This document shows positions 1 through 64,000 of a stretch of 64,000 bases of DNA, in pieces; the stretch's first letter is position 1, and each line of letters starts with the position of its first letter. The DNA is from Spirochaetes bacterium ADurb.Bin218 (GTDB lineage Bacteria > Spirochaetota > UBA4802 > UBA5550). The position numbers were made by a program, and so were the translations under genes. The stretch spans positions 888 to 64,887 of the forward strand of contig MWCI01000006.1 in assembly GCA_002069965.1 (NCBI GenBank), written 5' to 3'. The notes below the pieces were generated by a model, which saw only the letters and a program-made list of their open reading frames with translations, had not been told where the DNA came from and ran no database searches.

Positions 1-2
1 GC

Positions 3-860
3 CAGGAGGCCTTTGAGGGTTTAAAGGCCTTTGAAACAAAAGATGGAAGAGTTGTTGTTTTTCGTCCTTCAGAAAACTGGAAAAGGTTGCAAAAGACATC
101 AGAGAGGATCTTTCTTCCTCCAATGCCAGAAGAGATGTTCCTTGAGGCAATAAGAAAGGTGGTATCTGCAAACAGGCGCTTTGTTCCTCCCTATGGCACA
201 GGAGCAAGTCTATACATAAGGCCATTTCTTATTGGTGTAGGGGCGAAGGTTGGTCTTGGCCCTGCATCTGAATATATATTTGTTATATTTGTAACTCCCG
301 TTGGTCCATATTACAAAGGAGGACTCACTCCTGTTAAGGCAATGGTAATAACTGGTTTTGATAGAGCTGCACCTGATGGAGTTGGCGACTGTAAGGTTGG
401 TGGAAATTATGCAGCAGGTCTGCCTGGTGCTGATTACGCAAAGCATCATGGATATCCTGTGCCCCTTTATCTTGATCCAAAAGAGAAGAGATATGTCGAT
501 GAGTTTGGAACTTCAAACTTTATTGGAATCAAGGGGAAGAGCTATATAACTCCAAGCTCAAAGAGTATATTACCAAGTATAACCAATATGAGTCTTGCTC
601 AAATTGCAGAAGATATGGGCTATAAAGTAGAGAGAAGGCCTGTGGATATTGAAGAGGTTCCATCCTTTGATGAAATTGGGGCTGTAGGCACAGCAGCTGT
701 TGTTACTCCAATATGTGAAATCAACTACAATGGTAAAATTATGAAATTTGGCAAAGAAGACTCAGCAGGCCCTGTTATTAGTGAATTATACAAAAGGCTC
801 ACTGGAATTCAATACGGTGAAATTGAAGATAAATATAACTGGCTATTTGAGGTTAAGTAG
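3..860 (+). CDS. ilvE: branched-chain amino acid aminotransferase (5' end outside window)
   Basis: The frame is open from the window start (QEAFEGLKAFETKDGRVVVFRPSENWKRL...). BCAT class-IV aminotransferase motifs are present. The ORF-track start at 87 is only the first in-frame TTG. Confidence 0.85.
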   Translation, partial: QEAFEGLKAFETKDGRVVVFRPSENWKRLQKTSERIFLPPMPEEMFLEAIRKVVSANRRFVPPYGTGASLYIRPFLIGVGAKVGLGPASEYIFVIFVTPVGPYYKGGLTPVKAMVITGFDRAAPDGVGDCKVGGNYAAGLPGADYAKHHGYPVPLYLDPKEKRYVDEFGTSNFIGIKGKSYITPSSKSILPSITNMSLAQIAEDMGYKVERRPVDIEEVPSFDEIGAVGTAAVVTPICEINYNGKIMKFGKEDSAGPVISELYKRLTGIQYGEIEDKYNWLFEVK

Positions 861-952
861 GCTTAAGGGTTTTATTATTAAAGCTGCCATAAGAGTGTCT
901 TTGTTAAAAATTAACTTAAAAACCTTTTTATGGCAGCCTCTTCATCATGGTA

Positions 953-1150
953 TCAGTGTGAATTTGTAATCATTTTTGCCTGCAAAGCAAGATATTCTAC
1001 AAGGGTCTGCTCAGATATTGCTCCCTGCTGAACAAGGATTATCCCGATGAGACCTCCCTCTTCTTTTTGAGTTTTTAGTGCCTTATCCAGTTGTTCTCGT
1101 GTAATAACTCCATTTTCAAGTAAGATCTCACCAAGTAGTGGTTTTGCCAT
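953..1150 (-). CDS. small protein made of two MshEN/T2SSE_N-type motifs (putative c-di-GMP receptor)
   Basis: The 65 aa carry two consecutive 24-aa segments, LLGEILLENGVITREQLDKALKTQ and LIGIILVQQGAISEQTLVEYLALQ. Both match the RLGxxLLxxGLIxxxxLxxALxxQ MshEN consensus. Confidence 0.5.
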   Translation of the reverse strand: MAKPLLGEILLENGVITREQLDKALKTQKEEGGLIGIILVQQGAISEQTLVEYLALQAKMITNSH

Positions 1151-1196
1151 ATTTTCCTCCTTAAAAGTTACCTCTCAATTTAGGTAAATAATAATT

Positions 1197-2687
1197 TTAC
1201 AATAATCTCTCAATGGCGCTTTTCCATAGATCGATTTGCTTATCTCTTTCCTGCTTATTCATAACAGGCTCAAATCTAACGCATACTTTATTTTCTGAGG
1301 CAATCTCATCAATACTTTTGAAAACACCTGTTGCAACTCCTGCAAGGTATGCAGCACCAAGGGCTGTTGATTCTCTATTTTCTGGAATCAAAACAGGCAC
1401 ACCAAGAATGTCTGACTGAAACTGCATCAAGAATCTGTTACTGGTTGCTCCTCCATCAACACGAAGCTCATGAATCTTCTTCCCGGTGTCCTGTTCCATT
1501 GCATGGATAACATCCATGGATTGAAATGCAATAGACTTTAAGGCTGCTCTTACGATTTGTTCCCTCGTTGTGTCCCTTGTAAGTCCAAATATTGCACCTC
1601 TTGCATCCATCTTCCAGTAGGGTGCACCAAGACCAACAAAGGCTGGCACAAAAACAACCTCATCCTCTTTGTTGAACTGAGAGTTTGCCATACCTTCGGA
1701 TTCAGTTGCATTATCAAAAAATTTCATATAATCCCTGAGCCATTGCATTACAGCCCCACCAATAAAAACAGAACCTTCAAGGGCATAGATTGGATTTCCA
1801 TAGTTATCAGGGGTAAGTGTTGTAAGCAGACCATTGGAGGATATAATAAAATCCTCTCCATTGTTTAAGAGCATAAAACATCCTGTGCCGTAGGTGTTTT
1901 TTGTTCCTCCTGGAAAAACGCAATTCTGCCCAACCATAGCAGCCTGTTGATCCCCAGCCATTCCTCCAATAGGAATCCCATCTGGAAGTCCAGGGAAGCC
2001 CAATGTTGTGCCATAGTTATATGCAGAGGGGTAGACCTCTGGTAAAATATTCATTGGAATGCCAAGAATATCACATAATTCATCAGACCATTTTTTTTGC
2101 TTGATATCAAATATAAGAGTTCTTGAGGCATTTGTAAAATCAGTGGCATGGACTTTGCCTCCTGTGAGATTCCAGAGGATCCAGGTGTCAATAGTTCCGA
2201 ATTTGAGCCTGTCGTTTTTTGCAAGAGTTCTTGCCTCAAGGACATTATCAAAAAGCCACTTAATCTTTGTTCCTGAAAAATAAGCATCAATTACAAGGCC
2301 TGTCTTTTCTCTGAATTTGCTTTCATATCCAAGGCTTTTAAGTTGATTGCATATATCAGAAGTTCTTCTGCATTGCCATACAATAGCCTTATGTATTGGC
2401 TTGCCTGTAGAGGAATCCCATAACAAGGTGGTTTCCCTTTGATTTGTTATGCCAATTGCTATTGCAGACTCTGGATTTAAATTGCCTTTTTTTATGGCCT
2501 CTGGTATAAGAATCTTTATTGAATCCCATATCTCAAGAGCATCATGCTCTACCCATCCAGATTTAGGAAAGTATTGAGGGAACTCTCTGTAAACGTTAGA
2601 AAGGACTTTTCCTCTTTCATCAAAACAGAAAACGCTATTGCCAGTTGTACCAAGGTCTATAGATATTATATATTTTTTATCCTCCAT
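1197..2687 (-). CDS. glpK: glycerol kinase
   Basis: 496-aa FGGY-family kinase with N-terminal IISIDLGTTGNS and full-length similarity to GlpK. Confidence 0.9.
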   Translation of the reverse strand: MEDKKYIISIDLGTTGNSVFCFDERGKVLSNVYREFPQYFPKSGWVEHDALEIWDSIKILIPEAIKKGNLNPESAIAIGITNQRETTLLWDSSTGKPIHKAIVWQCRRTSDICNQLKSLGYESKFREKTGLVIDAYFSGTKIKWLFDNVLEARTLAKNDRLKFGTIDTWILWNLTGGKVHATDFTNASRTLIFDIKQKKWSDELCDILGIPMNILPEVYPSAYNYGTTLGFPGLPDGIPIGGMAGDQQAAMVGQNCVFPGGTKNTYGTGCFMLLNNGEDFIISSNGLLTTLTPDNYGNPIYALEGSVFIGGAVMQWLRDYMKFFDNATESEGMANSQFNKEDEVVFVPAFVGLGAPYWKMDARGAIFGLTRDTTREQIVRAALKSIAFQSMDVIHAMEQDTGKKIHELRVDGGATSNRFLMQFQSDILGVPVLIPENRESTALGAAYLAGVATGVFKSIDEIASENKVCVRFEPVMNKQERDKQIDLWKSAIERLL

Positions 2688-2891
2688 GAATAACTCCTTT
2701 TAAATCCGTAAATTATAACCAGTAACAGACTTACTCTTTTCTATTATTATAAAGTTTTAAATTTTTATGTCAAATAATTAAACTATCTAAAAAATATTTT
2801 TTGCTGCATTTTAAGTTTTTTAAAAAAGCTCTTGCCATAAATATATAAAATCTTAACTTATAATCACTTGATCTTTTATAAAAGGTAAAAT

Positions 2892-3932
2892 ATGCTTTCC
2901 AATATATTCAAAGGCAAAGAACCAATTTTTGTTGCAGAGATAGGTCTTAATCACAATGGCAACATTGATGAGGCAATCGCTATGATTAAGGCAGCAGCAG
3001 AATGTGGAGCAGATGCTGTAAAGTTTCAGACCTTTATTCCTGAGCTTATGGTATCACCCTTTGCTTCTTCAATGTTGAATGAAGAAGCTTTTATGAAAAA
3101 AGACTATGACACAATAAATTTTTTTAAAAAATTTACTTTTTCAAAAGAAGAGTGGCTCAGAATACAAGAGGCAGCTAAAAAATATAACGTTGAGTTCTTC
3201 TCTGCAGCATTTGATATCCCCTCTGTGGAACTCCTTGAAGAGTTAAATGTCAGGCTTTATAAAATTGCTTCCTCTGAGGTTACAAATATACCTCTCCTTG
3301 AAAAAATAGGCCACACAAAAAAGCCAGTGATTATGTCCACTGGAATGGCCTGTGAGGAGGAGATATTATCTGCAATTGAAACTCTCTCAAAAAACGGCAC
3401 AGGGGATATAGTTTTGCTTCATTGTGTTTCACTTTATCCACTTGAAGACTCTGAGGCAAACTTAAGAAGAGTCTTATCTTTAAAAGAAAAGTTTAAACTT
3501 CCAGTAGGATTATCAGATCACAGCAGAGATCACTATGCTGCAATGATAGCCTCTGCCTTTGGTGCAGTTGTTATAGAAAAGCATTTTAAACTACATAGTA
3601 AACATCTTTGCCCTGATAGTGAGGTTTCCCTTGAACCAGAAAGCTTTTCAGAGATGATAGCCCTTGCAAGGAGAGGATTTGCTCTTGCTGGCAGCGGAGA
3701 GATTAAGACTCAAGGCCGGGAGTGTAATACTGCCAGAGGTGCCAGGCGAAGCCTTTTTGCTGCAAAAAAAATTCCTGCAGGAAAAGATCTTTCAATGGAT
3801 GATGTCATTGCTCTCCGGCCTGGGACAGGGATACCTGTGCAGGAAATATATAAATACAGGGGTAAAAAAGTTTTGACAGATATTGATGAGGGTTTACCTC
3901 TCAAGGGTGAATATTTTGAACAGGAGCAATAA
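2892..3932 (+). CDS. NeuB-family sialic-acid-type synthase (N-acetylneuraminate / pseudaminate / legionaminate synthase)
   Basis: N-terminal IAEIGLNHNGNIDEAIAMIKAAAECGADAVKFQTF (NeuB TIM barrel) plus a C-terminal SAF/antifreeze-like domain. Confidence 0.8.
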   Translation: MLSNIFKGKEPIFVAEIGLNHNGNIDEAIAMIKAAAECGADAVKFQTFIPELMVSPFASSMLNEEAFMKKDYDTINFFKKFTFSKEEWLRIQEAAKKYNVEFFSAAFDIPSVELLEELNVRLYKIASSEVTNIPLLEKIGHTKKPVIMSTGMACEEEILSAIETLSKNGTGDIVLLHCVSLYPLEDSEANLRRVLSLKEKFKLPVGLSDHSRDHYAAMIASAFGAVVIEKHFKLHSKHLCPDSEVSLEPESFSEMIALARRGFALAGSGEIKTQGRECNTARGARRSLFAAKKIPAGKDLSMDDVIALRPGTGIPVQEIYKYRGKKVLTDIDEGLPLKGEYFEQEQ

Positions 3933-4454
3933 ATGATGCGCAAAAGAAAAGTGATTGCACTGCTTGTGCTTTGCCTGGCTTTGACTCAGTGCACAACATG
4001 GTATAGACTTACAAGAAAAGACAGCAAACTCTGGAATCAAAGTGATATTGCTATTCTTACCTCAGTTGCAGAGGCAATAGAATTTAGAGCTGGTTTTGAT
4101 CCGTATTTAGATTTAGATTATATCTACATGGCGGGTAACTTTACAAAAGAAGAGATAGCAGTAAAAGAAAAAAAGTTGAAAGAGGTTATAACTTCATTTA
4201 AAAGTGAAGATGTAATTGCCTTTTACGAAAAAGTTTTTTCCATTGTTGAAATTTTGAAATGGTATGCCGAAGATTATAAAAATGATGAAGAATGGAATGA
4301 GGCAACTTACATAGAAAAATATCTGTTACCAGATACAGAGAAATTTTCTGAAATGCTTGAAAAAAATATCATCATAATAAATCCTGATTATTCAAAAATT
4401 ATTGAGGAGAGAAAAAGAGTCATCAAAGACAGAGTCAAAAAAGATCTGGATTGA
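3933..4454 (+). CDS. hypothetical lipoprotein
   Basis: Signal peptide with lipobox LALTQC. The start codon overlaps the upstream stop (taaATGATG). Confidence 0.5.
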   Translation: MMRKRKVIALLVLCLALTQCTTWYRLTRKDSKLWNQSDIAILTSVAEAIEFRAGFDPYLDLDYIYMAGNFTKEEIAVKEKKLKEVITSFKSEDVIAFYEKVFSIVEILKWYAEDYKNDEEWNEATYIEKYLLPDTEKFSEMLEKNIIIINPDYSKIIEERKRVIKDRVKKDLD

Positions 4455-4471
4455 TGCTTTGTTAGTTATCT

Positions 4472-5668
4472 ATGAACAGAGTCATAATAAAATTAAGCAT
4501 TATCTTTACAATAGTTCTCACTTCTTTAACCCCACTTTTTTCACAAACAAAGGGGATGTATGTTTTATGCTATCACACCTTTGGGGATAAAAAAGATCCA
4601 TACACTCTGGCTTACTCTACACTTAAGGTTAATTTAGAAAGCCTTAAAAGGGCTGGATATAAATTTGTTAGCTTCGAAGATGTTGTATCAGGAAATATAG
4701 AGGGAACAAAAAACATATTGGTGACCATTGATGATGGAAATAAGAGCGTATATGAAGCTTATTTTTCGATTATGAAGCCTCTTGGCATAAAGCCAGTTCT
4801 TGGAATATATCCTGCGATAATAGGAAGAGTCCATTATGCATTAACATGGGAAGAGCTAAGAAGGCTATCGGCAGAGGGTTGCTATATTGCATCCCATGGG
4901 TATCATCACATGTTTTTGTCTGAAAAGTATTCAAAGGAAGAACCTGAAAGCTTTAAAAAAGAAATATATTATTCTAAAAAAGTTCTGGAAGAAAAACTTG
5001 GCCGCAAGATAGAGGCAATGGTCTATCCCTTTGGAGTTTATAGCAACATTGCAGTTGCGGAGATGAAAAATGCAGGATACAAATATGGACTTTGCCTTAC
5101 ACAGAAAATGGCTTATCTTCCCTTTGAAGATAGCTTTGCAATACCTCGATATATGATCACAAAGCCAAATCAGAAGGGGCTGATGGCTTTTTTTGCAAAG
5201 AAGGCTCAGGAGAGTCATAATGTATCTACTTTAGAAGATTCAAAAAAAGAAAATAGCCCTAAAGCAGCAAAAAAAAATGTTGATATTGTCTCTCTTCAAA
5301 ACTATCCCCAAAGAATAAGCAAGATGGTGGCAAATGATATTATATTTATGCCAGATAATAAACAATCAGAAAAGCCTAAGAACAAGAAACATATAACAAA
5401 GTCCAGAAGCAACTTTAAGCCCTATATTCATAGTGCAGCAGACTTAAAGAGAATTAAAAAAGAAAGCAAAAAGGATGTTACTCCTTCAAAAAAAATCTCT
5501 GACCAAGAATTAAACAGAAAAACTACAAGACATACATTTTTTAGAGAGCTTAAAGAAAAACTATTTGATATTGAGAAAGAACTTACAGCTTATATCCATT
5601 CTTTTATTGATCTTGCAGCGACAAAAACCGCTTTTGTAAGAGACAGAATTGTCTCTTTCTTTTCTTGA
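4472..5668 (+). CDS. polysaccharide deacetylase (NodB-homology) family protein with Lys-rich C-terminal tail
   Basis: Signal peptide and NodB-domain motifs (TIDDGNKSVYEAYFSIMKPLGIKPVLGIYP, ASHGYHHMFL). The C-terminal 150 aa are highly basic. Confidence 0.65.
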   Translation: MNRVIIKLSIIFTIVLTSLTPLFSQTKGMYVLCYHTFGDKKDPYTLAYSTLKVNLESLKRAGYKFVSFEDVVSGNIEGTKNILVTIDDGNKSVYEAYFSIMKPLGIKPVLGIYPAIIGRVHYALTWEELRRLSAEGCYIASHGYHHMFLSEKYSKEEPESFKKEIYYSKKVLEEKLGRKIEAMVYPFGVYSNIAVAEMKNAGYKYGLCLTQKMAYLPFEDSFAIPRYMITKPNQKGLMAFFAKKAQESHNVSTLEDSKKENSPKAAKKNVDIVSLQNYPQRISKMVANDIIFMPDNKQSEKPKNKKHITKSRSNFKPYIHSAADLKRIKKESKKDVTPSKKISDQELNRKTTRHTFFRELKEKLFDIEKELTAYIHSFIDLAATKTAFVRDRIVSFFS

Positions 5669-5716
5669 TGTCTTTTAATTTTGCAGTAAAAGATAGTGCT
5701 AATTTCAAATAAAATT

Positions 5717-5828
5717 CAGTAATAATTCCTGAACTTCTTTTAAAATAAAAATACTCTATTATCTCCGCCGACTTTGACGGGAATGATATTTTCTTGATTT
5801 TACACTAAATATTTAGGAATAATTACTG
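5717..5828 (+). repeat. MITE-like dispersed element, copy A
   Basis: Left end CAGTAATAATTCCTGAAC and right end TTAGGAATAATTACTG form terminal inverted repeats. The shared core is ...CTTCTTTTAAAATAAAAATACTCT...TTTACACTAAA(A/T)ATTTAGGAATAATTACTG. Confidence 0.6.
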
Positions 5829-5901
5829 AATAAAATTTATACTTTTCCTTGACAAGGTCTCTTTTTCGGTTTAATTCTGGAAAAAACATCAGGGGGATAT
5901 T

Positions 5902-7560
5902 ATGAGACTTGGAATTGATGTCGGGGGGACTCATACTGATGCTGTAATTGTTGATCAGGCAAAGGGAGTAATAGCAAAATATAAAGTGAAAACTCTTAAA
6001 GAGGATCTCCTTGGAACAATAATACATTCCCTTAAAGAGATAACCGCAAATCAGGATATATCAAAAATTACAAATGTAAATTTAAGCACAACACTGTCTA
6101 CAAATGCAATTGTAGAAAACAGGCTGGAAGAAACAGCACTATTTCTGTCATCAGGACCTGGTATTGATCCAGAAAATTTTGCAATAGGTAATAATACATA
6201 TATCATAAATGGTTCAATAGATCACAGGGGAAGTGAGGTTTTAGGCCTTGACAGTATTCAACTCAAAAAATCTTTAAAGGAGTGTGCAGATAAAAACATA
6301 AAGGTCTTTGCTGCTGCAACTAAATTTTCTACAAGAAATAATAAACACGAGCTTACTATCAAGGAGGCTGCAATACCCTTTTGCGATTACATAACCATGG
6401 GGCATGAGATATCTGGTCTTTTGAGTTTTCCGCGGCGAGCAGCAACTGCTTATTATAATTCTGCTGTATGGAGGATTTATAATAATTTTATAAACTCAGT
6501 TATAGACGCCATGGCAAATATTGGGATTAAGGCTCCCCTGAATATTTTGAAGGCAGATGGTGGAACAATGCCTCTTGAAATATCACGAAGAGTTCCTGTT
6601 GAATCAATACTCTCTGGGCCTGCTGCAAGTATCATGGGAATAATTGCTCTGTGCAATATAAAAGAAGACTCAGTGATACTTGACATAGGGGGAACAACTA
6701 CAGATATAGCAATTTTTGCAGCAGGTTCTCCTCTTGTAAATAGGGAAGGTGCAGCACTTGAGGGAACCCCAACCCTTGTGAGATCCCTTGAAAATAGATC
6801 TATTGGCATAGGTGGAGACTCTGCAATAAAAATAGAAAACGGTAAGGTTGTAACAGGTCCAGAAAGATTTGGTCCTTGTATGGCTGATGGTGGCAATATG
6901 CCTTGTCTTATAGATGCTTTGAATTTTAAGAAAATTATACAATATAACAATAGGGATGCCTCAGAAAGAGGAATTATAGAACTTGCAAAGAAAAATAAAT
7001 TTAAAGCTGATCATCTTGCTGATGCTGCAATAAATTTTGCTGCAGAGAGAATAAATGCAGAAATTGAAAAAATGCTTTTTGAGCTAAATAGCAAGCCCGT
7101 TTATACAATACATGATATGATACATGCTGAAAAAATTATTCCCAAAAAGATTTATATAATAGGCGGCCCTGCTAAAGCTCTGGCAGATGTTTTAAGTGGA
7201 GATATTGAGATACTTGTTCCAGAGGACTATGACGTTGCCAATGCAATAGGGGCGGCTCTTGCAAGAACCACTTTTGAAACAGAGCTCTTTTGCGATACAG
7301 GCAAAGGGAAGATGATTATTCCAAATATCAATGTGGAAAAAAATGTTACAAGGCAATATAACCTTGATGAAGCTATATCTGATGCTAAGACCTTCACAAG
7401 GGAATATCTTAGAAAGCATGGAATAGATATAAACCTTGATGAGCTCACAATAACAGAGGCAACAAATTTTAGGATGATAAATGATTTTTATTCAGCGGGC
7501 AATGATATAAGAGTCAAGTGTCAGATGAAGCCCAATGTAGTTATGTATTTACACAAATGA
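5902..7560 (+). CDS. hydantoinase/oxoprolinase-family (HyuA-like) ASKHA ATPase
   Basis: Two actin-like ATPase phosphate motifs, MRLGIDVGGTHTDAV and ILDIGGTTTDIAIF. At 552 aa the size is consistent with Hydantoinase_A. No HyuB partner is adjacent. Confidence 0.6.
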   Translation: MRLGIDVGGTHTDAVIVDQAKGVIAKYKVKTLKEDLLGTIIHSLKEITANQDISKITNVNLSTTLSTNAIVENRLEETALFLSSGPGIDPENFAIGNNTYIINGSIDHRGSEVLGLDSIQLKKSLKECADKNIKVFAAATKFSTRNNKHELTIKEAAIPFCDYITMGHEISGLLSFPRRAATAYYNSAVWRIYNNFINSVIDAMANIGIKAPLNILKADGGTMPLEISRRVPVESILSGPAASIMGIIALCNIKEDSVILDIGGTTTDIAIFAAGSPLVNREGAALEGTPTLVRSLENRSIGIGGDSAIKIENGKVVTGPERFGPCMADGGNMPCLIDALNFKKIIQYNNRDASERGIIELAKKNKFKADHLADAAINFAAERINAEIEKMLFELNSKPVYTIHDMIHAEKIIPKKIYIIGGPAKALADVLSGDIEILVPEDYDVANAIGAALARTTFETELFCDTGKGKMIIPNINVEKNVTRQYNLDEAISDAKTFTREYLRKHGIDINLDELTITEATNFRMINDFYSAGNDIRVKCQMKPNVVMYLHK

Positions 7561-7570
7561 GAGGTGTGTT

Positions 7571-8890
7571 ATGCTCAAAGCAAAAAATAAATTGGGGCTT
7601 ATATTTTTCCCGGCATATGACTGGGCCATATCCCCAACTCATCCAGAGAGAGAAGAGAGATTGCTCTATACTCAAGATCAGTTAAAAGAAGAGGGAATTT
7701 TTGATGTTGAGGGGATAGTTGAATTAAAGCCTGATATTGCAACAGATATAGATGTTATGAGAACTCACTTTTGCTTTCCAGATGTTGAAAGCGTTACAAC
7801 TCAATCCCATCTCATCTCAGCAGGTGGAGCCATAAGGGCAGCTCGCGCTGTTCTTGATGGAGAGGTAAGTAGCGCCTTTGCATTGGTGAGACCTCCAGGG
7901 CATCACTCTATGAAGTGTGTTCATGGTAATAGAGGTTTTTGCAATATAAATAATGAAGCAATTATGATTGAGTATATACGGGAGAATTACAATATACGTA
8001 GAATTGCCATAGTGGATACTGATTGTCATCATGGCGATGGGACACAGGATATTTATTGGCATGATCCTGATGTTCTCTTTATATCACTGCATCAAGATGG
8101 AAGAACTCTCTACCCAGGAACAGGGCATCTCAGAGAAAATGGAGGGCCAGGAGCAAAGGGAAGAACTATAAATATTCCTCTTCCACCTCATACATCAGAA
8201 GAGGGCTTTCTCTATGTAATTGATGAAATGGTGTTGCCCATACTTGAAGATTTTAAACCAGATTTAATTGTTAACTCTGCAGGTCAGGATAATCACTACA
8301 CAGACCCCATAACCAATATGAATTTTACAGCTAAGGGTTATGCAATGCTAAATGATAAGCTAAAGCCTCATATTGCAGTGCTTGAAGGTGGATATTCTAT
8401 TCAGGGAGCTCTGCCTTATGTAAATTTGGGAATTGTCCTTGCTATGGCTGGGATTGATTATTCCCATGTGAAAGAGCCAGATTATGATATAAGATATCAT
8501 CCTCAGGATGAGGAGATTACTGCTTATATAAAGAAACTAAAAAAGGAAGTCCTTAACAATTATTTTTCTCCAATGCCAGATTATATGAGGGCGTCACCTG
8601 GAGAGTTTACAGTTCGGCACAAGAACATATATTATGATACAGATGGTATTCATGAAAATCAAAAAGAGCAGATAAAGACATGTAAGAATTGCAGAGGCCT
8701 TCTTGTAATAGAATCATCATCAAGTGTCAATCCACCATCAGCAGGGATTGAAATTCCAGTTGATGGATGCTCAAAGTGCAAAAAAGAAGGCTATGCTCTT
8801 ATGGAGAAGATGTGGAAGAGTAGAGAGTTTGTTACAATTCAAATGACAGATAGAGTAGATAAGCGATATTTTAGATACAGCCAGTATTAA
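7571..8890 (+). CDS. histone-deacetylase-family amidohydrolase (AcuC / acetylpolyamine aminohydrolase-like) with C-terminal Cys4 zinc ribbon
   Basis: HDAC catalytic motifs (RPPGHHS, DTDCHHGDGTQDIYW, YPGTGH). The C-terminal extension carries CKNCRG...CSKCKK. Confidence 0.75.
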   Translation: MLKAKNKLGLIFFPAYDWAISPTHPEREERLLYTQDQLKEEGIFDVEGIVELKPDIATDIDVMRTHFCFPDVESVTTQSHLISAGGAIRAARAVLDGEVSSAFALVRPPGHHSMKCVHGNRGFCNINNEAIMIEYIRENYNIRRIAIVDTDCHHGDGTQDIYWHDPDVLFISLHQDGRTLYPGTGHLRENGGPGAKGRTINIPLPPHTSEEGFLYVIDEMVLPILEDFKPDLIVNSAGQDNHYTDPITNMNFTAKGYAMLNDKLKPHIAVLEGGYSIQGALPYVNLGIVLAMAGIDYSHVKEPDYDIRYHPQDEEITAYIKKLKKEVLNNYFSPMPDYMRASPGEFTVRHKNIYYDTDGIHENQKEQIKTCKNCRGLLVIESSSSVNPPSAGIEIPVDGCSKCKKEGYALMEKMWKSREFVTIQMTDRVDKRYFRYSQY

Positions 8891-8910
8891 CCTGGCTGTA
8901 TCTAAGGTTT

Positions 8911-11088
8911 TTAAAGTATAAAAAGCATTTCCCAGTATTTTGGCATTGGCCATAGCTCATCATCCATAATGGTTTCAAGCTCATCAACAAGCTTCCTGAG
9001 CTCATCCATCTTGGTCTTAACACTTGCACAATAGACATCTGCTTTTTCCTGCTCATCTTCAATTCTTTTTGCTGCCTCTGCTCTGGATTTAAGATCTGCA
9101 AGCCCGCTTTGAATGTGAACTATAAGAGAGCTTATCTTCTCCAGAAATATTCTTTGAGAATCAACAATATTATCAGATACAAGTCCTGATATTTGATTTA
9201 TTGAAGAGGCAATATTTCCCTGAAAGATATAGGCTGCTGGCAGAATCTGAGAAGAAACCATATTATAAAAAGCATTGGATTCAATATCAATATTCTTTGA
9301 ATATTTTTCAAGATGAATATGATACCTTGATGCAAGCTCAACCTCTGAGAGTACCTTGTATTTATCAAAAAGTTTTTTGGCTTTCTCTGTGTTATATGCC
9401 TTTAAAGCCTCTGGAGTTGTTTTGTAATTTGGTAGTCCTCTTTTCTCTGCTTCTTTGTGCCATTCTTCAGAGTAATTATCTCCTCCAAATATTACAGGTT
9501 TAAATTCTTTAATTTCTTCTCTGATTATTTCAAATATAGTTTTTCGTAAATCGGAAGTTCCTTTCTTTTCAATCTTATCAGCAAGTTCATCAATGCTCTC
9601 TGCAACTATTAAATTCAATACAGTGGCAGGAAAAGAGATTGACTGAGATGCCCCAACTGCTCTGAACTCAAACTTGTTTCCTGTAAATGCAAAAGGAGAA
9701 GTTCTATTACGATCAGTGTTATCTTTACTGAGAAGGGGTAAAGATGAAAGGCCAAGATCTATAATAGCTGCATCTGTTGCCTTGATGCTTTCGCCTTTTT
9801 CTATGGACTCAAGAATTGCACTGAGCTGATCTCCAAGAAAAACAGATATAATAGCAGGAGGTGCTTCATTTGCTCCGAGTCGGTGATCATTACCGCTGTG
9901 TGCTACAGATGCTCGTAGTATATCTGCATGCCTATGAACAGCCTTTAAGACTGCTGTAAGGAAAAGCAAGAACTGTATATTTTCAGTGGGAGTCTTTCCT
10001 GGATTCAGTAGATTTATTCCATCATCAGTTCCAATTGACCAGTTAAGATGTTTTCCAGATCCATTTATGCCAGAAAAGGGCTTCTCGTGTAATAATACAG
10101 CAAGGTTGTGTCTGCGTCCAACATTTTTCATTGTATCCATTAAAAGCTGATTGTGATCTGCTGCAATATTTGCCTCTTCAAAAATTGGGGCAATCTCAAA
10201 CTGAGCAGGAGCAACCTCATTATGCCTTGTCTTTGCAGGAATTCCAAGCTTAAAGAGCTCTTCATCTAATTCGTGCATAAAGGACTGAATTCTTTCTTTG
10301 ATGTTTCCAAAATACTGGTCCTCTAACTCCTGTCCCTTAGCAGGTGCTGCTCCAAGTAAGGTTCTCCCTGTAAGCACCAGATCCTGTCTATGCAAAAAAT
10401 ATTCCCTATCTATGCAAAAATATTCCTGCTCTGGACCACAGTTTGCAAAGACTTTCTTTGATGTGGTATTTCCAATGAGTTTGAGCAATCTCATGGCGCT
10501 ATGATTGACAGCTCTTATAGATCTAAGGAGAGGGGTTTTCTTGTCAAGAGCCTCTCCAGTATAGGATATAAAAGCTGAGGGAATACACAAAGTAATAGCA
10601 GATCCATTTTTACGTAAAAAAGCAGGACTTGACATATCCCATGCAGTGTAACCCCTTGCCTCAAAGGTTGCTCTTATGCCTCCGCTTGGAAAACTGGATG
10701 CATCAGGCTCTCCCTGGACAAGCTGAGAGCCAGAAAATCTTTCTATGACCTCTGCATGACCAACAAATTCAATAAAGGAGTCGTGCTTTTCAGCTGTTGC
10801 CCCTGTTAATGGCTGGAACCAGTGTGCAAAGTGAGTGGCGCCATTTTCTATAGCCCATTCCTTCATTGCATGAGCCACAGCATTTGCAGTATCAATATCA
10901 AGCTTGCTATTTTCCTCTATGCAGGAAAGCAATTTCAGGTAGACAGACCTTGGGAGTTTAGCCTCCATGACTTTTCTGTTGAATGTATATTCACCAAAAA
11001 AAGTAGAAATAGGTCTTCTATCCTTGTCATCATCTTCCAGAAAAAGTCTCCTTACTTTGGTATTGACTTCTCTTTTCATATATATCAC
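8911..11088 (-). CDS. glnN: glutamine synthetase type III
   Basis: At 725 aa the length and the N-terminal/central similarity are typical of GSIII (GlnN) rather than GSI. Confidence 0.8.
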   Translation of the reverse strand: MIYMKREVNTKVRRLFLEDDDKDRRPISTFFGEYTFNRKVMEAKLPRSVYLKLLSCIEENSKLDIDTANAVAHAMKEWAIENGATHFAHWFQPLTGATAEKHDSFIEFVGHAEVIERFSGSQLVQGEPDASSFPSGGIRATFEARGYTAWDMSSPAFLRKNGSAITLCIPSAFISYTGEALDKKTPLLRSIRAVNHSAMRLLKLIGNTTSKKVFANCGPEQEYFCIDREYFLHRQDLVLTGRTLLGAAPAKGQELEDQYFGNIKERIQSFMHELDEELFKLGIPAKTRHNEVAPAQFEIAPIFEEANIAADHNQLLMDTMKNVGRRHNLAVLLHEKPFSGINGSGKHLNWSIGTDDGINLLNPGKTPTENIQFLLFLTAVLKAVHRHADILRASVAHSGNDHRLGANEAPPAIISVFLGDQLSAILESIEKGESIKATDAAIIDLGLSSLPLLSKDNTDRNRTSPFAFTGNKFEFRAVGASQSISFPATVLNLIVAESIDELADKIEKKGTSDLRKTIFEIIREEIKEFKPVIFGGDNYSEEWHKEAEKRGLPNYKTTPEALKAYNTEKAKKLFDKYKVLSEVELASRYHIHLEKYSKNIDIESNAFYNMVSSQILPAAYIFQGNIASSINQISGLVSDNIVDSQRIFLEKISSLIVHIQSGLADLKSRAEAAKRIEDEQEKADVYCASVKTKMDELRKLVDELETIMDDELWPMPKYWEMLFIL

Positions 11089-11455
11089 CTCTTTTATAAG
11101 TTCTTTTTACTAAGAAACCATATTGCATAAAATATAGTCTCTGTCAAATTAAAGTTTTAGGCTACTTAACTAATTAACATACATGTAATACATCTTATTT
11201 ATTATAATCTCTAAAAATGGAACAAAATTCATATTGAGATATTTTCAAGTATTAAAAACAAAAGTTTGTTACAGTCATGTAAAAGAGTTATAAATCCTAA
11301 AGAGAAGTGAAGTTAAATCTTTGTTAAATAATTTTAATTGACCTATGGAAAAGATCAATATCATTATTGTCCTTAGAAAAAAATAAGGGAATATTTTTTG
11401 AAAGGTAGAGTAGATACTTATAGTTTTAGTATAGCCACCTTGCAGGAGGATAAAA

Positions 11456-13054
11456 ATGAAAAAAGAACTTCTTACAAATATTATTGATAATTTTTTTAAC
11501 TGTAACAGATCGGAGATTCTTCAGATAATAAATGAACTCATAAATACACTCAAGGCAGAGGAAAATCTTTCATGTTTTGAAATAATGTCACGAAATTATG
11601 ACACAGCTCAATCTAATCCAGAGATTCATTATATACCTGGAAATCTCAAGGATGCCAGAGATGCAATCTTTCCATATTTTTGGGGGACTGATGGATGGTA
11701 TTCCAAGCTTCACATGGAAAATGTTAAGGGTCCTGCAAATTACGCATCTCTTATAGGAGCAATTGCCTGTTTACTTAAAAATCCAAACCTTTGTGTTGAT
11801 ACATACAGTCAGAGATCAAATGAACTGGAGCTTAAGGCAATAACCTCACTTGCAAATTTAGTTTTTTATCACACAAAAAATCCATGGGGAATTTTTACCA
11901 TGGGTGGGACTATTTCTAACCTATATGGGGGAAAAATCGGCATAGAAAAAACTCATCCCAATGCGATGAAAAGAGGCCTCAGGGATGTTAAGCTTGCTGG
12001 GATAGTCTCAGAGGCTGCACATTACTCAAACGAGACTCTGGCGGGATGGCTTGGACTTGGAACAGACAATCTTTATTCTATACCAACAGATGAATCCTGC
12101 AGCATGGATTTGCAATTGCTTAGAGAAAAAATGGAAGAGATCTACAATGGGAAAACAACAATTGCCTTTGTCATAGCAACCTTTGGCAGTACAGATGCCT
12201 TTGGAATTGACGATATTAAATCTATAAGGCAGATAATAAACGAGGTAAGCGCTAAATACAATATGCCAGTACCTCAACTCCATGTGGATGCGGCAGCAGG
12301 ATGGTCTCTTTGTTTCTTAAACGAATACGATTTAGAAAAAAATGAATTTGGACTTTCTTCAGAAGTGCTTTCTGTTGTTGAAAGATTGAGATATTATTCC
12401 ATGGGAATTCAGGAGGCTGATTCAGTTACAATAGATTTTCATAAAATGGGTTGGGGACATTATCCAGCCAGTGCATTTATTGTGAACAATCGAGAGGACT
12501 TAAAATATCTCTTCAGGAGCAAGGAAGAGCTTCCATACTTTTCAGAGGCTGATTATAGGCACGATCCAGCTTTATTTACCCTTGAAACCTCTCGTCCTGC
12601 CATAGGACCTTTTTCTGTAATGGCAAGTTTAAATGGCATAGGACTTAAGGGCTATCAGATACTTGTTGCTCATTCCCTTGAAATGGCTGCACTGTTACGA
12701 AAAAAGCTTAATAACCTTGAATATTGTAAGGTAATAAATCAAAATTGCCTTGGCCCAAGTGTTGTGTGGTGGGTTTTGCCAAAGGGCAGGGATGCCTCAG
12801 TGATATATGAGAAGCTTGTAGCAGGAGAACTCTCAGAAAAGGAATACACAAGATATTTTTCTGAGATACATAGACTTTTTGAAAAAAGAAAAAACGTGCT
12901 TAATCCAGAAATAGATGCAAGCCTAAGTTTTACAACTGCAATGGGGTATAATCCCCATGGTATTGCAATACCTGCATGGAAGGGGGTATTTTTTAATCCA
13001 AAAACAGATGAGTCTGTTGTAAGGCAGATTATCAAAAGTATAGAGGAGTTGTAG
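11456..13054 (+). CDS. PLP-dependent group II amino-acid decarboxylase family protein
   Basis: PLP-lysine motif VTIDFHKMGWG and fold-type-I decarboxylase N-terminal region. RBS GCAGGAGG lies upstream. Confidence 0.6.
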   Translation: MKKELLTNIIDNFFNCNRSEILQIINELINTLKAEENLSCFEIMSRNYDTAQSNPEIHYIPGNLKDARDAIFPYFWGTDGWYSKLHMENVKGPANYASLIGAIACLLKNPNLCVDTYSQRSNELELKAITSLANLVFYHTKNPWGIFTMGGTISNLYGGKIGIEKTHPNAMKRGLRDVKLAGIVSEAAHYSNETLAGWLGLGTDNLYSIPTDESCSMDLQLLREKMEEIYNGKTTIAFVIATFGSTDAFGIDDIKSIRQIINEVSAKYNMPVPQLHVDAAAGWSLCFLNEYDLEKNEFGLSSEVLSVVERLRYYSMGIQEADSVTIDFHKMGWGHYPASAFIVNNREDLKYLFRSKEELPYFSEADYRHDPALFTLETSRPAIGPFSVMASLNGIGLKGYQILVAHSLEMAALLRKKLNNLEYCKVINQNCLGPSVVWWVLPKGRDASVIYEKLVAGELSEKEYTRYFSEIHRLFEKRKNVLNPEIDASLSFTTAMGYNPHGIAIPAWKGVFFNPKTDESVVRQIIKSIEEL

Positions 13055-13991
13055 CCATAAGGCGTTTTCTGAAATTGCTTATTTTTTTTATATCCTCAGG
13101 GGTTGTTCTGCAGCAACCCCCAATGAGCCTTGCCCCTTTATTATACCATTCCTGACTTGCCATAGAAAAGTCCACACATCTTTCTTGTTTTGTCCAACAA
13201 TTGCATGTTGTATCAAAAATCTCACCTGAGTTTGGATAAACAATGATAGGTATTGTAGTATCTGTATTTGCCTCTTCAATAAGAGAGGATATAAATTCTG
13301 GATCAGAGCAGTTTATTCCCACTGCCGCAAGATTTTTATAGACTAATAAGGCTTTTACACAGTCGCTAAAAAGCTTACCATCTGGTATAGATTTTTTATC
13401 TTTTGCTGTAAAGGAAATCCAATAGTGTATGTTGTTATAGGACTTCATTATCTCTGCAACAGCAAGGGCCTCATCAAGACGGGGAAAGGTTTCAAAGGCA
13501 AGGAAATTTGCTCCTGCCTCATGAAGTAGCTCAATTCTGCTTTCATAAAAATTTCTGTAGTCAGCAAAAGTGAGAGTGTAATTTCCACTGTATTCAGAGC
13601 CATTAGCAAGATAGGCTCCATAGCATCCAATTGAAGCAGCTATAAAAGGGTATGGCCTGTAGGTTAACTGATTTTTTTCTATAAACTCATCAATGGATTT
13701 CAGTGCAAGAGTTACAGAGCTCTGAATTAATTTTTTTGCTTCCTTTACAGTGAAACCCTCAGAGACAAAGCCATCAATTGTTGCCTGATATGATGCAGTT
13801 GTTATGCAGTCTGCTCCTGCCTCAAGGTAGGAAAGATGAATATTTTTGATAGCATCGGGATTTTCAGAAAGAAGCTTAGCAGACCATAACCTGCTTTTGA
13901 GCTTAAATCCAGCACGCTCAAGCTCAGTTGCCAGAGCTCCATCAAGAATAACAAAGGGATATTCTTTTAGTATGTTTTTTATGTAGTTCAT
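13032..13991 (-). CDS. mmuM: homocysteine S-methyltransferase
   Basis: Pfam S-methyl_trans motifs: ILDGALATELE, LYLEAGADCITTASYQAT, GINCS, GGCCRTTPEDI (zinc-binding Cys). Confidence 0.8.
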   Translation of the reverse strand: MNYIKNILKEYPFVILDGALATELERAGFKLKSRLWSAKLLSENPDAIKNIHLSYLEAGADCITTASYQATIDGFVSEGFTVKEAKKLIQSSVTLALKSIDEFIEKNQLTYRPYPFIAASIGCYGAYLANGSEYSGNYTLTFADYRNFYESRIELLHEAGANFLAFETFPRLDEALAVAEIMKSYNNIHYWISFTAKDKKSIPDGKLFSDCVKALLVYKNLAAVGINCSDPEFISSLIEEANTDTTIPIIVYPNSGEIFDTTCNCWTKQERCVDFSMASQEWYNKGARLIGGCCRTTPEDIKKISNFRKRLMATTPLYF

Positions 13992-13993
13992 AA

Positions 13994-14090
13994 TAGTTTT
14001 ATTCCTTAACTTTTTTAGCCAGGAAATGCTTTAACTCAGCGGCTTTTTTTGCTGAGTGGTTACAGTAAAAATAATTTTTATAAATTATAA
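13994..14090 (+). repeat. degenerate partial copy of the MITE-like element
   Basis: TTATTCCTTAACTTTTTTA, then a GC hairpin (CTCAGCGGCTTTTTTTGCTGAG), then TTACAGTAAAAAT. It resembles the left TIR, core hairpin and TTACACTAAAAAT box of copies A-E. The right TIR is not recognisable. Confidence 0.3.
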
Positions 14091-14377
14091 GTATAGTTTA
14101 TAAATAAATCTTTGAAAAGTCTATAAAAATTGGGGATCTTTGCAAGTTAATGCCTTAACCTTCATATTGAATAACATATTTGAATATATCAGCCCTCTTT
14201 AGCTCAGGAAATGATAATATTATTTATTACAGTGAAAAGTATTTTTAAGAATTATTATTGAAAACTTTATGATGCTCTTATTGTATTTCAGGAGCATAAC
14301 TTGAAATTTTTATTGACATTTGCCAAAAAAAGACACTAATTTAGTTTTAAAAAATAATCATAATAAAAGAGGTTTTT

Positions 14378-14812
14378 ATGAAAAAAACAATTACCCTAAT
14401 ATTTGTAGGATGGGTAGTTTTTTTGTTTTCTGGCTGTACTCATCCACAGATAATTACTGCACAATATGTGGATAAACCAGTGATAGTTGGTCCCTATTGG
14501 AAGGTAGGTGGAAAACTTGAAAACTATGAAGAACTTAAAAAAAATAAGGAATTAAGAAAATTTAATTCTGAAGTTGAAAGAACCATAACCACTTCAACTC
14601 AGCAAAATGGAAGTTATCAAACAACCAACACACAATACTATAGTGTTGATGCAGATAACATAAGCAAAGACATACTTATGCAAAATCCATCGGATAATGA
14701 ACTAATTTTGATAAAAAGATGCTTTCTTGGTTCCTACCTTATGCTTGCACCTGGAGGTTCTATAATTACTTCCTTCGGTGGAGTAGAAGGTGTAATTGCA
14801 CCAAAGCCATAA
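14378..14812 (+). CDS. hypothetical lipoprotein (1 of 4 in tandem)
   Basis: Signal peptide with lipobox LFSGC. The C-terminal segment is hydrophobic. Confidence 0.55.
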   Translation: MKKTITLIFVGWVVFLFSGCTHPQIITAQYVDKPVIVGPYWKVGGKLENYEELKKNKELRKFNSEVERTITTSTQQNGSYQTTNTQYYSVDADNISKDILMQNPSDNELILIKRCFLGSYLMLAPGGSIITSFGGVEGVIAPKP

Positions 14813-14832
14813 TCAAATTTAAGGAGATCTTT

Positions 14833-15276
14833 ATGAAAAATTTAGCTAAAGCTATTGTATTCTTTACAATAATTTCCATATTCTTTCTGCTGACTGCCTG
14901 TGCTGGAGCAAGGGGTAGCATTGTTCTTAAAGATGTAAATCACCCTGTATCAATGTCTCCTTATATATATGATAAAAATGGGCAGGTGTTATCAATAAAT
15001 AAGGGCCTTACATATAATGGTGGATTTTTGATAGAAAAAACATACTATGGAACATTTTATAGCCTTATAAAATTGTCTGGAGATGATGATGTAAATCAGC
15101 AGATCAATGATGCAGTAAAAGCCTCAAATTCCGATGCTGTAGTTAATTTGCATTATGTGGTAGATCAGGGAGGAACAAATGGTTGTTGCCCACTAACATG
15201 GCTTCCAATATGGCCAGGAACAGCTAAGGTTTTTATTATGGGCGACATGGTGAAAATATCAAAGGGGGGAAAATAA
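14833..15276 (+). CDS. hypothetical lipoprotein (2 of 4)
   Basis: RBS AGGAG followed by ATG at 14833. Lipobox LLTAC. The ORF-track start at 14719 overlaps the upstream gene and is unlikely. Confidence 0.55.
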   Translation: MKNLAKAIVFFTIISIFFLLTACAGARGSIVLKDVNHPVSMSPYIYDKNGQVLSINKGLTYNGGFLIEKTYYGTFYSLIKLSGDDDVNQQINDAVKASNSDAVVNLHYVVDQGGTNGCCPLTWLPIWPGTAKVFIMGDMVKISKGGK

Positions 15277-15277
15277 T

Positions 15278-15595
15278 ATGAATAACATAATATGCAAACT
15301 ATTGATTTTATCTATTGGGCTATTGGCAATTGGTTGTGTAACAACTCCACCACCACCTCCAGAGATGACAGAGGCTGAAAAGGCTGTTATGTTAATTGAA
15401 GGATTTGATAGTAAGGATCTCCCAGAAATAAAAAGAATCATAAATACATGCACACCTGTTGGGGCTATTGAATATATACCAGGTCAGTATGTAGCTCGCA
15501 AAAGAGCTGTGGAGCTAAAGGCCAATACAGCCCATCTCTATTACTATGATGATTTAAGGCAAGCCTCTGTGGTTAGATTCTGGCAATGTAAATAA
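15278..15595 (+). CDS. small lipoprotein with poly-Pro linker, RcsF-like C-terminal motif (3 of 4)
   Basis: Lipobox AIGC, then TTPPPPPE, then ARKRAVELKANTAHL...VRFWQC. It is paralogous to the next gene. Confidence 0.5.
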   Translation: MNNIICKLLILSIGLLAIGCVTTPPPPPEMTEAEKAVMLIEGFDSKDLPEIKRIINTCTPVGAIEYIPGQYVARKRAVELKANTAHLYYYDDLRQASVVRFWQCK

Positions 15596-15616
15596 TTTTA
15601 ATTTCAGGTAAAATCA

Positions 15617-16231
15617 ATGGAAAAACAAAATATGCCTTTTGTAAGAAAAAATTTTTTATTTTTCTCTCCTGTGGGACTTGCAGCTTTTTTGTTTATGCAG
15701 GCATGTGTCTCCACCCCACCACCACCACCGCCGCCAATGCCTGAGGAGGTGAAGCACATCAAGGTTGTTTACGGATGGCCTGTTACAAGAGAACTTGAAG
15801 AGACCTGTAAATCTGTAAGGATGGAAAAGGTATCTCGATACAATGATTGGTGGGCTATTCACCGTAGAGCTAAGGATCTAAATGCAAATACAATGCAGTT
15901 TGTTTATGAGTGCCAATATGATTGTGATGTCAGATTCTGGAACTGTGGGGAAAAATTTCTCCCTGATACACAAAAAGATGCTACCAAAATTTTTGGAGAT
16001 CTCATTGGTAAGATAGATAAAATTCAGGGGAATGAGATTATAATTAGTGGAGAAAAAATGGCTGAAAAGGTCACCATGGGAAAAATTCTTGCTGTAGCAA
16101 CAGAAAATGATATGGTCTATATTGAAGTAACTTTTCCTATGATGACTGTAGCAAAATGCAAAATTGTCAAAGGCTCAATGGCAAATCTAAAACCTGGATT
16201 GAAGGTTTATACTAAAGGCAAAAAGGATTAG
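15617..16231 (+). CDS. lipoprotein with poly-Pro linker, RcsF-like domain plus C-terminal extension (4 of 4)
   Basis: Lipobox MQAC, then STPPPPPPPMPEE, then HRRAKDLNANTMQFVYECQYDCDVRFWNC with four Cys. The extra C-terminal domain is about 90 aa. Confidence 0.5.
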   Translation: MEKQNMPFVRKNFLFFSPVGLAAFLFMQACVSTPPPPPPPMPEEVKHIKVVYGWPVTRELEETCKSVRMEKVSRYNDWWAIHRRAKDLNANTMQFVYECQYDCDVRFWNCGEKFLPDTQKDATKIFGDLIGKIDKIQGNEIIISGEKMAEKVTMGKILAVATENDMVYIEVTFPMMTVAKCKIVKGSMANLKPGLKVYTKGKKD

Positions 16232-16379
16232 AAATATATAGAAAACTCATCCTGTATAAAAAAACCTGAAGCTTTCGCTTCAGGAAACAGGAGAGTACAA
16301 TGAAAAAGTTTACTTTTGATATTAAAGAACAAAAAAATTACCATAAGTTACAAAAATCCCGCAGAGTATTAAAGTTTTT

Positions 16380-16506
16380 TAGTAATTATTTCTAAATAAA
16401 TTTTTAGTGTAAAATCAAGAAAATATCATCCTTGCAGCCGAAGGCTGAGGGGATGATAGATTATTTTTATTTTAAAAGTTTAAAAGAAGTTAAGGAATAA
16501 ATACTG
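16380..16506 (-). repeat. MITE-like dispersed element, copy B (inverted orientation)
   Basis: The reverse complement aligns to copy A: CAGTATTTATTCCTTAACTTCTTTTAAA...ATCATCCCCTCAGCCTTCGGCTGCAAGGATGAT...TTTACACTAAAAATTTATTTAGAAATAATTACTA. Confidence 0.6.
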
Positions 16507-16583
16507 AAAGCTAAAAGAGGGGGAGGCAACCAAGCGGGAAACCCACCTGGTTGCCAATATATATTCAAACATGATTTATAAGC

Positions 16584-17930
16584 TTATGCATCTTGCTTGT
16601 TAGTTCTTCTCCAGATTCTCATCTTTTCTGCCTCAGAAATGAGCCACTCCCTAAAATCTGGATGAGCAATGTTTATTAAAGCCTCTGCTCTTTGCCATGT
16701 GGATTTTCCTTTAAACATGGCAACTCCATATTCTGTTATTACATAGTGAGAAATAGATCTTGGAACAGTAACTATAGCCCCTGGCTTTAATGTAGGGACA
16801 ATCCTTGATTTAACTGTTCCATCTTTGTCTGTGTAGGTGGAGGTAATAGAAATAATTCCCTTGCCACCGGTTGAGTTAAAAGCTCCAAATATAAAATCAA
16901 GCTGACCACCTGTTCCAGAGACATGCCTCCATCCTGCTGATTCTGAGCAGATCTGAGTAAAGAGATCCACCTCAACAGCATTGTTTATTGCTGTAACCTT
17001 TGGATTAAGGCATATTATTCTTGGATCATTTACATAGTTAACTGGATAAGAAGCACATGTTGGGTTGAGATGCAAAAAGTCATAAAGCTTTTTGGTTCCC
17101 ATTGCAAAGGTGTATGTCATCTTAAAGTGATCTATTTTCTTTTTGCTGCCTGTAACCTTGCCGCTCTCATATAAGCTAACACATGAATCAACAAGCATCT
17201 CTGTATGAATCCCCAGGTTTTTGAGATCGCTCTCTGCCAGCAATTGCCCCATGAGATTTGGCAGTGCACCTATGCCCAGTTGAAGTGTTGCGCCATCCTC
17301 AATCTCTTTCATTATGTAGCTTGCAATTTTTCTATCAATATCACGGGGCGGTGCAGGTGGAACCTCAACAAGGGGATGATTATCTCCTTCAACTATATAG
17401 TCAACATTTGATATATGGATTGATTCAAAGTTGCCTCCCAGACAATATGGGACATTGTTGTTTACCTCAACAACAATCTTTTTGGCCTTGCTTAAGTTTG
17501 CTCCTGTAACTGAATTTGCAAGACCGAAATTAAAGTAGCCATTGTTATCCATAGGAGCAGTTGTTATAAAGGCAACATCGGGGCTCAAATATTTTCTGAC
17601 AATTCGTGGAACCTGATGGTATGTAATTGGAATATAGCTGCATTTGTTTTCATCATGGAGCTTTCTGGAAACTCCGCCAAAGTGATAATCATTAACAACT
17701 GCATGTTTTCCCTCTGGATCCTTTTCTATAACCTTAGGAGATTTTGTGAAGCATATTCCTCTGATTTCAACATTGTTGAGTTCGTGTATTCTATCAGCCA
17801 GAGCGCTATCAAGAGCCCATGGGAAAAGGGCAAATTCTCCATAAAAAACATGATTCCCGGATTCAACAACTTCAACAGCTTCCTGGGCAGTTCTAAGTTT
17901 TGATCTGTATTCATTCATAAAGCGACTCAT
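16584..17930 (-). CDS. acetyl-CoA hydrolase/transferase family protein (4-hydroxybutyrate / succinyl-CoA:acetate CoA-transferase-like)
   Basis: At 448 aa the length fits, with full-length family similarity. It is a paralog of 48912..50270. Confidence 0.8.
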   Translation of the reverse strand: MSRFMNEYRSKLRTAQEAVEVVESGNHVFYGEFALFPWALDSALADRIHELNNVEIRGICFTKSPKVIEKDPEGKHAVVNDYHFGGVSRKLHDENKCSYIPITYHQVPRIVRKYLSPDVAFITTAPMDNNGYFNFGLANSVTGANLSKAKKIVVEVNNNVPYCLGGNFESIHISNVDYIVEGDNHPLVEVPPAPPRDIDRKIASYIMKEIEDGATLQLGIGALPNLMGQLLAESDLKNLGIHTEMLVDSCVSLYESGKVTGSKKKIDHFKMTYTFAMGTKKLYDFLHLNPTCASYPVNYVNDPRIICLNPKVTAINNAVEVDLFTQICSESAGWRHVSGTGGQLDFIFGAFNSTGGKGIISITSTYTDKDGTVKSRIVPTLKPGAIVTVPRSISHYVITEYGVAMFKGKSTWQRAEALINIAHPDFREWLISEAEKMRIWRRTNKQDA

Positions 17931-17956
17931 TATTTCCCTCCAAATTTGTTAAGGTG

Positions 17957-17996
17957 GGTCACCCTGAAGGTCTTTAGAAATACCTTCAGGGTGACC
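17957..17996. promoter_or_regulatory. perfect 15-bp-stem hairpin in the 5' leader of the CoA-transferase, 3' of tetR
   Basis: GGTCACCCTGAAGGT-cttt agaaat-ACCTTCAGGGTGACC. On the minus strand it lies 14 nt upstream of RBS GGAGGG. No U-tract follows. Confidence 0.4.
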
Positions 17997-18118
17997 GTAG
18001 TTTATTTAAAAGCAGAGAAGCTTTATATTAATAACTGCTCATCAACTATATATATCACTGCTTCTCTACCATTGGTTAGCAAAGTAAGTAATATTCTTAT
18101 TTTAAAATTTACCTAAAG

Positions 18119-18772
18119 TTAATTGAAAACAATGGCACGTTCAAAAAAAAGTACAGTTTCTTCAATAATTTTATCCATAGTCTCGGAACTCTTGCTGCCC
18201 AGTTTTGAGTCATGAAGCTGAGTAATTCCATAAACAGAACCCATTATTATATTTGCTGTTGCTCGTGCATCGCTTTCTCTAAAAAGTCTCCTTGTTTGAG
18301 CAGCAATAATTATACTCCTCATCTCATCCATTATGGCTCTTGATACATCCCTTATGGCGCTATCTGTCTTTTTATCCAGTGACCACAACATGCCAGCCTG
18401 TTGAAAAAGCTGTCCAATTCGAAACATGTGAGGGTCCTCTTTGTATTTATTAAAAAAAACATTTGCAATATCCCTTAAGAGTTTCCTCCCAGTGCTATAG
18501 ATATTTAATTGAAGAGTTAAGTTTATCTCTTCCATTTGCTTCAAACAGTCCTCAAGGACAGGAATTACAAGGGAAAAGTAAAGATCCTCCTTTGTAGGAA
18601 AGAACTTATAAATGGTAGGTTTACTAAGAGCTGCTTCATAGGCTATTTCATCCATTGTAGTTTTTAAAAAGCCTTTTTGGGAAAAAATCCTTTTTGCAGC
18701 AGCAAGTATATCATCTACCTTTTTTTCCTGCTCCTTCAGCTTCCTGTCTTTAAGTTTATTCTTGATATCCAT
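18119..18772 (-). CDS. TetR/AcrR family transcriptional regulator
   Basis: N-terminal HTH AAKRIFSQKGFLKTTMDEIAYEAALSKPTIYKFFPTKEDLYFSL. Confidence 0.85.
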   Translation of the reverse strand: MDIKNKLKDRKLKEQEKKVDDILAAAKRIFSQKGFLKTTMDEIAYEAALSKPTIYKFFPTKEDLYFSLVIPVLEDCLKQMEEINLTLQLNIYSTGRKLLRDIANVFFNKYKEDPHMFRIGQLFQQAGMLWSLDKKTDSAIRDVSRAIMDEMRSIIIAAQTRRLFRESDARATANIIMGSVYGITQLHDSKLGSKSSETMDKIIEETVLFFERAIVFN

Positions 18773-18787
18773 TTGTATACAAATAAA

Positions 18788-18837
18788 AATTACTGTCAGT
18801 AATTTATTTACTTATAGTAAGTTTTTTACTATAAGTA
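18788..18837. promoter_or_regulatory. two palindromes immediately upstream of tetR (candidate autoregulatory operators)
   Basis: ATTACTG-t-CAGTAAT at 18788..18802. TTACTTATAGTAA-gtttt-TTACTATAAGTAA at 18807..18837 (13-bp arms). Confidence 0.45.
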
Positions 18838-18889
18838 AAAATAGTCAAGAATTATCAAAAAATTTTTTAAAAAATTTCATCAATTTAAT

Positions 18890-19009
18890 TCAGTATTTAT
18901 TCCTTAACTTCTTTTAAAATAAAAATACTTTATTATCCCTGCTGCTTTTGGCTGAGGGGATAATAGTTCTGTCATTTTATAAAAAAAATTACATTTAGGA
19001 ATAATTACT
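18890..19009 (+). repeat. MITE-like dispersed element, copy C
   Basis: CAGTATTTATTCCTTAACTTCTTTTAAAATAAAAATACTTTATTATCCC...GGCTGAGGGGATAAT...TTACATTTAGGAATAATTACTA. Confidence 0.6.
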
Positions 19010-19033
19010 AAAAATATTTTTAGTATAAGAACC

Positions 19034-20905
19034 TTACCTTAGAGATGAGAAGGAAATGAAAAAGGATACACCTTCATTTAGAGATAGTATATACTTTCCC
19101 CTTAGCTGTTTTATAAAGGCATCAATAAGTTGAAAACCAAGATTGCCTTTATCAGGGAATGAAACTCCATCGGGGAAACCAATACCATTATCACTGAAGC
19201 TAAGCATGTATTGTTGATTTGCAGTGGAGTAAAAAAGTGCGATATGAATCTCTCCACTTCTATCCAGGGGAAAGGCATGCTTAAGAGAGTTGGTAAAGAG
19301 CTCATTTATAAGTTGAGCAAGGGGAATTGCTGTGGTGATGTTAAATGATATATCAGAGATCTCAAGAGTAACTTTTATTTTTGTCTTATCGATTTTATAT
19401 GAAGAGAGCAATATTGGCACAAGGGAATGGATGTAGTTATTAAAATTTATTGAAGAGAAGTTTTCTGAATTGTAAAGTTTTTCCTGAATAAGAGCCATTA
19501 TCCTCACTCGATTTTGGCAGTCATTGAGAACGCTTCTGGCTAGATCATCACTTTGTCTTGCAGATTGAAGACTTATGAGGCTTGTTATAATCTGCATATT
19601 GTTTTTTACTCTATGGTGGACCTCTTTGATTAGATGTTCTTTTTCAATAATTGTTTGTCTGAGGCTTATCTCATTATTTCTTCTTTCAATTGCCATTGCC
19701 ACACTTTGCACAAGACCGCGGAGAAAGTTAAGTATATCCTCATTAAAAAATTCTTTTTCTCTGCTAAAACAGATAAAAAAGCCAGGTGTATCTCCTCCAA
19801 CAAAAAAGGGCAGAACTGCTTGAGCTTTATAGATTCCTTTTCTTAGACAAAAGCAATTCTCGGAATAATTATCATTGTTTTCTATTGATGAGTAATATCC
19901 CTTATTTTTTTTATCATCTAAGATTAAAGATGGATTTTCTATTCCAAAGCATGGATAATAAATATCCCCAGAAGATAAAATTTTGTTAATCAAAGGGCAG
20001 CCTTTTTCTATTTCATTTGTAAGTGACTCATCATCTGCTTTGCACTCATAGAGAGAAAACCCCTTAGGACCTTTTATAAAAATAAGAAGCAAATCTATGC
20101 CTGTATGCAATTTCACTAAATTTAAAATCTCTTTTATTACAGAAGGTTCTCCTCCGTGAATATTCAATAGCTCAAGAACATTAATAATCAGGGATTGGCG
20201 TTCGTTGAATGTATTTTTTACTTTTTCTGACTCTCTGAAGGATGTCATATCCCACATGGTCACTATTGTATTTTCTATTTTTTCTTCACTTAAAACAGGA
20301 TAGAAGTTAACCTCAAAAAATCTAAGACCTTCAGATGTTGTAATTGCCAGGGGCAGTGAATTATTTTCCCCTGTGAAGGAACTAAAGAGAGCATCAAAAA
20401 ACATCTTGGAATCAGAAGTCTCTGCTATTATATCTTTGAAGAAATATGCACTTGAGGCAGAGGGGAAAAATTCCTTGAACTTGAGGTTGCTCAGGATTAT
20501 ATTAAAGGAAGAGTCAACAATTGCCACTGGCTCTTTTATTGAGGCTAAAATGTCACGATATTTTATTAGCGTGTGAGTTTTCTTTAGTCGAATTCTATGG
20601 TAGGCAACTACAAATCCAATGGCTAAAAACATAGTGGATCGAATTAAATTCTGGAAAACAAAATTTTTACCGCCAATAAAAAAATCCGGGACTATTAAAG
20701 CAGCACATAGAGGGATAGCAACAAATAAAAACTTATAATTCCACCATAAAGCAGATAGAATGATCGGCACATAAAAAAAATGTGTATAAACCACACTCTG
20801 TTGAGAGAGCTTAAAATAATAGAGAAGAAAAGCGCAAACAATCAGAGTAAAAATAATTATTGTTAGCTTTAATTTTTTCATTTTATGCCAGATTTTTTCT
20901 GGCAT
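19034..20905 (-). CDS. membrane sensor histidine kinase (HisKA_2-type) with PAS/GAF-like sensor region
   Basis: N-terminal TM helices. HisKA_2 signature HHRVKNNMQIITSLISLQ. HATPase_c GEIHIALF...FSDNGIGFP. Confidence 0.75.
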   Translation of the reverse strand: MPEKIWHKMKKLKLTIIIFTLIVCAFLLYYFKLSQQSVVYTHFFYVPIILSALWWNYKFLFVAIPLCAALIVPDFFIGGKNFVFQNLIRSTMFLAIGFVVAYHRIRLKKTHTLIKYRDILASIKEPVAIVDSSFNIILSNLKFKEFFPSASSAYFFKDIIAETSDSKMFFDALFSSFTGENNSLPLAITTSEGLRFFEVNFYPVLSEEKIENTIVTMWDMTSFRESEKVKNTFNERQSLIINVLELLNIHGGEPSVIKEILNLVKLHTGIDLLLIFIKGPKGFSLYECKADDESLTNEIEKGCPLINKILSSGDIYYPCFGIENPSLILDDKKNKGYYSSIENNDNYSENCFCLRKGIYKAQAVLPFFVGGDTPGFFICFSREKEFFNEDILNFLRGLVQSVAMAIERRNNEISLRQTIIEKEHLIKEVHHRVKNNMQIITSLISLQSARQSDDLARSVLNDCQNRVRIMALIQEKLYNSENFSSINFNNYIHSLVPILLSSYKIDKTKIKVTLEISDISFNITTAIPLAQLINELFTNSLKHAFPLDRSGEIHIALFYSTANQQYMLSFSDNGIGFPDGVSFPDKGNLGFQLIDAFIKQLRGKYILSLNEGVSFFISFSSLR

Positions 20906-20944
20906 AAAAAATTTTCTATGTCAATAAAATTATCTTTCTGCTAC

Positions 20945-21211
20945 TTAGAAAAATGCAACTGCGACATTGGTTTTATTCTCCAGAAGCTTTTTGGTTTCCT
21001 CTGGAATTCCTTTATATATAACCTTTTTGTTATCCAGCATCGCAAATCTTTGAGCAATGCAAATTGTTTTAATAAGCCCTGGCTCAAAGGTGTCCAGTTT
21101 GGAGAAATCAAGGACAAGATGGCTATCATTGCATCCTATGCTTCTGACTCTGCGAAAAAACTCAGCATTTGCTTCAAACTCAATTGCTTCAAAAAAATCG
21201 CCTCTTACCAT
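20945..21211 (-). CDS. STAS-domain anti-sigma-factor antagonist-like protein
   Basis: The 88-aa SpoIIAA-like fold signature LVLDFSKLDTFEPGLIKTICIAQRFAMLDNKKVIYKGIPEETKKLLE. Confidence 0.7.
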   Translation of the reverse strand: MVRGDFFEAIEFEANAEFFRRVRSIGCNDSHLVLDFSKLDTFEPGLIKTICIAQRFAMLDNKKVIYKGIPEETKKLLENKTNVAVAFF

Positions 21212-21222
21212 ATTCCCCCCTG

Positions 21223-21603
21223 TTAATTCATTTTTTTATAATCAATTATTGTATTTGCAAGCTCATCAAAGTCATGGGACTTATCAAAAAAGTAATCAGC
21301 TCCAAACTCTCTACATTTTTCAATATAGTAGTTATCATAATAATTTGTAAGCATGGCAACTGGCACACAGGGACAGCGCCTCTTGAGATTCTTTAGTATG
21401 TCTATGCCGCTTCTTTTGTTAAGCTTAATATCAAGAACCACAAAATCAGGATTTAATCCTCCAATAATTTCCCAATCCTCATCACCTGTAAGGCCAAGAA
21501 CGCTTACACCATCAAAAGAAGAAAGCATTCTTATGAGCCTTTCTCTTATCATGGCAGAATCATCAACAATCAGTATCTTCATGTCATTTACCAAAATATC
21601 CAT
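21223..21603 (-). CDS. single-domain response regulator (CheY-like receiver)
   Basis: Receiver-domain residues in KILIVDDSAMIRERL...FVVLDIKLNKRSGIDILKNLK. The true start may be the internal Met at MKILIVDD. Confidence 0.8.
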   Translation of the reverse strand: MDILVNDMKILIVDDSAMIRERLIRMLSSFDGVSVLGLTGDEDWEIIGGLNPDFVVLDIKLNKRSGIDILKNLKRRCPCVPVAMLTNYYDNYYIEKCREFGADYFFDKSHDFDELANTIIDYKKMN

Positions 21604-21744
21604 GATAGTTTATAAACCATGGATGTAAAAAACTCAATCAGACAGAGGATATTTTTTTGCGGGATTTTATCTATTTATAATGACAGAATAAAGATGACAA
21701 AAAGGAAGTAAAACCTTACCTCTTTGTAGGATAAAAGAGGACAG

Positions 21745-22380
21745 CTATATATCAAGGAGATTGTTCTTTATTACGTAATGTGTAATTTCTGAATTATTTT
21801 TCATGTTCATTTTTTCAAGGAGTCTCTGCCTGTATGTACTTACAGTTTTTACGCTTAAAAAAAGCTCTGAGGCAATTTCTGAAACTGTTTTTCCCGAGGC
21901 TATCATACACATAACCTGAAACTCTCTGTCTGTTAGAGATTCATGGGGAAGCTGAGTCCCTCCTCCTGCAAGGGCCTCTGCAAGGGTTTCTGCAAGAGTT
22001 GGGCTTATATATTTGCCACCTGAGGCAACCTTTTTTATGGCAACAACAAGATTTTCACCTGCTGAATCCTTTGTAACGTATCCGGATGCTCCTGCCTTAA
22101 TAGTTCTTACTGCATATTGATCCTCTGAGTGCATACTTAAAACAATTATAGGGAGATTGGGCTTTATTGTCTTTATATGTTTTATAGCCTCTATTCCGCT
22201 TATGCCAGACATCTTGATATCAAGAAGCACAACGTCATAATCATTTTTCTTTACAAGCTCTATGAGGTGTTCTCCGCTTTTTGCCTCCCCTGTAACTTCC
22301 ATCTCAGGATCATCTGCAATAAGCTGTTTTAACCCAGCTCTAACTATGTCGTGATCATCTGCTATAACTATCCTTATCAT
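21745..22380 (-). CDS. NarL/LuxR-family response regulator (REC + LuxR HTH)
   Basis: MIRIVIADDHDIVRAGLKQLI...LTDREFQVMCMIASGKTVSEIASELFLSVKTVSTYRQRLLEKM. Confidence 0.9.
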   Translation of the reverse strand: MIRIVIADDHDIVRAGLKQLIADDPEMEVTGEAKSGEHLIELVKKNDYDVVLLDIKMSGISGIEAIKHIKTIKPNLPIIVLSMHSEDQYAVRTIKAGASGYVTKDSAGENLVVAIKKVASGGKYISPTLAETLAEALAGGGTQLPHESLTDREFQVMCMIASGKTVSEIASELFLSVKTVSTYRQRLLEKMNMKNNSEITHYVIKNNLLDI

Positions 22381-22389
22381 AAAATCCTT

Positions 22390-23799
22390 TTACTCTGGAA
22401 TGAGAACTCTAACAGTTGTTCCAGAGCCTCCCTCTATAAAAAAATTACCATTAAGATTTTCAACCCTTTCTTTCATGCCGATTATTCCATAGGATCCTTT
22501 AGTTTTTAGATCCTCAGGTGATATGCCTTTGCCATTATCTCTTATAGTTAGCTCTATGTAATCCTCTTTTCTCCTTAGATTTATGGAAACCTTTGTTGCA
22601 CTGGAATGCTTCATTATATTTGTAAGGCACTCCTGAAAAATTCTGAAAAGAGCTATTGATTTATCGGAAGAGAGTGATAGATGCTCGCAGTGGACGTCGA
22701 AGTCCATTCCAGTCCTTTTTGAGAATTCCTCGGCCTGCCACTCTATGGCTGCAGATAATCCCAGATCATCCAGTATGCCTGGCCTAAGCTGAGAGGAAAT
22801 CTTCCGCACGTTGCCTATTATATCGTTTATAATCCCTTCCATTGTTAAAAGCTTTGATGCTATATCACTTTCGGCAGAGGCTAATTTCTTTTTTAGCCAT
22901 GATAGATCAAGTTTTAATGCAGTGAGAGCCTGTCCCAGTACATCATGAATTTCTCGTGCAATATCGGTGCGCTCCTGCTCTCTCATCTTTTCTATGTGTG
23001 TTGTGAGCTCTTTTAATTCCTGGCGGGATCTCAGTATTTCTTGAAGATATAGCTTATGTTGAGTAATATCCCTTATTATTCCCTGATAGCCTGAGCCATT
23101 ACCAAAATCGTTTCTCTTGACAGAGATCTGAGCATTGATCACAGAACCGTTGCGACTTTTCATCTCTGCCTCAAAATTACTCACAGAGCCATATCGCAAA
23201 GCAAGATCAATCACCTTTAGATATTCTGTTTTATCAACAAAAAACTCTGAGGCAAAGCGGCCAACAATATCTTCAAAATTATATCCAAAGAGCTCAAGCA
23301 TTGCACTATTTACATCTATAATCTTAGCCTCTTCATCTGCAATAAAAATAGGGTCAAGGGATTGTTCAAAGAGTGTTCGGTATTTTAGCTCACTTCTTTT
23401 AAGCTCTTTGTCCATCTCGAATCTATGAAGAGCGATTTCAATTGATGTGTATAAATCCCTCTCGTCAATTGGCTTTACTATGTATCCATAGGGGCCTGTT
23501 TTATTTGCTCTCCCAAGGGAATTGTCATCTGTGTGTGCAGTAAGGTATATTATTGGGACTTCAAAATTTTTTCTGATGATTTCTGCTGCAGAAATTCCGT
23601 CAATTTCACCCGCAAGCATTATATCCATAAGCACAACGTCAGGGCTTTCTTTTTTAACAAATTCAATGCTATCTTCCCCAGTGTGGGTAATGCCTATAAC
23701 TTTATATCCAAGCTGGTTAAGCACCTGCTCAAGATTCAAAGCTATGACAACCTGGTCCTCAACTATAAGGATTTTTTTACCCGACGAGAGGCTCTCCAT
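22390..23799 (-). CDS. hybrid REC-PAS-histidine kinase (HisKA_3/NarX-type)
   Basis: N-terminal receiver (KILIVEDQVVIAL...VVLMDIML), PAS, HisKA_3 H-box IAREIHDVLGQALTALKL, and HATPase_c RDNGKGI...GIIGMKERV. Confidence 0.8.
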   Translation of the reverse strand: MESLSSGKKILIVEDQVVIALNLEQVLNQLGYKVIGITHTGEDSIEFVKKESPDVVLMDIMLAGEIDGISAAEIIRKNFEVPIIYLTAHTDDNSLGRANKTGPYGYIVKPIDERDLYTSIEIALHRFEMDKELKRSELKYRTLFEQSLDPIFIADEEAKIIDVNSAMLELFGYNFEDIVGRFASEFFVDKTEYLKVIDLALRYGSVSNFEAEMKSRNGSVINAQISVKRNDFGNGSGYQGIIRDITQHKLYLQEILRSRQELKELTTHIEKMREQERTDIAREIHDVLGQALTALKLDLSWLKKKLASAESDIASKLLTMEGIINDIIGNVRKISSQLRPGILDDLGLSAAIEWQAEEFSKRTGMDFDVHCEHLSLSSDKSIALFRIFQECLTNIMKHSSATKVSINLRRKEDYIELTIRDNGKGISPEDLKTKGSYGIIGMKERVENLNGNFFIEGGSGTTVRVLIPE

Positions 23800-23935
23800 T
23801 TTTTAGAACAGTTCCCCCAATCAAAAATTTTAGAAAATTTTTAGTAAACCCGGACGGATTTATTTTGAACTAAAGATTTAAAATTGTCAAGGAGTTACTT
23901 TAAAATATGGAAATTAAAATAAAAAAAGTATCCTT

Positions 23936-24502
23936 TTAGTGTTTATCTTTGCTCATCTCCAGGTATAAACGAGCAGATCCTCTCTCTGGTTTTTTTATAA
24001 GTGACATAAGGAAGAAGAAATCCATAAGAGGAATAGATAGAGGGAAAAACACAGACTCAATAAACAAAATTCTGTAAAAAGTGCTGAGAAGAGTGTCATT
24101 GAGTTTTATAATTCTCAAATCAATAAAGCGGCTATATCTTGCTGCATCATAAAAGACTGTTCCACAGGTATTTAGAGATGTTTTTGCTCCTGCAAAGGAG
24201 AGCCACAGGCTAAGTCCCCCTCCTTTTTTTAAGTCATCAGGCAATTGCTTGTTTATTGCCCATTGAAGAGCAGTAGCATATTCACGAGTTTTTTCATCAA
24301 GGCCTTTATCCGCTTGCATTGCAGAAAGATGAAATCTATGATAATCAATAGCAGCCGATAAAATTTTTCTCCACCAGATTCTGCGAAATCTTCCATAAAA
24401 ATATAGAATTCCAAAAGCTGCAATCCAGAGAAAAATTTCTGAAAAGAGAGTTACCACATTCAAAATTGAAATATAAATATTTTGAAAATTACTTGCCAGC
24501 AT
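23936..24502 (-). CDS. hypothetical membrane protein
   Basis: The ORF carries hydrophobic segments. No recognisable domain. Confidence 0.4.
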   Translation of the reverse strand: MLASNFQNIYISILNVVTLFSEIFLWIAAFGILYFYGRFRRIWWRKILSAAIDYHRFHLSAMQADKGLDEKTREYATALQWAINKQLPDDLKKGGGLSLWLSFAGAKTSLNTCGTVFYDAARYSRFIDLRIIKLNDTLLSTFYRILFIESVFFPLSIPLMDFFFLMSLIKKPERGSARLYLEMSKDKH

Positions 24503-25172
24503 TTTTTAGTCTTTCCAAAACCTTTCCAAGTCTTTCCATTGATTTTTGAACAGAAGAGTTCTGTGAATATAAATTCATTTTAAAAAAAGCGTTATTTAGT
24601 GAAGGTTCCAGAGCCTTGAGAGTTTCTGCTTCATATTTTAATTCATCAGGGGGAGAGGAGTAAAAATTTTTTAATTCGGGATATTTTTTGTTAACCCTTT
24701 CCATCTCTGGTAAGAGATTTTCTATATCAGTTGAAAAGGTATCAATAGTTGCGGCTATAATAGAAGCTTCTTCTGTTGACTCTATTGAAAATATAAAATT
24801 TTCATAAATCTTTATAAGGCTGTTCAATACCTTTTTGGCATCTCCATAGCGCAAAGAAGAGTTATCATTATCAAAAAAAAACACAGGTGAATTTTCCAGA
24901 TTGCTTAAATTTCCTTTATCATCTATAGCCTTTGCCCTTATGTATTTTTCACATATCTCCACAACTGTAAACTTTAGAAGTGATTTTTCATATTTAACAG
25001 ATACAATAGAATTTTTTGATATAATGAGAGATGGATTTTCAACATTTGAATAAATCATAATCTCTCCCCTGCCATTGGCAAAAATAACATTGCCAATCTG
25101 CCTTGGTTCAGAGCTTGCAAAGAGAGAATTAGCAAAAAGCAATATAATTAAAATCGCAGAAGATGCTTTCAT
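24489..25172 (-). CDS. hypothetical secreted protein
   Basis: N-terminal signal peptide MKASSAILIILLFANSLFASS. No recognisable domain. Confidence 0.4.
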   Translation of the reverse strand: MKASSAILIILLFANSLFASSEPRQIGNVIFANGRGEIMIYSNVENPSLIISKNSIVSVKYEKSLLKFTVVEICEKYIRAKAIDDKGNLSNLENSPVFFFDNDNSSLRYGDAKKVLNSLIKIYENFIFSIESTEEASIIAATIDTFSTDIENLLPEMERVNKKYPELKNFYSSPPDELKYEAETLKALEPSLNNAFFKMNLYSQNSSVQKSMERLGKVLERLKNAGK

Positions 25173-25240
25173 ATTTTACCAGCCACAGCAGATACATATT
25201 TATGTTTTCCATATTTTACGTCAATCCCATTTAAAGCTTT

Positions 25241-26365
25241 TTATTTTACAATATATTCTTTATTAAAATCCTCAGGGGAGATCCATATACTGCTTTTTTT
25301 TAAAGATACCTGAATGCTCTTTCCTGTAAAAAGCTCAAGCCTTCTGTATACAAGATTTGATAGTTCTATTTCCAGTTCAATCTCTTCTCTGTCATCAATA
25401 AAGAATATGGTATGAGTTGCAGTTTTTTCTGTAATAGATTTTACCTTTCCCTTTAATATATTTGGTTCAAGCAGAGGCTTAAGAGGTTCCCCATCCCTTA
25501 AAATCATCACCTCTTCTGCTCTAATGCCAAAAAATACAGCAGTAGAAGGAGATGGACTGGGCCTGTGTTCATGAAGTGTTGCAACAAAGCAATAGTTCTT
25601 ATAACTTATTGTAACCTGATGATTTTCATGATCAACAGATACAACCTTTCCATTAAAAATATTTCCCATGCCTGTAAAGAGTGCAACATTGAGTGTTCTT
25701 GGAAAAAAGTAAAGGGCGTTTTTTTTGCTCGTTTGTTCTATCTGGCCATTGAATATGAGAGATATAACATCTCCAAGAATAAAGGCCTCTTCTTGATCGT
25801 GAGTTACATGGAGAAAGGTTATGTTTGTTTCTCTATGTAGTTGTAGAAGAGTGGATACTATTTTTTTTCTAAGAGGCATGTCAAGGCTGGAGAGTGGCTC
25901 ATCAAGTAAAACTATATCTGGCTTGAGAAGCATTGCCCTTGCAATGGCAACTTTTTGCTTTTCACCACCACTTAAGTGAACTACTCTATTATTCAATAGA
26001 TATTCTATCTCAAGAATATTTATAAGGTATTCAAAGAATTCTTTTACCTTTTCAAAGGGTATTTTGTGAATATTTGCAGCAAAGAGAATATTTTCCCTTA
26101 CAGTTAAATTTGGAAACAAAAAGGAGTTCTGTGGTATAAAGCCAATGGCTCTTTCTTCTGGAGATAGCTCTGTCACATCAATGCCTCGGAGCAAAATCTT
26201 ACCTGATGAGATTTTATAAAAGCCCGCAATTGTTTGTAGTATAACGCTTTTACCTGCACCTGAGGGTCCAAGCAATATATAATATTCGCCTGGTCTGACA
26301 TTCATGAAAAAGTTATTCACTTTGAAATTGCCAAGTTTAAGAGATATATCTTGAAGTTTTATCAC
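25241..26365 (-). CDS. molybdate/tungstate ABC transporter ATP-binding protein (ModC/WtpC-like, with C-terminal TOBE domain)
   Basis: Walker A GPSGAGKS, ABC signature LSGGEKQKVAIARA, Walker B LLDEP. The C-terminal domain is about 130 aa and TOBE-like. Confidence 0.8.
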   Translation of the reverse strand: MIKLQDISLKLGNFKVNNFFMNVRPGEYYILLGPSGAGKSVILQTIAGFYKISSGKILLRGIDVTELSPEERAIGFIPQNSFLFPNLTVRENILFAANIHKIPFEKVKEFFEYLINILEIEYLLNNRVVHLSGGEKQKVAIARAMLLKPDIVLLDEPLSSLDMPLRKKIVSTLLQLHRETNITFLHVTHDQEEAFILGDVISLIFNGQIEQTSKKNALYFFPRTLNVALFTGMGNIFNGKVVSVDHENHQVTISYKNYCFVATLHEHRPSPSPSTAVFFGIRAEEVMILRDGEPLKPLLEPNILKGKVKSITEKTATHTIFFIDDREEIELEIELSNLVYRRLELFTGKSIQVSLKKSSIWISPEDFNKEYIVK

Positions 26366-27156
26366 AAGAAATAGCTCCTTCGGGAAAAATATTTTATGGT
26401 CAGCAGGGAAGCTACGGAAACCATTAAAAGCACTCCTGTAAAGATAAGTGCTCTGTCTACATCTGCAGAGGCAAAGCTCAAAAAAATGGATATAGGAATA
26501 GTTTCTGTAAGCCCAGGCATAGCTCCTGCAAGCATAATAGTTGCGCCAAACTCACCTATACATCTTGCCCATACAATAACAATAGAGGAGATGAGCCCAT
26601 TTTGAACCATAGGCAAAGTGACTTTGAAAAAAGCCTGAGACCTTGTACATCCAAGAATCCTTGCCATCTTTTCGTAAAAGGGATCTACTGAATCAAAGGC
26701 AGATTTAAGAAGCCTTATGGCTATAGATGTTACAATGGAAAATTGAGCAACAATGACACCTAAAAAAGAAAAGGCTACATCAATGCCAACTTTCTTCAAA
26801 AGCAAACCGGAGCTGCCGGAGAAAAATATAAGCAAAAGAGAGCCAAGAGCCACAGGGGATAAAAAAATCGGAATATCTATTATTGTATCTATAAATATGG
26901 AAAATTTGCTCCTATTTCTTGATAGGGAATAGGCACAGGGGATAGCTATGCTTATGGAAAGAAGAGATGCAATGGAGGAAGAGATAAGGCTTAGCCTTAG
27001 AGGTTTTAAGACCTCAGATGAAAAAAGCAATTCAAAAAAATTGCATGGTTTACAAAATATGTAAGCATTAACCACAAGAAGGCAATAGTATAAGGCAACA
27101 AAATATAAAAGTCCCTTTGACAAGGATAGTTGTTTTAGTCTATTTCCAGATTTCAT
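26362..27156 (-). CDS. ABC transporter permease (ModB/WtpB-like)
   Basis: Six-TM permease with an EAA-like loop, translationally coupled to the ATPase. Confidence 0.75.
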   Translation of the reverse strand: MKSGNRLKQLSLSKGLLYFVALYYCLLVVNAYIFCKPCNFFELLFSSEVLKPLRLSLISSSIASLLSISIAIPCAYSLSRNRSKFSIFIDTIIDIPIFLSPVALGSLLLIFFSGSSGLLLKKVGIDVAFSFLGVIVAQFSIVTSIAIRLLKSAFDSVDPFYEKMARILGCTRSQAFFKVTLPMVQNGLISSIVIVWARCIGEFGATIMLAGAMPGLTETIPISIFLSFASADVDRALIFTGVLLMVSVASLLTIKYFSRRSYFL

Positions 27157-27967
27157 TTATTTTGTAGTTTCCCCCAATAGAGATATTGCCATAGATGTTC
27201 TTTAATTCACCAGGTTCGGTTATATAGCCATATTTTTTATAGATCTCTTTCCCTTTTGCTGAAGATATAAAATTAAGGAACCTTATAGCATCTTCGGGAT
27301 TTGAACTGTAATTTGACAATGCAACAGGAATGTAGGCAGCTCTTTTTAAAAAGGCGCTATCAATTTTAATTGACTGTGAAGAATCAGGATTCCATTTTTC
27401 AAATACATCCCAACCAATTACTGCGTCAACTGCCTTCATCGATATTAAATTTGCTGTCTTTTCACAGCTTTCGCCATAGGTTTTAATTTTTTTTCGTGCT
27501 AAAGTGGCAAGTTCGGATTTTTCAAGGATTTCAGCAGCATATAGTCCAACGCATACGCTCCTTGGATCCCCAATGGCAAAAGTGACATCATCTCTTAATA
27601 GATCCTGCAAACCTTTTATATTTTTGGGATTGCTCTTTTGGACAATAATTGCAGGCACAAGGTAGGCTATAATTTTTACATCGCAAGCTTTAACAACTCC
27701 TTTGTCAATTGCAATATCCATGAAATCAGGAGAACCTGGTAGATATATATCCCCTCTTTTTGAGAGAATCATCTCAGAAAGGACAGTTCCAGAACCACCG
27801 TATATTCTCCTTACTTCAATACCTGTTTCTTTAGTAAAAAGATTGGCTATCTCATTTAATGGGGGGAGAGATGCGCTACCTGCAAAGACATCAATGCTTC
27901 TGTGAGTATTTTCTTTGCATGCAATAAAAATAATAGCAAAAATTAAAAGAGTTAGTTTTTTCTTCAT
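27140..27967 (-). CDS. periplasmic molybdate/tungstate-binding protein (ModA/WtpA-like)
   Basis: Signal peptide and type-II periplasmic binding fold. It heads a three-gene transporter operon. Confidence 0.7.
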   Translation of the reverse strand: MKKKLTLLIFAIIFIACKENTHRSIDVFAGSASLPPLNEIANLFTKETGIEVRRIYGGSGTVLSEMILSKRGDIYLPGSPDFMDIAIDKGVVKACDVKIIAYLVPAIIVQKSNPKNIKGLQDLLRDDVTFAIGDPRSVCVGLYAAEILEKSELATLARKKIKTYGESCEKTANLISMKAVDAVIGWDVFEKWNPDSSQSIKIDSAFLKRAAYIPVALSNYSSNPEDAIRFLNFISSAKGKEIYKKYGYITEPGELKNIYGNISIGGNYKINEIWK

Positions 27968-27980
27968 ATTCCCTCACATA

Positions 27981-28553
27981 TCACAGATAGAGATTTAAGC
28001 CATCGCAGATCAAACATTTCCCATTATCTCTTTCTCTAACAGGATATGCCTCTCCGCATTGACTGCATAGAGAAATTTTGCTACCCTTTTTTTTACCTAT
28101 AAAGTCTGGAGATACTTTAACTTCTTTTATATCAAGGATAGAAGCCCCTGCTGCAATTATCTCTCTAAAAAGAAGATCTTTATCCTGCTCCTGCTTTTTT
28201 TTAAGCTTTAAAAACCAGTTTTTTATCTCTGGAAAGTTTTCAAGCTTAGAAGCAGAGAGGTTGACTCTTACTCCATTGCCATTGTATTTATCAAAAACAG
28301 TTAAGGCAAATCGACCTGCATTTATTACCTTTAGCCATCCATTACCAAAGGTGCATGGCGTAAGCAACTGAATAGCATCTGGAAGACATGTCGCTGTCTC
28401 ACATATACAGTCGTAAAATTCGCACTCTGGTTTGTTTTTTAATGCAAGATCAACCATGAATCCCCCAATGAGAAGCCCTGGGGCACTGGAGCCATGGAAG
28501 TCCTCAATCATTTTCATATATTGTTCAATGGTATAAGAGCAGATAGTCGTCAT
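27981..28553 (-). CDS. FmdE/FwdE-family protein with C-terminal zinc ribbon
   Basis: SSAPGLLIGGFMVDLA FmdE core. The C-terminus carries CSQCGEAYPVRERDNGKCLICDG. Confidence 0.7.
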   Translation of the reverse strand: MTTICSYTIEQYMKMIEDFHGSSAPGLLIGGFMVDLALKNKPECEFYDCICETATCLPDAIQLLTPCTFGNGWLKVINAGRFALTVFDKYNGNGVRVNLSASKLENFPEIKNWFLKLKKKQEQDKDLLFREIIAAGASILDIKEVKVSPDFIGKKKGSKISLCSQCGEAYPVRERDNGKCLICDGLNLYL

Positions 28554-28597
28554 CTTGGTCTCCTTAAAGATTTGTTTTTTTAATTTAAAAATAAATA

Positions 28598-28705
28598 CAA
28601 GTATTTATTCATTAACTTCTATTAAAATAAAATACTCTCTTACCCCCGAAGCCTTCGGCGGTGAGGATAATTTACACTAAAAATTACATTTAGGAATAAT
28701 TAGTG
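28598..28705 (+). repeat. MITE-like dispersed element, copy D
   Basis: CAAGTATTTATTCATTAACTTCTATTAAAATAAAATACTCTCTTACCCCCGAAGCCTTCGGCGGTGAGGATAATTTACACTAAAAATTACATTTAGGAATAATTAGTG. Confidence 0.6.
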
Positions 28706-28750
28706 AAATAAATAAGATATTTTTAACATGTATAATTACTGTGTCAAATA

Positions 28751-28822
28751 AAAAAATACCGTATGGTATTTTTTTATTTGACGATTTGATTTTCTGTTGA
28801 CAAAAAATACCGTATGGTATTT
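28751..28822 (+). promoter_or_regulatory. duplicated palindromic operator overlapping the promoter of the Mo/W oxidoreductase operon
   Basis: AAAAAATACCGTATGGTATTTTTTT at 28751..28775. AAAAATACCGTATGGTATTT at 28803..28822, preceded by TTGACA (28797..28802) and followed by TATAAA. The arms AAAATACC/GGTATTTT are separated by the spacer gtat. Confidence 0.5.
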
Positions 28823-28853
28823 ATAAAAGCTTTAAGAATTAAAAGGGGGCGTT

Positions 28854-31088
28854 ATGGGACAGTGGAAAAAGAGCGGTTGTGTTTTATGTGCTCAAAACTG
28901 TGGTCTTGAGCTTGAGATAGAAAATAATAGAATTATCAAGGTGCGCGGCGACAGGGATAATCCGAGAAGTAAAGGTTATGTGTGCCGTAAGGGTATGAAT
29001 ATCGCCTATCATCAACATCACGCCGATAGGTTGACATATCCACTTAAAAAAACAGATAAAGGCTTTGTCCAGATAACATGGGATCAGGCTATAGAAGAAA
29101 TTTCTCAAAAGCTTAAAAGCATTATAGATCAATATGGTCCGAGATCTTATGCCTATATGGGTGGAGGAGGTCAGGGTTGCCATTTTGAGGCTGGTTTTGG
29201 TGTAACGCTTATGAGGTTGCTGGGTTCAAAATATCATTACAATGCCCTTGCTCAGGAGTTAACAGGACAGTTCTGGGCCCATGGACGGGCAACTGGTAGG
29301 CAATACAAATTTACAATACCAGATGAACATAATTGTGAGATGTTAGTTGCCATTGGATGGAACGGTATGGTAAGCCATCAGATCCCAAGAGCGCCAATAA
29401 TGTTAAAAGAGATTGCCAGGGATCCAAATAAACTCCTTGTTGTCATTGATCCGCGGAAAAGTGAAACGGCAGAAATTGCAGATATCCATCTGCCAATAAA
29501 ACCTGGCACTGATGCTTTGCTAACAAAGGCTATGATCTCCATTGTGATAAATGAGGGTTGGGTTGATGAAGAGTATATAAAAAATCACGTAAGCGGATAT
29601 GAAGCAATAAAGGGCTGGTTTAAGGATTTTGATGCAAAGTCTGCTGTGGAATTTTGTGGTCTTGATTATTCTCAGGTGAGGGATCTCTGTAAAGAGCTTA
29701 GAGTGAGGAAAAGTGCATACCATCCAGATCTTGGGGTCTACATGAATAGACATAGCACTCTTACCTCTTATCTTCAGATTATATTGTTTACAATTACAGG
29801 AAATTTCTGTGTCAAAGGGGGCAATGTTATTCCTGGGATGCTTATGCCAATTTCAGGTCACAGTGATGAGAGAGATGAAAAGACATGGAGAACTGTTGAG
29901 ACAGGATATCCTGCTTTATGTGGTCTATTCCCTCCAAATGTTATGCCAGAGGAGATACTCTCATCAAAACCTGATAGATTAAGAGCTGTTATGTGTTGCC
30001 AGAGTAATCCGCTTCGTTCCTTTGCTGATACAAAAGCCTATGAGGAAGCCTTTTCAAAGCTGGATCTTCTTGTAGTATGCGAAATCGCCATGACAGAAAC
30101 AGCAAAGCTTGCTCACTATGTGTTGCCCTCAAAATCAGCTTATGAATCCTGGGATGGAACATTCTTCCCATGGACATGGCCGGAGATCTATTTCCAGATG
30201 AGGCGCCCTATTGTTGATCCAGTTGGCGAGCCCTTAGAGATAAGTGAGATTCATACAAGAATTGCAGATAGAATGGGCTTTATTCCAGAGATACCTCAGG
30301 TGCTATATGATGCAGCAAGGGAAAATAGACTGAAATTTGGAATGGAACTAATGAACTATGTTAAAGAAAATCCAGCTGCTGCAAAGGTTCTTCCTTTTAT
30401 AATTGCAAAGACTCTTGGCAAAGAAATGGGTTCCACAAATCTTGCAAGCCTCTGGGCAATGTTGATGAATGCCCCAGGGAGTTTTAAAAAGAGTGCTGTG
30501 CGGCTTGGATTTAACAAGGGTCCTCTTCTTGGAGAGGAATTGTTTAAGGCAATAATAGATCACCCTGAAGGGCTTTGGATTGGAAAATCTGATGAGGATA
30601 ACTTTTCTGATTTAAGCACTGAAGATAAAAGAGTAAATATATTTATACCAGAAATGAAAGATTGGCTTGATGAGCTTGAAGTTGCAAAAGAAAGAGAAAA
30701 GCTGGAGTTTAATAAAAAATTCCCATTCATACTTTCTTCAGGTAGGCATTTCCCATATAATGCTAATACCCTTATGAGAGATCCGCAGTGGAACGATGGC
30801 AAGCGTGCCTGCACCTGTATAATGAATCCTCTGGATGCAGAAGAGTTGGGGCTTAAAGATGGTGATATTGTAAAGGTTGTGACAGAGGCTGCAGAGGTTG
30901 AAATTGAGCTTGAGCTTACAGAAGCAACATGTAGAAAATATATCATGATACCCCATGGATTTGGCCTTGAATATCAGGGAAAAACAACAGGGGTGAATGC
31001 TAATCTTCTTGCAAAGAATACTCACAGAGACCCCTTTGCTGGAACTCCATATCACAGGTATATACCATGTAGAGTAGAAAAGGCATAA
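28854..31088 (+). CDS. cytoplasmic molybdopterin/tungstopterin (MopB, bis-PGD) oxidoreductase of unknown substrate
   Basis: N-terminal 4Fe-4S motif CVLCAQNC...C with no Tat or Sec signal. At 744 aa the length fits, with no in-frame TGA. Confidence 0.8.
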   Translation: MGQWKKSGCVLCAQNCGLELEIENNRIIKVRGDRDNPRSKGYVCRKGMNIAYHQHHADRLTYPLKKTDKGFVQITWDQAIEEISQKLKSIIDQYGPRSYAYMGGGGQGCHFEAGFGVTLMRLLGSKYHYNALAQELTGQFWAHGRATGRQYKFTIPDEHNCEMLVAIGWNGMVSHQIPRAPIMLKEIARDPNKLLVVIDPRKSETAEIADIHLPIKPGTDALLTKAMISIVINEGWVDEEYIKNHVSGYEAIKGWFKDFDAKSAVEFCGLDYSQVRDLCKELRVRKSAYHPDLGVYMNRHSTLTSYLQIILFTITGNFCVKGGNVIPGMLMPISGHSDERDEKTWRTVETGYPALCGLFPPNVMPEEILSSKPDRLRAVMCCQSNPLRSFADTKAYEEAFSKLDLLVVCEIAMTETAKLAHYVLPSKSAYESWDGTFFPWTWPEIYFQMRRPIVDPVGEPLEISEIHTRIADRMGFIPEIPQVLYDAARENRLKFGMELMNYVKENPAAAKVLPFIIAKTLGKEMGSTNLASLWAMLMNAPGSFKKSAVRLGFNKGPLLGEELFKAIIDHPEGLWIGKSDEDNFSDLSTEDKRVNIFIPEMKDWLDELEVAKEREKLEFNKKFPFILSSGRHFPYNANTLMRDPQWNDGKRACTCIMNPLDAEELGLKDGDIVKVVTEAAEVEIELELTEATCRKYIMIPHGFGLEYQGKTTGVNANLLAKNTHRDPFAGTPYHRYIPCRVEKA

Positions 31089-31106
31089 GGAGGAATTTTT
31101 TTATAG

Positions 31107-31697
31107 ATGAACAAGTCCGAGAAAACACGTCAGTATATTATTGAGGTAGCATCTCCCATATTTAACAAGAAGGGTTATGCAGGCACCTCTCTTCGGGATA
31201 TAACTGAAGAAACAGGTCTCACAAAGGGTGCAATATATGGGAACTTTAATGATAAGGATGATCTTGCCCTTGCAGCTTTGGAGTATAATCTTGGGAAGAT
31301 ATCAAAAATAGTTTTTGATGAAACTGCCAGATACACAAATTCCTGCGATAAATTAATCTCAATGGCCGAGGCCTTTAAAAAAAACTATGAATTTTCCGTG
31401 AAGATGGGAGGTTGCCCTGTTGTTAATGCTGCTGTGGACTCAGACGATGGGAATCCTCTATTGAGGCAGAAGGTTGACCGATTTATAAAAAAATGGAAAA
31501 AATTTGTCACTTCAATTATTGATGATGGGAAAGAGAAGAGAGAGATAAAAGCAGAGATTGATTCCAATGCCTTTGCCATGATATTTTTATCTGCTCTTGA
31601 AGGTGGAGTTTTACTTTCCAAGGCTACAGGTAACAGAAAATATATAGATAGCGCTGCAGATCATCTCATATCTCTTTTAAAAGAAATGAGATTATAA
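31107..31697 (+). CDS. TetR family transcriptional regulator
   Basis: HTH IASPIFNKKGYAGTSLRDITEETGLTKGAIYGNFNDKDDL. It sits immediately downstream of the oxidoreductase gene. Confidence 0.8.
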   Translation: MNKSEKTRQYIIEVASPIFNKKGYAGTSLRDITEETGLTKGAIYGNFNDKDDLALAALEYNLGKISKIVFDETARYTNSCDKLISMAEAFKKNYEFSVKMGGCPVVNAAVDSDDGNPLLRQKVDRFIKKWKKFVTSIIDDGKEKREIKAEIDSNAFAMIFLSALEGGVLLSKATGNRKYIDSAADHLISLLKEMRL

Positions 31698-31721
31698 AAT
31701 TTAAATCCATGGGGGTTATTT

Positions 31722-32801
31722 ATGAGTAATATTTATTCTGCATTACAAAAACGATTGGATATGTATTCCCTTGGCTTCCCAGAGACAGAATCAAAAGTAG
31801 AGATAGATTTATTAAAAAATCTATTCTCAGAACAGGAGGCCAGGCTTTTTCTGGAATTGACTCCTGCTCTTGAGACTGCAGAGGTAATTGCTGTGCGTAT
31901 TGGCAAGGAGGTATCAGAGACAGAGCGCCAATTAAACTCTATGGTGAAGAAGGGATTACTTTTTAAAAAAACAAAAGATGGAATTGCAAAATATAGTGCT
32001 ATCCCATTCATGCACGGCTTGCTGGAATTTCAGATTAACCGCATGGATAAAAATTTAGCTCTTTTATTTCAGCAATACTATGATGAGGCTTTAAACAAGG
32101 CTGTGGCAAAAAGCGCAAATATGTTTTTACGTCCAGTTCCTGTAGTGGAGCAAACAATTATCCGCCTTGATGCAACTGTTGAAACAAAATCCCCTGTTGC
32201 AAGCTTTGAGGATGCTGCTGCAATTATACAAAAGGCCCCAGTGATTGCTGTTGCTCACTGTGTTTGTCGTAAAGAAAAAAATATAATAGGAAAGGGATGT
32301 GGCAAACCCATTGAAACCTGCTTTATGTTTGGATCAATGGCAGAGTATTATATAGAAAATAATCTTGGAAGGAAGCTCAGCGCTGATGAGGCTGTGTCAA
32401 TTGTTAAAAATGCTCAAAGGCAGGGTCTTGTAACTCAACCAGGAACAGCTCAAAATCCTGCGGGGATGTGCAGCTGTTGTGGGGATTGTTGTGGCGTATT
32501 GCTATCAATAAAGAAATTCCCAAAACCAGCGGAGATGGTTTTTTCAAATTATTATGCAGAAACTACTGATAACTGTAGTGCCTGTGGTCTCTGTACTGAT
32601 ATGTGTCAGATGGAGGCTATTGAAATTAAAGATAAGGCTCATGTTAATAAAGATCGCTGCATTGGTTGTGGTTTATGTGTTTTGTCCTGTCCAAATGAAG
32701 GAATTCAGCTTATACAGAAAGAGCAAACAAAAAAAATACCTCCAACAACCAGTGGTGAGCAGATGATGGAAATGGCAAAGCAGAGGGGATTGATTAAATA
32801 A
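31722..32801 (+). CDS. iron-sulfur protein with two 4Fe-4S ferredoxin motifs and an additional Cys-rich region
   Basis: CSACGLCTDMC and CIGCGLCVLSCP, plus HCVCRK...GCGKPIETC and CSCCGDCCG clusters. The N-terminal roughly 150 aa are of unknown function. Confidence 0.6.
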   Translation: MSNIYSALQKRLDMYSLGFPETESKVEIDLLKNLFSEQEARLFLELTPALETAEVIAVRIGKEVSETERQLNSMVKKGLLFKKTKDGIAKYSAIPFMHGLLEFQINRMDKNLALLFQQYYDEALNKAVAKSANMFLRPVPVVEQTIIRLDATVETKSPVASFEDAAAIIQKAPVIAVAHCVCRKEKNIIGKGCGKPIETCFMFGSMAEYYIENNLGRKLSADEAVSIVKNAQRQGLVTQPGTAQNPAGMCSCCGDCCGVLLSIKKFPKPAEMVFSNYYAETTDNCSACGLCTDMCQMEAIEIKDKAHVNKDRCIGCGLCVLSCPNEGIQLIQKEQTKKIPPTTSGEQMMEMAKQRGLIK

Positions 32802-32806
32802 AAAAT

Positions 32807-32829
32807 AACGCCACGAATTTCGTGGCGTT
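32807..32829 (-). terminator. intrinsic terminator between convergent genes
   Basis: The stem AACGCCACG/CGTGGCGTT has a 5-nt loop. On the minus strand AUUUUUU follows, terminating the PstS-like gene. Confidence 0.6.
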
Positions 32830-32849
32830 AAAACTATAAGAGTTAAAGC

Positions 32850-33677
32850 CTACTTAAGTGGGATAAAACCAGCCTCGGAAACAAGTTTTTGTCCATCTTT
32901 TCCGAGTATATAATTAACAAAGCCCTTTGCTTCTGCGGAGTAATTGTTTTCGTTTACATACATATAAAGTTTTCTTGAAATAGGATATTTGCCGCTTTTT
33001 CCATTTGCAAGAGTAGCTTTTACTCCATTAACATCCAGGGCTTTTATTGATTTGTCAAGATAGCCAAAGCCAATGTATCCTATGGCTTTTTTGTTATTTG
33101 CCACAGTGTTTACAACTGCACCATTTGATGCCTGCATAAGAGAATCTTTGCGTATGTCTGTTTTTTTCATAACATCCTCATGCCAGTATTCGTATGTTCC
33201 TGAGCTTGAATCTCTTGAGACAACAACTATATTCATGTCATCACCACCAACTTGCTTCCAGTTAGTTATTGAGCCATCATAAATTCCCTTAAGCTGATCC
33301 TTTGTGAGATTTTTAACCTTATTGGAAGGATGAACTATGGGGACAATCATATCGTAGGCAACGACTATTTCTTTAATTTTAAGTCCAGAGGATTTTGCCT
33401 TTTCCAGCTCCTCTTTTTTCATTTCTCTTGATGAATTTGCAATGTCGCATGTCCCTTCAAGCAGAGACTTTATACCATTGCCAGATCCACTACCTTCTAC
33501 AGAGACTGAAACAGCAGGCTTAATTATTTTGTATGCCTCAATAGCCTTCATTGTAATAGGGAGCACTGTGGTTGATCCTTTAATTACAACCTTACCGCTT
33601 TCTGCAGCAAGCAAAGCCCCTGAAAAAGCAAAAGCTATAAGGGCAATGAGTGAAAAAATTTTTTTACGCAAAAACAT
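32850..33677 (-). CDS. PstS-family (PBP_like_2) phosphate-binding periplasmic protein, orphan
   Basis: Signal peptide. GSTTVLPITMKAIEAYK...SVEGSGSGNGIKSL...DIANSSRE motifs of the PstS/PhoT family. No pstCAB is adjacent. Confidence 0.65.
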   Translation of the reverse strand: MFLRKKIFSLIALIAFAFSGALLAAESGKVVIKGSTTVLPITMKAIEAYKIIKPAVSVSVEGSGSGNGIKSLLEGTCDIANSSREMKKEELEKAKSSGLKIKEIVVAYDMIVPIVHPSNKVKNLTKDQLKGIYDGSITNWKQVGGDDMNIVVVSRDSSSGTYEYWHEDVMKKTDIRKDSLMQASNGAVVNTVANNKKAIGYIGFGYLDKSIKALDVNGVKATLANGKSGKYPISRKLYMYVNENNYSAEAKGFVNYILGKDGQKLVSEAGFIPLK

Positions 33678-33773
33678 AGAGTTAATTCTCCTTAATTTTA
33701 AAATTTATTCTATGGAGAATTAACTCTTCTTGTGTAAATTAATTATAAACAAAAAGTTGATTTATTGTAAAGA

Positions 33774-35348
33774 TTATACTCCGTCTGATTTAGACTTTTG
33801 ACTATGCCCAGCAGACTTTACATATTCAATCTTATTAAGGGCATCAACAAAGGACATGATCCCTGCAATGGAAACATCTATGCTCATGCCATTGCCAAAG
33901 ACCTTTATTACATTGCCATTGACCTCTTCTTCTACTGTAACAGAGACCTCGCATAAAGCATCAGAGCCTCCTGTAATAGCCACAAGGTTAAAGGCTTTTA
34001 TATTGGCCTTTGTTCCTGTCATTTTTTTTACAGCATTAACACCTGCATCAACTCCTCCGTTACCATGGGCAACCTCAAAAATAGCCTCAGTATCGCTTTG
34101 ATTGTCTCTTAAGGTTACCAGAGCCATAGGTGGAGAAAACATACCTGTTGAAATCTGAATATTCTTAACAACATATCTCCAGTTCTGTTCTTTTTTGTGA
34201 AGGACTTCCCCAATCATGGCAACAAGATCTTCATCATATATCTCTTTCTTTCTATCTGCAATACATTTAAATTTTGCAAAAAAGGCATCAACCTCCTCTG
34301 GTTTAAGCTCAAAGCCCAGTTCTTTAAGCCTTGAAAGCACAGCATGTCTCCCGGAGTGTTTACCAAGGACAAGTTTTGATCTTGTTATTCCAATATCCTC
34401 AGGTCTCATTATCTCATATGTCATTGCATGTTTAAGTACTCCATCTTGATGAATACCAGACTCATGTGCAAAGGCATTGTCCCCAACAATCGCTTTATTT
34501 GGTTGAACAGATACACCTGTTATATTTACAAGGAGTTTGCTTGTTTGCATAATCTGTTTTGTATTTATCTCTGTATAACAATTGAAGAGATCATTTCTGG
34601 TTTTTATTGCCATTACAAGTTCTTCCATGGCAGTATTGCCAGCTCTTTCACCAATACCATTTACTGTGCACTCCACCTGTCTTGCTCCAGCCTGAATAGC
34701 TGCAAGGGAATTGGCAACTGCAAGTCCAAGATCGTTATGGCAGTGGACAGATATAACTGCCTTATTTATATTTGGAACGTGATCAAAAAGGTATTTAATG
34801 AGATCGTAAAATTCAGTTGGAATTGTATAGCCAACAGTGTCTGGAATATTAACCGTTGTTGCACCTGCCTCTATAACAGCAGAGACCATCTCTGCAAGAT
34901 ACACTCTGTCGCTGCGAGTTGCATCCATTGGTGAAAACTCAACATTTGGGATAAACGAGCATGCATAAGATACAGCCTCAATTGCCTGACGCAAAACCTC
35001 TTCTCTTGTCTTTTTGAGCTGATATTCAATGTGGATATCAGAGCTTGATATAAATGTGTGTATACGTGGGTGGACTGCATTTTTCAAAGCTCTTGCTGCA
35101 GCCTCTATGTCCTTGTTGTTTGCCCTTGCAAGACCAGCAACCTGAGCTTTTTTTACTTTTTCTGCAATGGCACTAACTGCCTCAAAGTCACCATCAGATA
35201 TTACAGGAAAACCAGCTTCAATAACATCAACACCAAGCTTTTCCAGTTGCTCTGCAAATATTAGCTTTTCCTCAATATTCATGCTGAATCCAGGTGATTG
35301 TTCTCCATCTCGTAGAGTTGTATCAAATATTATTACTTTATTGTTCAT
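33774..35348 (-). CDS. leuA: 2-isopropylmalate synthase
   Basis: IIFDTTLRDGEQSPGFSMN HMGL-like barrel, plus the C-terminal LeuA dimerisation/regulatory domain. 524 aa. Confidence 0.85.
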   Translation of the reverse strand: MNNKVIIFDTTLRDGEQSPGFSMNIEEKLIFAEQLEKLGVDVIEAGFPVISDGDFEAVSAIAEKVKKAQVAGLARANNKDIEAAARALKNAVHPRIHTFISSSDIHIEYQLKKTREEVLRQAIEAVSYACSFIPNVEFSPMDATRSDRVYLAEMVSAVIEAGATTVNIPDTVGYTIPTEFYDLIKYLFDHVPNINKAVISVHCHNDLGLAVANSLAAIQAGARQVECTVNGIGERAGNTAMEELVMAIKTRNDLFNCYTEINTKQIMQTSKLLVNITGVSVQPNKAIVGDNAFAHESGIHQDGVLKHAMTYEIMRPEDIGITRSKLVLGKHSGRHAVLSRLKELGFELKPEEVDAFFAKFKCIADRKKEIYDEDLVAMIGEVLHKKEQNWRYVVKNIQISTGMFSPPMALVTLRDNQSDTEAIFEVAHGNGGVDAGVNAVKKMTGTKANIKAFNLVAITGGSDALCEVSVTVEEEVNGNVIKVFGNGMSIDVSIAGIMSFVDALNKIEYVKSAGHSQKSKSDGV

Positions 35349-35499
35349 TTTTAATCTCCATTTTTTTTAATTTAAAACTTCTTAGCTTTAAGCCAGCGAA
35401 AATAGATTTTGCAAAATAATCTATATAATCAAAAAACATCTATTGAAATTAAGACTAAACGGGAAGTTCATTCCCTACACCTCCAATTCATTTAGATAT

Positions 35500-35528
35500 A
35501 AAAAAAGCCGTCACTGTTTCGTGACGGC
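35500..35528 (-). terminator. attenuator terminator of the leuA leader
   Basis: On the minus strand GCCGUCAC-gaaaca-GUGACGGC is followed by UUUUUUU. The 5' arm plus loop can instead pair with the upstream GUUUCGUGAU to form an antiterminator. Confidence 0.7.
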
Positions 35529-35555
35529 TTTCGATTTTTCTATATTAAAAAGACA

Positions 35556-35627
35556 TCACGAAACATGGCCAGCTGTAAGCAGGCTAAGGAGGAGTCCTAG
35601 TAATAGTAAACCCTTTTGTGATGTCAT
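35556..35627 (-). CDS. leucine leader peptide (23 aa: MTSQKGLLLLGLLLSLLTAGHVS)
   Basis: Minus-strand ORF atg aca tca caa aag ggt tta cta tta cta gga ctc ctc ctt agc ctg ctt aca gct ggc cat gtt tcg tga. It has 9 Leu, including runs of 4 and 3. The stop codon overlaps the antiterminator segment, directly upstream of the leuA terminator. Confidence 0.65.
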   Translation of the reverse strand: MTSQKGLLLLGLLLSLLTAGHVS

Positions 35628-35867
35628 AAAAATTACTCTCTAATTGCTAAAGTTAAAACATTTATAGCTTTCTTATGTCAATAAAAAATTTTAAAATTTT
35701 GTTTTTTTGATTAATAATAGTTAATAAGAATATCTTTGATGGTAAAATAGCATTTTAAATATTAGAATGTTTTATTCAATATAGATATTTAATGAATAAC
35801 ATTGATTTTTGAGCTTTTTTGTGAAAGTTTTCAGTGTTTATTCTTTAAGTTTTTTAAAAATAAAGCT

Positions 35868-37604
35868 TTATATCTTTTCAAATCTACTCTGGAAATAATT
35901 TTTGTAAATTTTAAGTCCAAGCTTGTTTTGTTGTTCTATTATTTCTTTTAAAATTTCAGGTGTTGTGAGAGGATTTATTGTAATTGCCCTGAGAACAACA
36001 CAATCTTGATAAAAATACTGAGGAGCATCTATCATGGTCCTTGACACAAAGCTATCATCTTCTTCTCTTATAGCCTTGTGAAGTTCTGTATTGAGATCAT
36101 TTAAGAGTAGATTTATTTTTTCTACCCGATTTAGATATTCCATTTTGATAAATTGATTCCTGTCATCTTTAAAATCTTCATTTTGAATTCTGCTCATAAG
36201 TTTATTGAGCTGTTCCTGAACATACTTTGGTACAAATCTATAATTAAAAATAAAAAGTTCAGGCTGATTCATTGCCTCAAAGTTGCAGTGCATTTCTACA
36301 AGACCTCTGAGAACTGATGTCAGCTCAAAGGCATAATCAAAGATCAGCTTAAATCCCTCTTTGCCAAAGATCTTTAATGTTGCCCATGGCTTAAGAGCTG
36401 CAAAGGGTCGAGATCCCTCTACGGAAAATCTTCCAAGGTCAACAGAATCCGGTCTTATTATATAGTTGGAATAGTGCTGCAATGCTCTAAGCTCTGTTCC
36501 GTTTCTAAAAAATACCATTCCAAGGGAGGGAGGAGCATACATTAGTTTATGAGCATCTACTGTTACAGAGTCAGCTTTTTCTATTCCGGAAAATAGATAT
36601 CTATATTCATCTGAAAGGAGTAAAGAGCCACCCCATGCAGCATCTACATGGAAAAAGGCATTATATTGTGTGGCAATTTTTCTAATCTCCTTAAGGTTAT
36701 CGATATTGCCTGTTTCAGTTGTCCCTGCAATTCCTACTATGGCAATTATCTTGGTCTTTGGACCTCCATTTAGGCCAGTTTCCTCAAGCTCTCTGCAGGT
36801 CTTTTCCAGTTTTATAATATCAATCTTATTTTTTGAATCAACAGGTATTTTTATTACATTTTGATTTCCCAGACCTATTGTTCTCCCAACCTTATCTATG
36901 GAATAGTGACCTCTCTTAGAAACAAGAATTACAGCTCTATCCACTCCATAATATTTATATGCCTCAGCAATTCCAGCCTCTCTAATACCAGGGAATCTGC
37001 CATGTGGCCCAAAGGCGAGATTACGGGCAGTTAAAAGAGCTGTCAGGTTTGCCATTGTGCCATCAAGGGTGAGATTTCCCAGAGCTATATCTTTATTCTG
37101 TATATTGGCCTTATAAAATTTTGTAGATCTGCGAAATATTATTCTGTGCATCCATGCAAGGAGTTCCTTTTCTACAAATGTGGATGCTTTTGCAGATTCA
37201 ATCTTCACCTGATTTTGATTAAGAGCTGCAATTATCATTTCAAGGAGAATCATGAAATAAGGAATGGCGCTTGTCATGTGGCCAATATAATAGGGATTGC
37301 CAACCTTTACAGAGTGGGCAATTATTTTTGTCTTTATCTCATAAAGAACATCTTTGAGTCTGTGGGGATTTTCTGGAATATCTATATTGGAAAAGATCTT
37401 TGCAAGTTCAGGCAAAAGTATTGAGCTGTGGATACCGCCTTTTTCTGTAAAGAATTTGTGGATCATATCCAGAAGTTCGTTGCCAAACTCATGGAATTTG
37501 TCCGGGGATTCAGGCATAATAAAAAGTTTGCGGATCTGCTCTATGTCAACAGGTATTCCATCTTTTGTTATATGCTGTTTATGATGTTTCTGGTTTGAAT
37601 ACAT
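35868..37604 (-). CDS. PLP-dependent group II decarboxylase (L-2,4-diaminobutyrate / tyrosine / glutamate decarboxylase family)
   Basis: PLP-Lys motif SVTVDAHKLMYAP and the PYYIGHMTS N-terminal motif of Pyridoxal_deC. 578 aa. Confidence 0.7.
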   Translation of the reverse strand: MYSNQKHHKQHITKDGIPVDIEQIRKLFIMPESPDKFHEFGNELLDMIHKFFTEKGGIHSSILLPELAKIFSNIDIPENPHRLKDVLYEIKTKIIAHSVKVGNPYYIGHMTSAIPYFMILLEMIIAALNQNQVKIESAKASTFVEKELLAWMHRIIFRRSTKFYKANIQNKDIALGNLTLDGTMANLTALLTARNLAFGPHGRFPGIREAGIAEAYKYYGVDRAVILVSKRGHYSIDKVGRTIGLGNQNVIKIPVDSKNKIDIIKLEKTCRELEETGLNGGPKTKIIAIVGIAGTTETGNIDNLKEIRKIATQYNAFFHVDAAWGGSLLLSDEYRYLFSGIEKADSVTVDAHKLMYAPPSLGMVFFRNGTELRALQHYSNYIIRPDSVDLGRFSVEGSRPFAALKPWATLKIFGKEGFKLIFDYAFELTSVLRGLVEMHCNFEAMNQPELFIFNYRFVPKYVQEQLNKLMSRIQNEDFKDDRNQFIKMEYLNRVEKINLLLNDLNTELHKAIREEDDSFVSRTMIDAPQYFYQDCVVLRAITINPLTTPEILKEIIEQQNKLGLKIYKNYFQSRFEKI

Positions 37605-37763
37605 CTGTCCCCCTTAAGTCTTAACCAGTAGATTAGGGGACTTTTATTTTTCAAGTTTTTTTCAAAAATAAAATAATAATTAAAAATCTTATTCTTGACA
37701 TAGTTATCATATTTTGTCTTTTAGATTTTTTAATTTTTATAAATTAAATTTTGTGGATTGGCT

Positions 37764-39011
37764 ATGATGAAGACATTACCTTTTACAAAGGAACAGATTG
37801 AAGAAATAATAAAGGAGTATCCTACTCCATTTCACTTATATTACGAAAAGGGTATGAGAGAAAATGCCAGGAGGCTTTTTAAAGCCTTTTCCTGGGCACC
37901 AGGGTTTAGAGAGTACTTCGCAGTGAAGGCAAACCCCAATCCTCATATAATAAAAATAATGAAGGAAGAGGGCTGTGGTGCTGATTGCAGTTCCTTACCA
38001 GAACTTATTCTGGCAGAGAGGGTTGGTATCAAAGGCGATATGATAATGCTTACTTCTAATAATACCCCTGCTGAGGAATATAGATATGCGAAGAATTTAG
38101 GGGCAATATTGAATCTTGATGATATAACTCATATAGACTATGTTGATAAACACGTTGGTCTTCCAGAGGTCATATCCTTTAGATATAATCCTGGCCCCCT
38201 GAAGGGAGGGAATTCAATTATAGGAGTCCCTGAAGAGGCAAAATATGGGCTTACAAGGGAACAGCTTTTTGATGCTTACAAAATTGTAAAATCAAGGGGC
38301 GTGAAGACCTTTGGACTTCATACAATGATTGCTTCCAATGAACTCAATGCGGATTATTTTGTGGATACAGCGGAGATTTTATTTGATCTTGTCTATGACT
38401 TGAGCACAGAGATAAAGATTGACTTTGACTTTGTAAATCTTGGGGGAGGTTTTGGAATTCCCTACAGGCCTGGAGACAAGCCCCTTGATCTTGAATATAT
38501 TAGCGAAAAAATAAGACTTGCCTATGAGGAAAAAATAATAGCCCGAGGTCTTAAACCTTTGAGGATTTGCATGGAAAGTGGCAGGATGATGACAGGGCCC
38601 TATGGCTTCCTTGTAACAAGGGCTATACATAGAAAGAATATTTATAAAAATTATATCGGAGTTGATGCCTGTATGGCAGATCTCATGAGGCCTGCTATTT
38701 ATGGTGCTTATCATCACATTACAGTTCTTGGTAAAGAAAATCAAAAGCATGATCACAGGTATGATGTAACAGGTTCTCTCTGTGAGAATAATGATAAGTT
38801 TGCCATTGATAGAATGCTTCCTGAGATAGAGATAGGTGATATTCTTGTAATTCACGACACTGGTGCTCATGGTTATGCAATGGGATTTAATTATAATGGC
38901 AAGCTCAGATCAGCAGAGCTCTTGCTAAGAGAAGATGGAACAGTGAAAAAGATCAGGCGTGCAGAGACAGTAGATGATTATTTTGCCACTTTGGATTTTA
39001 GCACCCTGTGA
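37764..39011 (+). CDS. Orn/DAP/Arg decarboxylase family-2 enzyme (diaminopimelate or carboxy(nor)spermidine decarboxylase-like)
   Basis: YFAVKANPNP PLP-Lys motif and GGGFGIPY. Alanine-racemase-like fold. ATG at 37764, in frame with the ORF-track start at 37758. Confidence 0.7.
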   Translation: MMKTLPFTKEQIEEIIKEYPTPFHLYYEKGMRENARRLFKAFSWAPGFREYFAVKANPNPHIIKIMKEEGCGADCSSLPELILAERVGIKGDMIMLTSNNTPAEEYRYAKNLGAILNLDDITHIDYVDKHVGLPEVISFRYNPGPLKGGNSIIGVPEEAKYGLTREQLFDAYKIVKSRGVKTFGLHTMIASNELNADYFVDTAEILFDLVYDLSTEIKIDFDFVNLGGGFGIPYRPGDKPLDLEYISEKIRLAYEEKIIARGLKPLRICMESGRMMTGPYGFLVTRAIHRKNIYKNYIGVDACMADLMRPAIYGAYHHITVLGKENQKHDHRYDVTGSLCENNDKFAIDRMLPEIEIGDILVIHDTGAHGYAMGFNYNGKLRSAELLLREDGTVKKIRRAETVDDYFATLDFSTL

Positions 39012-39039
39012 AAACTCTATAAATTTTAAGCCTGAAGGG

Positions 39040-39489
39040 CTATTTCCCTTCAAGCTTTTTTTGTAGAATTTCTTTTATGATATTACCATCTGCCTTGCCT
39101 TTTAGTTCCTTTGAAGCTATCCCCATGAGTTTGCCAAACATCTTTTGAGATACCTCTCCTGCTTCTGCTATTATCCTGTCCAGCACCTTGCTTATCTCTT
39201 CCTCTGACATCTGTTCTGGAAGGTATTCTTCTATTATTTTCAGCTCAACTTTTTCTTTATCTGCAAGGTCATTTCTGCCTGCATTTTCATATTCCTTGAT
39301 GGCCTCTTTTCGTTTTTTGGCTGCCCTTTTTATTACATCAAGTATCTGATCATCATTGAGTTCAATCCCTGTTTTTGCCTTTTCATACATGAGATCTGAT
39401 TTTAGCATCTTGAGAGTGCCTGCCCGCTCTGAGTCGCCAGATTTCATTGCATTTCGCATGTCTTCTTCAATCTTTGCTGCAAGAGTCAT
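39040..39489 (-). CDS. GatB/YqeY domain protein
   Basis: 149 aa, full-length similarity to the YqeY family (KIEEDMRNAMKSGDSERAGTLKMLKSDL). Confidence 0.8.
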   Translation of the reverse strand: MTLAAKIEEDMRNAMKSGDSERAGTLKMLKSDLMYEKAKTGIELNDDQILDVIKRAAKKRKEAIKEYENAGRNDLADKEKVELKIIEEYLPEQMSEEEISKVLDRIIAEAGEVSQKMFGKLMGIASKELKGKADGNIIKEILQKKLEGK

Positions 39490-39590
39490 AATCCCTCCAT
39501 TGGTTTTTATTTTGAGGTGTAATCACTTTTAGTAAACTTCTCTTCCTTATTATGTCAAGTTTTTATGGATGATTTTATCTCAGTTTAACA

Positions 39591-40892
39591 TCACTGCATA
39601 AGGTTTTTCTCTATAAGAGCTTTTACTGGAGCAAGACCTGTGACACTCCCTTGTTCTATGGCCTTAAGCACAGCCCCTCCTCCTGTAAAAATGTAGTATT
39701 CTGGAGAATCAAGAGCAACTATGTAAAGCCCAGGGAGAAGCCTCTTGAGTTCCTGCATGGTATCCCCACCGCCATAAAGCTTAACAGCACTTCTATTTGT
39801 ATCTATGAGTTGATCAAGGGCAATTGTTCCATCATTGAAGTGAGGAGTGTATCCCATAACTGCATTTACAAAAATAGTCTTTGCTCTGTGGAAAACCTCC
39901 TGAACATTTTCATCTCCAAAGCTTTCTGGAGCAACGTCGTATACGTAATTTAGCTCTCCTCCGTTTTTTAGCTCTCTTATGTCTATCTTGCGAAATTTGC
40001 CTTCTTCTCTTGCATCTGCTACATCTGACTCCACAATATATGGAAGCTCAATGAGCTTGCCTGGGAATTTTTCTGCAAAGCTTACGAATTTTTTTGCATG
40101 CTCTATATCCTCATCGTCAATTCCTTTAATCTTGATATTGTATTTTGCAGAGAGATAGGCATTGTATATTACTCCTCCAAGAACAAGATAATCAGCCTTT
40201 TGCAACAAAGCATAAAGTGGCTCAATCTTGGTATCAAATTTTGCTCCTGCAACAACTGCAAGAAAGGGCTTTTGTGGATTAAAGATTCTATCTAAATTCT
40301 CTATTTCTTTCTGGAGTAAAAATCCTGCATAAGATGGCAGAAACTTGCTCACGTCCACTGTGGAGGCGTGTGCTTGCCATGAGCCAAAGGCATCATTTAC
40401 AAATATATCTGCAAGGCCTGCCAGCTGATTTGCAAATCGCACTCTGCTTTCATCCTTTGCCTCTTCTCCATAAAACCATCTTGTGTTTGGAAGATATATT
40501 CCATCTATCTTATCATCTTTTAGATCCTTTATTAGATGGTTGATTGATGTATCAATTCCAATGTATCCTTTTTTTTCATCTGCTATAAATTCTGGGACGT
40601 GAAGCTTTATGTGCAACTTTTGCTGAAGATAATCAACAATGGGCTGCACTGATGTTTTTTCACTGATAAGTATTTCCCCTGTCTTTTTGTTCCTTGGCCT
40701 GCCAACATGCGTCATGAGTATCATCTTTCCGCCTCTGGCGTTGATATGATACATTGTGCCTATGGTTGCATCAATTCTATAAGGGTCATGTATTAGCCCG
40801 CCTTTGACTACATTGTGATCTACACGCACCAGAACGATTTTCCCTTTTAAATCTGCATTTTGAATTAGTGGGATATTTAATCCTGAGAGCAT
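39591..40892 (-). CDS. pgk: phosphoglycerate kinase family protein (divergent)
   Basis: PGK motifs KIVLVRVDHNV, LMTHVGRP, NDAFGSWQAHAST, GGGDT...TGGGA. It is 433 aa, whereas canonical PGK is about 395 aa. Confidence 0.7.
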   Translation of the reverse strand: MLSGLNIPLIQNADLKGKIVLVRVDHNVVKGGLIHDPYRIDATIGTMYHINARGGKMILMTHVGRPRNKKTGEILISEKTSVQPIVDYLQQKLHIKLHVPEFIADEKKGYIGIDTSINHLIKDLKDDKIDGIYLPNTRWFYGEEAKDESRVRFANQLAGLADIFVNDAFGSWQAHASTVDVSKFLPSYAGFLLQKEIENLDRIFNPQKPFLAVVAGAKFDTKIEPLYALLQKADYLVLGGVIYNAYLSAKYNIKIKGIDDEDIEHAKKFVSFAEKFPGKLIELPYIVESDVADAREEGKFRKIDIRELKNGGELNYVYDVAPESFGDENVQEVFHRAKTIFVNAVMGYTPHFNDGTIALDQLIDTNRSAVKLYGGGDTMQELKRLLPGLYIVALDSPEYYIFTGGGAVLKAIEQGSVTGLAPVKALIEKNLMQ

Positions 40893-40994
40893 ATTAACCC
40901 TCCTTTTGTTTTTATTGATATATATTAATTAAGATATAGTTATAAGGCAAAAGTTTAAATCTTTTAAGAGAAAATTTTTATTTTTAAATTTTTT

Positions 40995-41109
40995 CACTTA
41001 TTCCTAAATATAATTTTTAGTGTAAAATTAAGAAACCCTTATGCCGAAGACTTCGGCTGAGGGGATAAGAGAGTATTTTTATCGTAAAAAAGTTAAGGAA
41101 TAAACAGTG
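40995..41109 (-). repeat. MITE-like dispersed element, copy E (inverted orientation)
   Basis: Reverse complement: CACTGTTTATTCCTTAACTTTTTTACGATAAAAATACTCTCTTATCCCCTCAGCCGAAGTCTTCGGCATAAGGG...TTTACACTAAAAATTATATTTAGGAATAAGTG. Confidence 0.6.
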
Positions 41110-41215
41110 AAAATTTTTCAATGTTAATTTCTATTAAAGTAATAGATATTCTTATGAATTATTAGTGGAATTTTTTTAAATAGGGCTTGACGTTAATAGG
41201 GGTATTTTATATTAC

Positions 41216-41237
41216 TATATCAAGATAAATTGATATA
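41216..41237 (+). promoter_or_regulatory. palindrome overlapping start codon of the ArsR-methyltransferase gene (candidate ArsR autoregulatory operator)
   Basis: TATATCAA-gataaa-TTGATATA with 8-bp arms. The -35-like CTTGACG lies 24 nt upstream. Confidence 0.4.
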
Positions 41238-42148
41238 TGGAAGTGTTAAATTATTTAAAAGCCCTTGCTGATGAGACAAGACTCAGGATTGTATCCCTCC
41301 TTAGTGAGGGTGAACTCAATGTAAATGAGATTGTTGAGATTCTTGCCATGGGTCAGTCAAGGATCTCACGACATCTTAAGATATTGCTTGATGCTGGCAT
41401 TGTAAAATGCCGCAAGGATGGTTTGTGGGCCTTTTATAGTCTAAGCAGCAGCGATTTTGCTAAGAAGCTCCTTGATTTTTTATATGGAGCTATGACTGAT
41501 GAAATTTTTGAATCTGACAGAATTTCCCTTAAATTATTTAAAGAAGAAAAGTATATTAAGGAAAGAGAATTCTTTGATAATATAGCTCCTGGTTGGTCTT
41601 CTATAAAAAAGGAGTTGCTCTGTGGGTTTGATCTCAATGAATATATGTTAAGGGAGTTAAATGGTGCCAGGGTTGTTGCTGATCTTGGATGCGGTAATGG
41701 GGAACTGGCTCTTTTGCTTGCACAGAAGGGCGCAAGGGTGATAGGGGTTGATCATTCTCCTGTGATGCTTGAAATTGCCAGAGATCTTTTTGTTAAGAAA
41801 AACCTTGTCAATGGCGAGTTTCGTCTCGGGGAGCTATATCATCTGCCCTTAAAAAATAAGGAGGTTGATATGGTTGTAATCAATATGGTTCTTCATTATC
41901 TGGATAACCCCTTAGCTGTTTTGAAAGAGTCTTTTCGTATTCTCAAAAATAAAGGCAGGCTTGTCATTGGTGACTTTCTGCCTCATAATAATGAACAGTT
42001 GCGAGTTGCCTTTTCCCATAGATGGCTTGGATTTTCTGAGTCTCTTATATATGAATGGCTGAATCACTGTGGATTTTCTTCTTTTACTATGAATAAATTT
42101 GAAATAAGTCAAAGTCTTGGGATTTTTATATGCTCTTGCACAAAGTAG
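41237..42148 (+). CDS. ArsR-family HTH fused to class-I SAM-dependent methyltransferase
   Basis: N-terminal ArsR HTH LADETRLRIVSLLSEGELNVNEIVEILAMGQSRISRHLKIL. SAM motif VADLGCGNGELALLLAQKGARVIGVD. Confidence 0.8.
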   Translation: MEVLNYLKALADETRLRIVSLLSEGELNVNEIVEILAMGQSRISRHLKILLDAGIVKCRKDGLWAFYSLSSSDFAKKLLDFLYGAMTDEIFESDRISLKLFKEEKYIKEREFFDNIAPGWSSIKKELLCGFDLNEYMLRELNGARVVADLGCGNGELALLLAQKGARVIGVDHSPVMLEIARDLFVKKNLVNGEFRLGELYHLPLKNKEVDMVVINMVLHYLDNPLAVLKESFRILKNKGRLVIGDFLPHNNEQLRVAFSHRWLGFSESLIYEWLNHCGFSSFTMNKFEISQSLGIFICSCTK

Positions 42149-42196
42149 TGAGGGGAAAATTTTTATTAATTGGAATATTATAACAAGGAGTTTTTT

Positions 42197-43639
42197 ATGA
42201 ATATAAAAAGTAAGAATGATTTTCTTGAACTGGATCTTAACCTTAGATATAAGGTTGCAGATATCTCCCTTGCTGATTGGGGCAGAAAGGAAATTGAAAT
42301 TGCAGAGTCTGAGATGCCAGGTCTTATGGCAGTGAGGGAAAAGTATGGCAAGAATAAGCCATTAAAGGGTCTGCGAGTTTCTGGAAGCCTTCACATGACA
42401 ATTCAAACTGCAGTGTTAATTGAAACCCTCATTGAACTTGGAGCTGATGTTAGATGGGCTTCCTGCAATATATTCTCAACGCAGGATCATGCTGCTGCTG
42501 CCATTGCAAAGGCTGGTAAATGTGCTGTTTTTGCATGGAAGGGTGAGACTCTTCCTGAATACTGGTGGTGCACAGAAATGGCTCTTACATGGCCAGATGG
42601 AACAGGCCCTGATTTACTTGTAGATGATGGTGGGGATGCAACTTTATTTATTCATCAGTGCTTTAAGGCCGAAGAGGATCCATCTATCCTCAACAGGCAA
42701 TACGACCATAAAGAGATGCAGATTGTAATGGAAAGGATCAAGCACAGCATAAAAAGAGATCCCAAGAGATGGACAAGGGATGTTAAAAAGATACGTGGTG
42801 TGTCAGAGGAAACAACAACCGGTGTTCACAGATTATATCAAATGCAAAAAAATGGAGAATTGCTTTTCCCAGCAATTAATGTCAATGATTCTGTTACTAA
42901 GTCAAAGTTTGATAATCTCTATGGATGCAGGGAATCCCTTGCTGATGGCATCAAGAGAGCAACTGATGTTATGGTTGCAGGTAAGGTTGTTGTTGTTTGT
43001 GGTTACGGTGATGTCGGAAAGGGTTGCGCTCAGTCTATGAGGTGGTTTGGAGCAAGAGTGCTTATAACTGAAATAGATCCTATATGTGCTTTGCAGGCTG
43101 CTATGGAGGGCTATGAGGTTACTACAATGGAAAAGGCTGCTCCAATTGGAGATATCTTTGTAACAGCCACAGGCAACAAGGATGTAATCACTGGCAAGCA
43201 CATGGAGCAAATGAAGGATGGGGCAATTGTCTGCAACATAGGTCACTTTGACAGTGAAATTTCCATGCACTACCTTGAGAATAATCCAAAATATAAAAAG
43301 ACAAATATTAAGCCTCAGGTGGATAAGTGGACTCTTGAAAGAGGTCATTCTATAATTGTTCTTGCAGAGGGGCGTCTTGTTAATCTCGGATGTGCAACTG
43401 GCCACCCAAGTTTTGTGATGAGTACAAGCTTTACAAATCAGGCTCTTGCCCAGATTGAGCTTGCTACAAATAAGTATGATACAAAGGTTTATACTCTTCC
43501 TAAGAAACTTGATGAAGAGGTCGCAAGGCTGCACCTTGCAAAGCTTGGAGTGAAGCTGACCAAACTCACAAAAGAACAGGCAGAATATATAGGTGTCCCA
43601 ATAAATGGCCCTTTCAAGCCAGATCATTACAGATACTGA
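42197..43639 (+). CDS. ahcY: adenosylhomocysteinase
   Basis: [27 protein letters not shown] and the NAD-binding [10 protein letters not shown] motif. The ATG at 42197 follows RBS AAGGAG. The ORF-track start at 42170 is less likely. Confidence 0.9.
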
Positions 43640-43666
43640 TTTTCAATAATTTATAGCTATAAAAAT

Positions 43667-43701
43667 AAAAGCGGTTTTTTCAAAGCCGCTTTTATTTTTT
43701 T
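43667..43701 (+). terminator. rho-independent terminator after ahcY
   Basis: AAAAGCGG-loop-CCGCTTTT followed by ATTTTTTT. Confidence 0.7.
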
Positions 43702-43784
43702 AAGAAGGCTTTTTTCTTACTTGAAAAATATGGCTATAAAAGCTATTTGCTGATAAATATCGATTTTTATATCAGGAGAGATTG

Positions 43785-45173
43785 ATGTCTGATAAGAAAG
43801 AAAAAAAATTATGGGGTGGTAGATTTTCCGCTGCCTCATCAGATATAACAGAGAGGATCTCTGCCTCTGTGCATTTTGATTCAAGAATGTATAAGCAGGA
43901 TATAAGAGGTTCCATTGCCCATGCAAAGATGCTTGCTTCCATAGGTATTTTGTCTGAGGATGAGTTACAGGCTATAATCAATGGCCTTGTTGAGATAGAA
44001 AAAGAAATTGATGAAGGGAAATTTGAGTTCCTCCGATCCCGCGAGGATATTCACATGAATATAGAGGCAACTCTCACAGAGCGTATTGGAATTTTAGGGA
44101 AAAAACTTCACACTGGGAGATCTCGAAATGATCAGGTGGCCACTGATTTCAGGATGTATATAATTGATGAATCTGCTGAAATTGATCAATTGTTAAAAAG
44201 GCTTCTTGGTGAGCTAATTTCTCTGGCAGAAAAAAATATAGATGTTATTATGCCTGGATATACTCATATGCAGGTAGCTCAGCCTGTTAGATTTTCCCAT
44301 CACATTCTTGCCTATGCCTGGCAGATAACAAGAGATAGACAAAGGCTTTCACAGGCTGTGGCTGCATGCAAAAGGCTCCCCCTTGGCAGTGGCGCTCTTG
44401 CTGGTGTAAATTATTCAAGCAACAGAAAATTTATAAAAGATGAGTTGAACTTTGATGATATTATTATGAATTCCATGGATGCTGTAAGTGATAGGGATTT
44501 TGCTTTAGATTTTCTTTATTTTGCTACTGTCCTTGGTATTCATCTTTCTCGCTTTTGTGAGGAGCTTGTCCTGTGGTCTTCCTCTGAGTTCAATTTTATA
44601 CGCCTTTCTGATTCTGTTACCACTGGTTCATCAATAATGCCTCAAAAGAGAAATCCAGATGTGGCTGAACTCATAAGAGGAAAGTCTGGCAGATTAACAG
44701 GCAATCTCATAGCCTTGCTTACTGTGCTTAAAGGTCTACCTATGACATATAACAGGGACATGCAGGAGGATAAGGAGCCTGTTTTTGATTCCATTGACAC
44801 TATCAAACTCTGCCTTGAGGGCATGATAGAGATGCTGTCGACTATGGAAATTAATAGAGAAAAAATGAAAGAGGGTCTTTATAGAAATTTTTCCACTGCA
44901 ACTGATATTGCTGATTATCTTGTAAAGAAGGGAATCTCTTTTCGTGAATCCCACGAGATCTCCGGCAGTATTGTGAAATATTGTGAGGAGAACAATAAGG
45001 ATTTTTTTAAACTATCCGCAGCTGAACTTAGAAATTTTTCTCCTTTAATTGACGAGGAGATCGGAGATGTTCTTGATCCATTAAAGTCAGTGGAACGGAA
45101 ACTGTCAGAGGGAGGAACTTCTCTGTCTTCTGTGCAAAAGCAAATAGTTCTCCTTAAATCTTATCTGGGATAG
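43785..45173 (+). CDS. argH: argininosuccinate lyase
   Basis: LWGGRFS N-terminus and the fumarate-lyase signature GSSIMPQKRNPD. Confidence 0.9.
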   Translation: MSDKKEKKLWGGRFSAASSDITERISASVHFDSRMYKQDIRGSIAHAKMLASIGILSEDELQAIINGLVEIEKEIDEGKFEFLRSREDIHMNIEATLTERIGILGKKLHTGRSRNDQVATDFRMYIIDESAEIDQLLKRLLGELISLAEKNIDVIMPGYTHMQVAQPVRFSHHILAYAWQITRDRQRLSQAVAACKRLPLGSGALAGVNYSSNRKFIKDELNFDDIIMNSMDAVSDRDFALDFLYFATVLGIHLSRFCEELVLWSSSEFNFIRLSDSVTTGSSIMPQKRNPDVAELIRGKSGRLTGNLIALLTVLKGLPMTYNRDMQEDKEPVFDSIDTIKLCLEGMIEMLSTMEINREKMKEGLYRNFSTATDIADYLVKKGISFRESHEISGSIVKYCEENNKDFFKLSAAELRNFSPLIDEEIGDVLDPLKSVERKLSEGGTSLSSVQKQIVLLKSYLG

Positions 45174-45177
45174 AGAG

Positions 45178-45825
45178 ATGTTTGTTCTCAAAAGAAGAAT
45201 TTTTTCTATTGTGCTTACAGTTTTTTTGACTGGAATTTTGTTCATGGTGGCTGTTGATATTTATATCTCTGCCTGCTCAGGAAAATATCTCAGTGAAAAT
45301 CTGGAAGATATTCCTTTCAACAAGTGTGGCTTGCTTCTTGGCACAAGCAAATACAGGCCTGAGGGTGGAATAAACCCATATTTTAAAAATCGCCTTGATG
45401 CTGCTGCAAAGCTTTACCATGCAGGAAAAATAAACTGCATAATTGCCAGCGGAGATAATAGTGAGAAGTATTACAATGAGCCGCGTTTTATGATCAATGG
45501 CCTAAAGGAGAGAGGAATTCCAGCAGAAAAGATATACCCTGATTTTGCAGGTTTTAGAACTTTTGACTCTGTCTTCAGGGCAAAGTATGTTTTTGGACAG
45601 GATTCACTTACTGTAATATCACAAAAGTTTCATAATGAGAGGGCTGTTTATATTGGTCAAAAAATTGGGCTATCCATCTATGGCTTCAATGCTCTGGATC
45701 CAGATGATTCTGATAGGCTCTATATAAGGATTCGGGAGATCTTTGCACGGGCTAAGGCCTTTATCGATTTAAATCTAACTGGTGAAAGGCCAAAATTTCT
45801 TGGAGAGAAGATTATAATAAAATAA
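45178..45825 (+). CDS. SanA/ElyC (DUF218) family membrane protein
   Basis: N-terminal TM helix. DUF218 core GKINCIIASGDNSEKYYNEPRFM...VISQKFHNERAVYI. Confidence 0.7.
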   Translation: MFVLKRRIFSIVLTVFLTGILFMVAVDIYISACSGKYLSENLEDIPFNKCGLLLGTSKYRPEGGINPYFKNRLDAAAKLYHAGKINCIIASGDNSEKYYNEPRFMINGLKERGIPAEKIYPDFAGFRTFDSVFRAKYVFGQDSLTVISQKFHNERAVYIGQKIGLSIYGFNALDPDDSDRLYIRIREIFARAKAFIDLNLTGERPKFLGEKIIIK

Positions 45826-45855
45826 AGTCGTAAGTTTTTAATTCGGGGAATTGTG

Positions 45856-46500
45856 ATGTTTAATGAACATGATAAAGCCTCTTACCTCAAGAGGCTTTGG
45901 TTTATGCTTAAGAGTGAATATTTTTATAGAAGAAGATTTTTGAATAGGTTTGCCTCTGTGGCAGGAAGACCAATGGTTTGGGGTGTATGGAATGTTGTTG
46001 TCTATGGCCCAAATATTCACCTTGGAAAAAATTGTGTTATTGTTGGAGCTGATGGATTTAGAACGACTCTGACTACTGTAAGCTATAATGGCCACCAGGG
46101 ATCTATAAAAATTGGAGATAATGTTTTGATCATGAATGGTGTGCGTGTAAGCAGTGCCAGTGAAATTGTAATAGGAGATGATTGCATGCTTGCAAATTTT
46201 TGTTATATAATGGATGCAGACTGGCATGATATATACGATAGAACCTCTTCCCCTGGAAAAACTGCACCTGTTATATTGGAAAGGGGAGTTTGGGTTGGAG
46301 ATTCTGCAATAATATGCAAAGGTGTGCGCATAGGAGAAAATTCAATAATTGGCGCTGGCTCTGTTGTACGCAAAGATGTTCCACCTAATTGTGTTGTAAT
46401 TGGAAATCCTGCAAGGGTTGTAAAAAAGCTTGACCCCGCAAGGGTTGTAACAATGGGGAAGCTTTATGAGACAGAAAATTTAAAGCATAAAGGGAAATGA
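45856..46500 (+). CDS. hexapeptide-repeat (LbetaH) acetyltransferase
   Basis: Repeated [LIV]GxxxxI hexapeptides (IGDNVLIMNGVRVSSASEIVIGDDCML...VGDSAIICKGVRIGENSIIGAGSVV). Confidence 0.75.
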   Translation: MFNEHDKASYLKRLWFMLKSEYFYRRRFLNRFASVAGRPMVWGVWNVVVYGPNIHLGKNCVIVGADGFRTTLTTVSYNGHQGSIKIGDNVLIMNGVRVSSASEIVIGDDCMLANFCYIMDADWHDIYDRTSSPGKTAPVILERGVWVGDSAIICKGVRIGENSIIGAGSVVRKDVPPNCVVIGNPARVVKKLDPARVVTMGKLYETENLKHKGK

Positions 46501-46503
46501 GCT

Positions 46504-47730
46504 GTGAAGATATGTCTTCTTTGTTATAGAGGTAACCCCTATTCTGGAGGTCAGGGGATTTATCTTAAATATATTGCCGAGGAGTTAGTTCGACAGGGAC
46601 ATGATGTTCATATAATAGTAGGACCTCCATCACCTGGTGAGATTAAAGGTGCAAAGATTCATTTTATACCAAACAATGAATATTATGTAAAAAAGGGGTT
46701 TGATGTTATAAACAGAGAAAAGCCCTTTGAAATATTTCATCCCATCAATGCCTATGAGTGGTTACATAGCAGGCTTGGGGCTTTCCCTGAAATAAGCTCC
46801 TTTGGATATAGGGCCTTCTTTTTGTTAAGGAAACTTCATGAAAAATATAACTTTGACATAATACATGACAATCAGTCTCTTAACTATGGGTTGCTTTTGA
46901 TGAAATCCTTGGACATTCCTGTTATTGCCACAATTCACCATCCCCTGACAATAGATCTGCGCAATGTTATTGAAAGGGCTCCCAACTTTTATAGAAAAAT
47001 CAGGGGAGTGATGTTTTATCCAACAGTCATGCAAGCCTTTGTTTCAAAGCGCCTTGATCATATAATTACAGTCTCTGAGGATTCAAAGAGAATGAATTAT
47101 ATTGATTTTGGAGTGCCTCTTCATAAACAGACTGTTGTATATAATGGAATTGACACTACGATTTTTAGGCCGCTGAAGATTAAAAAGAATAAAAGGGACA
47201 TTATCTTTGTGGGCAATATAGAGGATGGCAAAAAGGGCTTTGTCTATTTGCTGAAGGCTATGACTCTTATTAAAAGTGATGTGCGATTGGTAGTTGTAGA
47301 TGGAGGAGCACCTCATAGAAAACTAACAAATAAGCTTATAGATAAACTGGGAATAAGAGAAAAGATTTTTTTTGCAGGCACTGCATCATCGGATGATTTA
47401 GTTTCTCTTTATTGTCGCTCCTCCATTGCGATTGTTCCCTCTGTATATGAAGGATTTGGATTCCCTGCAGGTGAGGCTATGGCCTGTGGGGTTCCTGTGA
47501 TCTCCAGTGATGGAGGGGCTTTGCCTGAGGTTGTTGGCGATGCAGGAATAGTAGTTCCTTCCCGTGATGCAAAGGCTCTTGCAGAGGCAATTGACTCTTT
47601 GATAAATGATGATTACCTTTTAAAGGAATATGCACAGAAGGGGCTTAGTAGAATAAATTCTTTATTTACCTGGGAAAAGGCTGTTTCTCAGATGGTAGAG
47701 CTATACAGGGATTTAATAGCAAAATCGTGA
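46504..47730 (+). CDS. glycosyltransferase family 4
   Basis: GT-B fold with N-terminal YSGGQGIYLKYIAEELVRQGHDV and the C-terminal EGFGFPAGEAMACGVPVI motif. GTG start. Confidence 0.8.
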   Translation: MKICLLCYRGNPYSGGQGIYLKYIAEELVRQGHDVHIIVGPPSPGEIKGAKIHFIPNNEYYVKKGFDVINREKPFEIFHPINAYEWLHSRLGAFPEISSFGYRAFFLLRKLHEKYNFDIIHDNQSLNYGLLLMKSLDIPVIATIHHPLTIDLRNVIERAPNFYRKIRGVMFYPTVMQAFVSKRLDHIITVSEDSKRMNYIDFGVPLHKQTVVYNGIDTTIFRPLKIKKNKRDIIFVGNIEDGKKGFVYLLKAMTLIKSDVRLVVVDGGAPHRKLTNKLIDKLGIREKIFFAGTASSDDLVSLYCRSSIAIVPSVYEGFGFPAGEAMACGVPVISSDGGALPEVVGDAGIVVPSRDAKALAEAIDSLINDDYLLKEYAQKGLSRINSLFTWEKAVSQMVELYRDLIAKS

Positions 47731-47745
47731 TGCTATGGGTTTATT

Positions 47746-48882
47746 ATGATCTTGTCTGAGTTTTTGTATTTATTCCTTATGTTTTTTGTTCCAATGTTTT
47801 TGATTATAATTGCATTGGGGCAACTTGCAGAGAGAGATAAGGACTTTGTCCATTATGTCTTTGCTTTTTCTTTTATTGGTCAGGGATTATGGGAGATTCA
47901 AATAATCATATATAGCACAAAGGCTTTTCCTGATCTTTATGGCTTTGCAGTATGGCTTATCCCTTTTTCTTATGTGGTGACCCCTTTGCTTTTTATAAGG
48001 TATGTCTGGATTTTTTCTGTAGAGTATAGATTTTACAGAAGGCATATATTTTTATTTATACCATCAGTTATGGCTTTGTTTTTTTGCCTCTTTGTGATTT
48101 TTGTTTCTGGTGAATTTTCTCTTAATCACTTTGAGGCTCTACCTTTTTTGAGTAAAAGCTTTTATTCTCTTCCTCTTATCTCCAGATTGTTTCTGATAAA
48201 TATTCTCTTAAGCAAGATCTATCTTTTTGGGCTTATGCTATTTATGCTTTATAAGTTTTATAAGATATCAAGGTATAGCACCACTGTCAGGCTTTCAAGA
48301 GTTTTTAATGTAGGTTACATCTTTGCTATACTTATAGCTACTATGACAGCTATTTGTATTTTTGGAGATTTATTTTCAATGTCTGTGGTGAGAGGTTCAG
48401 TCCTTGTTGCAAATGTTTTTATATGTGCAGTTTATGTTGTCTCCAGAAGACATCCGAGCTACAACAGGATGCTTAAGATAGAGATAGAAAAGGTAAGCTA
48501 TGTTAATTCCTACATTAAAGGACTTGATTCAGATAGAGTAATAGCAAATCTCTATTCCCTTATGAGGGAAGAGAAGGCCTTTGCAGATGAGGATATTTCT
48601 TTGAAAAAACTGGCAGATGAGCTTGATATTACCACTCATCAGTTATCGCAAATTTTAAATGAAAAGATAAAAAAGAATTTTAATACCTTTATAAACGAGT
48701 TTAGGGTAGAATAAGCAAAATCTCTCCTTGTGGAGGAAGCTGATAGATCTATACTTTCAATAAGTCTTGCTGTTGGTTTTAATTCCTATACAACCTTTTG
48801 TACCACCTTTTCAAAATATACAGGCGAGTCTCCAAGTAATTATAGAAAGAGATTTTTAAAGGGCCATCTGCCAAAGAAATGA
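47746..48882 (+). pseudogene. membrane-anchored AraC-family regulator interrupted by in-frame TAA at 48712..48714
   Basis: Seven or more TM helices, then the first helix of an AraC HTH (LKKLADELDITTHQLSQILNEKIKKNFNTFINEFRVE). A TAA follows. The same frame then continues with the second HTH half AKSLLVEEADRSILSISLAVGFNSYTTFCTTFSKYTGESPSNYRKRF. Confidence 0.55.
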
Positions 48883-48911
48883 CAGATAAGCCCTCTGGCT
48901 GAGTTATTAGA

Positions 48912-50270
48912 TTAGTCCTGTCGATTTGTTCTTGTCCAGATATTCATCTTTTCAGCCTCTGCTATTAATTCCTCTCTAAAGTCGGGGTGAGCAATGCCTA
49001 TGAGTGCTTCGGCCCTTTCCCATGTAGATTTTCCTTTAAGCTGAACTATTCCATATTCTGTGACAATATAATGGACCATGTTTCTTGTGACAGTTACAAC
49101 TGTTCCAGGTTTGAATGTCGGCACTATCCGTGATTTCAGGTTTCCATTTTTGTCTGTGTAGGTTGATTCAAGGCATATAAAAGATTTTCCACCTTCTGAA
49201 TGAAACGCCCCGTATACAAAATCCCATTGCCCACCTGTTCCGGTAATATGCCTGAATCCATTGGACTCTGAAGAAACCTGGCTGTAAAGATCCACCTCAA
49301 GGCAATTATTTATTGAAACAACATCTGGATTTGCAGCAATAATCTTAGGATCATTGACCATATTCACAGGATATGATGCAAGGAATGGGTTGTTGTCCAT
49401 AAAATCATAAAGCCTCTGGGAGCCAAAGGCAAAGGTGTATACCATTTTTCCAGGATAAACTTTTTTCTTGTTGTTGCTTATACATCCCTGTTCAAACATG
49501 TCTATATAGGAATCAACTAACATCTCTGTGTGAACGCCAAGATCTTTAAGTCCAGACGAAGCAATTAGCTTGCCAAGGGCATTGGGCATTCCTCCAATTC
49601 CAAGCTGGATGCAGCTTCCATCTTTCATCTCATTGATTAGCATTGAGGCAATTTTTTTCTCTGTTTCTGATGGAGTCTCTTCTGGAGCAGTAAGAAGTGG
49701 GGCATGATCTGATTCAACAATGTAATCAACCTCAGAGATGTGAACTGATTCATCAAGGCCACCAAGGCAGTATGGTATGTTTTTGTTAACCTCAACTACT
49801 ACTGTTTTTGCATGTTTTATTATAGTTTTTACAAAGGTGTTTGCAATTCCAAAATTAAAGAAGCCATTTTTGTCCATGGCAGTTGCGCGCATAAATAAAA
49901 TATCTGTTCCTGCATAGCCGCATTCTACTGTGCGTGGATATTCGTGAAATAGTGATGGCAGATAGTCGCACAGCCCTTTGTCGTGAAGAATTCTGTCTCC
50001 AATGCTAAAGTGCGCATTGGTAAAGATAATATGCTCTCTTTTTTGATCTGCCCATACAGCTTGACAGATACCAGGATACACTTGAGTCTGGAGTTTTACA
50101 TTATGCAGCTCATGAACTCTTTGAGCCAGAAATTTATCTATATAAACAGGTGATAGTATAAAGCCGGCATAGCATATTCTGCTATTTGATTGAACAAGCC
50201 TTGCAGCTTCTTCTCCAGAGATGAGCTTGCTGCGGTATTCACTTTCATACTGGGGGGTTATGATATTCAT
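48912..50270 (-). CDS. acetyl-CoA hydrolase/transferase family protein (paralog of 16584..17930)
   Basis: 452 aa, colinear similarity with the other copy (…VVVEVNKNIPYCLGG…VTEYGI..LKGKSTWERAEALI…AHPDFRE). Confidence 0.8.
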   Translation of the reverse strand: MNIITPQYESEYRSKLISGEEAARLVQSNSRICYAGFILSPVYIDKFLAQRVHELHNVKLQTQVYPGICQAVWADQKREHIIFTNAHFSIGDRILHDKGLCDYLPSLFHEYPRTVECGYAGTDILFMRATAMDKNGFFNFGIANTFVKTIIKHAKTVVVEVNKNIPYCLGGLDESVHISEVDYIVESDHAPLLTAPEETPSETEKKIASMLINEMKDGSCIQLGIGGMPNALGKLIASSGLKDLGVHTEMLVDSYIDMFEQGCISNNKKKVYPGKMVYTFAFGSQRLYDFMDNNPFLASYPVNMVNDPKIIAANPDVVSINNCLEVDLYSQVSSESNGFRHITGTGGQWDFVYGAFHSEGGKSFICLESTYTDKNGNLKSRIVPTFKPGTVVTVTRNMVHYIVTEYGIVQLKGKSTWERAEALIGIAHPDFREELIAEAEKMNIWTRTNRQD

Positions 50271-50446
50271 AGATTTTCTCCTTGAGATTGAGATCTTATC
50301 ATTTTACAAAAAGACTTAGCTAAAGTAATAAGCTTTCTGTAAAAGGATTAAACAGGATGATTATAGTATAGAGAATTGAGGTTGTCTTGCGGATTTATAA
50401 AAGCAAAGGTTTGCATATATTCAGGATTATAAAAATGAAAGTGAGG

Positions 50447-51595
50447 CTATTTTCTTTTCATGGCAACTAAAATAATATCCTCATCAAGCTCTGCATAATC
50501 AGTAAAATCATATACAGACTCAATAATTGAGTGGACTATTTCAAGGGAGTCGAGATTTGCATTTTCTTTAAATTTGCCTTTGAGTCTCTCTAAGCCAAAT
50601 TCTGTATTTGTGTTTTCTTTTTTTGCTCTTAATATTCCTGGTGTATAATAAAGAAGAATGTCTCCTTCCTCCATACTTATGGTGAGATCTCTGAAGAAGG
50701 ATCTATTGGTAAAGAGTTTTCCAGTTTCTGTTTCTGACAGGTTTATTACTCCATTTTTATTGTTGATATAAAGAAGGGAATGAATTTTCCCAAAAGAAGA
50801 AATAGATACCTTGGCTGTTTTAAGATTGATCTGATATATTGATAGATAAATATCAGCTATATTTCCAGGTATAGAGTTTTTTAGTTTGTTGTTGATTTTA
50901 TCAATGATTACAGAAGGAACATTTTTTATTAGCTCATCACTTCTAAGCATAGTCTTGATCATTCCACCAATAAAGGAAGAGGAATGGCCTTCATTAGCTA
51001 TATAGCAGGTTGCTACAGTGTAGGTGTTTTTGTCATTAAAAAAACCATCAATAAAGGCACCACTCATAAACTTTGCAGGGAGATATGCACTTCTTATATC
51101 CATTTCTTTTACATCATCAAATTTTGGGAAAAGCCTTGCTTGAATATCGCGCATATTGAGCAGTTCTTTTTTAGATTCACTTCGTTGAAAGACTTCTCTG
51201 TTTGCATATACTGAGAGATCAGAAAGAGTCTTTGCAATAAAACTCAACAACCTTTTGCTAATATCTGTTATTGCCTTTTCTCCTTGTGTGACAACTGCCC
51301 ATTGGGCATAGTTTTCTACTTTAGAGATAGATACAAAACAGTTTATCTTTTTTGAGTATTTAGAAGTGAGTTCCAGAGAAAATTCTTCCCCTCCTTTGAG
51401 TTTTTCTGTAAAATCTGGAATTTTGATAAGAGTCTCATAAGACATATAAGGGAAGTCTTCGGATAAGGATTTTTTTGCAAGGGAATGGCCAGAGTCACCC
51501 TCTACATAAACCATTTCTATAAATTTAATATCTATAATATCTGCAATATCTGCAATTTGCCTGATTAATATTTCAGCGATTTCATTATTAGTCAT
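50447..51595 (-). CDS. PP2C-type (SpoIIE/RsbU-family) serine phosphatase with unknown N-terminal domain
   Basis: C-terminal PP2C motifs YLPAKFMSGAFIDGFF...ATCYIANEGHSSSFIGGM and the final DEDIILVAMKRK. The N-terminal roughly 150 aa have no recognisable domain. Confidence 0.7.
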   Translation of the reverse strand: MTNNEIAEILIRQIADIADIIDIKFIEMVYVEGDSGHSLAKKSLSEDFPYMSYETLIKIPDFTEKLKGGEEFSLELTSKYSKKINCFVSISKVENYAQWAVVTQGEKAITDISKRLLSFIAKTLSDLSVYANREVFQRSESKKELLNMRDIQARLFPKFDDVKEMDIRSAYLPAKFMSGAFIDGFFNDKNTYTVATCYIANEGHSSSFIGGMIKTMLRSDELIKNVPSVIIDKINNKLKNSIPGNIADIYLSIYQINLKTAKVSISSFGKIHSLLYINNKNGVINLSETETGKLFTNRSFFRDLTISMEEGDILLYYTPGILRAKKENTNTEFGLERLKGKFKENANLDSLEIVHSIIESVYDFTDYAELDEDIILVAMKRK

Positions 51596-51754
51596 AGCTA
51601 TAAAAATATTTTTATATTTTATTTAAAAGTAACATCAAAAGCCCTATATAGTCAAATTTTTTTTAAAAAGCTTTAAAAAGAATTTTTATTGACTCTTTTT
51701 TGTTTAAGGCTTAAGCTTCTGAAAGAATTATGGAATTTGCTGCGGCGAGGTTTT

Positions 51755-54700
51755 ATGTATCTTGGTTCTGATAAATATGGTGAAATAAAATATGTTGATG
51801 ATGTAAGCAGGCTTCTCACAGAGCTTTGTGGTGAAAGAGATATAGCTGTAATAAAGGAAAAGTTAGTTGATATAGTGCTGTTTATTCGCTATGAGCTTAA
51901 GACCAGAGGAAGTCTCAAGGGTATAAAAACAGAGTCTCTTGGAGAGCTTGAAACTCATGTAATAAAATTTCTTGCATCATATAATGGCCATGATTTTGAA
52001 GAGCTATATCACCTTATATATGAGCTTATAAAGCAAATCCCCAAGTTTAATATCTATGGCATAGACATAACAGAGCTGAGAGATATTGCACACGATTTTG
52101 AGGCTGAATATAGATATGATCCAGTCTTTGGATCAATTGCAGCAGACATAAGAAAGCTCACTCATCAGCACCTTTCAGATAAGGTTATTTCAAAGATTGA
52201 AAAATTTGAGCAATTTCTCCTTTCAGATAAGACAAGTGCAATGATTGATGGTAGCACTGTTTATAATGTATCCAAAGAGGCAAAGGAGGATCTGCTTGAG
52301 TCAGAAATCTTTCAGGAGCTTCTGGAGCTTAAGAATAAGCTTAAGATCGCATGGTCAGACAGAGGCGACACAAAAAATGGAATGAGCAGAGAGGAATTTT
52401 TTAAGGTAATAGATTCAAATTTGTCAGGTCTTATAACTGATGAGGTGAAGACTCTTAAAAATTATGAACATTTTTTGCATCATCTCCAGAGAGCAAAGGA
52501 GGTTCTCAAGGATAAAGAATGGGAAGATGCAGCAATAGGCAGAATTCGTTATAATCTCAAAAAATTGATTGAGGAAATTACTTTAACAGAAACTAAAAAC
52601 AAGGGTGAACTTCTTTTTAGATTGATTACAACAGACTCTCTCCTTGAACAGATAGCCTTCATTTATTACTCAAATCTTGTTAACACAAAGTATAAGATTA
52701 TTACTGATAACACATACATTGATGCACTGCATCTTCTTGTGGATTTAACCTTTTGTGTCAGAGCTGTTGGCCATGGAACAAAAATTTTAGGTCGCTTTGC
52801 TTTGCTTATAGAGAGAATACTTCTGCAACTTGATTCCCGTCCTGATAGAATAGCTCATTTCCCCAGCATTGTAGAGGCAATGAACTCTGAGCTTGAGAAT
52901 AATTTTCTTGCTATTAAGGAACTTTATTATAGCTATCTCTCTGATAGAGATAATGCACCTGCGCTGACTGCTATACTGAACAATATTATAAGGGAAAAGA
53001 CAACTCATGTTTTGGGTATACTCATAAACAGTATAAAAAACTATGATGTGCGAAAATCTGCAGAGCCCTATCAACAGATACTTGATGAGCTTAAAAATAG
53101 AGGCAAACTTACAATAAAAGATTTTGTTTACAGCTTTGGCACAGATATAGATGAGTCAATTGGAAAACTGGAGAAGATCGAATTCATGGGAGGCAAGGGC
53201 TTTTCCCAGATAAGAAATTCTCGTATTTTGCGTTCAATTAAATTGCCAAACTTTGATGTTCCAAAGGGTTATGGCTTTAGCACTTTGACCTGGTATCACA
53301 TGCAAAAGGGATTTTTCACTGTTGATGATATAAGGAACGAAATTTTCCGGATGATAAAAAATTTAGAGAAACGAACAGGTAAAAAATACGGTGATAGCGA
53401 CAATCCTCTTTTGCTTATGGCAAGATCTGGCAGTGTTGTTTCAATGCCAGGTATACTGGATACAGTTAGCCATATAGGCATAAATAAGGAAATTGCAGAT
53501 AGGTGGTCAAAAAATTTAAAAGAACCAGCAAGAGCTTATCAGGCCTATATATCCTTTATGCTAAGTTATGCAAAGAGCGTCCTTGGGCTTGACACAGAAG
53601 CTCTGGTGAAGGAAACTGGCTTTGATAGTTATGTCTCTGTTTTTAGAGAAGGACTTTTTATTATGAAGGATGCTGCAGATGCAATATTTCAGGCTATACA
53701 GGAGAAGGGCTGTGGAGCCTTTATTCCTGATGATCCTTATGAACAGATTTATAAATCAGCAATAGCAGTGTTTAGATCCTTTGAGAGTGATGTTGTAAAA
53801 AAGCAGACAATACATCTTGGTATACCAGAGCAGTTTCAAACAGGCTGTCTTATACAGGAGTGCGTTCCAGTTCTTTCAGCAAATGATTGCTCTGGTGTAT
53901 TTTTTACACGCAATCCAAACACAGGAAGAATTGGCAGCAAATATGATGAGCAGATTGAATTCAGCGATGGATTTTTTGGAAATGTCATAGCAGATGGAGC
54001 CATAACCCCTGGTAATACAGAAGATTTCATCAGACTTCATCCAGAGCACTATGAGGGATTTAGAAAGTTTAAATATGTAGATGAGAGAATACAGAGATTC
54101 CCAACGGATATTGAATTTGCCATAAGAGGAGGGGTTGCATATATAGTTCAGTCCAGAGTTTTAAAGCAATCGCCCATTGCTCGTATTATAAATAGCTATG
54201 AGTTTTATAAAGAGAATATCTACACAAAGTATAAGCTCATAAAGAGAACAGCCTTTGGACTTAATAAGAAGATAATCGGAACCTATCTTGATCGCAAAGC
54301 CTTAAGCGATGCACCTGTTATTGCTCAGGGTAAACCTGTAAATGGAGGAGCTGTGAGAGGAAGGCTTATAAAAGATCAAAATAGCATAAGTCTTTTTGAT
54401 GGGAAACTTATATTTATAACAGAGAGCAATGTTCCGCCCAAGGTAATTATGGCAGAAAACAGATTCTATGGCTATATATCAAAGGAGGGAGGGGTAACCT
54501 CTCATGCAGCACTTGTTGCCATAGGAGAGGGCAAGCCCTGTGTAACTGATGTTCATTGGGAGCAGAATAAAGAGCCAGGTCATGAGGATGAAATAATTAT
54601 AGGTTCAACTGTTTTAAGAGAAGGCGATTATATCACCTTAGATGCAAATACTGGAATGATTTACAAAGAGGATATTCCAATACTTGAGGTGTCTGTAGTT

Positions 54701-54778
54701 GATAGTGAGTATAAAGAGATTAAAGATGCAATCCTCTCTGTAATAGAGGAACTGGTTGCACCTGTAGAACAATATTGA
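51755..54778 (+). CDS. pyruvate-phosphate-dikinase-like protein: novel N-terminal domain + PPDK_N ATP-grasp nucleotide-binding domain + PEP-utilizer phosphohistidine swivel domain; no PEP/pyruvate TIM barrel
   Basis: FMGGKGFSQIR...VPKGYGFST, then SGSVVSMPGILDTVSHIGIN, then FFTRNPNTGRIGSKYDEQIEFSDGFFGNVIADG (PPDK_N), then ISKEGGVTSHAALVAIGEGKPCVTDV (mobile His domain). The protein ends about 90 aa later. In-frame ATG at 51755 with GAGG upstream. Confidence 0.7.
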   Translation: MYLGSDKYGEIKYVDDVSRLLTELCGERDIAVIKEKLVDIVLFIRYELKTRGSLKGIKTESLGELETHVIKFLASYNGHDFEELYHLIYELIKQIPKFNIYGIDITELRDIAHDFEAEYRYDPVFGSIAADIRKLTHQHLSDKVISKIEKFEQFLLSDKTSAMIDGSTVYNVSKEAKEDLLESEIFQELLELKNKLKIAWSDRGDTKNGMSREEFFKVIDSNLSGLITDEVKTLKNYEHFLHHLQRAKEVLKDKEWEDAAIGRIRYNLKKLIEEITLTETKNKGELLFRLITTDSLLEQIAFIYYSNLVNTKYKIITDNTYIDALHLLVDLTFCVRAVGHGTKILGRFALLIERILLQLDSRPDRIAHFPSIVEAMNSELENNFLAIKELYYSYLSDRDNAPALTAILNNIIREKTTHVLGILINSIKNYDVRKSAEPYQQILDELKNRGKLTIKDFVYSFGTDIDESIGKLEKIEFMGGKGFSQIRNSRILRSIKLPNFDVPKGYGFSTLTWYHMQKGFFTVDDIRNEIFRMIKNLEKRTGKKYGDSDNPLLLMARSGSVVSMPGILDTVSHIGINKEIADRWSKNLKEPARAYQAYISFMLSYAKSVLGLDTEALVKETGFDSYVSVFREGLFIMKDAADAIFQAIQEKGCGAFIPDDPYEQIYKSAIAVFRSFESDVVKKQTIHLGIPEQFQTGCLIQECVPVLSANDCSGVFFTRNPNTGRIGSKYDEQIEFSDGFFGNVIADGAITPGNTEDFIRLHPEHYEGFRKFKYVDERIQRFPTDIEFAIRGGVAYIVQSRVLKQSPIARIINSYEFYKENIYTKYKLIKRTAFGLNKKIIGTYLDRKALSDAPVIAQGKPVNGGAVRGRLIKDQNSISLFDGKLIFITESNVPPKVIMAENRFYGYISKEGGVTSHAALVAIGEGKPCVTDVHWEQNKEPGHEDEIIIGSTVLREGDYITLDANTGMIYKEDIPILEVSVVDSEYKEIKDAILSVIEELVAPVEQY

Positions 54779-54906
54779 AGTCAGTTAATAATAAAATTCT
54801 TTACAAAAATTTTGTTTGATTTTATTTTTAACTTACTTTAAAAATAAGCTCTTCAAGGCTATTATCAGAGACTTCATCATTTTGAAAACGCAAAACAGGG
54901 AAAATC

Positions 54907-55584
54907 ATGAATGTTATTTATATATCAAAAATTGCTGTTACTATTTTCTTTGGACTTATTCTTGGCTTTTTGTCATCAATACCTGTTGGGGCAGTTCAGC
55001 TTGAGGTAATAAAGAAGACAATCAATGGCCATACGAAGCCAGCAATAGCTACAGCCCTTGGCTCTGCTACATCGGATTTGCTTTATGGCTTGCTCACTCT
55101 TTTTGGATTTGGACACTTTCTTTTGCACAAGGATTTTCAAATCTTTATTTATCTTATGGGCATAGTAGTTCTCCTTTATCTGATTTATAAGTCTTACCAG
55201 GAGAGGGAGTATATGCTCCATAAAGAAAAGAGGATAAAGTATAACAAGAGACTCTCTTTTTTGACTGGATTTACAATTGCAGTGACAAACCCGGGCATGA
55301 TAATATGGTGGTTTATAGGATTCAGGCTTTATGCAGATCTCAATTTGTTTGATGTAATTACACCTGTTATTAAGCTTTGTTTTGTTATATCAGGTGCCAT
55401 TGGTCTTGCTTTATATCTCATACTTGAGGCAGCCATATTGCATAGGCTAAAGAGATCCTTTTCTGAGAAGTTTCTCTATAGGGCAAATGTCTTTCTTATG
55501 ATTGTTCTTGGGGTTTTGGTTTTATATTTTGCTTACAAACTTGTGCTTATTATTTTTAATCTAAAAAATATGCCTTCTTTTTAA
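54907..55584 (+). CDS. LysE/RhtB-family amino-acid exporter
   Basis: Six-TM 225-aa protein with LysE-type N-terminal motif (FLSSIPVGAVQLEVIKKT...ALGSATSDLLY). Confidence 0.7.
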   Translation: MNVIYISKIAVTIFFGLILGFLSSIPVGAVQLEVIKKTINGHTKPAIATALGSATSDLLYGLLTLFGFGHFLLHKDFQIFIYLMGIVVLLYLIYKSYQEREYMLHKEKRIKYNKRLSFLTGFTIAVTNPGMIIWWFIGFRLYADLNLFDVITPVIKLCFVISGAIGLALYLILEAAILHRLKRSFSEKFLYRANVFLMIVLGVLVLYFAYKLVLIIFNLKNMPSF

Positions 55585-55637
55585 GTTACCTGTAGTAGAC
55601 TTTTCAACTGCCCTTAGATTGTAAAGGGCATAGAGAT

Positions 55638-56189
55638 TTATCCAATAAGATAGGTCCCAGTCCCTGTTGCAATTAAGTTGTCGCTATCATTGAACATGTC
55701 CATACGTGTAACTGCAATCTTGTTGCCTGCACGTATTACATAAGAAATACATCTAAATTTTTTGCCGCTGCCAGGACGCAGATAGTCAACTCTTATGTTG
55801 AGTGTGCTCATTTTGCTAAAGCGAGAAATCAGCTCTGCAATGCTAACTCCTTTCATTGAGTGGATTGCATGTGTTTGAGCAATAATTCCTCCTGCAAGAT
55901 CTATTACAGCAGAGATCACGCCGCCATGGAGAATTTTTTGAACATAATTGCCATAGAGCTCTTCTCTTGAGTCAATTTCTATGATTGCCTTTTCCAGGGA
56001 AAGTTCCTTTACCTTTATTCCAAGGTAAACGTTAAAGGGCATCTTGGAATTATAGACTTCTTTAAGAGTTTCTATTATAACTTTAATTGCCTCTGGTTTT
56101 GTGAAGTCTGGAATGCTTTTAAGAAAATCTTCAGGAAGAGAAGCGCTATTTAATATTTCTGCTGTAGAGATGTTCTTTTTTTTATCCAT
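55638..56189 (-). CDS. hotdog-fold thioesterase (PaaI/4HBT-like)
   Basis: LHGGVISAVIDLAGG motif typical of PaaI-type thioesterases. Confidence 0.65.
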   Translation of the reverse strand: MDKKKNISTAEILNSASLPEDFLKSIPDFTKPEAIKVIIETLKEVYNSKMPFNVYLGIKVKELSLEKAIIEIDSREELYGNYVQKILHGGVISAVIDLAGGIIAQTHAIHSMKGVSIAELISRFSKMSTLNIRVDYLRPGSGKKFRCISYVIRAGNKIAVTRMDMFNDSDNLIATGTGTYLIG

Positions 56190-56282
56190 TCACAGTCACT
56201 GACTTATTTTAAAACTAAATTAACCCGATATCGGCAGGCCTGATTCGGGTTAATTTAAATGTTAATTATAACAAAATTTTAT

Positions 56283-56543
56283 TTACTGAGGTCTGTAAAC
56301 ATCAAAGACATAGTTGCGTCTTTCTTTTTTTATCTGCACTGCCCATCCTTCGTTTTCAAAAAAAGACTGAAAGCTCTTTGCAACAGGATAGTTGATAACA
56401 ACAGATGGATTTACTGTGCAAAATTTTGTGTCATCCCAGTTATTTCTTTTCATGGTTACCCAAGCTTCTGCAATTACTTGCTTGAGAATGTTTTCTTCAT
56501 TCTGATCAACGGTAGATATATCCTTTAAACTGAAACCTGCCAT
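56283..56543 (-). CDS. hypothetical small protein
   Basis: 86-aa ORF with no recognisable domain. A hairpin with an 11-bp stem follows it at 56231..56268. Confidence 0.35.
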   Translation of the reverse strand: MAGFSLKDISTVDQNEENILKQVIAEAWVTMKRNNWDDTKFCTVNPSVVINYPVAKSFQSFFENEGWAVQIKKERRNYVFDVYRPQ

Positions 56544-56665
56544 TTCGATCTCCTTATCCTTGGTATAAGTTTTTAAATGCTAATACTAATTAATTTAATA
56601 GCAAAGTCTAATATGTCAATAAAAATTATCGGCAATGTGATAATTTTTATAATAGAATTTAATCC

Positions 56666-56714
56666 TTGACATGAAATTTATGTATTATATTATGCAACAA
56701 ATTGCATAATATAA
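56666..56714 (+). promoter_or_regulatory. sigma70-like promoter with perfect 13-bp inverted-repeat operator upstream of the flavoprotein gene
   Basis: TTGACA at 56666..56671. TTATATTATGCAA-caaa-TTGCATAATATAA at 56685..56714. RBS AAGGGGGA is followed by ATG at 56724. Confidence 0.5.
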
Positions 56715-56723
56715 GGGGGATCT

Positions 56724-58100
56724 ATGAAGATTCTTGTTTTAAATGGAAGCCCAAAGGGTGATTCAAGTGTAACAATGCAGTATGTGAAATTTATTCAGAA
56801 AAAAATTCCTTCCCATGACTTTGATTTTATAAATGTTGCACAAAATATTGTAAGTATTGAGAAGGATGAAAAATTTTTCAATGAAATAATCGAAAAGGTT
56901 AAGGAAAGTAATATTATATTATGGGCAACTCCTCTGTATGTCTGTCTTGTTCCATCTCAATATAAGAGATTTATAGAGCTTATATGGGAAAGAGGTGCAG
57001 ATGGCGCTTTTTCTGGTAAGTATGGCGCTGTCATTACTACATCCATTCATTTTTTTGACAACAGTGCTCATAATTACATGAGAGCTATTTGTGAAGATTT
57101 AAATATGAATTTTGCTGGTTCTTTTTCTCCTGATATGTATGACATTATGAATAAAGATGGCAGGGATAAGCTTATAGCCTTTGGCAAAAAAATTTTTTAC
57201 ATTGCACAGAACAATATGGTAACCTCAAAGGCCTTTGCAAAGCCTGTGTATGAGATAAAAAGCTACAGTTTCACTTTACCTGTAAAAAAGAAGGATTTTG
57301 GCAATAAAAAGGTGCTTGTTCTTACAGATAGAGAATATAAAGGAGATAATCTCTCCGCCATGATTGATAGATTTATTAGCAATGTTGATGGCTCTGTAGA
57401 GCTCATCTCTTTGTCTGATATTGATATTAAGGGTGGATGCCTTGGATGTTGCCAGTGCGGATTTGATTATAGGTGTGTATATACAGGCAAGGATGAGTTC
57501 ATTGATTTTTATAATAATAAGTTGCGCAGTGCTGATATTATAATCTTTGCAGGTGAGATAAAAGATCGCTATCTCTCTGCTAAATGGAAGCAGATGTTTG
57601 ATAGGGCCTTTTTCAATACTCATACTCCAACTCTTGGGGGAAAGCAATTTGGAATTTTACTCTCTGGTCCTTTTTCATTTATGGCAAACCTCAGAGAAAT
57701 TTTACTTGCCTATTTTCAGTGGCAGGGAGCAAATCTTATTGATATAGTATCTGATGAATATGACTCAGAGACTATAGACAGGCTTATTGATAATCTTGCA
57801 CAGAATTTACTGTGGAGTGCAGGTGAGGGCTATGTAGAGCCTCCTACATTTTTGGGAGTTGGTGGTCGCAAGATCTTCCGTGATGATATATGGGGAAGAT
57901 TGAGATTTGTTTTTCAGGCAGATCATAAATATTATGAAGAAAATGGATTTTACGATTTTCCTCAGGATGATCAAAAAACCATTGAGATAAATAAAAAGAT
58001 GATTGAACTTACAAGCAATCCTGAGATGAGAGAAAATGTCAGAAAGATGATAAAAACAGAGATGGTAAAACCAATGAAGCATATAGTTGAAACAAAGTAG
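56724..58100 (+). CDS. tandem flavodoxin-like protein: NAD(P)H-dependent FMN reductase-like domain fused to iron-sulfur flavoprotein (Isf)-like domain
   Basis: First half MKILVLNGSPKGDSS (FMN_red-like). The second half carries CLGCCQCGFDYRC, matching the Isf CX2CX2CX5C cluster motif. Confidence 0.7.
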   Translation: MKILVLNGSPKGDSSVTMQYVKFIQKKIPSHDFDFINVAQNIVSIEKDEKFFNEIIEKVKESNIILWATPLYVCLVPSQYKRFIELIWERGADGAFSGKYGAVITTSIHFFDNSAHNYMRAICEDLNMNFAGSFSPDMYDIMNKDGRDKLIAFGKKIFYIAQNNMVTSKAFAKPVYEIKSYSFTLPVKKKDFGNKKVLVLTDREYKGDNLSAMIDRFISNVDGSVELISLSDIDIKGGCLGCCQCGFDYRCVYTGKDEFIDFYNNKLRSADIIIFAGEIKDRYLSAKWKQMFDRAFFNTHTPTLGGKQFGILLSGPFSFMANLREILLAYFQWQGANLIDIVSDEYDSETIDRLIDNLAQNLLWSAGEGYVEPPTFLGVGGRKIFRDDIWGRLRFVFQADHKYYEENGFYDFPQDDQKTIEINKKMIELTSNPEMRENVRKMIKTEMVKPMKHIVETK

Positions 58101-58105
58101 GGAAT

Positions 58106-59338
58106 ATGAATAATAATCCTGAGAGCTTAATAAAATCTAAAAGGCCTATTAAAGGGAAAAATTCCTTTAATAGGCTGAAGAATAGATTTTTTCTTCCCCA
58201 TTTTATTAAAGAGATGAAGAGGATGGGGATTGGTGGGATCTCTGGTGGCAATTCTCTGCGACTCATTACAAGGGGTGATGATTTTTTTGATGCTGTGATC
58301 TCTGCTATTGACTCTGCCAGAAAGAGTATAAACCTTGAGACCTATATTTTTCGCAGCGATGAAGTCGGTTGGATTATTGCAGAAAAGCTGGCAGAGAAGG
58401 CTTCTCAGGGGCTTGAAGTAAATGTTATATATGATGCCTTTGGTTCAATAGCTGCCTCTAAGATAATGTTTGACATGATGAGATCAGCAGGTGTGGAGAT
58501 AATAGAATATCATCCCATTGTTCCATGGAAGAGATATTGGGGTATAAGCTTTCGGGATCACAGGAAAATTTTGATTATTGACGGCGAAAAGGCTTTTCTT
58601 GGCGGGATAAATATCGGCAAGGAGTATGCCGGTCCTAAATACGAAGGGGGAAACTGGAGGGATACTCATCTATGTATTGAAGGTCCTGCTGTGAGAGATG
58701 TTCAGTTTTTTTTTATGGAAAACTGGTATAGAAATGGTGGCGCTGTTTTAAATAGCAGACTTTATTTCCCTCACCTTGATAAGAAGGGAAATATTCTCCT
58801 TATGATATTGTGCACAAAGGGACGTAAAAAGGTTAAACCTGTATATGAGTCCTATATATCAGCAATAGCCAATGCCAGAAGTTCTATATATATAACTAAT
58901 GCTTATTTTATACCTGATGGTCGCATATACAGAAGTCTTGTAAAAGCAGCCGAGAGGGGTGTTGATGTAAAAATTATTCTACCAGGGAAATCAGATATCC
59001 CTGTGGTAAAATATGCCAGTCGCTATCTGTACAAAAGATATTTGAGGCATGGGATAAAAATTTTTGAATATCAGGAGTCCATTCTCCATGCAAAGACTGC
59101 TGTAATAGATGGCCTGTGGGCAACGGTGGGTTCGTCAAATCTTGATAGGCGGAGCTTTAGACGAAACCTTGAGATAAATGCAGTGGTGCTTGATCAGGGA
59201 TTTGGTCAGATTATGGAAGAGGTTTTTTTTGAGGATCTAAATAAAAGTCTTGAAATTACACTGGAAAATTTTGGAAAGAGAAGGCCTTTTGAGTTTTTTC
59301 TTGAATGGCTTTGTTATAGATTTCGCAATATTTTATAA
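58106..59338 (+). CDS. phospholipase D-family protein, cardiolipin synthase (ClsB-like, no TM)
   Basis: Two HKD motifs, HRKILIIDGEKAFLGGINIG and LHAKTAVIDGLWATVGSSNLDRRS. Confidence 0.75.
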   Translation: MNNNPESLIKSKRPIKGKNSFNRLKNRFFLPHFIKEMKRMGIGGISGGNSLRLITRGDDFFDAVISAIDSARKSINLETYIFRSDEVGWIIAEKLAEKASQGLEVNVIYDAFGSIAASKIMFDMMRSAGVEIIEYHPIVPWKRYWGISFRDHRKILIIDGEKAFLGGINIGKEYAGPKYEGGNWRDTHLCIEGPAVRDVQFFFMENWYRNGGAVLNSRLYFPHLDKKGNILLMILCTKGRKKVKPVYESYISAIANARSSIYITNAYFIPDGRIYRSLVKAAERGVDVKIILPGKSDIPVVKYASRYLYKRYLRHGIKIFEYQESILHAKTAVIDGLWATVGSSNLDRRSFRRNLEINAVVLDQGFGQIMEEVFFEDLNKSLEITLENFGKRRPFEFFLEWLCYRFRNIL

Positions 59339-59394
59339 AAAATACCTTGACATTTTTTAGAGTTTTTAAGGAATAAGCAGAAGAAAGGAAGAGT

Positions 59395-59631
59395 ATGGTT
59401 TTTGAAAGGTCAAACATAGGATATTTTTTAGCCTTTATGATCCTTGGCGGGATTCTGGGATCTGCGCTGGGGAATCTTGTTGTAAAGTTTATTCCACAGT
59501 TTAATATCATTACAACAAGTCTCACAGGACCAATAGGATTTAACTTGGAGATTCTTTCTTTTAGTATGAAATTAAATTTTGCGTCGATTGTAGGCATAAT
59601 TTTTGGCATAATCGTTTTTCGCAAGATTTAA
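59395..59631 (+). CDS. small hypothetical membrane protein
   Basis: 78 aa with two predicted TM helices. A hairpin with an 11-bp stem follows it at 59664..59690. Confidence 0.4.
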   Translation: MVFERSNIGYFLAFMILGGILGSALGNLVVKFIPQFNIITTSLTGPIGFNLEILSFSMKLNFASIVGIIFGIIVFRKI

Positions 59632-59833
59632 GGCTGCGCCAGCAGCTATCAAAAGTATCCTTAAAAATTAGATTTTAAGGATATGGATTTAAACCAGTCT
59701 AAGACTGGTTGCCTCATTCCGATGAATAGGCAAAAGACTTTTATTTTTTATGCACTATAGGTGTGCTTTTATACCGTGAGATTATTTTCTCTCAGGGTGA
59801 TTATTTTATGATTAAATTACAGGGGGTATTTAA

Positions 59834-60646
59834 TTGGCTGTAGTATCTATGAAAGCTTTGCTCGAGTCAGGTGTGCACTTCGGGCATCAGACAAGAAGAT
59901 GGAATCCCAAAATGTCTCAGTTTATATTTACTGCAAGGAATGGGATTCATATTATTGACCTGCAAAAGACTATGCAGAGAGTTAAAATTGCTTATGCTGC
60001 AATGAGAGATCTGGCTGCAAATGGAGGTAAGGTTCTCTTTGTTGGAACAAAGAAACAGGCTCAGGGTGCAATTGTCGAGTATGCAGAAAAATGCGGTATG
60101 TATTATGTTTCTGAGAGATGGCTTGGTGGATTGCTTACAAATTTCAAGACTGTGAGTAACTCTATCCAGAGGCTTAAAGAGCTGGAAAGAATGCAGGCAA
60201 CAGATTCATGGGATGCAGAAACCAAAAAAGAAGTTCTTGAGCTTCAAAGAGAGCTTGCAAAAAAGAATAAAATACTAAGTGGTATCAAGAATATGGCTTC
60301 TCTTCCTGATGCTCTTTTCATTATTGATCCTAAGAGAGAGGCTATTGCAGTTCAGGAGGCAAGAAAACTCGGTATTCCTATTTTTGCTGTAGTTGATACA
60401 AATTGTAATCCAGATGAGATAGATTATCCAATCCCTGGAAATGACGATGCAATTAGAGCTATTGCTCTTTTCCTTGAGGTTATGGCAAATGCCATCATTG
60501 AAGGTCAATCTGGCGGACAGGCTGCTCAGGTAGCTTTTGAAGAAGATGAAGAGGTTGCACCAGAGGTTCTTGCTGAGGTGGACAAAGAAAAGATTGTTCA
60601 GGAAAAGGAAGAAGAAGCATCTGCTGATGTAGATGATGAATGGTAA
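59834..60646 (+). CDS. rpsB: 30S ribosomal protein S2
   Basis: [30 protein letters not shown] start preceded by RBS AGGGGGT. Acidic C-terminal tail. Confidence 0.9.
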
Positions 60647-60658
60647 GATTTAAGAAAA

Positions 60659-60685
60659 AGCAGATCAAAAAAATCTGCTTTTTTA
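60659..60685 (+). terminator. rho-independent terminator/attenuator between rpsB and tsf
   Basis: AGCAGAT-caaaaaa-ATCTGCT followed by TTTTTT. Confidence 0.65.
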
Positions 60686-60741
60686 ATGAATCTTTGTCAA
60701 AGTTTAATTAAAAAATTAAGAATATTTAAGGAGATTTAAAA

Positions 60742-61338
60742 GTGGCAGAAATTACCAGTGAAATGATAAAAGAATTAAGAGATAAAACTCAAGCTGGCAT
60801 GATGGATTGCAAAAAGGCTCTCACTGAGTGTGGTGGAGATATGGAAAAGGCTGTGGAATTTTTAAGAAAGAAAGGCCTTGCCTCTGCAGACAAAAAAGCA
60901 GGAACTGCTGTTTCTGAGGGCATAGTTGCTTCTTATATCCATAGCAATAATAAAATAGGCGTGCTTCTTGAGCTTAAATGTGCTACTGACTTTGTTGCAA
61001 GGAACGAGGATTTTCAGAATTTAGCAAAGGAAATTGCAATGCAGATAGCAGCTGCAAATCCTCTTTATGTATCTCCAGAGGATGTCCCTGCTGATGTAAT
61101 AGCAAAGGAAAAGGAAATATACAAAGAACAGATGAAGGACTCTGGCAAGCCAGACAATGTCATTGAAAAAATCGTTGAAGGGAAACTTTCAAAATTTTAC
61201 TCAGAGGTTTGTCTTTTAGAGCAGGAATACATTAAGGATTCATCTGTTAAAATCAGAGATCTTATAAAACAAAAGATAGCTGTCTTCGGTGAAAATATCG
61301 AGGTAGGGAAGTTTGCAAGATTTCAAATAGGCAACTAA
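60742..61338 (+). CDS. tsf: elongation factor Ts (short form)
   Basis: MAEITSEMIKELRDKTQAGMMDCKKAL UBA-like N-terminus. GTG start. 198 aa. Confidence 0.9.
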   Translation: MAEITSEMIKELRDKTQAGMMDCKKALTECGGDMEKAVEFLRKKGLASADKKAGTAVSEGIVASYIHSNNKIGVLLELKCATDFVARNEDFQNLAKEIAMQIAAANPLYVSPEDVPADVIAKEKEIYKEQMKDSGKPDNVIEKIVEGKLSKFYSEVCLLEQEYIKDSSVKIRDLIKQKIAVFGENIEVGKFARFQIGN

Positions 61339-61341
61339 TAA

Positions 61342-62061
61342 ATGGATAAAGGCAAACTTAGATATAAAAGGATACTTTTAAAGCTCAGCGGTGAGGCTCT
61401 TGCTGGACAGGATAAAACTGGAATAAATCCAGATGTGATTCAGCAAATAGCTACAGAAATTAAAGAGGTCTCTGATCTTGGTGTGGAAGTCGCTCTTGTG
61501 ATTGGAGCTGGCAATATTTTTCGAGGAGCTATGGCTGAGTCCCTTGGGATAAACAGATCAACAGGGGATTTTATGGGGATGCTTGCCACAGTGATGAATT
61601 CAATGGCTGTTGAGAACACTCTTGAAAAGATGAATAAGCCCACGAGAGTTTTGACAGCCATAGAGATGAAGCACGTAGCAGAGCCCTATACAATTCAAAA
61701 AGCTCTTGATTATCTCAAAAAAGGTAGAATAGTAATTGCAGCTGGGGGAACAGGTCATCCTTATTTTACAACAGATACAGCTGCAAGCCTTAGAGCTGTT
61801 GAGCTTAGTGCTGATGTGCTGCTTAAGGCAACTAAGGTTGATGGCGTCTATACAGGCGATCCAGAGAAGGATCCCAATGCAGAGAAAATTGTGGAGATTC
61901 CATATATGGAGATGATTAAAAGGCAACTACGAGTTATGGATCTCACTGCAATATCCCTTTGCATGGACAATAATCTTCCTATTATAGTTTTTAATCTCTT
62001 TGAGAGGGGAGCTCTTAAAAGAATAGTTCTTGGCGAGGCAGTAGGAACAAAAATTTATTAA
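61342..62061 (+). CDS. pyrH: UMP kinase
   Basis: YKRILLKLSGEAL...ALVIGAGNIFRG motifs. Confidence 0.9.
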   Translation: MDKGKLRYKRILLKLSGEALAGQDKTGINPDVIQQIATEIKEVSDLGVEVALVIGAGNIFRGAMAESLGINRSTGDFMGMLATVMNSMAVENTLEKMNKPTRVLTAIEMKHVAEPYTIQKALDYLKKGRIVIAAGGTGHPYFTTDTAASLRAVELSADVLLKATKVDGVYTGDPEKDPNAEKIVEIPYMEMIKRQLRVMDLTAISLCMDNNLPIIVFNLFERGALKRIVLGEAVGTKIY

Positions 62062-62063
62062 AC

Positions 62064-62633
62064 ATGGAGACACTTATGGTTGATGATATTTTACATGATG
62101 TTGAAGATAGAATGCAAAAGAGTGTGAAATCTCTTCAGAAAGAGTTTTCTACCATAAGGACAGGTAGAGCTAATCCTGCAATGTTTGAGGGGATTAAGGT
62201 ACATGTCTATGGATCAGATATGCCTCTCAACCAGGTGGCCACTATTTCTATACCTGAGCCAAGGCTTGTTGTTATTCAACCATGGGACAGAGGCAATCTT
62301 GGAGAGATAGAAAAGGCGATACTTAAGTCAGATCTATCTGTGAATCCGTCAAATGATGGTAATCTAATCCGCATACAAATTCCTGAACTTACTGAGGAGC
62401 GTCGTAAGGAATATGTTAAGCTTGCAAAGCAGAAAGCTGAAGAGTGCAAGGTGGCAATAAGAAATATTCGAAGAGACGGAAATGATATGATTAAATCTCT
62501 GGAAAAGGATAAAGAGATTACAGAGGATGAATCAAAATCTGCTCAGGATAAAATTCAAAAGATTACAGATAAATATGTAGATGAAGTTACCAAAATGACA
62601 GAGAACAAAGAGAAGGAAATTTTAAACCTTTAA
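62064..62633 (+). CDS. frr: ribosome recycling factor
   Basis: 189 aa, with RTGRANPAMFEGIKV and the ...RRDGNDMIK motifs. Confidence 0.9.
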   Translation: METLMVDDILHDVEDRMQKSVKSLQKEFSTIRTGRANPAMFEGIKVHVYGSDMPLNQVATISIPEPRLVVIQPWDRGNLGEIEKAILKSDLSVNPSNDGNLIRIQIPELTEERRKEYVKLAKQKAEECKVAIRNIRRDGNDMIKSLEKDKEITEDESKSAQDKIQKITDKYVDEVTKMTENKEKEILNL

Positions 62634-62755
62634 AATAAAAAATTATATTGCCATTCCTGTTTTTTGCTTTTAATTTATATGAGTATATGCTCAATAGCTA
62701 AAATGGGAATGGCAAAATTTTATTTAAAAATTATAAAAACAGAGCCTAAACTAAG

Positions 62756-63466
62756 ATGATATTGCAAAAAAAAGAGGAAAATCGGATTCCTGCTCATGTT
62801 GGGATAATAATGGATGGTAATGGCAGATGGGCAAAACAGAGAAATTTGCCCCGCAGTGAAGGCCATAAATATGGAGCAGATGTAATAGAGCCATTGATGG
62901 ATTGTGCCATTGAATTAGGTGTAAAGGCAGTATCATTGTATGCTTTTTCTGTGGAAAATTGGGCAAGACCTGTTTCTGAGGTGAAAGGGCTATGGCAATT
63001 GCTGGAGTATTTTTTTAAAACAAAGCTTGATCTTATAAAAGATAAGGATATTCAAATCAGACATTCGGGATCGTTAAAGCGCTTACCCTCTTCTACAAAA
63101 AATATGATAATAAAAGCTGTTGAGGAAACAAAAAAGAATAAAACCATAGTTTTAAATTTTTGTGTTAATTACGGTGGAAGGCAGGAGATAATAAAAGCCG
63201 TTAATGATTGGCTGGCAAGTGCAAAGCCCGGAGAGGTTATTACAGAGAAAAAACTTGAAAAGCATCTTTATACAGCAGGATTGCCAGAGCTTGATTTGCT
63301 TATCAGAACCAGTGGAGAATACAGGATAAGCAACTTTTTGCTATGGCAGCTGGCATATACAGAGCTATATTTTACGGATGTCCTGTGGCCTGATTTTGGT
63401 CCAGATGATCTTCGTAGGGCAGTGGCAGAATTTCAAAAAAGAGAAAGGAGATTTGGAGGTCTATGA
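62756..63466 (+). CDS. uppS: undecaprenyl diphosphate synthase
   Basis: HVGIIMDGNGRWA and FSVENWARP cis-prenyltransferase motifs. Confidence 0.9.
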   Translation: MILQKKEENRIPAHVGIIMDGNGRWAKQRNLPRSEGHKYGADVIEPLMDCAIELGVKAVSLYAFSVENWARPVSEVKGLWQLLEYFFKTKLDLIKDKDIQIRHSGSLKRLPSSTKNMIIKAVEETKKNKTIVLNFCVNYGGRQEIIKAVNDWLASAKPGEVITEKKLEKHLYTAGLPELDLLIRTSGEYRISNFLLWQLAYTELYFTDVLWPDFGPDDLRRAVAEFQKRERRFGGL

Positions 63467-64000
63467 GCGTATTTAACAGAGAAACTTTTACAAGAATTTT
63501 AAGCGCAATTATAACTCTTCCTATTCTTGTTTATGTGCTTACAACTGATGATTTTCTTAGCCTTCCTGTTCTTGTTGCAACAGTAATTATATCACTATTT
63601 TGCCTTTATGAATTTTATATGATGGCAGACAGAGGGGAAGATGGGTATCCCTTTATTAAAGCCGGGCTGATATTTGGTTTTATTCTAAATGTATTGATGT
63701 ATATATTTGCCTATGGAAAACTCCTTGGGTTATCTGGAACAATTGCATTGTATGATGCAAGAATTATTACGGCATATTTTATGGTTTTCATTGCAACAGT
63801 TCTTCTTTTGCAGCTTTTTACCAGGCCACTTAAAGGTGCAGCCTATTCTCTTGGTGTTACTCTCTTTGGTGTTTTTTATATAGTATTATCTCTTTCCCAT
63901 TTGATTTTATTAAAGTCCCTCAAGGATGGACCTTTTTATATTATCATTGCTGTTGCTGTTGTTATGCTCAATGACACTGGTGCTTATTTTGGTGGGAGTG
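63463..64000 (+). CDS. cdsA: phosphatidate cytidylyltransferase (3' end outside window)
   Basis: Multi-TM N-terminal region. Its position after uppS is conserved. The start overlaps the uppS stop. Confidence 0.7.
   Translation, partial: MSVFNRETFTRILSAIITLPILVYVLTTDDFLSLPVLVATVIISLFCLYEFYMMADRGEDGYPFIKAGLIFGFILNVLMYIFAYGKLLGLSGTIALYDARIITAYFMVFIATVLLLQLFTRPLKGAAYSLGVTLFGVFYIVLSLSHLILLKSLKDGPFYIIIAVAVVMLNDTGAYFGGS

Follow-up and report, generated by a model that had tools for sequence, protein, structure and literature searches.

The region from position 25241 to 32801 of the window (the whole stretch of 64,000 nucleotides analysed) probably encodes an inducible system made of two divergent units, in which a cytoplasmic MopB enzyme with a glutamate at its metal-ligand column would be associated with its own metal supply. 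The seven open reading frames reported in the preliminary description are all present there and belong to the families it had given them (Table 1). On the plus strand, the genes for the MopB enzyme, a TetR regulator and a 359-residue Fe-S protein (FeS359) lie 18 and 24 nt apart, in keeping with a single operon; reading frames and domains bear out the signal-less MopB-TetR-FeS unit described earlier. On the minus strand, profile searches likewise recovered the expected ModABC-like importer and FmdE zinc-finger protein, the TOBE match of the ATPase being weak (18.5 bits, cut-off 22.3). The arrangement is not due to chance: when the neighbours of MopB at 51 loci were clustered without bias, FeS359, TetR and FmdE came out as its three commonest partners. 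Beyond FeS359, a GC-rich hairpin with an 11-bp stem, listed as a terminator-like site on the minus strand, is probably a transcription terminator. A sub-threshold Rfam match to ncS54 overlaps this hairpin.

Table 1. Features of the MopB region, in window coordinates.
Feature	Positions	Strand	Evidence
ABC transporter ATPase, ModC/WtpC-like, with C-terminal regulatory (TOBE-like) extension	25241..26365	-	profile searches
ABC permease, ModB-like	26362..27156	-	PF00528, 53 bits
Periplasmic oxyanion-binding protein, ModA-like (molybdate or tungstate)	27140..27967	-	TIGR01256, PF13531
FmdE-family protein with C-terminal treble-clef zinc finger	27981..28553	-	PF02663, PF23475
Putative operator copy 1	28743..28782	.	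motif search, inverted repeat
Putative promoter of MopB, containing operator copy 2	28797..28827	+	sequence reading and motif search
MopB (Mo/W-bis-pyranopterin) enzyme, 744 aa, cytoplasmic	28854..31088	+	three Pfam domains
N-terminal [4Fe-4S] motif Cys9, Cys12, Cys16, Cys44, then Arg45-Lys46-Gly47	28878..28994	+	translation
Codons of Gln134 and Glu135 (metal-ligand column)	29253..29258	+	translation, alignments
TetR-family repressor, TetR_C_13 ligand-binding domain	31107..31697	+	PF00440, PF16925
FeS359, multi-cluster Fe-S protein, 359 aa	31722..32801	+	conserved Cys, AF2
GC-rich hairpin, probable terminator, between convergent FeS359 and PstS-family genes	32806..32830	.	

The Fe4S4, Molybdopterin and Molydop_binding domains of the MopB enzyme all score above the Pfam cut-offs. 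None of the NCBIfam family cut-offs is reached, the best score being 251 bits for TIGR01591 (cut-off 666), and ten Glu- or Asp-type relatives likewise stay below every one of them. The AF2 model (pLDDT 86.7, pTM 0.88) gives TM-scores of 0.73-0.77 against FDH, Nap, Ahy, Arr and Psr. The reading frame begins at the first start codon past an upstream stop, its translation reaches the first Fe-S ligand already at Cys9, and the twin-arginine motif was found in 0 of 120 close MopB homologues; together these features indicate a soluble, cytoplasmic protein without export signal, which starts at its Cys4 motif as the preliminary description had it. This motif and the Arg45-Lys46-Gly47 that follows it show no variation in alignments A1 and A2, and the position of Lys46 holds a lysine in 85 of 96 relatives. 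In FDH-H, the lysine after the fourth cysteine passes electrons on from the cluster to the pterin. Homologues carry in some sources the name 'anaerobic selenocysteine-containing dehydrogenase' or 'formate dehydrogenase'.

Inspection of the ligand position, which had been proposed as a check, placed Glu135 in the Cys/Sec column: in an L-INS-i alignment of 100 sequences it shares this column with Ahy Cys141, the Cys of FdhF and the Sec of F420-FDH, and HMMER alignments to 9t1s and 2e7z, two of the three examined, agree. The spacing is that of solved enzymes, in which a conserved Gly precedes the ligand by 11 residues and the next Gly follows 13 further on, as in G124-E135-G148. Two alignments put the FDH Cys on Ala133 rather than on Glu135; if that register is correct, the enzyme would have no protein ligand to the metal, like arsenite oxidase. 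Glutamate occupies the column in all 120 close homologues and in every one of the 26 sequences that could be scored within the top 40 representatives, and stands here between Gln134 and Leu136 in the context AQELTGQ. The ligands named in the reviews consulted are limited to Ser, Cys, Sec, Asp and hydroxide; from its place in the alignments, Glu135 may coordinate the metal. A carboxylate ligand (Asp) is known from the type II Mo-bisPGD enzymes (NarG, ethylbenzene dehydrogenase, perchlorate reductase), whose catalytic subunits measure about 900-980 aa in solved examples and score only 78-80 bits against the MopB enzyme. Type II enzymes are multi-subunit, mostly membrane-associated or periplasmic complexes, whereas the MopB enzyme has its carboxylate in a soluble, FDH/Ahy-like scaffold.

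Regulation by a small molecule, which the preliminary description had read from the in-operon TetR, gains support from a conserved putative operator. TetR carries the TetR_N (PF00440, 48 bits) and TetR_C_13 (PF16925, 76 bits) domains, and its closest structures, 3eup and 3qbm, have generic TetR names only. Upstream of MopB, the palindrome ATACC-N4-GGTAT is present twice, where 0.09 matches would be expected by chance. The core of copy 1, ATACCGTATGGTAT (28756-28769), lies in the middle of a perfect inverted repeat of 18 nt, and next to this copy, on the minus strand, is a promoter-like site (-35 at 28747-28742). Copy 2, ATACCGTATGGTAT (28807-28820), lies 33 nt upstream of the MopB start codon. 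The putative MopB promoter combines TTGACA (28797-28802) with an A/T-rich -10-like stretch, TTTATAAA (28820-28827); it was assigned by reading alone, and a strict consensus promoter scan did not list it. ATACC-N4-GGTAT occurs in only five of 62 loci, namely those with the closest TetR orthologues (41-44% identity), where it precedes TetR by 11-46 nt and FeS359 by 6-42 nt. Confined as it is to these loci and placed beside these two genes, the palindrome is most likely the operator of TetR. More widely, a TetR, PadR or MarR gene lies at most two genes from MopB in 26 of 50 loci, and TetR may bind the substrate, or a compound related to it.

The third product of the operon, FeS359, begins with a winged-helix-like domain, continues with a novel Cys-rich middle part and ends in a 2x[4Fe-4S] ferredoxin domain (AF2 model, pLDDT 85.4); with its 17 conserved Cys, it matches the multiple Fe-S clusters attributed to it earlier. 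A search of the PDB gave no whole-chain match, only domain-level ones to ferredoxins and ArsR/SmtB-type winged helices. FeS359 was found in 18 loci and is missing from about two thirds, and the TetR-FeS359 pair occurs also without any MopB gene. Thus, FeS359 is not a dedicated subunit: it is a frequent but not obligate partner of MopB, and TetR-FeS359 forms a separate module. At two loci (L019 and L047), MopB-FeS359 is followed downstream by the gene of an NAD(P)H-dependent FMN reductase. We infer that FeS359 acts as an electron relay, or redox partner, of the MopB enzyme; its winged-helix domain could point to a regulatory role.

On the minus strand, the ATPase (PF00005, 114 bits) aligns over its full length with WtpC (NF040840, 262.6 bits, cut-off 440) and ModC (TIGR02142, 180.9 bits, cut-off 285), and the permease remains below the family cut-offs (TIGR01581, 186.6 bits for 210; modB TIGR02141, 159.8 bits for 182.6). 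The binding protein exceeds the cut-off of modA (TIGR01256, 76.3 versus 62.5 bits; PF13531, 164 bits), but its best match in the PDB is PEB3 (59 bits) and not ModA, the ModA proteins scoring about 48 bits. FmdE, encoded by the first gene of this operon, matches PF02663 (118.5 bits), a treble-clef zinc finger (PF23475, 28.3 bits, cut-off 23.2) and the FmdE homologue of Syntrophus aciditrophicus (PDB 3d00, E = 5.8e-69). As in the fmd/fwd operons of methanogens, an FmdE protein with this finger is encoded beside a MopB-family protein (FmdB/FwdB in methanogens); unlike there, no other formylmethanofuran dehydrogenase subunit is present, FmdE stands beside oxyanion transporters, and the MopB enzyme reaches only 47 bits with FwdB (TIGR03129, cut-off 328). 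FmdE genes mostly adjoin metal-ion transporter genes (PMC2954224). Here, the protein probably acts in Mo/W handling or enzyme maturation.

The top sequence matches of the MopB enzyme are FDHs (HDCR FdhF, 7qv7, 215.6 bits; TIGR01591 as best NCBIfam family), and its size, N-terminal 4Fe-4S motif and cytoplasmic location are compatible with an ordinary FdhF-type FDH or an assimilatory nitrate reductase (NasA/NarB/NasC), as is the FDH name of some homologues; fold and the Lys after the fourth Cys are also shared with FDH-H and HDCR FdhF (1aa6, 7qv7). Such an identity is nevertheless extremely improbable. Besides the shortfall on TIGR01591, NasC gives 177 bits for a cut-off of 1100 and NasA 119 for 1000, Glu135-Leu136 replaces the Cys/Sec-His pair, and the arginine motif of FDH, RGQNNVQG, aligns with a gap. 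In a neighbour-joining tree, built on the N-terminal half only and with few reference families, the 92 relatives of Glu or Asp type group together in a single clade (98/100 bootstrap), which holds no Cys/Sec-type reference and in which the subclade of the window enzyme has Glu; outside it, the four FDH references make up a clade of FDHs (100/100). Scores, ligand residue, Arg motif and tree refute an FDH or nitrate reductase at the level of sequence, and clustering with these enzymes, set beforehand as the outcome that speaks against a distinct enzyme, is not what tree and active-site residues gave. The nearest characterised enzyme is the tungsten-bis-MGD Ahy of Pelobacter/Syntrophotalea acetylenica (PDB 2e7z; 25% identity across the whole protein, a family-profile score of 190 bits, TM 0.75, tree distance 1.69, the smallest to any characterised enzyme). 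Both are single-subunit, soluble proteins, measure about 730-745 aa, carry a 4Fe-4S motif at the N-terminus and have (L/F)M..LLGS before the ligand column. A non-redox hydratase of this kind, adding water to a small unsaturated compound with its cluster idle in turnover and Glu135 as general acid/base or ligand, is however quite unlikely: the Cys141 ligand and the catalytic Asp13 of Ahy become Glu135 and Ala13, the MopB enzyme lies outside the Ahy clade (100/100) and, unlike Ahy, it is linked to redox partners and ligand-sensing regulators; the kept Lys46, the recurrent Fe-S partners and the FMN reductase at two loci point to redox turnover. Of the Ahy-like or FdhF-like class suggested earlier, the nearest neighbours stand and their defining residues do not (Glu for Cys/Sec, Ala13, no FDH Arg motif). 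Ahy-related soluble bis-MGD dehydroxylases without TAT signal, substrate-induced and co-encoded with a 4Fe-4S protein, have been described, and homologues of those from the gut occur in Desulfomonile, Desulfobacula and Geobacter (PMC7028382). The MopB enzyme resembles them in lacking a TAT signal, in its Fe-S partner and in its presumed induction, and has, like Gordonibacter Dodh and Cldh, a dedicated small-molecule-responsive regulator; a substrate-induced reductive dehydroxylase of the Dodh/Cldh type, working on a phenolic compound together with a small Fe-S partner, would also fit the old-yellow-enzyme homologue and Rieske protein downstream in Desulfosarcina-type loci, and the PadR, MarR and TetR regulators beside the MopB enzyme. 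Regulators of these families often sense phenolic or hydrophobic compounds. We still consider this reading unlikely, since the family profile gives Cldh 115, Dodh 110 and Dadh 84 bits, all less than Ahy, the dehydroxylases show Cys-x-x-Pro-Arg around the ligand position (QICKGPR, DSCMLPR, DSCYQPR) where the MopB enzyme has AQELTGQ, the Glu/Asp clade excludes Cldh and Dodh, neither the LuxR-type regulator nor the major-facilitator transporter described for dehydroxylase clusters was seen, and the Fe-S motif present here is reported missing in Gordonibacter dehydroxylase catalytic subunits (PMC11574389). Judged from these comparisons, the MopB enzyme does not belong to the FDH, nitrate reductase, acetylene hydratase or catechol dehydroxylase families.

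The missing canonical ligand residue and a weak similarity to QrcB (NF041783, 112 bits) could suggest a protein without cofactor, non-catalytic or purely electron-transferring like QrcB or NuoG. We regard this as very unlikely, given that the QrcB score is far under its cut-off of 440, that the Molybdopterin and Molydop_binding domains are above theirs, that homologues across phyla keep 63-81% identity and many invariant polar residues, and that FmdE and Mo/W importers of two different types recurrently accompany the gene. Unlikely too is the idea that the ModABC-like importer is merely adjacent and serves general Mo/W needs without a specific link to MopB: the presence of an ABC importer near the enzyme is limited to L065 and L066, of the window's own lineage, and to L015, where MopB-SBP-permease-ATPase-FmdE are all on one strand, gene context already differs at 81% identity, and a Moco riboswitch was sought and not found. 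Against it, FmdE homologues adjoin the MopB gene in 13 other loci, a non-homologous MOT1-type molybdate transporter stands downstream of MopB or MopB-FmdE in L006 and L008, a TauE-type anion permease holds the same position in L016 and L046, and operator copy 1 adjoins the promoter-like site of the minus strand. FmdE and Mo/W-type transporters recur beside the MopB enzyme in other phyla; there, FmdE goes with the MopB gene itself and not just with the transporter, which refines the earlier reading.

We favour an inducible Glu-type enzyme with its metal supply. The MopB-TetR-FeS359 operon would make a soluble cytoplasmic Mo- or W-bis-pyranopterin enzyme, and TetR would probably repress it through the two ATACC-N4-GGTAT operators until a small molecule binds and releases repression. 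The ModABC-like oxyanion importer would supply the metal, FmdE probably assisting its handling or the maturation of the enzyme. Electrons would probably pass from FeS359, with up to four Fe-S clusters, to the N-terminal [4Fe-4S] cluster, Lys46, the pterin and the metal, a direction of catalysis that we infer, and a small, probably organic, substrate would be reduced, or have an oxygen atom added or removed, at the metal. The MopB enzyme is likely to represent a new enzyme type, from a large unstudied clade.

Open reading frame calls combined with Pfam and NCBIfam scans recovered all seven genes of the preliminary description, with the same coordinates and the same families: a plus-strand operon encoding a MopB-family enzyme (MopB, or the window enzyme, whose residue numbers are used below), a TetR regulator and a protein rich in Fe-S motifs (FeS359), and a divergent operon encoding FmdE and a ModABC-like importer (see the table). 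The enzyme belongs to the DMSO reductase superfamily. Its three domains exceed the Pfam cut-offs (Molybdop_Fe4S4, 46.8 against 22.7 bits; Molybdopterin, 107 against 24; Molydop_binding, 62.1 against 26.8) and its AlphaFold2 model (pLDDT 86.7, pTM 0.88) has the MopB fold. Formate dehydrogenase (FDH), NapA, acetylene hydratase (Ahy), ArrA and PsrA match this model about equally well, with TM scores of 0.73-0.77 and 15-21% identity, so the fold is that of a generic MopB protein without a specific structural sibling. From the conserved domains and the linkage to FmdE and Mo/W-type importers, we infer that the enzyme binds bis-pyranopterin guanine dinucleotide with Mo or W. The reading frame begins at the first start codon past an upstream stop, the first Fe-S ligand is already reached at Cys9, and none of 120 close homologues carries a twin-arginine motif. 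Thus, the enzyme is cytoplasmic and signal-less, as had been proposed.

Protein-coding features of the two divergent operons and of the gene convergent to them
Feature	Coordinates	Strand	Basis
ABC ATPase	25241-26365	-	Full-length matches to WtpC and ModC; TOBE 18.5 vs 22.3 bits
Permease, ModB-like	26362-27156	-	modB 159.8 vs 182.6 bits, below cut-off
Binding protein, ModA-like	27140-27967	-	TIGR01256 76.3 vs 62.5 bits, above equivalog cut-off
FmdE with treble-clef zinc finger	27981-28553	-	FmdE core 118.5 vs 22.9 bits; zinc finger 28.3 vs 23.2 bits
MopB enzyme, 744 aa	28854-31088	+	Three Pfam domains above cut-off
TetR regulator, TetR_N + TetR_C_13	31107-31697	+	Pfam
FeS359, 359 aa	31722-32801	+	ORF, conserved Cys, ferredoxin motifs
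PstS-family phosphate-binding protein	32850-33677	-	TIGR02136 283.5 vs 206.6 bits

We analysed the residues surrounding the predicted cofactors. The four Fe-S cysteines (C9, C12, C16 and C44) and the Arg45-Lys46-Gly47 that follows them are invariant in the family alignments. In FDH-H, the lysine after the fourth cysteine passes electrons from the cluster to the pterin; the conservation of Lys46 therefore argues for a redox-active, cofactor-carrying enzyme. At the metal ligand, our first alignments stood two residues apart in register. An L-INS-i alignment in which the window protein was joined by 96 full-length representatives and three solved enzymes places Glu135 in the column of the FdhF Cys, the F420-dependent FDH Sec and Ahy Cys141, and Leu136 in the column of the FDH His. 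Furthermore, the ligand of the solved enzymes lies 11 residues past one conserved Gly and 13 ahead of the next (GINNVDHCARLC...G in FdhF; GSPNWTSAMYMC...G in Ahy), a spacing that the invariant G124, E135 and G148 of the window family match exactly. The wider alignment and the Gly-to-ligand spacing settle the register in favour of Glu135. If the alternative register applied, Ala133 would occupy the ligand position and, as in arsenite oxidase, no residue of the protein would bind the metal, which would be likewise unusual. In the Glu135 register, all 120 close homologues have Glu at the ligand column (QEL in 109, AEL in 6, QEF in 5), and the codons of the window translate there as AQELT. The reviews of the superfamily that we consulted name no metal ligands other than Ser, Cys, Sec, Asp or a terminal hydroxide (PMC9516567, PMC11574389). 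Inspection of this position, which the preliminary description had recommended, thus gave none of Cys, Sec, Ser or Asp, and the alignment predicts that the Glu135 carboxylate binds Mo/W.

Curated models, active-site residues and phylogeny were used to place the enzyme among the characterised classes. No NCBIfam model reached its cut-off with the window enzyme: Fdh-alpha (TIGR01591) scored 251 bits against 666.25, NasC 176.6 against 1100, NasA 119.2 against 1000, PhsA 164 against 694 and FwdB 47 against 328. Among solved structures, the family profile matched the FdhF of HDCR (215.6 bits), Ahy (212.9 bits) and F420-dependent FDH (210.5 bits) about equally. An FDH of the FdhF/FDH-H kind is rejected because the Sec/Cys-His pair is replaced by Glu135-Leu136, TIGR01591 is below its cut-off and the phylogeny keeps the two separate; in addition, the family profile has a gap opposite the RGQNNVQG motif of the FDH structure 7qv7, which contains the conserved active-site Arg (Arg333 of FDH-H). 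Assimilatory nitrate reductases (NasC/NasA/NarB) are rejected by curated scores that fall far short, by the lack of Cys at or beside the ligand column and by the phylogeny. Clustering with either of these clades, together with their conserved active-site residues, had been named as the outcome that would make this an ordinary enzyme, and both the tree and the residues speak against it. Ahy carries its catalytic acid, Asp13, beside the second Fe-S cysteine. Aligning CQSCDINC of Ahy with CVLCAQNC of the window enzyme puts Ala13 at that site; this exchange, the replacement of Cys141 by Glu135 and a position outside the Ahy clade dismiss Ahy membership as well.

The Ahy-related bis-MGD catechol dehydroxylases include a Dodh/Cldh type that is soluble, TAT-less and co-encoded with a small 4Fe-4S protein, and this soluble type has homologues in environmental anaerobes (PMC7028382). 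Two architectures are described, the Eggerthella type, which is TAT-exported with a membrane anchor, and the soluble Gordonibacter type (PMC7028382, PMC11574389), the catalytic subunits of which have no N-terminal Fe-S motif (PMC11574389). The window enzyme fits neither: it has no twin-arginine motif, yet the Cys4 motif is present. Using the Dadh, Cadh, Cldh, Dodh and Ahy sequences of the eLife 2020 supplementary alignment (PMC7028382), we obtained family profile scores of 190 bits for Ahy, 115 for Cldh, 110 for Dodh and 84 for Dadh. A Cys-x-x-Pro-Arg motif that we observed at the ligand region of four dehydroxylase sequences is absent from the window enzyme. Scores lower than that of Ahy, the missing motif, the unlike architecture and a position outside the Cldh and Dodh clade exclude membership of this class; a functional analogy, as a substrate-induced soluble reductase of an organic molecule, is possible. 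The metallopterin-dependent ergothioneine synthase (PMC9516567) was rejected too, since its module has a Cys ligand and a cysteine desulfurase fusion and the window enzyme has neither.

What the enzyme does group with is a large set of unnamed proteins. More than 120 clusters, 63-97% identical to the window protein, come from Spirochaetota, Deltaproteobacteria and Desulfomonilia; all bear generic names, and the source names of their members are generic and metagenomic throughout. Scanning genomes extended this range to Syntrophaceae, Smithella, Desulfosarcina, Dehalococcoidia and Bacillota, with one cultured carrier, Desulfosarcina cetonica JCM 12296 (locus L028 of the homologue loci that we fetched from other genomes). 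Nothing pertinent to the clade in Smithella, Syntrophus or Desulfosarcina turned up in our literature searches. When 1.84 billion representative proteins were searched exhaustively with the family profile, 2,100 matched at E <= 1e-30. Among the full-length matches, the ligand column changes with score rank: Glu in 26 of 26 at ranks 1-40, then 6 Glu and 2 Asp at ranks 41-60, and 50 Asp, 6 Glu and 5 Cys at ranks 61-150. Ten Glu- or Asp-type representatives missed every NCBIfam cut-off and have generic source names.

The catalytic-subunit phylogeny that the preliminary description had called for was built by neighbour-joining from the N-terminal half of 106 sequences (361 columns, 100 bootstraps). 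In this tree, which rests on a simple method, half the protein, few reference families and representatives picked by query similarity, the 92 sequences of the Glu or Asp type all fall into one clade (98/100), in which the window enzyme lies. Outside this clade lie four FDHs (100/100), Ahy with an Ahy-like protein of Desulfococcus oleovorans (100/100), Cldh with Dodh (100/100), Dadh and the Cys-type representatives; the window enzyme is thereby set apart from FDH, Ahy and Cldh/Dodh. Its nearest characterised enzyme is Ahy, at a distance of 1.69. The Asp-type proteins P0292-P0390 of the profile search form a large group: cytoplasmic MopB proteins, about 690-790 aa long, with Asp at the ligand column within SQDC, TVDQ and QDT motifs, many of them with a CRICE-type N-terminal Fe-S motif and none at any NCBIfam cut-off. 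This group appears to be another uncharacterised lineage, either a sister group or a paraphyletic stem of the Glu type. By sequence, the window enzyme belongs to the Glu-type branch of a large unnamed MopB lineage with a carboxylate at the ligand position, outside every characterised class that we compared. Its fold, cofactor type and operon logic are familiar; the Glu at the ligand position and the large clade without a characterised member are of value to specialists.

We next considered the genes that accompany the enzyme. When genes within 7 kb were clustered without bias, the three most frequent partners were FeS359 (18 loci), TetR (15) and FmdE (10, or 13 by tblastn). FeS359 has 17 conserved Cys, eight of which lie in two ferredoxin motifs, while the remaining groups are C180/C182/C193/C200 and C250/C252/C253/C256/C257; these would be enough for up to four clusters. 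In its model (pLDDT 85.4), a winged-helix-like domain at the N-terminus is followed by a Cys-rich middle domain, which is novel, and by a ferredoxin domain at the C-terminus. The whole chain has no match in the PDB, and sequence matches are confined to the ferredoxin domain. A TetR (TetR_C_13) and FeS359 pair also occurs without MopB at two of the fetched loci (L059:5295-7071 and L061:3755-7068). In Desulfatiferula olefinivorans the pair stands alone, and in another genome a QueG-like Fer4_16+HEAT_2 protein and a DUF1330 protein are encoded between its two genes. The pair has the look of a portable module of regulator and redox protein. Owing to this occurrence without MopB, FeS359 is best viewed as a portable redox module and not as a dedicated subunit. 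At two loci (L019 and L047), an NAD(P)H-dependent FMN reductase follows MopB-FeS359 and is a plausible electron input.

FmdE of the window carries both the core domain and the zinc finger of its family (PF02663) and is closely related to the Syntrophus aciditrophicus protein of PDB 3d00 (E = 5.8e-69). The paper describing that structure reports that most FmdE-family genes adjoin metal-ion transporter genes and that 13 of 208 adjoin fmd genes (PMC2954224). In the adjacent importer, the binding protein reaches the equivalog level for ModA, and the permease and ATPase fail the ModB and ModC equivalog cut-offs; the ATPase scores higher with WtpC (262.6 against 440 bits) than with modC (180.9 against 285), both short of the cut-off. 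The binding protein matches both ModA proteins and PEB3 in the PDB. Elsewhere, FmdE usually lies immediately 3' of MopB and is followed by membrane transporters of varied kinds. An ABC importer is found in the window and at L015 (MopB-SBP-permease-ATPase-FmdE on one strand), a MOT1-type MFS molybdate transporter (PF16983, E = 6e-50) at L006 (12235-13419) and, after MopB-FmdE, at L008, and a TauE/SafE anion permease at L016 (12953-13690) and, after MopB-FmdE, at L046; both of these classes come straight after MopB or MopB-FmdE. An unannotated membrane protein followed by an NTPase occurs at L011 and L053, and that membrane protein alone follows MopB at L009 and L045. That non-homologous importer types take one another's place here suggests that the enzyme, FmdE and metal supply are functionally linked. 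The TauE-family permeases beside FmdE might be unrecognised Mo/W transporters.

The full seven-gene layout is kept in the 97%-identical relatives (L065 and L066), except that the ABC permease is uncalled in L065. There, three short plus-strand ORFs occupy L065:5531-6306, reflecting a frameshift or pseudogene or else an assembly error; L066, a second assembly of the lineage, is intact. Downstream of the ABC ATPase by 68 nt and on the same strand, two ORFs without significant family match (23936-25172, -) overlap by 14 nt and encode a 227-aa protein with a signal-peptide-like N-terminus and a 188-aa membrane-protein-like protein. They may belong to the transporter operon, and their synteny is kept in L065 and L066. 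Just past this operon (19034-23799, -) is a two-component signalling cluster that encodes a HisKA_2 kinase, a response regulator of the GerE/LuxR type and a hybrid protein combining receiver and PAS domains with a HisKA_3 kinase domain. On the other side, the PstS-family gene is convergent to FeS359 and stands alone, with no PstCAB genes beside it; a TupA-type tungstate binder was rejected for its product, which passes the PstS-family model and matches phosphate-binding structures. A sub-threshold Rfam match to the Burkholderia sRNA ncS54 (32800-32852, -; 29.2 bits, gathering score 43) falls on a GC-rich terminator hairpin at 32806-32830 and is most likely just that hairpin. Further away, another regulator of the TetR family (18119-18772, -) precedes an acetyl-CoA hydrolase/transferase gene (16584-17930, -), and the window also encodes a 303-aa fusion of an ArsR-type HTH (PF01022) to a SAM-dependent methyltransferase domain (41237-42148, +), a type III glutamine synthetase (8911-11088) and two PLP-dependent decarboxylases (11456-13054 and 35868-37604). 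No match to a Moco or tungsten-cofactor riboswitch was obtained between 23000 and 34000, even at E <= 1.

Finally, we examined the regulation of the operon. TetR has both the HTH and the ligand-binding domain, and palindromes lie near the putative MopB promoter: in the 300 bp between the divergent operons, ATACCGTATGGTAT occurs twice without mismatch (28756-28769 and 28807-28820), for which 0.09 matches with up to 2 mismatches are expected by chance. A perfect inverted repeat of 18 nt is centred on copy 1, which adjoins a promoter-like site of the minus strand. Copy 2 lies between TTGACA (28797-28802) and an A/T-rich stretch resembling a -10 element, 33 nt ahead of the MopB start codon; the putative promoter around it is our own reading, which a strict consensus scan omitted. 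Among 62 fetched loci, ATACC-N4-GGTAT is found in only five (L006, L017, L023, L028 and L041), which are exactly those with a TetR 41-44% identical to that of the window. In these five loci the palindrome lies 11-46 nt upstream of TetR, and four have a second copy 6-42 nt upstream of FeS359. The joint variation of palindrome and TetR across phyla speaks strongly, on comparative grounds, for ATACC-N4-GGTAT as the predicted TetR operator and also implies co-regulation of TetR, FeS359 and MopB. The idea that the in-operon TetR mediates induction by a small molecule gains support from a conserved palindrome that tracks the TetR orthologues.

Other regulators precede MopB elsewhere, PadR at five loci and MarR at six, and a TetR, PadR or MarR gene lies within two genes of MopB at 26 of 50 loci; an 81%-identical relative already shows the context PadR-MopB-acyl-ACP thioesterase. 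With regulators so varied, the enzyme gene acts as a cassette under different ligand-sensing regulators. The PadR-MopB-acyl-ACP thioesterase arrangement recurs in a Spirochaetota/Leptospirales subclade (L002, L003, L005, L010 and L063:30-5722), followed in L063 by a convergent acyl-CoA synthetase, and patatin-like phospholipase genes flank the enzyme at L014, L024 and L048. A lipid or hydrocarbon theme, to which acyl-ACP thioesterase, acyl-CoA synthetase, patatin and enoyl-CoA hydratase genes would point, was not adopted because the thioesterase linkage is limited to this one subclade and such genes may be common in these organisms. The lipid-gene neighbours may hint at a lipid-derived substrate or reflect shared ancestry only.

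These data lead us to propose the following scheme, all functional elements of which come from sequence analysis. TetR without ligand would occupy the two predicted operators and probably repress the MopB operon, and perhaps also the divergent operon of the transporter, until a small molecule releases it and the MopB operon is switched on. FeS359 would donate electrons, drawn from ferredoxin or in some organisms from the FMN reductase, to the [4Fe-4S] cluster of the enzyme, from which they would pass through Lys46 and the pterin to a Mo/W centre held by two dithiolenes and probably the Glu135 carboxylate. The substrate would be reduced there or undergo oxygen-atom transfer. The divergent operon would import the oxyanion, and FmdE would aid metal handling or cofactor insertion.

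Overall, the observation and the interpretation of the preliminary description hold, and cut-offs, residues and tree indicate that this is not an ordinary enzyme. At rather less than even confidence, we suggest that the window enzyme and its relatives would be the first Mo/W-bis-pyranopterin enzymes with a Glu-bound metal, that the Glu and Asp types would form an independent soluble cytoplasmic lineage with a carboxylate ligand, carrying out undescribed chemistry on a small organic molecule that TetR, PadR or MarR senses, and that FmdE would be a general Mo/W insertion or maturation factor and not a methanogenesis protein. The reactivity of Mo/W-pterin enzymes is known to depend on the single protein residue that binds the metal. 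The Glu clade comprises more than 120 clusters at 63% identity or more within the larger Glu/Asp group and spans Spirochaetota, Desulfobacterota, Dehalococcoidia and Bacillota; the Glu position and the breadth of the clade thus provide a defined target for new enzyme chemistry in anaerobes of digesters and sediments. The conserved predicted operator offers a direct experimental handle, and the TetR ligand could reveal the substrate. As FmdE is paired repeatedly with the enzyme and with at least two unrelated kinds of anion importer, its long-unknown role becomes testable outside methanogens.

Follow-up and report, generated by a model that had tools for sequence, protein, structure and literature searches.

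What is the short intergenic segment at positions 28,598 to 28,705, and why does it recur nearby in both orientations? The window analysed here is a 64,000-nucleotide stretch of contig MWCI01000006.1 from Spirochaetes bacterium ADurb.Bin218, and positions below are those of this stretch. A first-pass annotation, made from the letters alone, described a family of five intact copies and one degenerate copy bounded by inverted repeats around a GC-rich hairpin. It offered three roles for them: a non-autonomous mobile element, a REP-like or terminator element, and a small-RNA family. The present analysis points firmly to the first of these. The repeats are very probably copies of a MITE that codes for no protein, measures about 121 nt, ends in terminal inverted repeats (TIRs) and is flanked by a 9-bp target-site duplication (TSD). 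It is dispersed in uncultured Leptospirales/Spirochaetota metagenome-assembled genomes (MAGs).

A profile HMM was built from the five claimed window copies and run with nhmmer over the 64 kb. It returned exactly five intact copies, at about E = 1e-30 to 1e-34, and nothing similar elsewhere in the window. Their refined boundaries agree with the first-pass coordinates to within 1 nt (Table 1). The opposite strand of each copy also scores, at E = 1e-4 to 1e-9, as is expected from the inverted-repeat symmetry of the element. A repeat search recovered shared segments linking the five claimed sites in both orientations, and the copies are intergenic, as had been described. The window copies are 107-127 nt long. 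The focal copy, c4, lacks 12 internal nt of the canonical 121-nt form, and c2 has an 8-nt internal duplication.

The degenerate copy on the original list is real but weak (E = 0.04). It is recognizable by an exact 14-mer of the left TIR, TTATTCCTTAACTT; the left TIR core is intact, and the hairpin and right TIR have decayed. Two more remnants were added to that list. One is another degenerate copy, which shares its divergent intergenic region with the first. The other is a truncated left end that had been missed and whose TIR match has 3 mismatches. A further copy, in the same species, lies 9.7 kb past the right end of the window between perfect 9/9 duplications of GAAAGTATA.

Table 1. Copies and parts of the repeat in the window. 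Coordinates of c1 to c5 are boundaries refined with the 104-copy alignment and the flanking duplications; the span of the profile match is given in its own column.
Feature	Coordinates	Strand	Profile match span	Evidence
c1, MITE copy, between polysaccharide-deacetylase and hydantoinase genes	5717..5828	+	5710-5835	profile match
c1 TSD, AATAAAATT	5708-5716 and 5829-5837			9/9
Degenerate copy on the first-pass list	13998..14084	+		nhmmer E = 0.038; exact 14-mer TTATTCCTTAACTT at 13999
Second degenerate copy	14147..14265	+		nhmmer E = 0.009, model positions 15-134; TIR-like at both ends
c2, MITE copy, convergent intergenic, 3' of acetyl-CoA hydrolase/transferase gene	16380..16506	-	16373-16512	profile match
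c3, MITE copy, between TetR and histidine-kinase genes	18891..19010	+	18887-19017	profile match; TSD 6/9
c4, focal MITE copy, 108 nt	28598..28705	+	28593-28712	nhmmer E = 7.7e-30; alignment
c4 left TSD copy, 9 bp, AAATAAATA	28589..28597	.		9/9 identical to 28706-28714
c4 left TIR, CAAGTATTTATTCATTAAC	28598..28616	+		most conserved columns of the family alignment; pairs with right TIR
c4 central GC hairpin, decayed, CCCCCGAAGCCTTCGGCGGTGAGG	28643..28666	+		fold about -14 kcal/mol
c4 right TIR, ATTTAGGAATAATTAGTG	28688..28705	+		family alignment; TIR helix
c4 right TSD copy, 9 bp, AAATAAATA	28706..28714	.		9/9 match to left copy
Truncated left end, CAGTGTTTATTCTTTAAGT..., abuts decarboxylase gene stop	35826..35864	+		nhmmer E = 0.06, model positions 4-42
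c5, MITE copy, divergent region, pgk / ArsR-methyltransferase gene	40995..41109	-	40988-41115	profile match

The family is not confined to the window. An exact-pattern scan for ATTCMTKAACTT-N60-90-TTTAGRAATAA in one genome per species gave at least 103 stretches. Among the pattern matches listed, 75 belong to seven MAG species that carry the label uncultured Leptospirales or Spirochaetota; the complete 4.9-Mb chromosome OW818666.1 is one of their sources. All 75 match the profile. The element thus occurs in at least seven species-level genomes. Another 28 of the matches listed lie in other phyla and do not match the profile; these were set aside as chance, as were three matches on viral contigs, which fail the profile and fall in coding-like DNA. 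A BLAST of the plasmid collection returned nothing beyond weak 39-nt matches in Borreliella plasmids (E = 0.3), regarded as noise.

The window and the 75 blocks of the seven MAG species together supply at least 105 copies scoring 40 bits or more. Partial samples of three related genomes hold at least 52, at least 28 and at least 12 copies. When the copy that brought each block in is left out, the density in three related genomes is 0.04-0.05 per kb, from which about 200-250 copies are expected in a 4.9-Mb chromosome. The earlier guess of hundreds per genome is therefore plausible. The density in the window itself is 0.08-0.11 per kb. The species of the window recurs in many JGI metagenome samples and in the NCBI MAG GCA_022704545.1, and its coding DNA in the window is about 70% identical to that of the MAG 'Spirochaetae bacterium HGW-Spirochaetae-5'.

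These numbers bear on the simplest alternative, that AT-rich intergenic regions resemble one another through chance or low complexity and that no real family exists. The window is AT-rich (about 36% GC), and the 28 chance matches show that the scan pattern can arise by accident. Against this, about 100 more copies in related genomes share the 121-nt architecture and the 9-bp TSDs, the profile E-values are about 1e-30 or lower and the ends are sharp. On these grounds coincidence was ruled out, its probability being negligible.

The architecture was defined from an alignment of 104 copies with 45-nt flanks. Column conservation rises from about 40-50% outside the element to more than 90% at CAGTA and falls just past TACTG, giving the element sharp CAGTA...TACTG boundaries. 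The canonical form, 121 nt long, starts with CAGTrTTwATTCCTTAACTT and continues through an AT-rich arm, the central palindrome tATCCCCGCCGCC NNN GGCGGCGGGGATa and a second AT-rich arm to end in TTTAGGAATAATTACTG. The TIRs, originally put at about 16 bp, are present and somewhat longer, with a refined length of about 17-19 bp (TTCAGTAwTTATTCCTwAA). They are imperfect (5'-CAGTrTTwATTCCTTAAC ... TTTAGGAATAATTACTG-3'). The TIR helix, taken over 18 columns, is 76.8% paired over 100 copies, and most of its positions are more than 90% conserved.

The flanks contain the signature of transposition. Identity between the left and right flanks is 81% at a length of 9 and 42-48% at lengths of 7, 8, 10 and 11, which sets the TSD at exactly 9 bp. 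At least 8 of the 9 positions match in 62 of the 104 copies (60%), and all nine match in 39. As a control, the left flank of one copy was paired with the right flank of another, and 0.7% of such pairs reached 8/9. The duplicated target is AT-rich and of the form A-N7-T, with a preference for A as the first of the nine bases and T as the last. Non-trivial TSD sequences among the copies include GAGTAAAAG, ATCTCCATT, TTCAGAAAT and GTATCATTT. Target-site duplications had been foreseen as TA or TTAA; duplications are indeed present, but as 9 bp of AT-rich sequence. In the window the duplications are perfect in c1 and c4. The repeats on either side of c5, AAAAATTTT and AAAAAATTT when read in element orientation, agree at 8 of 9 positions, and the TSD of c2 has decayed to 5/9. 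The element is thus small, within the range of about 50-600 bp that is typical of bacterial MITEs, intergenic and too short to code for a transposase. It has TIRs with sharp ends and a TSD of constant length, and many copies of it are scattered through a genome. The original proposal of a TIR-bounded, MITE-like non-autonomous mobile element is supported by these ends and duplications.

Several known systems resemble this family in part. The Correia elements (CREE/NEMIS) of Neisseria are about 100-155 bp long, TIR-bounded and present in hundreds of intergenic copies. They fold into a long hairpin and can carry outward promoter-like sequences, and they are not known to have a cognate transposase. 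Their TIRs are 26 bp long, their target duplication is TA, and they contain an IHF site but no GC-rich stem at the center. The present family is like them in its high copy number and in having no known parent, and differs in its 9-bp TSD and GC stem. REPs, which are associated with RAYT (Y1) transposases, consist of an imperfect 20-40-nt palindrome and have neither TIRs nor TSDs. The element resembles REPs and BIMEs in being short, intergenic, palindromic and high-copy. Identity with them was rejected, since the present element measures 121 nt and has TIRs of 19 bp and TSDs of 9 bp.

The closest described architectural analogue is MITEAba12 of Acinetobacter, a 113-bp MITE with 16-bp TIRs and 9-bp TSDs (PMC6382973), which shares no sequence with the present family. 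Both are non-coding and AT-rich, of similar size (113 against 121 bp), with imperfect TIRs of 16-19 bp and a 9-bp TSD. Both have mostly intergenic, AT-rich targets, and mobilisation in trans by a DDE transposase is presumed. They differ in that the TIR sequences are unrelated (GGCTTTGTTGCACAAA against CAGTATTTATTCCTTAA). In addition MITEAba12 has a known parent, ISAba12, and gammaproteobacterial hosts, and no conserved GC hairpin core has been reported for it. A census of MITEs in prokaryotes reports Leptospirales as the bacterial order richest in them; the median is 154 per genome, and about 90% of copies are intergenic (PMC11602168). The host order is the same, and density and intergenic location match. 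The census used RefSeq genomes (PMC11602168), whereas the present lineage is known from metagenome-assembled genomes only.

The repeat is therefore an apparently new MITE family in a poorly studied uncultured lineage; MITEs as such and their abundance in Leptospirales are already documented, and no new mechanism is involved. It is well delimited, has an unusual, strongly conserved GC hairpin core and adds to the MITEs with no known parent. It explains a recurrent intergenic repeat, probably present in a couple of hundred copies per genome, in a lineage common in anaerobic digesters. The ends, the 9-bp TSD and the consensus together are a precise model for masking and annotating the repeat.

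How would such an element move? A DDE-type transposase encoded by a resident insertion sequence would recognise the TIRs and act in trans. It would cut the target with a 9-bp stagger, and the duplication would follow from that cut. The element itself would be primarily selfish DNA, and any effects on neighbouring genes would be side effects. Judged by end sequence and duplication length, the best fit for the parent would be the IS4 family. Members of that family have 5'-CA ends and TSDs close to one helical turn in length, 8-10 bp in IS4Sa, 9 bp in IS10 and 8-9 bp in IS50 (PMC2266710 Table 1). An IS4-derived element would be expected to have CA or CT ends, a TSD of 8-13 bp and descent from an element whose transposase is of the IS4 type (DDE + YREK). 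The CA ends and 9-bp TSD of the present family are compatible with these, but the subgroup end signatures do not match. IS4Sa has T at position 9, where the present family has an invariant A, and the element has no transposase gene. The first four bases agree with the end signature of ISH3, CRGT; ISH3 duplications are 4-5 bp, unlike the 9 bp found here. IS982 was rejected as a parent type because its 5'-AC ends do not fit.

The mobilising gene itself was sought in several ways. Neither a cognate transposase nor a complete insertion sequence bounded by these TIRs turned up in the window, in about 570 kb of related blocks or in about 16 kb of extra flank, a small and biased sample. A fuzzy search outside the known copies, allowing up to 4 mismatches in 19, gave no TIR pair at the spacing of an insertion sequence (0.8-3 kb). 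An all-against-all BLAST of the blocks for multi-copy segments longer than 250 bp returned only synteny and two unrelated MITE-like families. Beside solo TIR-like sites there was no transposase; Pfam gave MgsA, an MCP, RNase Y, a GGDEF protein and a PIN protein.

The placement of the copies was examined across the family. Of 105 copies, 104 are intergenic, lying outside ORFs of 100 aa or more. Divergent intergenic regions are enriched, holding 47% of the copies and making up 28% of the regions. Convergent (3'-3') regions are depleted: they make up 17% of the regions and hold 8% of the copies. Neighbouring genes are faced by either end at random, the right end by 63 gene starts and 26 gene stops and the left end by 61 and 28. 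The genes flanking the window copies have, by Pfam, ordinary roles in metabolism and regulation and share no theme; besides those in Table 1 they include genes for an FmdE-like protein and a molybdopterin oxidoreductase.

Occupancy differs between related species at three orthologous loci. In a block of HGW-Spirochaetae-5 (L015) a copy is flanked by a perfect ATTAATTTT duplication, and the corresponding site of the window, 56660-56723, is empty. In another pair one block (L055) is filled and the syntenic one (L022) is empty. Window copy c2 and a copy in block L105 are independent insertions 3' of one orthologous gene; they point in opposite directions, and their duplications differ. Among the OW818666/PGXT syntenic pairs, in which intergenic DNA is strongly diverged, no locus was found that differs only in having the 9-mer once and no element. 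The species compared for occupancy are only about 70-80% identical, and their intergenic DNA aligns poorly. Within the species of the window no insertion polymorphism was seen; every fetched metagenome contig carries the same copies, which gives no evidence of current mobility there.

Identity between copies speaks to age. In CAZBFP pairwise identity reaches 99% (mean 84%), and near-identical copies in some genomes indicate recent bursts. The mean among the window copies is 69%, and these are probably old, fixed, decaying relics. The family could serve as a marker of the lineage and of recent transposition bursts, as in the CAZBFP genome.

The center of the element is unusual. The hairpin ATCCCCGCCGCC-NNN-GGCGGCGGGGAT has a stem that is almost invariant across seven species and as conserved as the TIRs, and the stem stays conserved while the arms differ between subfamilies. 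The canonical hairpin folds at about -28 kcal/mol; those of the window copies fold at -7 to -16 kcal/mol. The first-pass annotation stated that the hairpin varies between copies but keeps its pairing, and took this to suggest selection. This holds for the family in so far as the stem is strongly conserved; in the window the copies are decayed, with partial or shifted pairings and without clean compensatory changes. The palindrome given there as an example, CCCCTCAGCCTTCGGCTGAGGGG, occurs nowhere in the window as written. Its half-site is present once in each of three window copies, at 16443, 18950 and 41055. An exact scan of 241 million metagenome records for an intact form of the variant stem, CCCCTCAGCC-N3-6-GGCTGAGGGG, found it in no family member; the 117 matches were generic GC hairpins of unrelated organisms. 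Decayed hairpins in fixed window copies, together with the lack of an intact variant stem, argue against purifying selection after insertion there.

A stable hairpin between genes raises the question of whether the host has put the element to use. The element could be a host-exapted structural or regulatory sequence, either a REP/BIME-like mRNA stabiliser or an intrinsic, possibly bidirectional, terminator, that is kept for the action of its hairpin. The great stability of the canonical hairpin, the fact that stem and TIRs are the least variable parts and the intergenic location of the copies are in keeping with such a role. In the OW818666/PGXT subfamily the hairpin is followed by TATAATTTTT and passes a simple terminator scan. 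However, this terminator-like tail is restricted to that one subfamily and is not found in the largest, CAZBFP, and the T-run, where present, is several bases away from the stem. An intrinsic terminator would have a stem-loop with an immediate T-tract in the sense direction at gene 3' ends, and this combination was not found. The depletion of convergent regions, the enrichment of divergent ones and the absence of orientation bias also count against it, as does the decay of the window hairpins despite the fixation of their copies. REPs, moreover, have neither TIRs nor TSDs. The REP-like or terminator role suggested at first is thus improbable.

An outward sigma-70-like motif, TTTACA-17/18-AATAAT, lies in the right arm with its -10 hexamer inside the TIR. 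It is found in c2 and in the OW818666/PGXT copies. Over 100 copies, a match of at least 9/12 occurs in 44 on the right arm and in 2 on the left. An outward promoter as a conserved feature of the family was rejected, since the motif is limited to these 44 copies and is absent from the largest subfamily. The terminator-like and promoter-like features are not family-wide, and the copies have no orientation bias; both features are treated as incidental. As side effects on neighbours, the hairpin may stall or stabilise transcripts and the promoter-like motif may act outward.

The third proposed role was that of a small RNA: the copies would be small-RNA genes or structured cis-regulatory RNAs, with the hairpin selected at the RNA level. 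Single-strand folding is consistent with this, the z value being -6 for canonical copies and about -3 for window copies, and some subfamilies have the promoter-like motif in one arm. Pairs were also counted on a hand-specified structure over 100 copies. The hairpin is 93.5% paired, and at least one double change occurs at 7 of the 13 pairs. The covariation behind these figures is thin. Double-changed cells number 36 of 3093, and one slid control equals that count; the few double changes and the equal control make covariation support weak, and the signal is one of conservation and not of compensation. A stem that is mostly invariant is also uninformative about RNA. RNAalifold gave no consensus structure on the 100-copy alignment. 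Rfam had nothing at gathering thresholds in the window, and with a permissive E-value its best matches to a canonical copy, plant MITE-type miRNA hairpins, scored 31 bits where the cut-off is 150 bits. The promoter-like motif is lost in the largest subfamily, orientation with respect to genes is random and the loop variants described below fit a DNA palindrome. A small-RNA role, as first suggested, or one as a cis-regulatory RNA is accordingly very unlikely.

The loop offers a different view of the hairpin. Its 3 nt are among the most variable positions of the element (GAA 47, GTA 9, AAA 8, TTC 7, ATA 7, TAC 5), and the variants form reverse-complement pairs: GAA/TTC, GTA/TAC and AAA/TTT. Such pairs suggest a DNA palindrome that undergoes loop inversion or template switching, and not a strand-specific RNA. 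Of all the features of the family, the conserved GC palindrome with its hypervariable, invertible loop is the one that deserves specialist attention.

As an observation in its own right, the strong conservation of the GC hairpin is not accounted for by simple selfish-DNA logic, and it counts against an account in terms of a MITE alone.

Within the MITE interpretation the palindrome may have a function in the life of the element. A stem as conserved as the TIRs between arms that have diverged is probably needed for efficient propagation. Speculatively, it could be a GC clamp that nucleates fold-back of the ends or a palindrome that binds a protein. A more specific proposal, put forward tentatively as a minority possibility, is that the GC palindrome CCCCGCCGCC-N3-GGCGGCGGGG is a functional module. 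It would act either as a cruciform or hairpin clamp that boosts mobilisation or as the site of a dimeric host or transposase-associated protein. If so, the family would offer a natural setting in which to learn how the amplification of MITEs is controlled by their internal structure, and hairpin extrusion in vivo would have left its record in the loop inversions.

The acetyl-CoA hydrolase/transferase orthologues of two species have each acquired an independent MITE insertion on their 3' side, one at window 16380-16506 and the other at 5534-5654 of L105, a DNA block from a related genome. The two elements lie in opposite orientations, their target-site duplications differ, and they are separated from the respective stop codons by 78 and 207 nt. 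The independent insertions suggest that the region 3' of this gene is a preferred MITE target region. A single divergent intergenic region at window 13992-14377, flanked by a homocysteine S-methyltransferase gene and a small ORF, contains two adjoining degenerate copies and has been hit by MITEs repeatedly.

In the alignment of main-family copies (A2, all loci), the hairpin loop occupies columns 72-74. The loop is among the most variable positions and the stem among the least variable. The three-nucleotide loop variants pair as reverse complements: GAA/TTC (47/7), GTA/TAC (9/5) and AAA/TTT (8/2). This pattern resembles a trace left in vivo by inversion of the palindrome's loop or by template switching. 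In a further copy from the window's own species the duplication, GAAAGTATA, is perfect and non-trivial, and the hairpin, CCACGCCACC TTC GGCTGCTGGG, is decayed. Either hairpin decay outpaces that of the flanks, or the stems were already imperfect in the source copies. Against Rfam, a canonical copy (L051 605-727) has its highest-scoring matches, which stay below threshold, in the plant miRNA precursor families MIR3932 and MIR1435, the former scoring 31 bits against a cut-off of 150 bits. The likeness is probably only that of a common long-hairpin, MITE-like shape.

Other palindromes occur in the window. Between the focal MITE copy and the molybdopterin oxidoreductase gene is the palindrome A7-TACC-GTAT-GGTA-T7 (28745-28775), which resembles a bidirectional terminator. 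Immediately upstream of it, at 28732-28741, is a MITE-end-like ATAATTACTG. A leuA/homocitrate-synthase-like gene has upstream of it a 520 nt intergenic region (35349-35867) with a GC hairpin, GCCGTCAC...GTGACGGC, at ~35508-35531; on the minus strand a T-run follows the hairpin. The region has no Rfam match at gathering thresholds, and the hairpin with its T-run may represent a terminator or else a leader/attenuator.

The Leptospirales MAG CAZBFP carries a second MITE-like family of ~230 bp, unrelated to the main MITE, with GC-rich TIRs of ~25 bp, CCCCCTGTCCCCCAAAGGGGGCACG. TIR matches of this family are present in 13 CAZBFP blocks; the window contains none. A third repeat family in the same MAG is ~250 bp long with copies 83-95% identical, and its L034 copy appears to be nested within a copy of the second family. 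The CAZBFP genome seems rich in several non-autonomous elements.

Additional repeat copies in the window's own species and in CAZBFP
Family	Block	Position	Strand	Remark
Main MITE	L230	20342-20452		window's own species; ~9.7 kb past the window's right end
Second MITE-like	L010	~6870-7090
Second MITE-like	L054	~7160-7390
Second MITE-like	L103	~6850-7140	reverse
Second MITE-like	L032	~2176-2463	reverse
Third	L034	6832-7080
Third	L108	6249-6498
Third	L041	2595-2844

Leftward of the window, the contigs L233 and L234, both from one species, diverge beyond ~14430, past the inositol-1-phosphate synthase gene. After this point one has a nucleotidyltransferase/substrate-binding pair resembling a toxin-antitoxin module, and the other has an MFS transporter and a peptidase U32, indicating that gene content varies between strains.

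Follow-up and report, generated by a model that had tools for sequence, protein, structure and literature searches.

The stretch of DNA analysed here (64,000 nucleotides, below called the window; GC content 36.5%) carries on its minus strand the gene leuA (Table 1). Its product scores 738 bits against NCBIfam model NF002086 (cut-off 532) and 686 bits against TIGR00973 (cut-off 599), and it stays far below the cut-off for citramalate synthases (227 against 450). Judged by these family scores, it is a true 2-isopropylmalate synthase. The gene is apparently monocistronic; the next gene downstream is a pstS homologue, coding for a PstS-family binding protein, with a promoter-like site of its own, and no other branched-chain amino-acid genes were found in Pfam scans of 29 ORFs between approximately 16.5 and 55 kb. 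Upstream of the leuA leader lies a gene for a PLP-dependent, PanP-like decarboxylase (35868..37604). Farther away in the window are two paralogous acetyl-CoA hydrolase/transferase genes (16584..17930 and 48912..50270, both on the minus strand) and a cluster comprising FmdE, a solute-binding-protein/ABC-transporter set and a molybdopterin oxidoreductase (25241..31088).

Table 1. Elements of the leuA leader and the gene that follows it (window coordinates)
Feature	Position	Strand	Sequence or basis
Putative -35 box	35681..35676	minus	TTGACA; read from sequence
Weak -10-like sequence	35658..35653	minus	TTTTAA; 17-nt spacer after -35 box
Shine-Dalgarno (SD) sequence of leader ORF, weak	35640..35636	minus	GAGAG; purine-rich
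Leader ORF, 23 codons	35627..35556	minus	MTSQKGLLLLGLLLSLLTAGHVS; ends with UGA; ORF list and sequence
Segment 1	35625..35618	minus	GACAUCAC; predicted to pair with GUGAUGUC (35559..35552) as anti-antiterminator/pause helix
Leu codons of leader ORF (putative sensor)	35609..35598, 35594..35586, 35582..35577	minus	
Segment 2, antiterminator 5' strand	35566..35549	minus	AUGUUUCGUGAUG (35566..35554) followed by UCUUU; contains UGA
Stop codon of leader ORF	35558..35556	minus	UGA, inside AUGUUUCGUGAUG
Segment 3: terminator 5' arm and loop, antiterminator 3' strand	35531..35515	minus	
Intrinsic terminator	35532..35500	minus	GAAA-GCCGUCAC-GAAACA-GUGACGGC-UUUUUUU; terminator scan
Second conserved element (SD, hairpin, mini-ORF)	35484..35421	minus	Sequence and related loci
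SD of second element	35484..35478	minus	GGAGGUG; perfect
Hairpin of second element	35475..35461	minus	GGGAA-UGAAC-UUCCC; AUG (35471..35469) in loop
leuA, 2-isopropylmalate synthase	35348..33774	minus	Pfam HMGL-like, HCS_D2 and LeuA_dimer

The region preceding leuA had been described in the first-pass annotation, made from the sequence alone, as a leucine attenuator with a Leu-rich ORF of 23 codons, a stop codon placed inside an antiterminator segment, a terminator hairpin followed by a U-tract, and a pairing of the leader start with the region just after the stop. All of these parts are present and had been correctly placed. Nine of the 23 codons specify leucine (UUA CUA UUA CUA / CUC CUC CUU / CUG CUU), distributed over three runs and five codon types. 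By its Leu fraction the ORF ranks third among 427 short ATG-initiated ORFs of the window, and taken alone it is not statistically unique there. The case for more than chance therefore rests on relatives of the locus.

The terminator was recovered by a terminator scan, which counted 12 pairs including the flanking A/U pairs; the core of the hairpin together with seven U residues occupies 35528..35500, approximately 150 nt upstream of the leuA start, and the folding energy of the hairpin is -18.4 kcal/mol. Segment 2 contains UGUUUCGUGA, the exact reverse complement of UCACGAAACA, which consists of the distal 5' arm and the loop of this terminator. In the window the pairing between segments 2 and 3 (2:3) extends to 12 base pairs, one of them G-U, plus five pairs of UCUUU:AAAGA type. 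Segment 1 is in turn an exact complement of a part of segment 2, and the unconstrained fold of 35655..35490 contains this 1:2 helix together with the terminator (-44.4 kcal/mol, z = -4.19, none of 200 shuffled sequences being as stable).

A LeuA-based scan with one genome per GTDB species yielded 26 related loci, all from metagenome-assembled genomes (MAGs) of Spirochaetota, many of them titled Leptospirales or Leptospiraceae, with LeuA proteins 68-86% identical to that of the window. A remark in the first-pass annotation that lineages of this kind more often use T-boxes is thus beside the point, as the lineage is Spirochaetota and Leptospirales-like. The same Leu-rich leader, the presence of which in the clade had been proposed as a check, stands upstream of leuA in all 26 loci: an ATG-initiated ORF, 20-30 codons long and containing a Leu run such as LLLGLLL or LLLALLL, lies approximately 60 to 480 nt from leuA and is followed after a 17-24 nt spacer, counted from the GUGAU stop, by a GCCGUCA-built terminator with a U-tract. 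All 27 leaders, that of the window included, have their UGA embedded in the GUGAU of segment 2. Recurrence of the full architecture in 26 of 26 related loci is, on this comparison of sequences, far beyond chance. A regular expression describing the attenuator gave one match per spirochaete locus and one in the window, always before leuA, with a single spurious match in approximately 600 kb; no further copies of the attenuator or of the second conserved element were found with regular expressions beyond the leuA leaders in the window and all fetched loci. Contigs with the exact LeuA of the window occur in 62 index blocks of a metagenome collection, and the four places shown represent four different samples; JGI 3300028568 and ENA ERZ27249275 are examples of samples that contain the organism. 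On all four annotated contigs of this set (L081-L084), neither the leader ORF nor the mini-ORF of the second element is called as a gene, and one of them calls instead a 33-aa ORF overlapping the leuA start.

Among the 26 related loci and the window, the positions of leucine are kept and their codons vary, with all six synonyms in use; the window has UUA CUA UUA CUA where L001 has UUA UUA CUC and L003 has CUG CUU CUC. Other hydrophobic residues seldom substitute for leucine, and the runs are interrupted by polar or charged residues (LLLDLLLL, LLLNL). Outside the Leu run the peptide is variable, save where RNA pairing dictates its residues. Of the Leu codons in the family's leaders, 21% are CUA and 23% CUU, compared with 7% and 45% in genes of the window (27 long ORFs, 1,164 Leu codons); this enrichment of CUA is suggestive, the leaders coming from different genomes and the baseline from the window alone. 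In leaders of the window type, the last leucine of the run precedes the stop by six codons. Standard footprint sizes suggest that a ribosome at the stop codon would sterically mask the antiterminator strand.

Both alternative helices are supported by compensatory changes. In an alignment of 23 sequences the consensus terminator has 11 pairs, four of them compensatory and none broken, and its top pair varies between C-G, G-C and U-A. For the antiterminator, an ungapped alignment was used, with the stop codon as the anchor of segment 2 and CGUCA as that of segment 3; this stop-anchored alignment replaced RNAduplex runs of segment 2 against the whole terminator. In register, 88.8% of 242 cells pair (22 distinct sequences), compared with 32-51% when the partner strand is shifted by 1-3 columns. 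At four pairs both partners have changed, and 500 column shuffles gave neither a percentage nor a covariation score as high as those observed.

Individual loci illustrate how the helix would be retained. Where the window has UUUCGUG against CACGAAA, L015 has UUUUGUG against CACAAAA, so that L015 and L011 share UUU(U)GUG opposite CAC(A)AAA; the changed base of L015 is constrained by the antiterminator alone, because it sits in the terminator loop. The antiterminator strands read GAUUGUGAUG opposite CGUCACGAUC in L010 and L025, and GAUUC opposite GAAUC in L019. In L028 the upper stem of the terminator has been rebuilt as AGAGAGCCCCUCUCU, and segment 2 has become AGAGAGGGGCU, complementary to AGCCCCUCUCU of the terminator. 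Comparison of the two strands thus indicates that the antiterminator is kept by compensatory changes, including those in terminator-loop bases that are free of terminator constraint. The mutually exclusive antiterminator and terminator pair postulated in the first-pass annotation stands: the complementarity in the window is exact, and in orthologues the helix is kept by compensation.

The behaviour of the competing helices was followed by folding. A nascent RNA that begins just 3' of a ribosome halted late among the Leu codons and ends with the terminator loop folds, at minimum free energy, into the helix of segment 2 with the terminator 5' arm. This holds for the window and for each of the 25 distinct orthologous leaders folded, with energies from -10 to -22 kcal/mol across leaders. 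In the window the helix amounts to -18.1 kcal/mol (z = -5.3) and is comparable to the terminator. With a ribosome placed on the stop codon, the predicted probability of the terminator is 0.94-1.00 in every leader. With a ribosome stalled at Leu 12-14 in the window, this probability falls to 0.00-0.01 at equilibrium. Equilibrium folds with a ribosome mask leave the terminator above 0.9 in most orthologues at every stall position; values below 0.1 are reached in the window and L011 only, and approximately ten other leaders show partial dips. As the terminator wins at equilibrium in most orthologues irrespective of ribosome position, the switch would have to be kinetic. The same equilibrium dominance of the terminator is known from the trp attenuator of Escherichia coli, and in classical attenuators the 3:4 helix is more stable than the 2:3 helix.

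The 1:2 helix is likely, though not established, as a family trait, with moderate statistical support. A complement of the stop motif occurs close to the ORF start in most orthologues and its register varies: the helix may involve the start codon in some of them, the region just before the Leu run in others, and the Leu codons themselves in L012 and L020. Compared with shuffled sequences, the 1:2 pairing has a mean z of -1.6 and reaches p<0.05 in 11 of 26 leaders.

The leader is probably transcribed from a promoter of its own. The window and 24 of the 26 related loci have an (A/T)TATTGACA box 45-76 nt before the leader AUG, and its conservation argues for function as a -35 box, which would set the start of transcription approximately 20 nt upstream of the leader ORF. 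This box bears on the question which gene owns the hairpin. If the latter were merely the terminator of the decarboxylase gene and the small ORF incidental, as the first-pass annotation had allowed for, two observations would be accounted for: the terminator scan found no other terminator-like site from the decarboxylase stop (35868) down to the hairpin, and the 12 closest loci have the decarboxylase ahead of leuA. The decarboxylase is confined to these 12 loci, however, while in the other 14 it is absent or the upstream ORFs lie on the other strand, and ORF, antiterminator and terminator remain intact beside leuA. Moreover, a WG-repeat gene (WG_beta_rep) has taken the place of the decarboxylase in L084 (metagenome contig Ga0416709_00529), a strain variant of the same organism. 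The breakpoint lies 496 nt upstream of leuA, at approximately 35845 of the window and just upstream of the leader promoter region, and the leader beyond it differs from that of the window in a synonymous CAU-to-CAC change in segment 2 and two changes in the spacer, and in nothing else. The conserved -35 box stands between the decarboxylase and the leader ORF, and a plain terminator would not explain why the stop-codon region covaries with the terminator loop. Ownership of the hairpin by the decarboxylase has accordingly next to no probability, and the comparison supports assignment of the leader to leuA, with which it stays where the upstream gene differs.

Two further explanations would accept the elements and read them otherwise. 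The ORF could encode a functional small hydrophobic membrane peptide or toxin, equipped with its own terminator and unrelated to the regulation of leuA; the string LLLLGLLLSLL does resemble a membrane-spanning or signal-peptide core, and two other short Leu-rich ORFs are present in the window. Conservation is nevertheless specific for leucine, with other hydrophobic residues rare and the runs broken by polar or charged ones, the remaining peptide varies except where RNA pairing dictates it, and the ORF is always found immediately upstream of leuA with its stop inside the antiterminator strand, so we hold a peptide function of this kind to be very improbable. A somewhat better, still small, chance is given to a genuine switch set by a factor acting in trans, such as uncharged tRNA as in T-boxes, an RNA-binding protein or a metabolite. 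Alternative structures by themselves do not tell one sensor from another, and equilibrium folds in most orthologues do not switch with the position of the ribosome. Against such a factor, neither the window nor 20 related loci contained a match to T-box or any other Rfam 15 family at gathering score, T-box was absent among matches at E<=10 within 35300..35900, and no conserved structured domain was seen besides the three pairing segments. What is conserved, namely a start codon with a purine-rich SD, Leu positions with drifting codons, and an invariant in-frame UGA in segment 2, fits a ribosome as the sensor.

We therefore regard it as highly probable that the region before leuA is a functional, ribosome-mediated, Leu-sensing leader-peptide transcription attenuator. 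The first-pass annotation had read it as a textbook case of this mechanism, and its reading gains support from conservation of the Leu run, placement of the stop codon, covariation, the -35 box and linkage to leuA; it had counted lack of conservation of the Leu-run ORF and of the alternative pairings as evidence to the contrary, and both are conserved in the related leaders. From these features we infer ribosome stalling, competition of helices during transcription, and a response to leucine. Expression of leuA would follow the charging of tRNA-Leu by means of a ribosome translating the leader. Transcription would begin approximately 20 nt before the leader ORF. When leucine is scarce, the ribosome would stall in the Leu run (codons 7-17) and leave segment 2 free to pair with the terminator 5' arm and loop while these emerge from the polymerase; the terminator would be blocked and leuA transcribed. 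When leucine is plentiful, the ribosome would reach the UGA in the middle of segment 2 and mask the segment, the terminator hairpin would form, and transcription would end at the U-tract near 35500. If the leader were left untranslated, segment 1 would pair with segment 2 and the terminator would form again.

The first-pass account holds for the attenuator, but it missed a second conserved element directly downstream of the terminator. This element begins with a perfect SD, followed six nucleotides later by an AUG presented in the loop of a short hairpin; its conserved block in the window is UUGGAGGUGUAGGGAAUGAACUUCCCGUUUAGUCUUAA (35486..35449). The AUG opens a mini-ORF, MNFPFSLNFNRCFLII* in the window, that starts with the pattern M-x-[F/I/V]-P-x-x-L, which includes a conserved Leu codon, and continues with variable sequence over a total of 6 to 45 codons. 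Between the U-tract and the element lie 15-35 nt in the window and 21 of the 26 related loci; the carriers of the element beside the window are L001-L005, L007, L009, L011-L024 and L028, and in L019 it is present approximately 170 nt further downstream. The distance from the element to leuA is variable (88 to 327 nt). In sequences anchored on the element the hairpin covaries (GGGAA/UUCCC, GGGAC/GUCCC, GGGAUA/UAUCCC, GGGAAA/UUUCCC). RNAalifold returned a weak consensus of -0.47 kcal/mol from an alignment in which MAFFT had misaligned the hairpin, and an alternative SD:UCCCG pairing that it proposed is unsupported. Pairing of GGAGG with CUCCUCC of the Leu run was likewise considered, and it was rejected, several orthologues having no CUCC in the run.

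The element is absent from four related loci. In L006 and L008, the ribosome-binding site of leuA itself takes the place after the terminator equivalent to that of the element's SD; in L010 and L025, no more than about 50 nt separate the terminator from the leuA start. The element seems to have been lost more than once, because L007, close to L006 and L008, has it. A metagenome scan with an exact pattern gave 16 matches, 13 of them between this attenuator and leuA, and the remaining three represent one unrelated sequence, apparently an ordinary gene start. Among the sequences searched, the element was thus seen in this leader only. The spacers between the element and leuA in L001, L002, L005, L021 and L023 carry small insertions with inverted repeats GTCAT...ATGAC(AG) (GTCATTTCAAA...TTTGAAATGAC in L001); these look MITE-like and explain much of the variation in spacer length.

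A bipartite leuA leader, in which the second module would serve as a checkpoint separate from the Leu attenuator, is a tentative and rather doubtful reading. As hypotheses, the element might act as a ribosome-loading or stabiliser site that shields the long spacer from Rho or RNases after read-through, or as a second translational sensor by way of its conserved Leu codon. The conserved need may be a ribosome-binding site right after the terminator, because L006 and L008 put that of leuA there.

Attenuation by leader peptides is known from Proteobacteria, Actinobacteria, Firmicutes and a few other phyla. The enterobacterial leu attenuator consists of the leuL ORF with its Leu run, a stop codon the occupation of which masks the antiterminator strand, mutually exclusive 1:2, 2:3 and 3:4 helices, and a terminator before leuA; the leuL leader of E. 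coli shows a comparable bias for the rare codon CUA. The window leader shares with it a short Leu-run ORF enriched in rare CUA, the placement of the stop, the exclusive 2:3 and 3:4 helices, a likely 1:2 helix and the terminator before leuA. It differs in having no sequence or covariance-model similarity, Leu_leader being absent among matches at E<=10 within 35300..35900, in its nine Leu codons of five types in three runs instead of four consecutive CUA codons, in segment 1, which falls within the first codons of the ORF and precedes the Leu codons, in the control of leuA alone instead of a leuABCD operon, and in the element that follows the terminator. Below the Rfam gathering score of 55 in both cases, Thr_leader reaches 24.8 bits and Phe_leader 24.2 bits in the window, scores owed to the terminator and the general shape alone. 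On comparison of their sequences, the window leader would work like the enterobacterial leu attenuator and yet stands outside its sequence family.

Other leaders come close in some of their parts. The ilv-leu operon of Staphylococcus aureus is preceded by an attenuator with a Leu-rich peptide, and, together with related branched-chain amino-acid leaders of Firmicutes, it shares with the window leader a Leu-rich leader peptide and attenuation of a branched-chain amino-acid transcript outside Proteobacteria (PMC5794164). It belongs to another phylum and sequence family and controls, with CodY, a large ilv-leu operon, and we set it apart on the basis of its description. The actinobacterial LEU element likewise has a Leu-run upstream ORF before a monocistronic leuA; there, a pseudoknot is formed in which Leu codons pair with the SD of leuA, and no obvious terminator is present (PMC1262725). 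In the window leader, by contrast, a canonical intrinsic terminator, complete with U-tract, stands before leuA and separates the leuA SD from a Leu run approximately 230 nt away, an arrangement other than the pairing that characterises the LEU element.

The closest non-spirochaete homologues of the LeuA protein are found in Syntrophaceae-like or "delta-proteobacterial" MAGs, seven of which (L026, L029, L032, L033, L037, L038 and L064) have Leu-run ORFs 170-240 nt upstream of leuA, for example MLSQLLGLALLCLLHRNRRPSFLGLP. Their leaders appear to form a separate sequence family, because they do not contain the GUGAUG and GCCGUCA motifs. A survey of 26 genomes reports an ilvB motif in Leptospira and nothing for leuA (PMC8632094), and full-text literature searches returned no description of a leuA attenuator in spirochaetes. 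The mechanism itself is classical; new are the lineage, the fact that no existing model or annotation covers the leader, and the conserved element after the terminator.

With comparative support that is unusually clean, our results extend leader-peptide attenuation of the classical type to Spirochaetota. For annotators, the leader presents a recognisable and so far unannotated regulatory unit that Rfam models do not cover, and the second element is the sole part of it able to teach anything new about how the attenuator may be coupled to downstream expression. For the biology of these bacteria, the finding predicts that these uncultured anaerobes would regulate leuA alone through the charging of tRNA-Leu.

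Follow-up and report, generated by a model that had tools for sequence, protein, structure and literature searches.

Pyruvate phosphate dikinase (PPDK; TIGR01828; C. symbiosum 1KBL/1DIK) combines an ATP-grasp domain, a swivelling phosphohistidine domain and a PEP/pyruvate TIM barrel (PF02896), and several described relatives do without the barrel. In glucan water dikinase the nucleotide-binding domain is C-terminal, and the original prediction for the locus described here was mistaken in placing it first. The prodigiosin ligases PigC, RedH and HapC join a PPDK_N-type domain to a PEP-utilizers domain, have no TIM barrel and use substrates other than pyruvate; the dikinase that we describe resembles them in make-up but differs in domain order and substrate-binding region. 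HpeHI and RPH are TIM-less relatives that phosphorylate small molecules via a swivelling histidine, and RPH shares with the two-component small-molecule dikinases HpeHI, MarK and phenylphosphate synthase a logic of ATP-grasp, C-terminally tethered His domain and separate non-TIM acceptor domain (PMC12167813), which we propose for the dikinase described here as well. VadK of M. tuberculosis (Rv1127c) is a PPDK derivative reduced to its ATP-binding and His domains, which autophosphorylates His422 and binds PrpC and PrpD, regulating the methylcitrate cycle (PMC13400623).

Here we analyze a 64,000-nucleotide stretch of Spirochaetes bacterium ADurb.Bin218 (GCA_002069965.1, contig MWCI01000006.1, positions 888 to 64,887, forward strand), hereafter the window, which encodes a dikinase with the PPDK ATP-grasp and swivelling His domains, the known ATP- and phosphate-site residues and the GG(V/M)TSHAA loop. 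Unlike PPDK, it lacks the barrel and carries an unrelated 470-aa helical N-domain. VadK likewise retains no PPDK domains beyond the ATP-binding and phosphohistidine ones, but it is an actinobacterial protein of about 490 aa with no extra domain. The substrate domain of RPH lies between ATP-grasp and His domain, and its fold differs from that of the N-domain described here.

Gene models

Two divergent ORFs appear in the ORF list, 51689..54778 (+) and 50447..51595 (-). We take both to be real genes rather than chance reading frames, because relatives of the dikinase fill 46 database clusters (980–1030 aa, 50–86% identity) and those of its neighbor about 60. The mechanical dikinase ORF opens at TTG 51689 and gives 1029 aa; the true start is almost certainly ATG 51755, because a GAGG Shine-Dalgarno sequence lies 5 nt before it and its product of 1007 aa matches a database protein (P0001) at 100% identity. 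The shared divergent region of the original prediction therefore exists, but measures 159 bp from the ATG (93 bp from the TTG) rather than 95 bp. Rfam returned no RNA element for the intergenic region (no match at E≤1 in 50200–55700), and the PADLOC anti-phage defence models match neither protein.

Table 1. Coordinates of the genes, domains and intergenic region at the locus
Feature	Position	Strand	Details and basis
GAF-PP2C (SpoIIE-family) protein	50447..51595	-	382 aa; GAF about aa 1-140 (51176-51595), PP2C about aa 146-382
Divergent intergenic region	51596..51754	.	159 bp, AT-rich
Dikinase CDS	51755..54778	+	1007 aa from ATG 51755; ORF, Shine-Dalgarno, P0001 identity
N-terminal all-helical domain	51755..53170	+	aa 1-472; family signature
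PPDK-type nucleotide-binding (ATP-grasp) domain and linker	53186..54298	+	about aa 478-848; PPDK_N, TIGR01828, C. symbiosum PPDK alignment
Swivelling phosphohistidine domain	54299..54676	+	about aa 849-974; PEP-utilizers, 2fm4 match
LysE-family translocator	54907..55584	+	128 bp downstream of dikinase, same strand; LysE 66.6 bits

A PPDK-type core without a TIM barrel

On the 1029-aa ORF, Pfam places PPDK_N at aa 547–776 (33.5 bits) and PEP-utilizers (PF00391) at aa 919–989 (36.8 bits); the weak PPDK_N score shows a domain that, judged by the profile, has strongly diverged, a point against the dikinase mechanism preferred below. The PPDK model TIGR01828 aligns aa 478–1011 with profile positions 2–519 of 865 (E 1.2e-65), at a score of 222 bits that falls below the equivalog cut-off of 843.45. 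Alignment to C. symbiosum PPDK spans residues 30–519, about 490 residues (E 1e-47 to 1KBL), and the phosphohistidine region matches the isolated PPDK His domain 2fm4. The core is PPDK-like and not PEP-synthase- or RPH-like: the PEP synthase models TIGR01418 (35.7 bits, cut-off 598) and NF005057 (18.7 bits, cut-off 740) stay below their thresholds, the RPH NCBIfam models (NF041857 tested) give no match at E≤0.01, and the domain layout is not that of RPH.

The TIM barrel is missing, because the TIGR01828 alignment ends at profile position 519 of 865; Pfam likewise finds no PF02896 match, and the protein ends 90 aa past the catalytic histidine. All four motifs named in the original prediction (GGKGFSQ, SMPGILDTV, FTRNPNTG and GGVTSHAALVA) are found in the translation, the last of them containing the catalytic His917 (codon 54503–54505). 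Eight residues, K481, R557, D785, E787, Q799, R801, T915 and H917, do not vary among 19 homologues with identities as low as 50%; we take them to correspond to PPDK K22, R92, D321, E323, Q335, R337, T453 and H455. Pfam, TIGR01828 and these catalytic residues bear out the proposal of a PPDK derivative without the barrel, its ATP-grasp and phosphohistidine machinery intact.

The N-terminal domain and its superfamily

The AF2 model of aa 1–472 is good and all-helical. Pfam and NCBIfam assign nothing to the first ~470 aa, and comparisons of sequence and fold gave no relative by any method used, as expected from the original description of a helical N-terminus of ~470 aa belonging to no recognisable family. 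A known rifampin-binding or carbohydrate-binding domain had been named as the alternative; Pfam at E≤1 on aa 1–472 of 20 family members found no CBM and no other family. Glucan water dikinase was rejected as a match, there being no CBM45 or CBM20 in this region and the model being all-helical, not a beta-sandwich.

The domain is very rare, with 25 matches among 1.84 billion representative proteins. Nine long matches (995–1413 aa) were checked with Pfam, and behind the N-region PPDK_N is present in all nine and PEP-utilizers in eight. Profile comparison of the window family with a distant branch gives an hhalign probability of 99.5% (E 3.5e-22). We define the superfamily by a homologous helical N-domain of ~470–620 aa that precedes PPDK_N and PEP-utilizers, the TIM barrel being absent, a layout that the window dikinase shares, and the latter is most likely a stand-alone member of this rare, uncharacterised, PPDK-derived group with a new helical domain. 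Its own family occurs in uncultured Leptospirales and Desulfobacterota-type MAGs. Across 17 superfamily sequences at about 20–25% identity, R109, R133, H137, G339 (part of an RAxGxG loop) and R413 are invariant, an Arg/His/Gly pattern of the kind usually seen where phosphate or carboxylate is bound, not in a scaffold. Weak cross-matches to the prodigiosin ligase NCBIfam models appear in distant relatives only, with none for the window dikinase.

Gene neighborhoods

The most conserved neighbor of the dikinase is the LysE gene: of the 21 observable loci in the clade at ≥66% identity, 20 carry it downstream, and the ≤60% identity clade lacks it. Gaps between the two genes are as short as 28–37 bp in related loci, and they may be co-transcribed. 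Neighbors in the window clade are otherwise heterogeneous, with no glycolytic genes seen: the divergent gene is oxaloacetate-decarboxylase/pyruvate-carboxylase-B-like (OadA-like) in five loci of the window family, and a CheD-PAS-HWE histidine kinase gene adjoins the dikinase in three others (L018, L026 and L033). Such signalling neighbors, the GAF-PP2C gene among them, fit a regulatory role equally well and to that extent speak against a small-molecule dikinase.

Distant branches have a different setting. One relative (P0144) has phosphoglycerate kinase (PGK) fused directly C-terminal to the His domain, where PPDK has its TIM barrel, and PGK also occurs as an adjacent gene. L041 and L050 each have a GAPDH-PGK fusion gene upstream, L038 and L042 have canonical PPDK as a divergent neighbor, and a GlcD/GlcF-like FAD/Fe-S oxidase gene stands beside distant members. 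The branches with glycolytic links are only 24–27% identical to the window dikinase and lie outside its own clade, which also weighs against a small-molecule substrate.

The GAF-PP2C protein

The smaller gene encodes a SpoIIE/PP2C-type protein, as predicted: PF07228 matches aa 203–381 with 56.2 bits against a gathering score of 25 and is found in 26 of 26 members of its family. Its N-terminus of ~150 aa, first taken for a novel domain, has the fold of the common GAF sensor domain, so that, as in SpoIIE/RsbU phosphatases, a sensor fold precedes a SpoIIE-family PP2C domain. No STAS or anti-sigma partner genes occur among its annotated neighbors.

The phosphatase motifs are degenerate. We mapped ligands by aligning the motifs with those of canonical family members and of RssB, using the SpoIIE set D628/G629, D746, D795 and the GD-motif Asp; three SpoIIE metal ligands have been confirmed (PMC5468089). 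In the window protein SGA replaces GGD, YIANEG replaces D(V)xGxG and TPG replaces TDG, which leaves only the last DD-motif Asp (D373). Across the family GGD becomes SGA/T/N and TDG becomes TPG or TRG, and no member has an equivalent of D746 or of the GD-motif Asp; D628 is also lost in the window. Two of the four canonical motif aspartates are thus lost across the family and three of four in the window protein, which is probably an inactive phosphatase.

Discussion

Our preferred reading, to which we give a probability of roughly 45%, is that the dikinase is an ATP-driven, His-phosphorylating enzyme whose N-domain binds an anionic acceptor. ATP would be bound by the ATP-grasp domain and His917 pyrophosphorylated or phosphorylated, with release of AMP and Pi or PPi, a step that we infer because the PPDK catalytic residues are fully conserved. 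The His domain, which like its counterparts in rifampin phosphotransferase and VadK is tethered by one linker, would then swing to the N-domain, where a candidate Arg/His-lined site (R109, R133, H137, the RAxGxG loop with G339, and R413) would present the acceptor for the phosphoryl group. Residue conservation and gene context in distant branches suggest this site, and the acceptor would most likely be a small metabolite of the pyruvate/PEP/3-phosphoglycerate/oxaloacetate node.

A bolder proposal, which we consider speculative and rather unlikely, is that, besides the TIM barrel and the RPH-type domain, the swivelling phosphohistidine of PEP-utilising enzymes has a third type of acceptor module not seen before, the helical domain, and that the superfamily comprises new central-carbon dikinases. 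Such enzymes might, for example, link AMP/PPi–ATP interconversion to a C3 acyl or enol phosphate (1,3-bisphosphoglycerate, 3-phosphoglycerate or glycerate), which would account for the fusion of PGK where the TIM barrel would be and for the repeated GAPDH-PGK and PPDK neighbors in anaerobes. The Leptospirales branch would then be derived and would use some related anionic metabolite, perhaps one that is connected with the LysE exporter.

The main rival, possible if somewhat unlikely, is a VadK-like regulatory kinase without a small-molecule substrate, in which phospho-His917 is read via the helical domain, as a protein-interaction or sensor module, and modulates metabolic enzymes or signalling proteins. 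The C-terminal half has the same two-domain make-up, and NF004531/PRK05878, presumably the truncated-PPDK model that covers VadK, is the second-best NCBIfam match, but at 158.2 bits against a cut-off of 456 it leaves the dikinase outside that family. Signalling genes adjoin it in two clades (GAF-PP2C in one, the CheD-PAS-HWE kinase and a LuxR-type regulator in the other), yet such genes are very common in Leptospirales and two types of adjacency may be chance. Adjoining PPDK, PGK and OadA-like genes could be regulatory targets instead of pathway partners, and VadK sets a precedent, autophosphorylating His422 and regulating the methylcitrate cycle (PMC13400623). However, VadK has no N-terminal domain, and Arg, His and Gly residues invariant at ~20% identity suit a catalytic or ligand site more than a docking surface. 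Among characterised enzymes, VadK alone consists of no more than the PPDK ATP-grasp and His domains, and its being a regulator counts against a small-molecule dikinase.

It is improbable that the protein is an iso-functional, or nearly iso-functional, PPDK or PEP synthase in which the helical domain replaces the TIM barrel non-homologously and handles pyruvate/PEP or a close C3 acid (glycerate or 3-phosphoglycerate). The core is nearest to PPDK, far above PEP synthase or RPH (222 bits to TIGR01828, rising to 514 in the P0139 branch), and the PGK fusion together with the PPDK, PGK, GAPDH-PGK and oxidase neighbors of distant members would suit such a role. But the presence of canonical PPDK beside two of these members argues for a different one, glycolytic neighbors are not found in the window clade, and there is no known all-helical pyruvate/PEP-binding fold, none having matched the N-domain.

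The original suggestion of a dedicated pair, in which the dikinase phosphorylates and the divergent PP2C dephosphorylates one substrate, is very improbable and largely refuted by the neighborhood data, a pairing that is not conserved being an outcome that the original prediction itself had named as refuting: although the two genes stand divergently side by side in the window and at seven related loci (L001, L002, L003, L007, L008, L016 and L017), this adjacency is missing in 21 of the 29 loci with a visible upstream gene, window included, the PP2C is only ~50% identical to its counterparts at loci where the dikinase is 84–85% identical, its canonical motif aspartates are mostly replaced, and PP2C enzymes dephosphorylate Ser/Thr, not phospho-His or small molecules. 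All eight loci belong to the ≥75% identity clade, in which six others have a different gene upstream of the dikinase; in L005 two genes intervene between the pair. The GAF-PP2C gene is a lineage-specific neighbor, probably neither part of the dikinase function nor a dedicated partner. The best solved relative of its PP2C domain is that of P. aeruginosa RssB, and the catalytic motifs of E. coli RssB are degenerate as well; compared with this pseudo-phosphatase adaptor, the window protein lacks a receiver domain.

A PPDK-like core without a TIM barrel

ORF calling placed the two divergent genes where the original prediction had them, and all four motifs that it quoted for the dikinase were found in the translation; its observation largely stood, with some details corrected. 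The longest dikinase ORF opens at a TTG, and the start is almost certainly the ATG at 51755, judging from the GAGG lying 5 nt before it. Counted from this ATG, the intergenic region common to both genes is 159 bp rather than 95 bp. The resulting 1007-aa protein is 100% identical to a database entry (P0001) named only 'PEP-utilizing enzyme [Spirochaetota bacterium]'. The window has a G+C content of 36%. A riboswitch or leader in the 159-bp region was rejected, as no Rfam family matched within 50200-55700.

Pfam identifies a PPDK_N domain and a PEP-utilizers mobile domain. Positions 2-519 of the 865 in the NCBIfam pyruvate phosphate dikinase (PPDK) profile align with aa 478-1011 of the 1029-aa ORF, spanning the nucleotide-binding and phosphohistidine (His) domains and ending exactly where the PEP/pyruvate-binding TIM barrel would be expected to begin. 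The PPDK score, 222 bits, is far under that model's equivalog cut-off of 843; PEP synthase models give no more than 36 and 19 bits, and no rifampin phosphotransferase (RPH) model matches at E≤0.01. In a search of solved structures, the C-terminal half aligned with residues 30-519 of Clostridium symbiosum PPDK (E 1e-47) and also with the isolated His domain 2FM4. K481, R557, D785, E787, Q799, R801, T915 and H917 are invariant among 19 aligned homologues reaching down to 50% identity. The first six correspond to the PPDK nucleotide/phosphate-site residues K22, R92, D321, E323, Q335 and R337, and T915/H917 to T453/H455 in the catalytic loop. Because these residues are invariant, the apparatus for ATP-dependent phosphorylation of His917 looks intact at the sequence level.

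Coordinates of genes and features in the window and at related loci (L numbers)
Feature	Location	Coordinates	Strand	Remarks
GAF-PP2C ORF	window	50447..51595	-	382 aa, ORF call
Dikinase ORF, longest form	window	51689..54778	+	1029 aa from TTG, ORF call
His917 codon	window	54503-54505	+	from translation
LysE-family exporter	window	54907-55584	+	
Membrane protein	window	47746-48714	+	322 aa
FMN reductase-like protein	window	56724-58100	+	458 aa
CheD-PAS-HWE/HisKA_2 kinase gene	L018	11279-13339		equivalents in L026, L033; gap down to 34 bp
P0144	L036, GCA_964477705.1	8001-12242		PGK part PF00162, aa 1000-1385
GAPDH-like/PGK-like ORF	L041	890-6238		both domains divergent, N-terminal region ahead of them
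GAPDH-like/PGK-like ORF	L050	1478-5053		both domains divergent, N-terminal region ahead of them
Canonical PPDK	L038	3829-6603	-	divergent to dikinase relative
Canonical PPDK	L042	670-3543	-	divergent to dikinase relative
PPDK_N-only protein	L048	3340-5811	-	823 aa, PPDK_N aa 279-580

An orphan N-terminal domain marks a rare superfamily

The proposal that the dikinase begins with a helical domain of no assignable family was upheld. Residues 1-472 matched nothing in Pfam or NCBIfam, no Pfam family matched more than two of 20 family members scanned at E≤1, and a profile of the domain found nothing among PDB sequences at E≤10. AlphaFold2, given an alignment of 20 sequences, produced a confident model (mean pLDDT 79.5, pTM 0.75) that is all-helical apart from one short hairpin.

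A word-indexed search returned 46 clusters of 980-1030 aa with 50-86% identity to the dikinase, below which the next matches were ordinary PPDKs at 28%. A scan of one genome per species gave 35 dikinase loci, all in metagenome-assembled genomes labelled Leptospirales/Spirochaetota or delta-proteobacteria/Thermodesulfobacteriota. Searching 1.84 billion representative proteins with an HMM of the N-domain alone yielded just 25 matches. Nine long matches were scanned with Pfam (P0122, P0125, P0126 and P0128, at 34-38% identity; P0138, P0139, P0143, P0144 and P0145, at 24-27%): PPDK_N follows the N-region in all nine and PEP-utilizers in eight. Profile-profile comparison aligned the N-domain of the window family with that of five distant proteins over 394 columns (probability 99.5%, E 3.5e-22), and a word-indexed search with the distant alignment retrieved only 10 close P0139-type proteins. 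A metagenome locus scan with a further alignment gave just three loci. Seventeen sequences covering the full breadth of the superfamily share R109, R133, H137, G339 (part of an RAxGxG loop) and R413 without exception; R265, R336, D294, E298, N310 and S141 are nearly invariant. Source records give these proteins no more than generic names, either 'phosphohistidine swiveling domain-containing protein' or 'PEP-utilizing enzyme'. The dikinase thus truly belongs to a PPDK-derived superfamily that is rare and uncharacterised and has this structurally orphan N-domain as its hallmark.

The divergent GAF-PP2C, a probable pseudo-phosphatase, is not a conserved partner

The 382-aa neighbour contains a SpoIIE/PP2C domain (Pfam, 56 bits), its closest solved relative being the PP2C domain of P. 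aeruginosa RssB, and its family is restricted to the same organism group as the dikinase family. Active-site motifs were read from an alignment to canonical family members and the RssB domain. The neighbour's family has SG(A/T/N) in place of GGD and T(P/R/N/K)G in place of TDG; the window protein reads YIANEG where the rest of its family has D(V)SxYG and canonical members D(V)xGxG, and the last aspartate of the DD motif is the only canonical motif Asp that it retains. PP2C enzymes canonically bind metal through the GD-motif Asp. SpoIIE uses D628/G629, D746 and D795 as its metal ligands (PMC5468089). According to the motif alignment, counterparts of D628, D746 and the GD-motif Asp are missing from the window protein, which in our reading is therefore probably a pseudo-phosphatase or a sensor-adaptor: an ordinary GAF-PP2C, probably inactive. 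It might conceivably have some non-canonical activity.

For the neighbourhood table, ORFs of the 35 loci and the window were called and clustered, and the clusters annotated. The window and seven loci, all within the clade of at least 75% identity, have GAF-PP2C divergently upstream; in six further loci of that clade, the position is taken by a gene for a small lipoprotein, a pseudouridine synthase or orf322. In L005, the PP2C gene lies 4 kb off with two genes between. An oxaloacetate-decarboxylase-alpha/pyruvate-carboxylase-B-like gene is the divergent neighbour in the 65-72% clade (five loci), and NUDIX, membrane or unique genes are found in clades of lower identity. At the loci nearest to the window, the PP2C is only ~50% identical, whereas the dikinase is 84-85% identical. 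The adjacency is therefore not conserved, a result that the original prediction had itself named as counting against its module. Given this and the degenerate PP2C motifs, a kinase/phosphatase pair, as the divergent arrangement had suggested, is very improbable.

A LysE-family translocator gene, downstream on the same strand, is a better-conserved neighbour than PP2C, occurring in 20 of the 21 loci that could be observed in the clade of at least 66% identity and in none of the clade at 60% or below. Gaps to the dikinase run from 28 to 426 bp (shortest 28-37 bp), and the two genes may form an operon and may point to a small exported molecule. In three loci of the 56-60% clade (L018, L026 and L033), a CheD-PAS-HWE/HisKA_2 histidine kinase gene replaces LysE directly downstream, followed in L026 and L033 by a LuxR-type response regulator.

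Some distant relatives lie beside lower-glycolytic genes

In P0144 (1413 aa, 24% identity to the dikinase), a complete phosphoglycerate kinase (PGK) is fused directly after the His domain and thus occupies the position of the PPDK TIM barrel. In the branch of P0139, five of the six loci with a visible upstream gene have a glycolytic neighbour. L037 has a PGK gene fragment upstream; L041 and L050 have a GAPDH-like-PGK-like fusion, in L050 with one small gene between. Given the high G+C of the DNA, the 1782-aa fusion ORF of L041 may have been called too long at its 5' end; homology between its unassigned N-terminus (~900-910 aa) and the dikinase N-domain was rejected (hhalign probability 0.2%). 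L038 and L042 carry a canonical full-length PPDK, TIM barrel included, divergent to the barrel-less relative, so that the two paralogues occur next to each other. L038 and L049 have a GlcD/GlcF-like FAD/Fe-S oxidase downstream. No glycolytic link was seen at the loci of other branches (L039, L040, L044-46, L047 and L051). PGK, GAPDH-PGK and PPDK neighbours in distant branches thus tie the family repeatedly to lower glycolysis and the pyruvate node, but these relatives are only ~25% identical to the window dikinase.

At L048, a second PPDK_N protein, in which PEP-utilizers and the TIM barrel were not matched, divergently adjoins the intermediate relative P0128. The loci of another relative, P0146 (L044, L045 and L046, from three independent assemblies), have the same flanking genes: those for an AAA_5 ATPase of 725 aa and for two proteins, of 1351 and 561 aa, that match no Pfam family.

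Possible roles of the dikinase

Domain swivelling is textbook behaviour for PEP-utilising dikinases. To our knowledge, those characterised pass the phosphoryl group to a TIM barrel (PPDK, PEP synthase and Enzyme I), to an RPH-type substrate domain (RPH, HpeHI and phenylphosphate synthase) or to nothing, as in the regulator VadK (M. tuberculosis Rv1127c). From the observed architecture, conservation, N-domain uniqueness and gene contexts, we tentatively propose (probability roughly 0.45) an ATP-dependent dikinase in which the ATP-grasp domain would charge His917 by autophosphorylation, and the C-terminal His domain would swing on its single linker to the N-domain. The acceptor bound there by the invariant Arg/His/Gly-loop site would be anionic and probably a small metabolite of central carbon metabolism.

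The main rival, which we consider possible but less probable, is a VadK-like regulatory histidine kinase. VadK, a barrel-less PPDK derivative, phosphorylates itself on His422 and binds PrpC and PrpD, thereby tuning the methylcitrate cycle (PMC13400623). Signalling-gene neighbours in two clades would fit such a role too, as would metabolic-enzyme neighbours that could be its targets. A narrower variant, in which the dikinase still acts on pyruvate/PEP or a C3 acid, appears unlikely. In its way of working, the dikinase would resemble the TIM-less RPH/HpeHI class (PMC12167813) or VadK, yet it falls outside the RPH/HpeHI, VadK, PPDK and PEP synthase families: it is below the curated cut-offs of the three models that it matched, has no TIM barrel, and carries an N-domain that is absent from all of these families.

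A conserved, structurally orphan domain with invariant Arg/His that always accompanies a PPDK core would add a new solution, marking an unassigned reaction or regulatory circuit, and the family is a second independent lineage, after VadK, of PPDK barrel loss. The genomic tie of distant relatives to PGK, GAPDH and PPDK makes it testable whether the lower glycolysis of anaerobes contains an ATP/AMP-PPi-linked step that has gone unrecognised.

Other genes in the window

The genes around the dikinase are housekeeping genes (argininosuccinate lyase, a GT4 glycosyltransferase, a PLD-type enzyme and an FMN reductase). A defence system was rejected, given these surroundings and the lack of a PADLOC match for the dikinase or GAF-PP2C. 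The 322-aa multi-pass membrane protein (cluster c18), with no Pfam match, is kept in loci of the closest relatives, and on visual inspection the ~40 residues at its C-terminus look like the beginning of an AraC-type helix-turn-helix. In the 458-aa protein, the NADPH-dependent FMN reductase/flavodoxin-like domain covers the first ~130 residues only; the other ~320 are unassigned and include a Cys-rich stretch (CLGCCQCGFDYRC).
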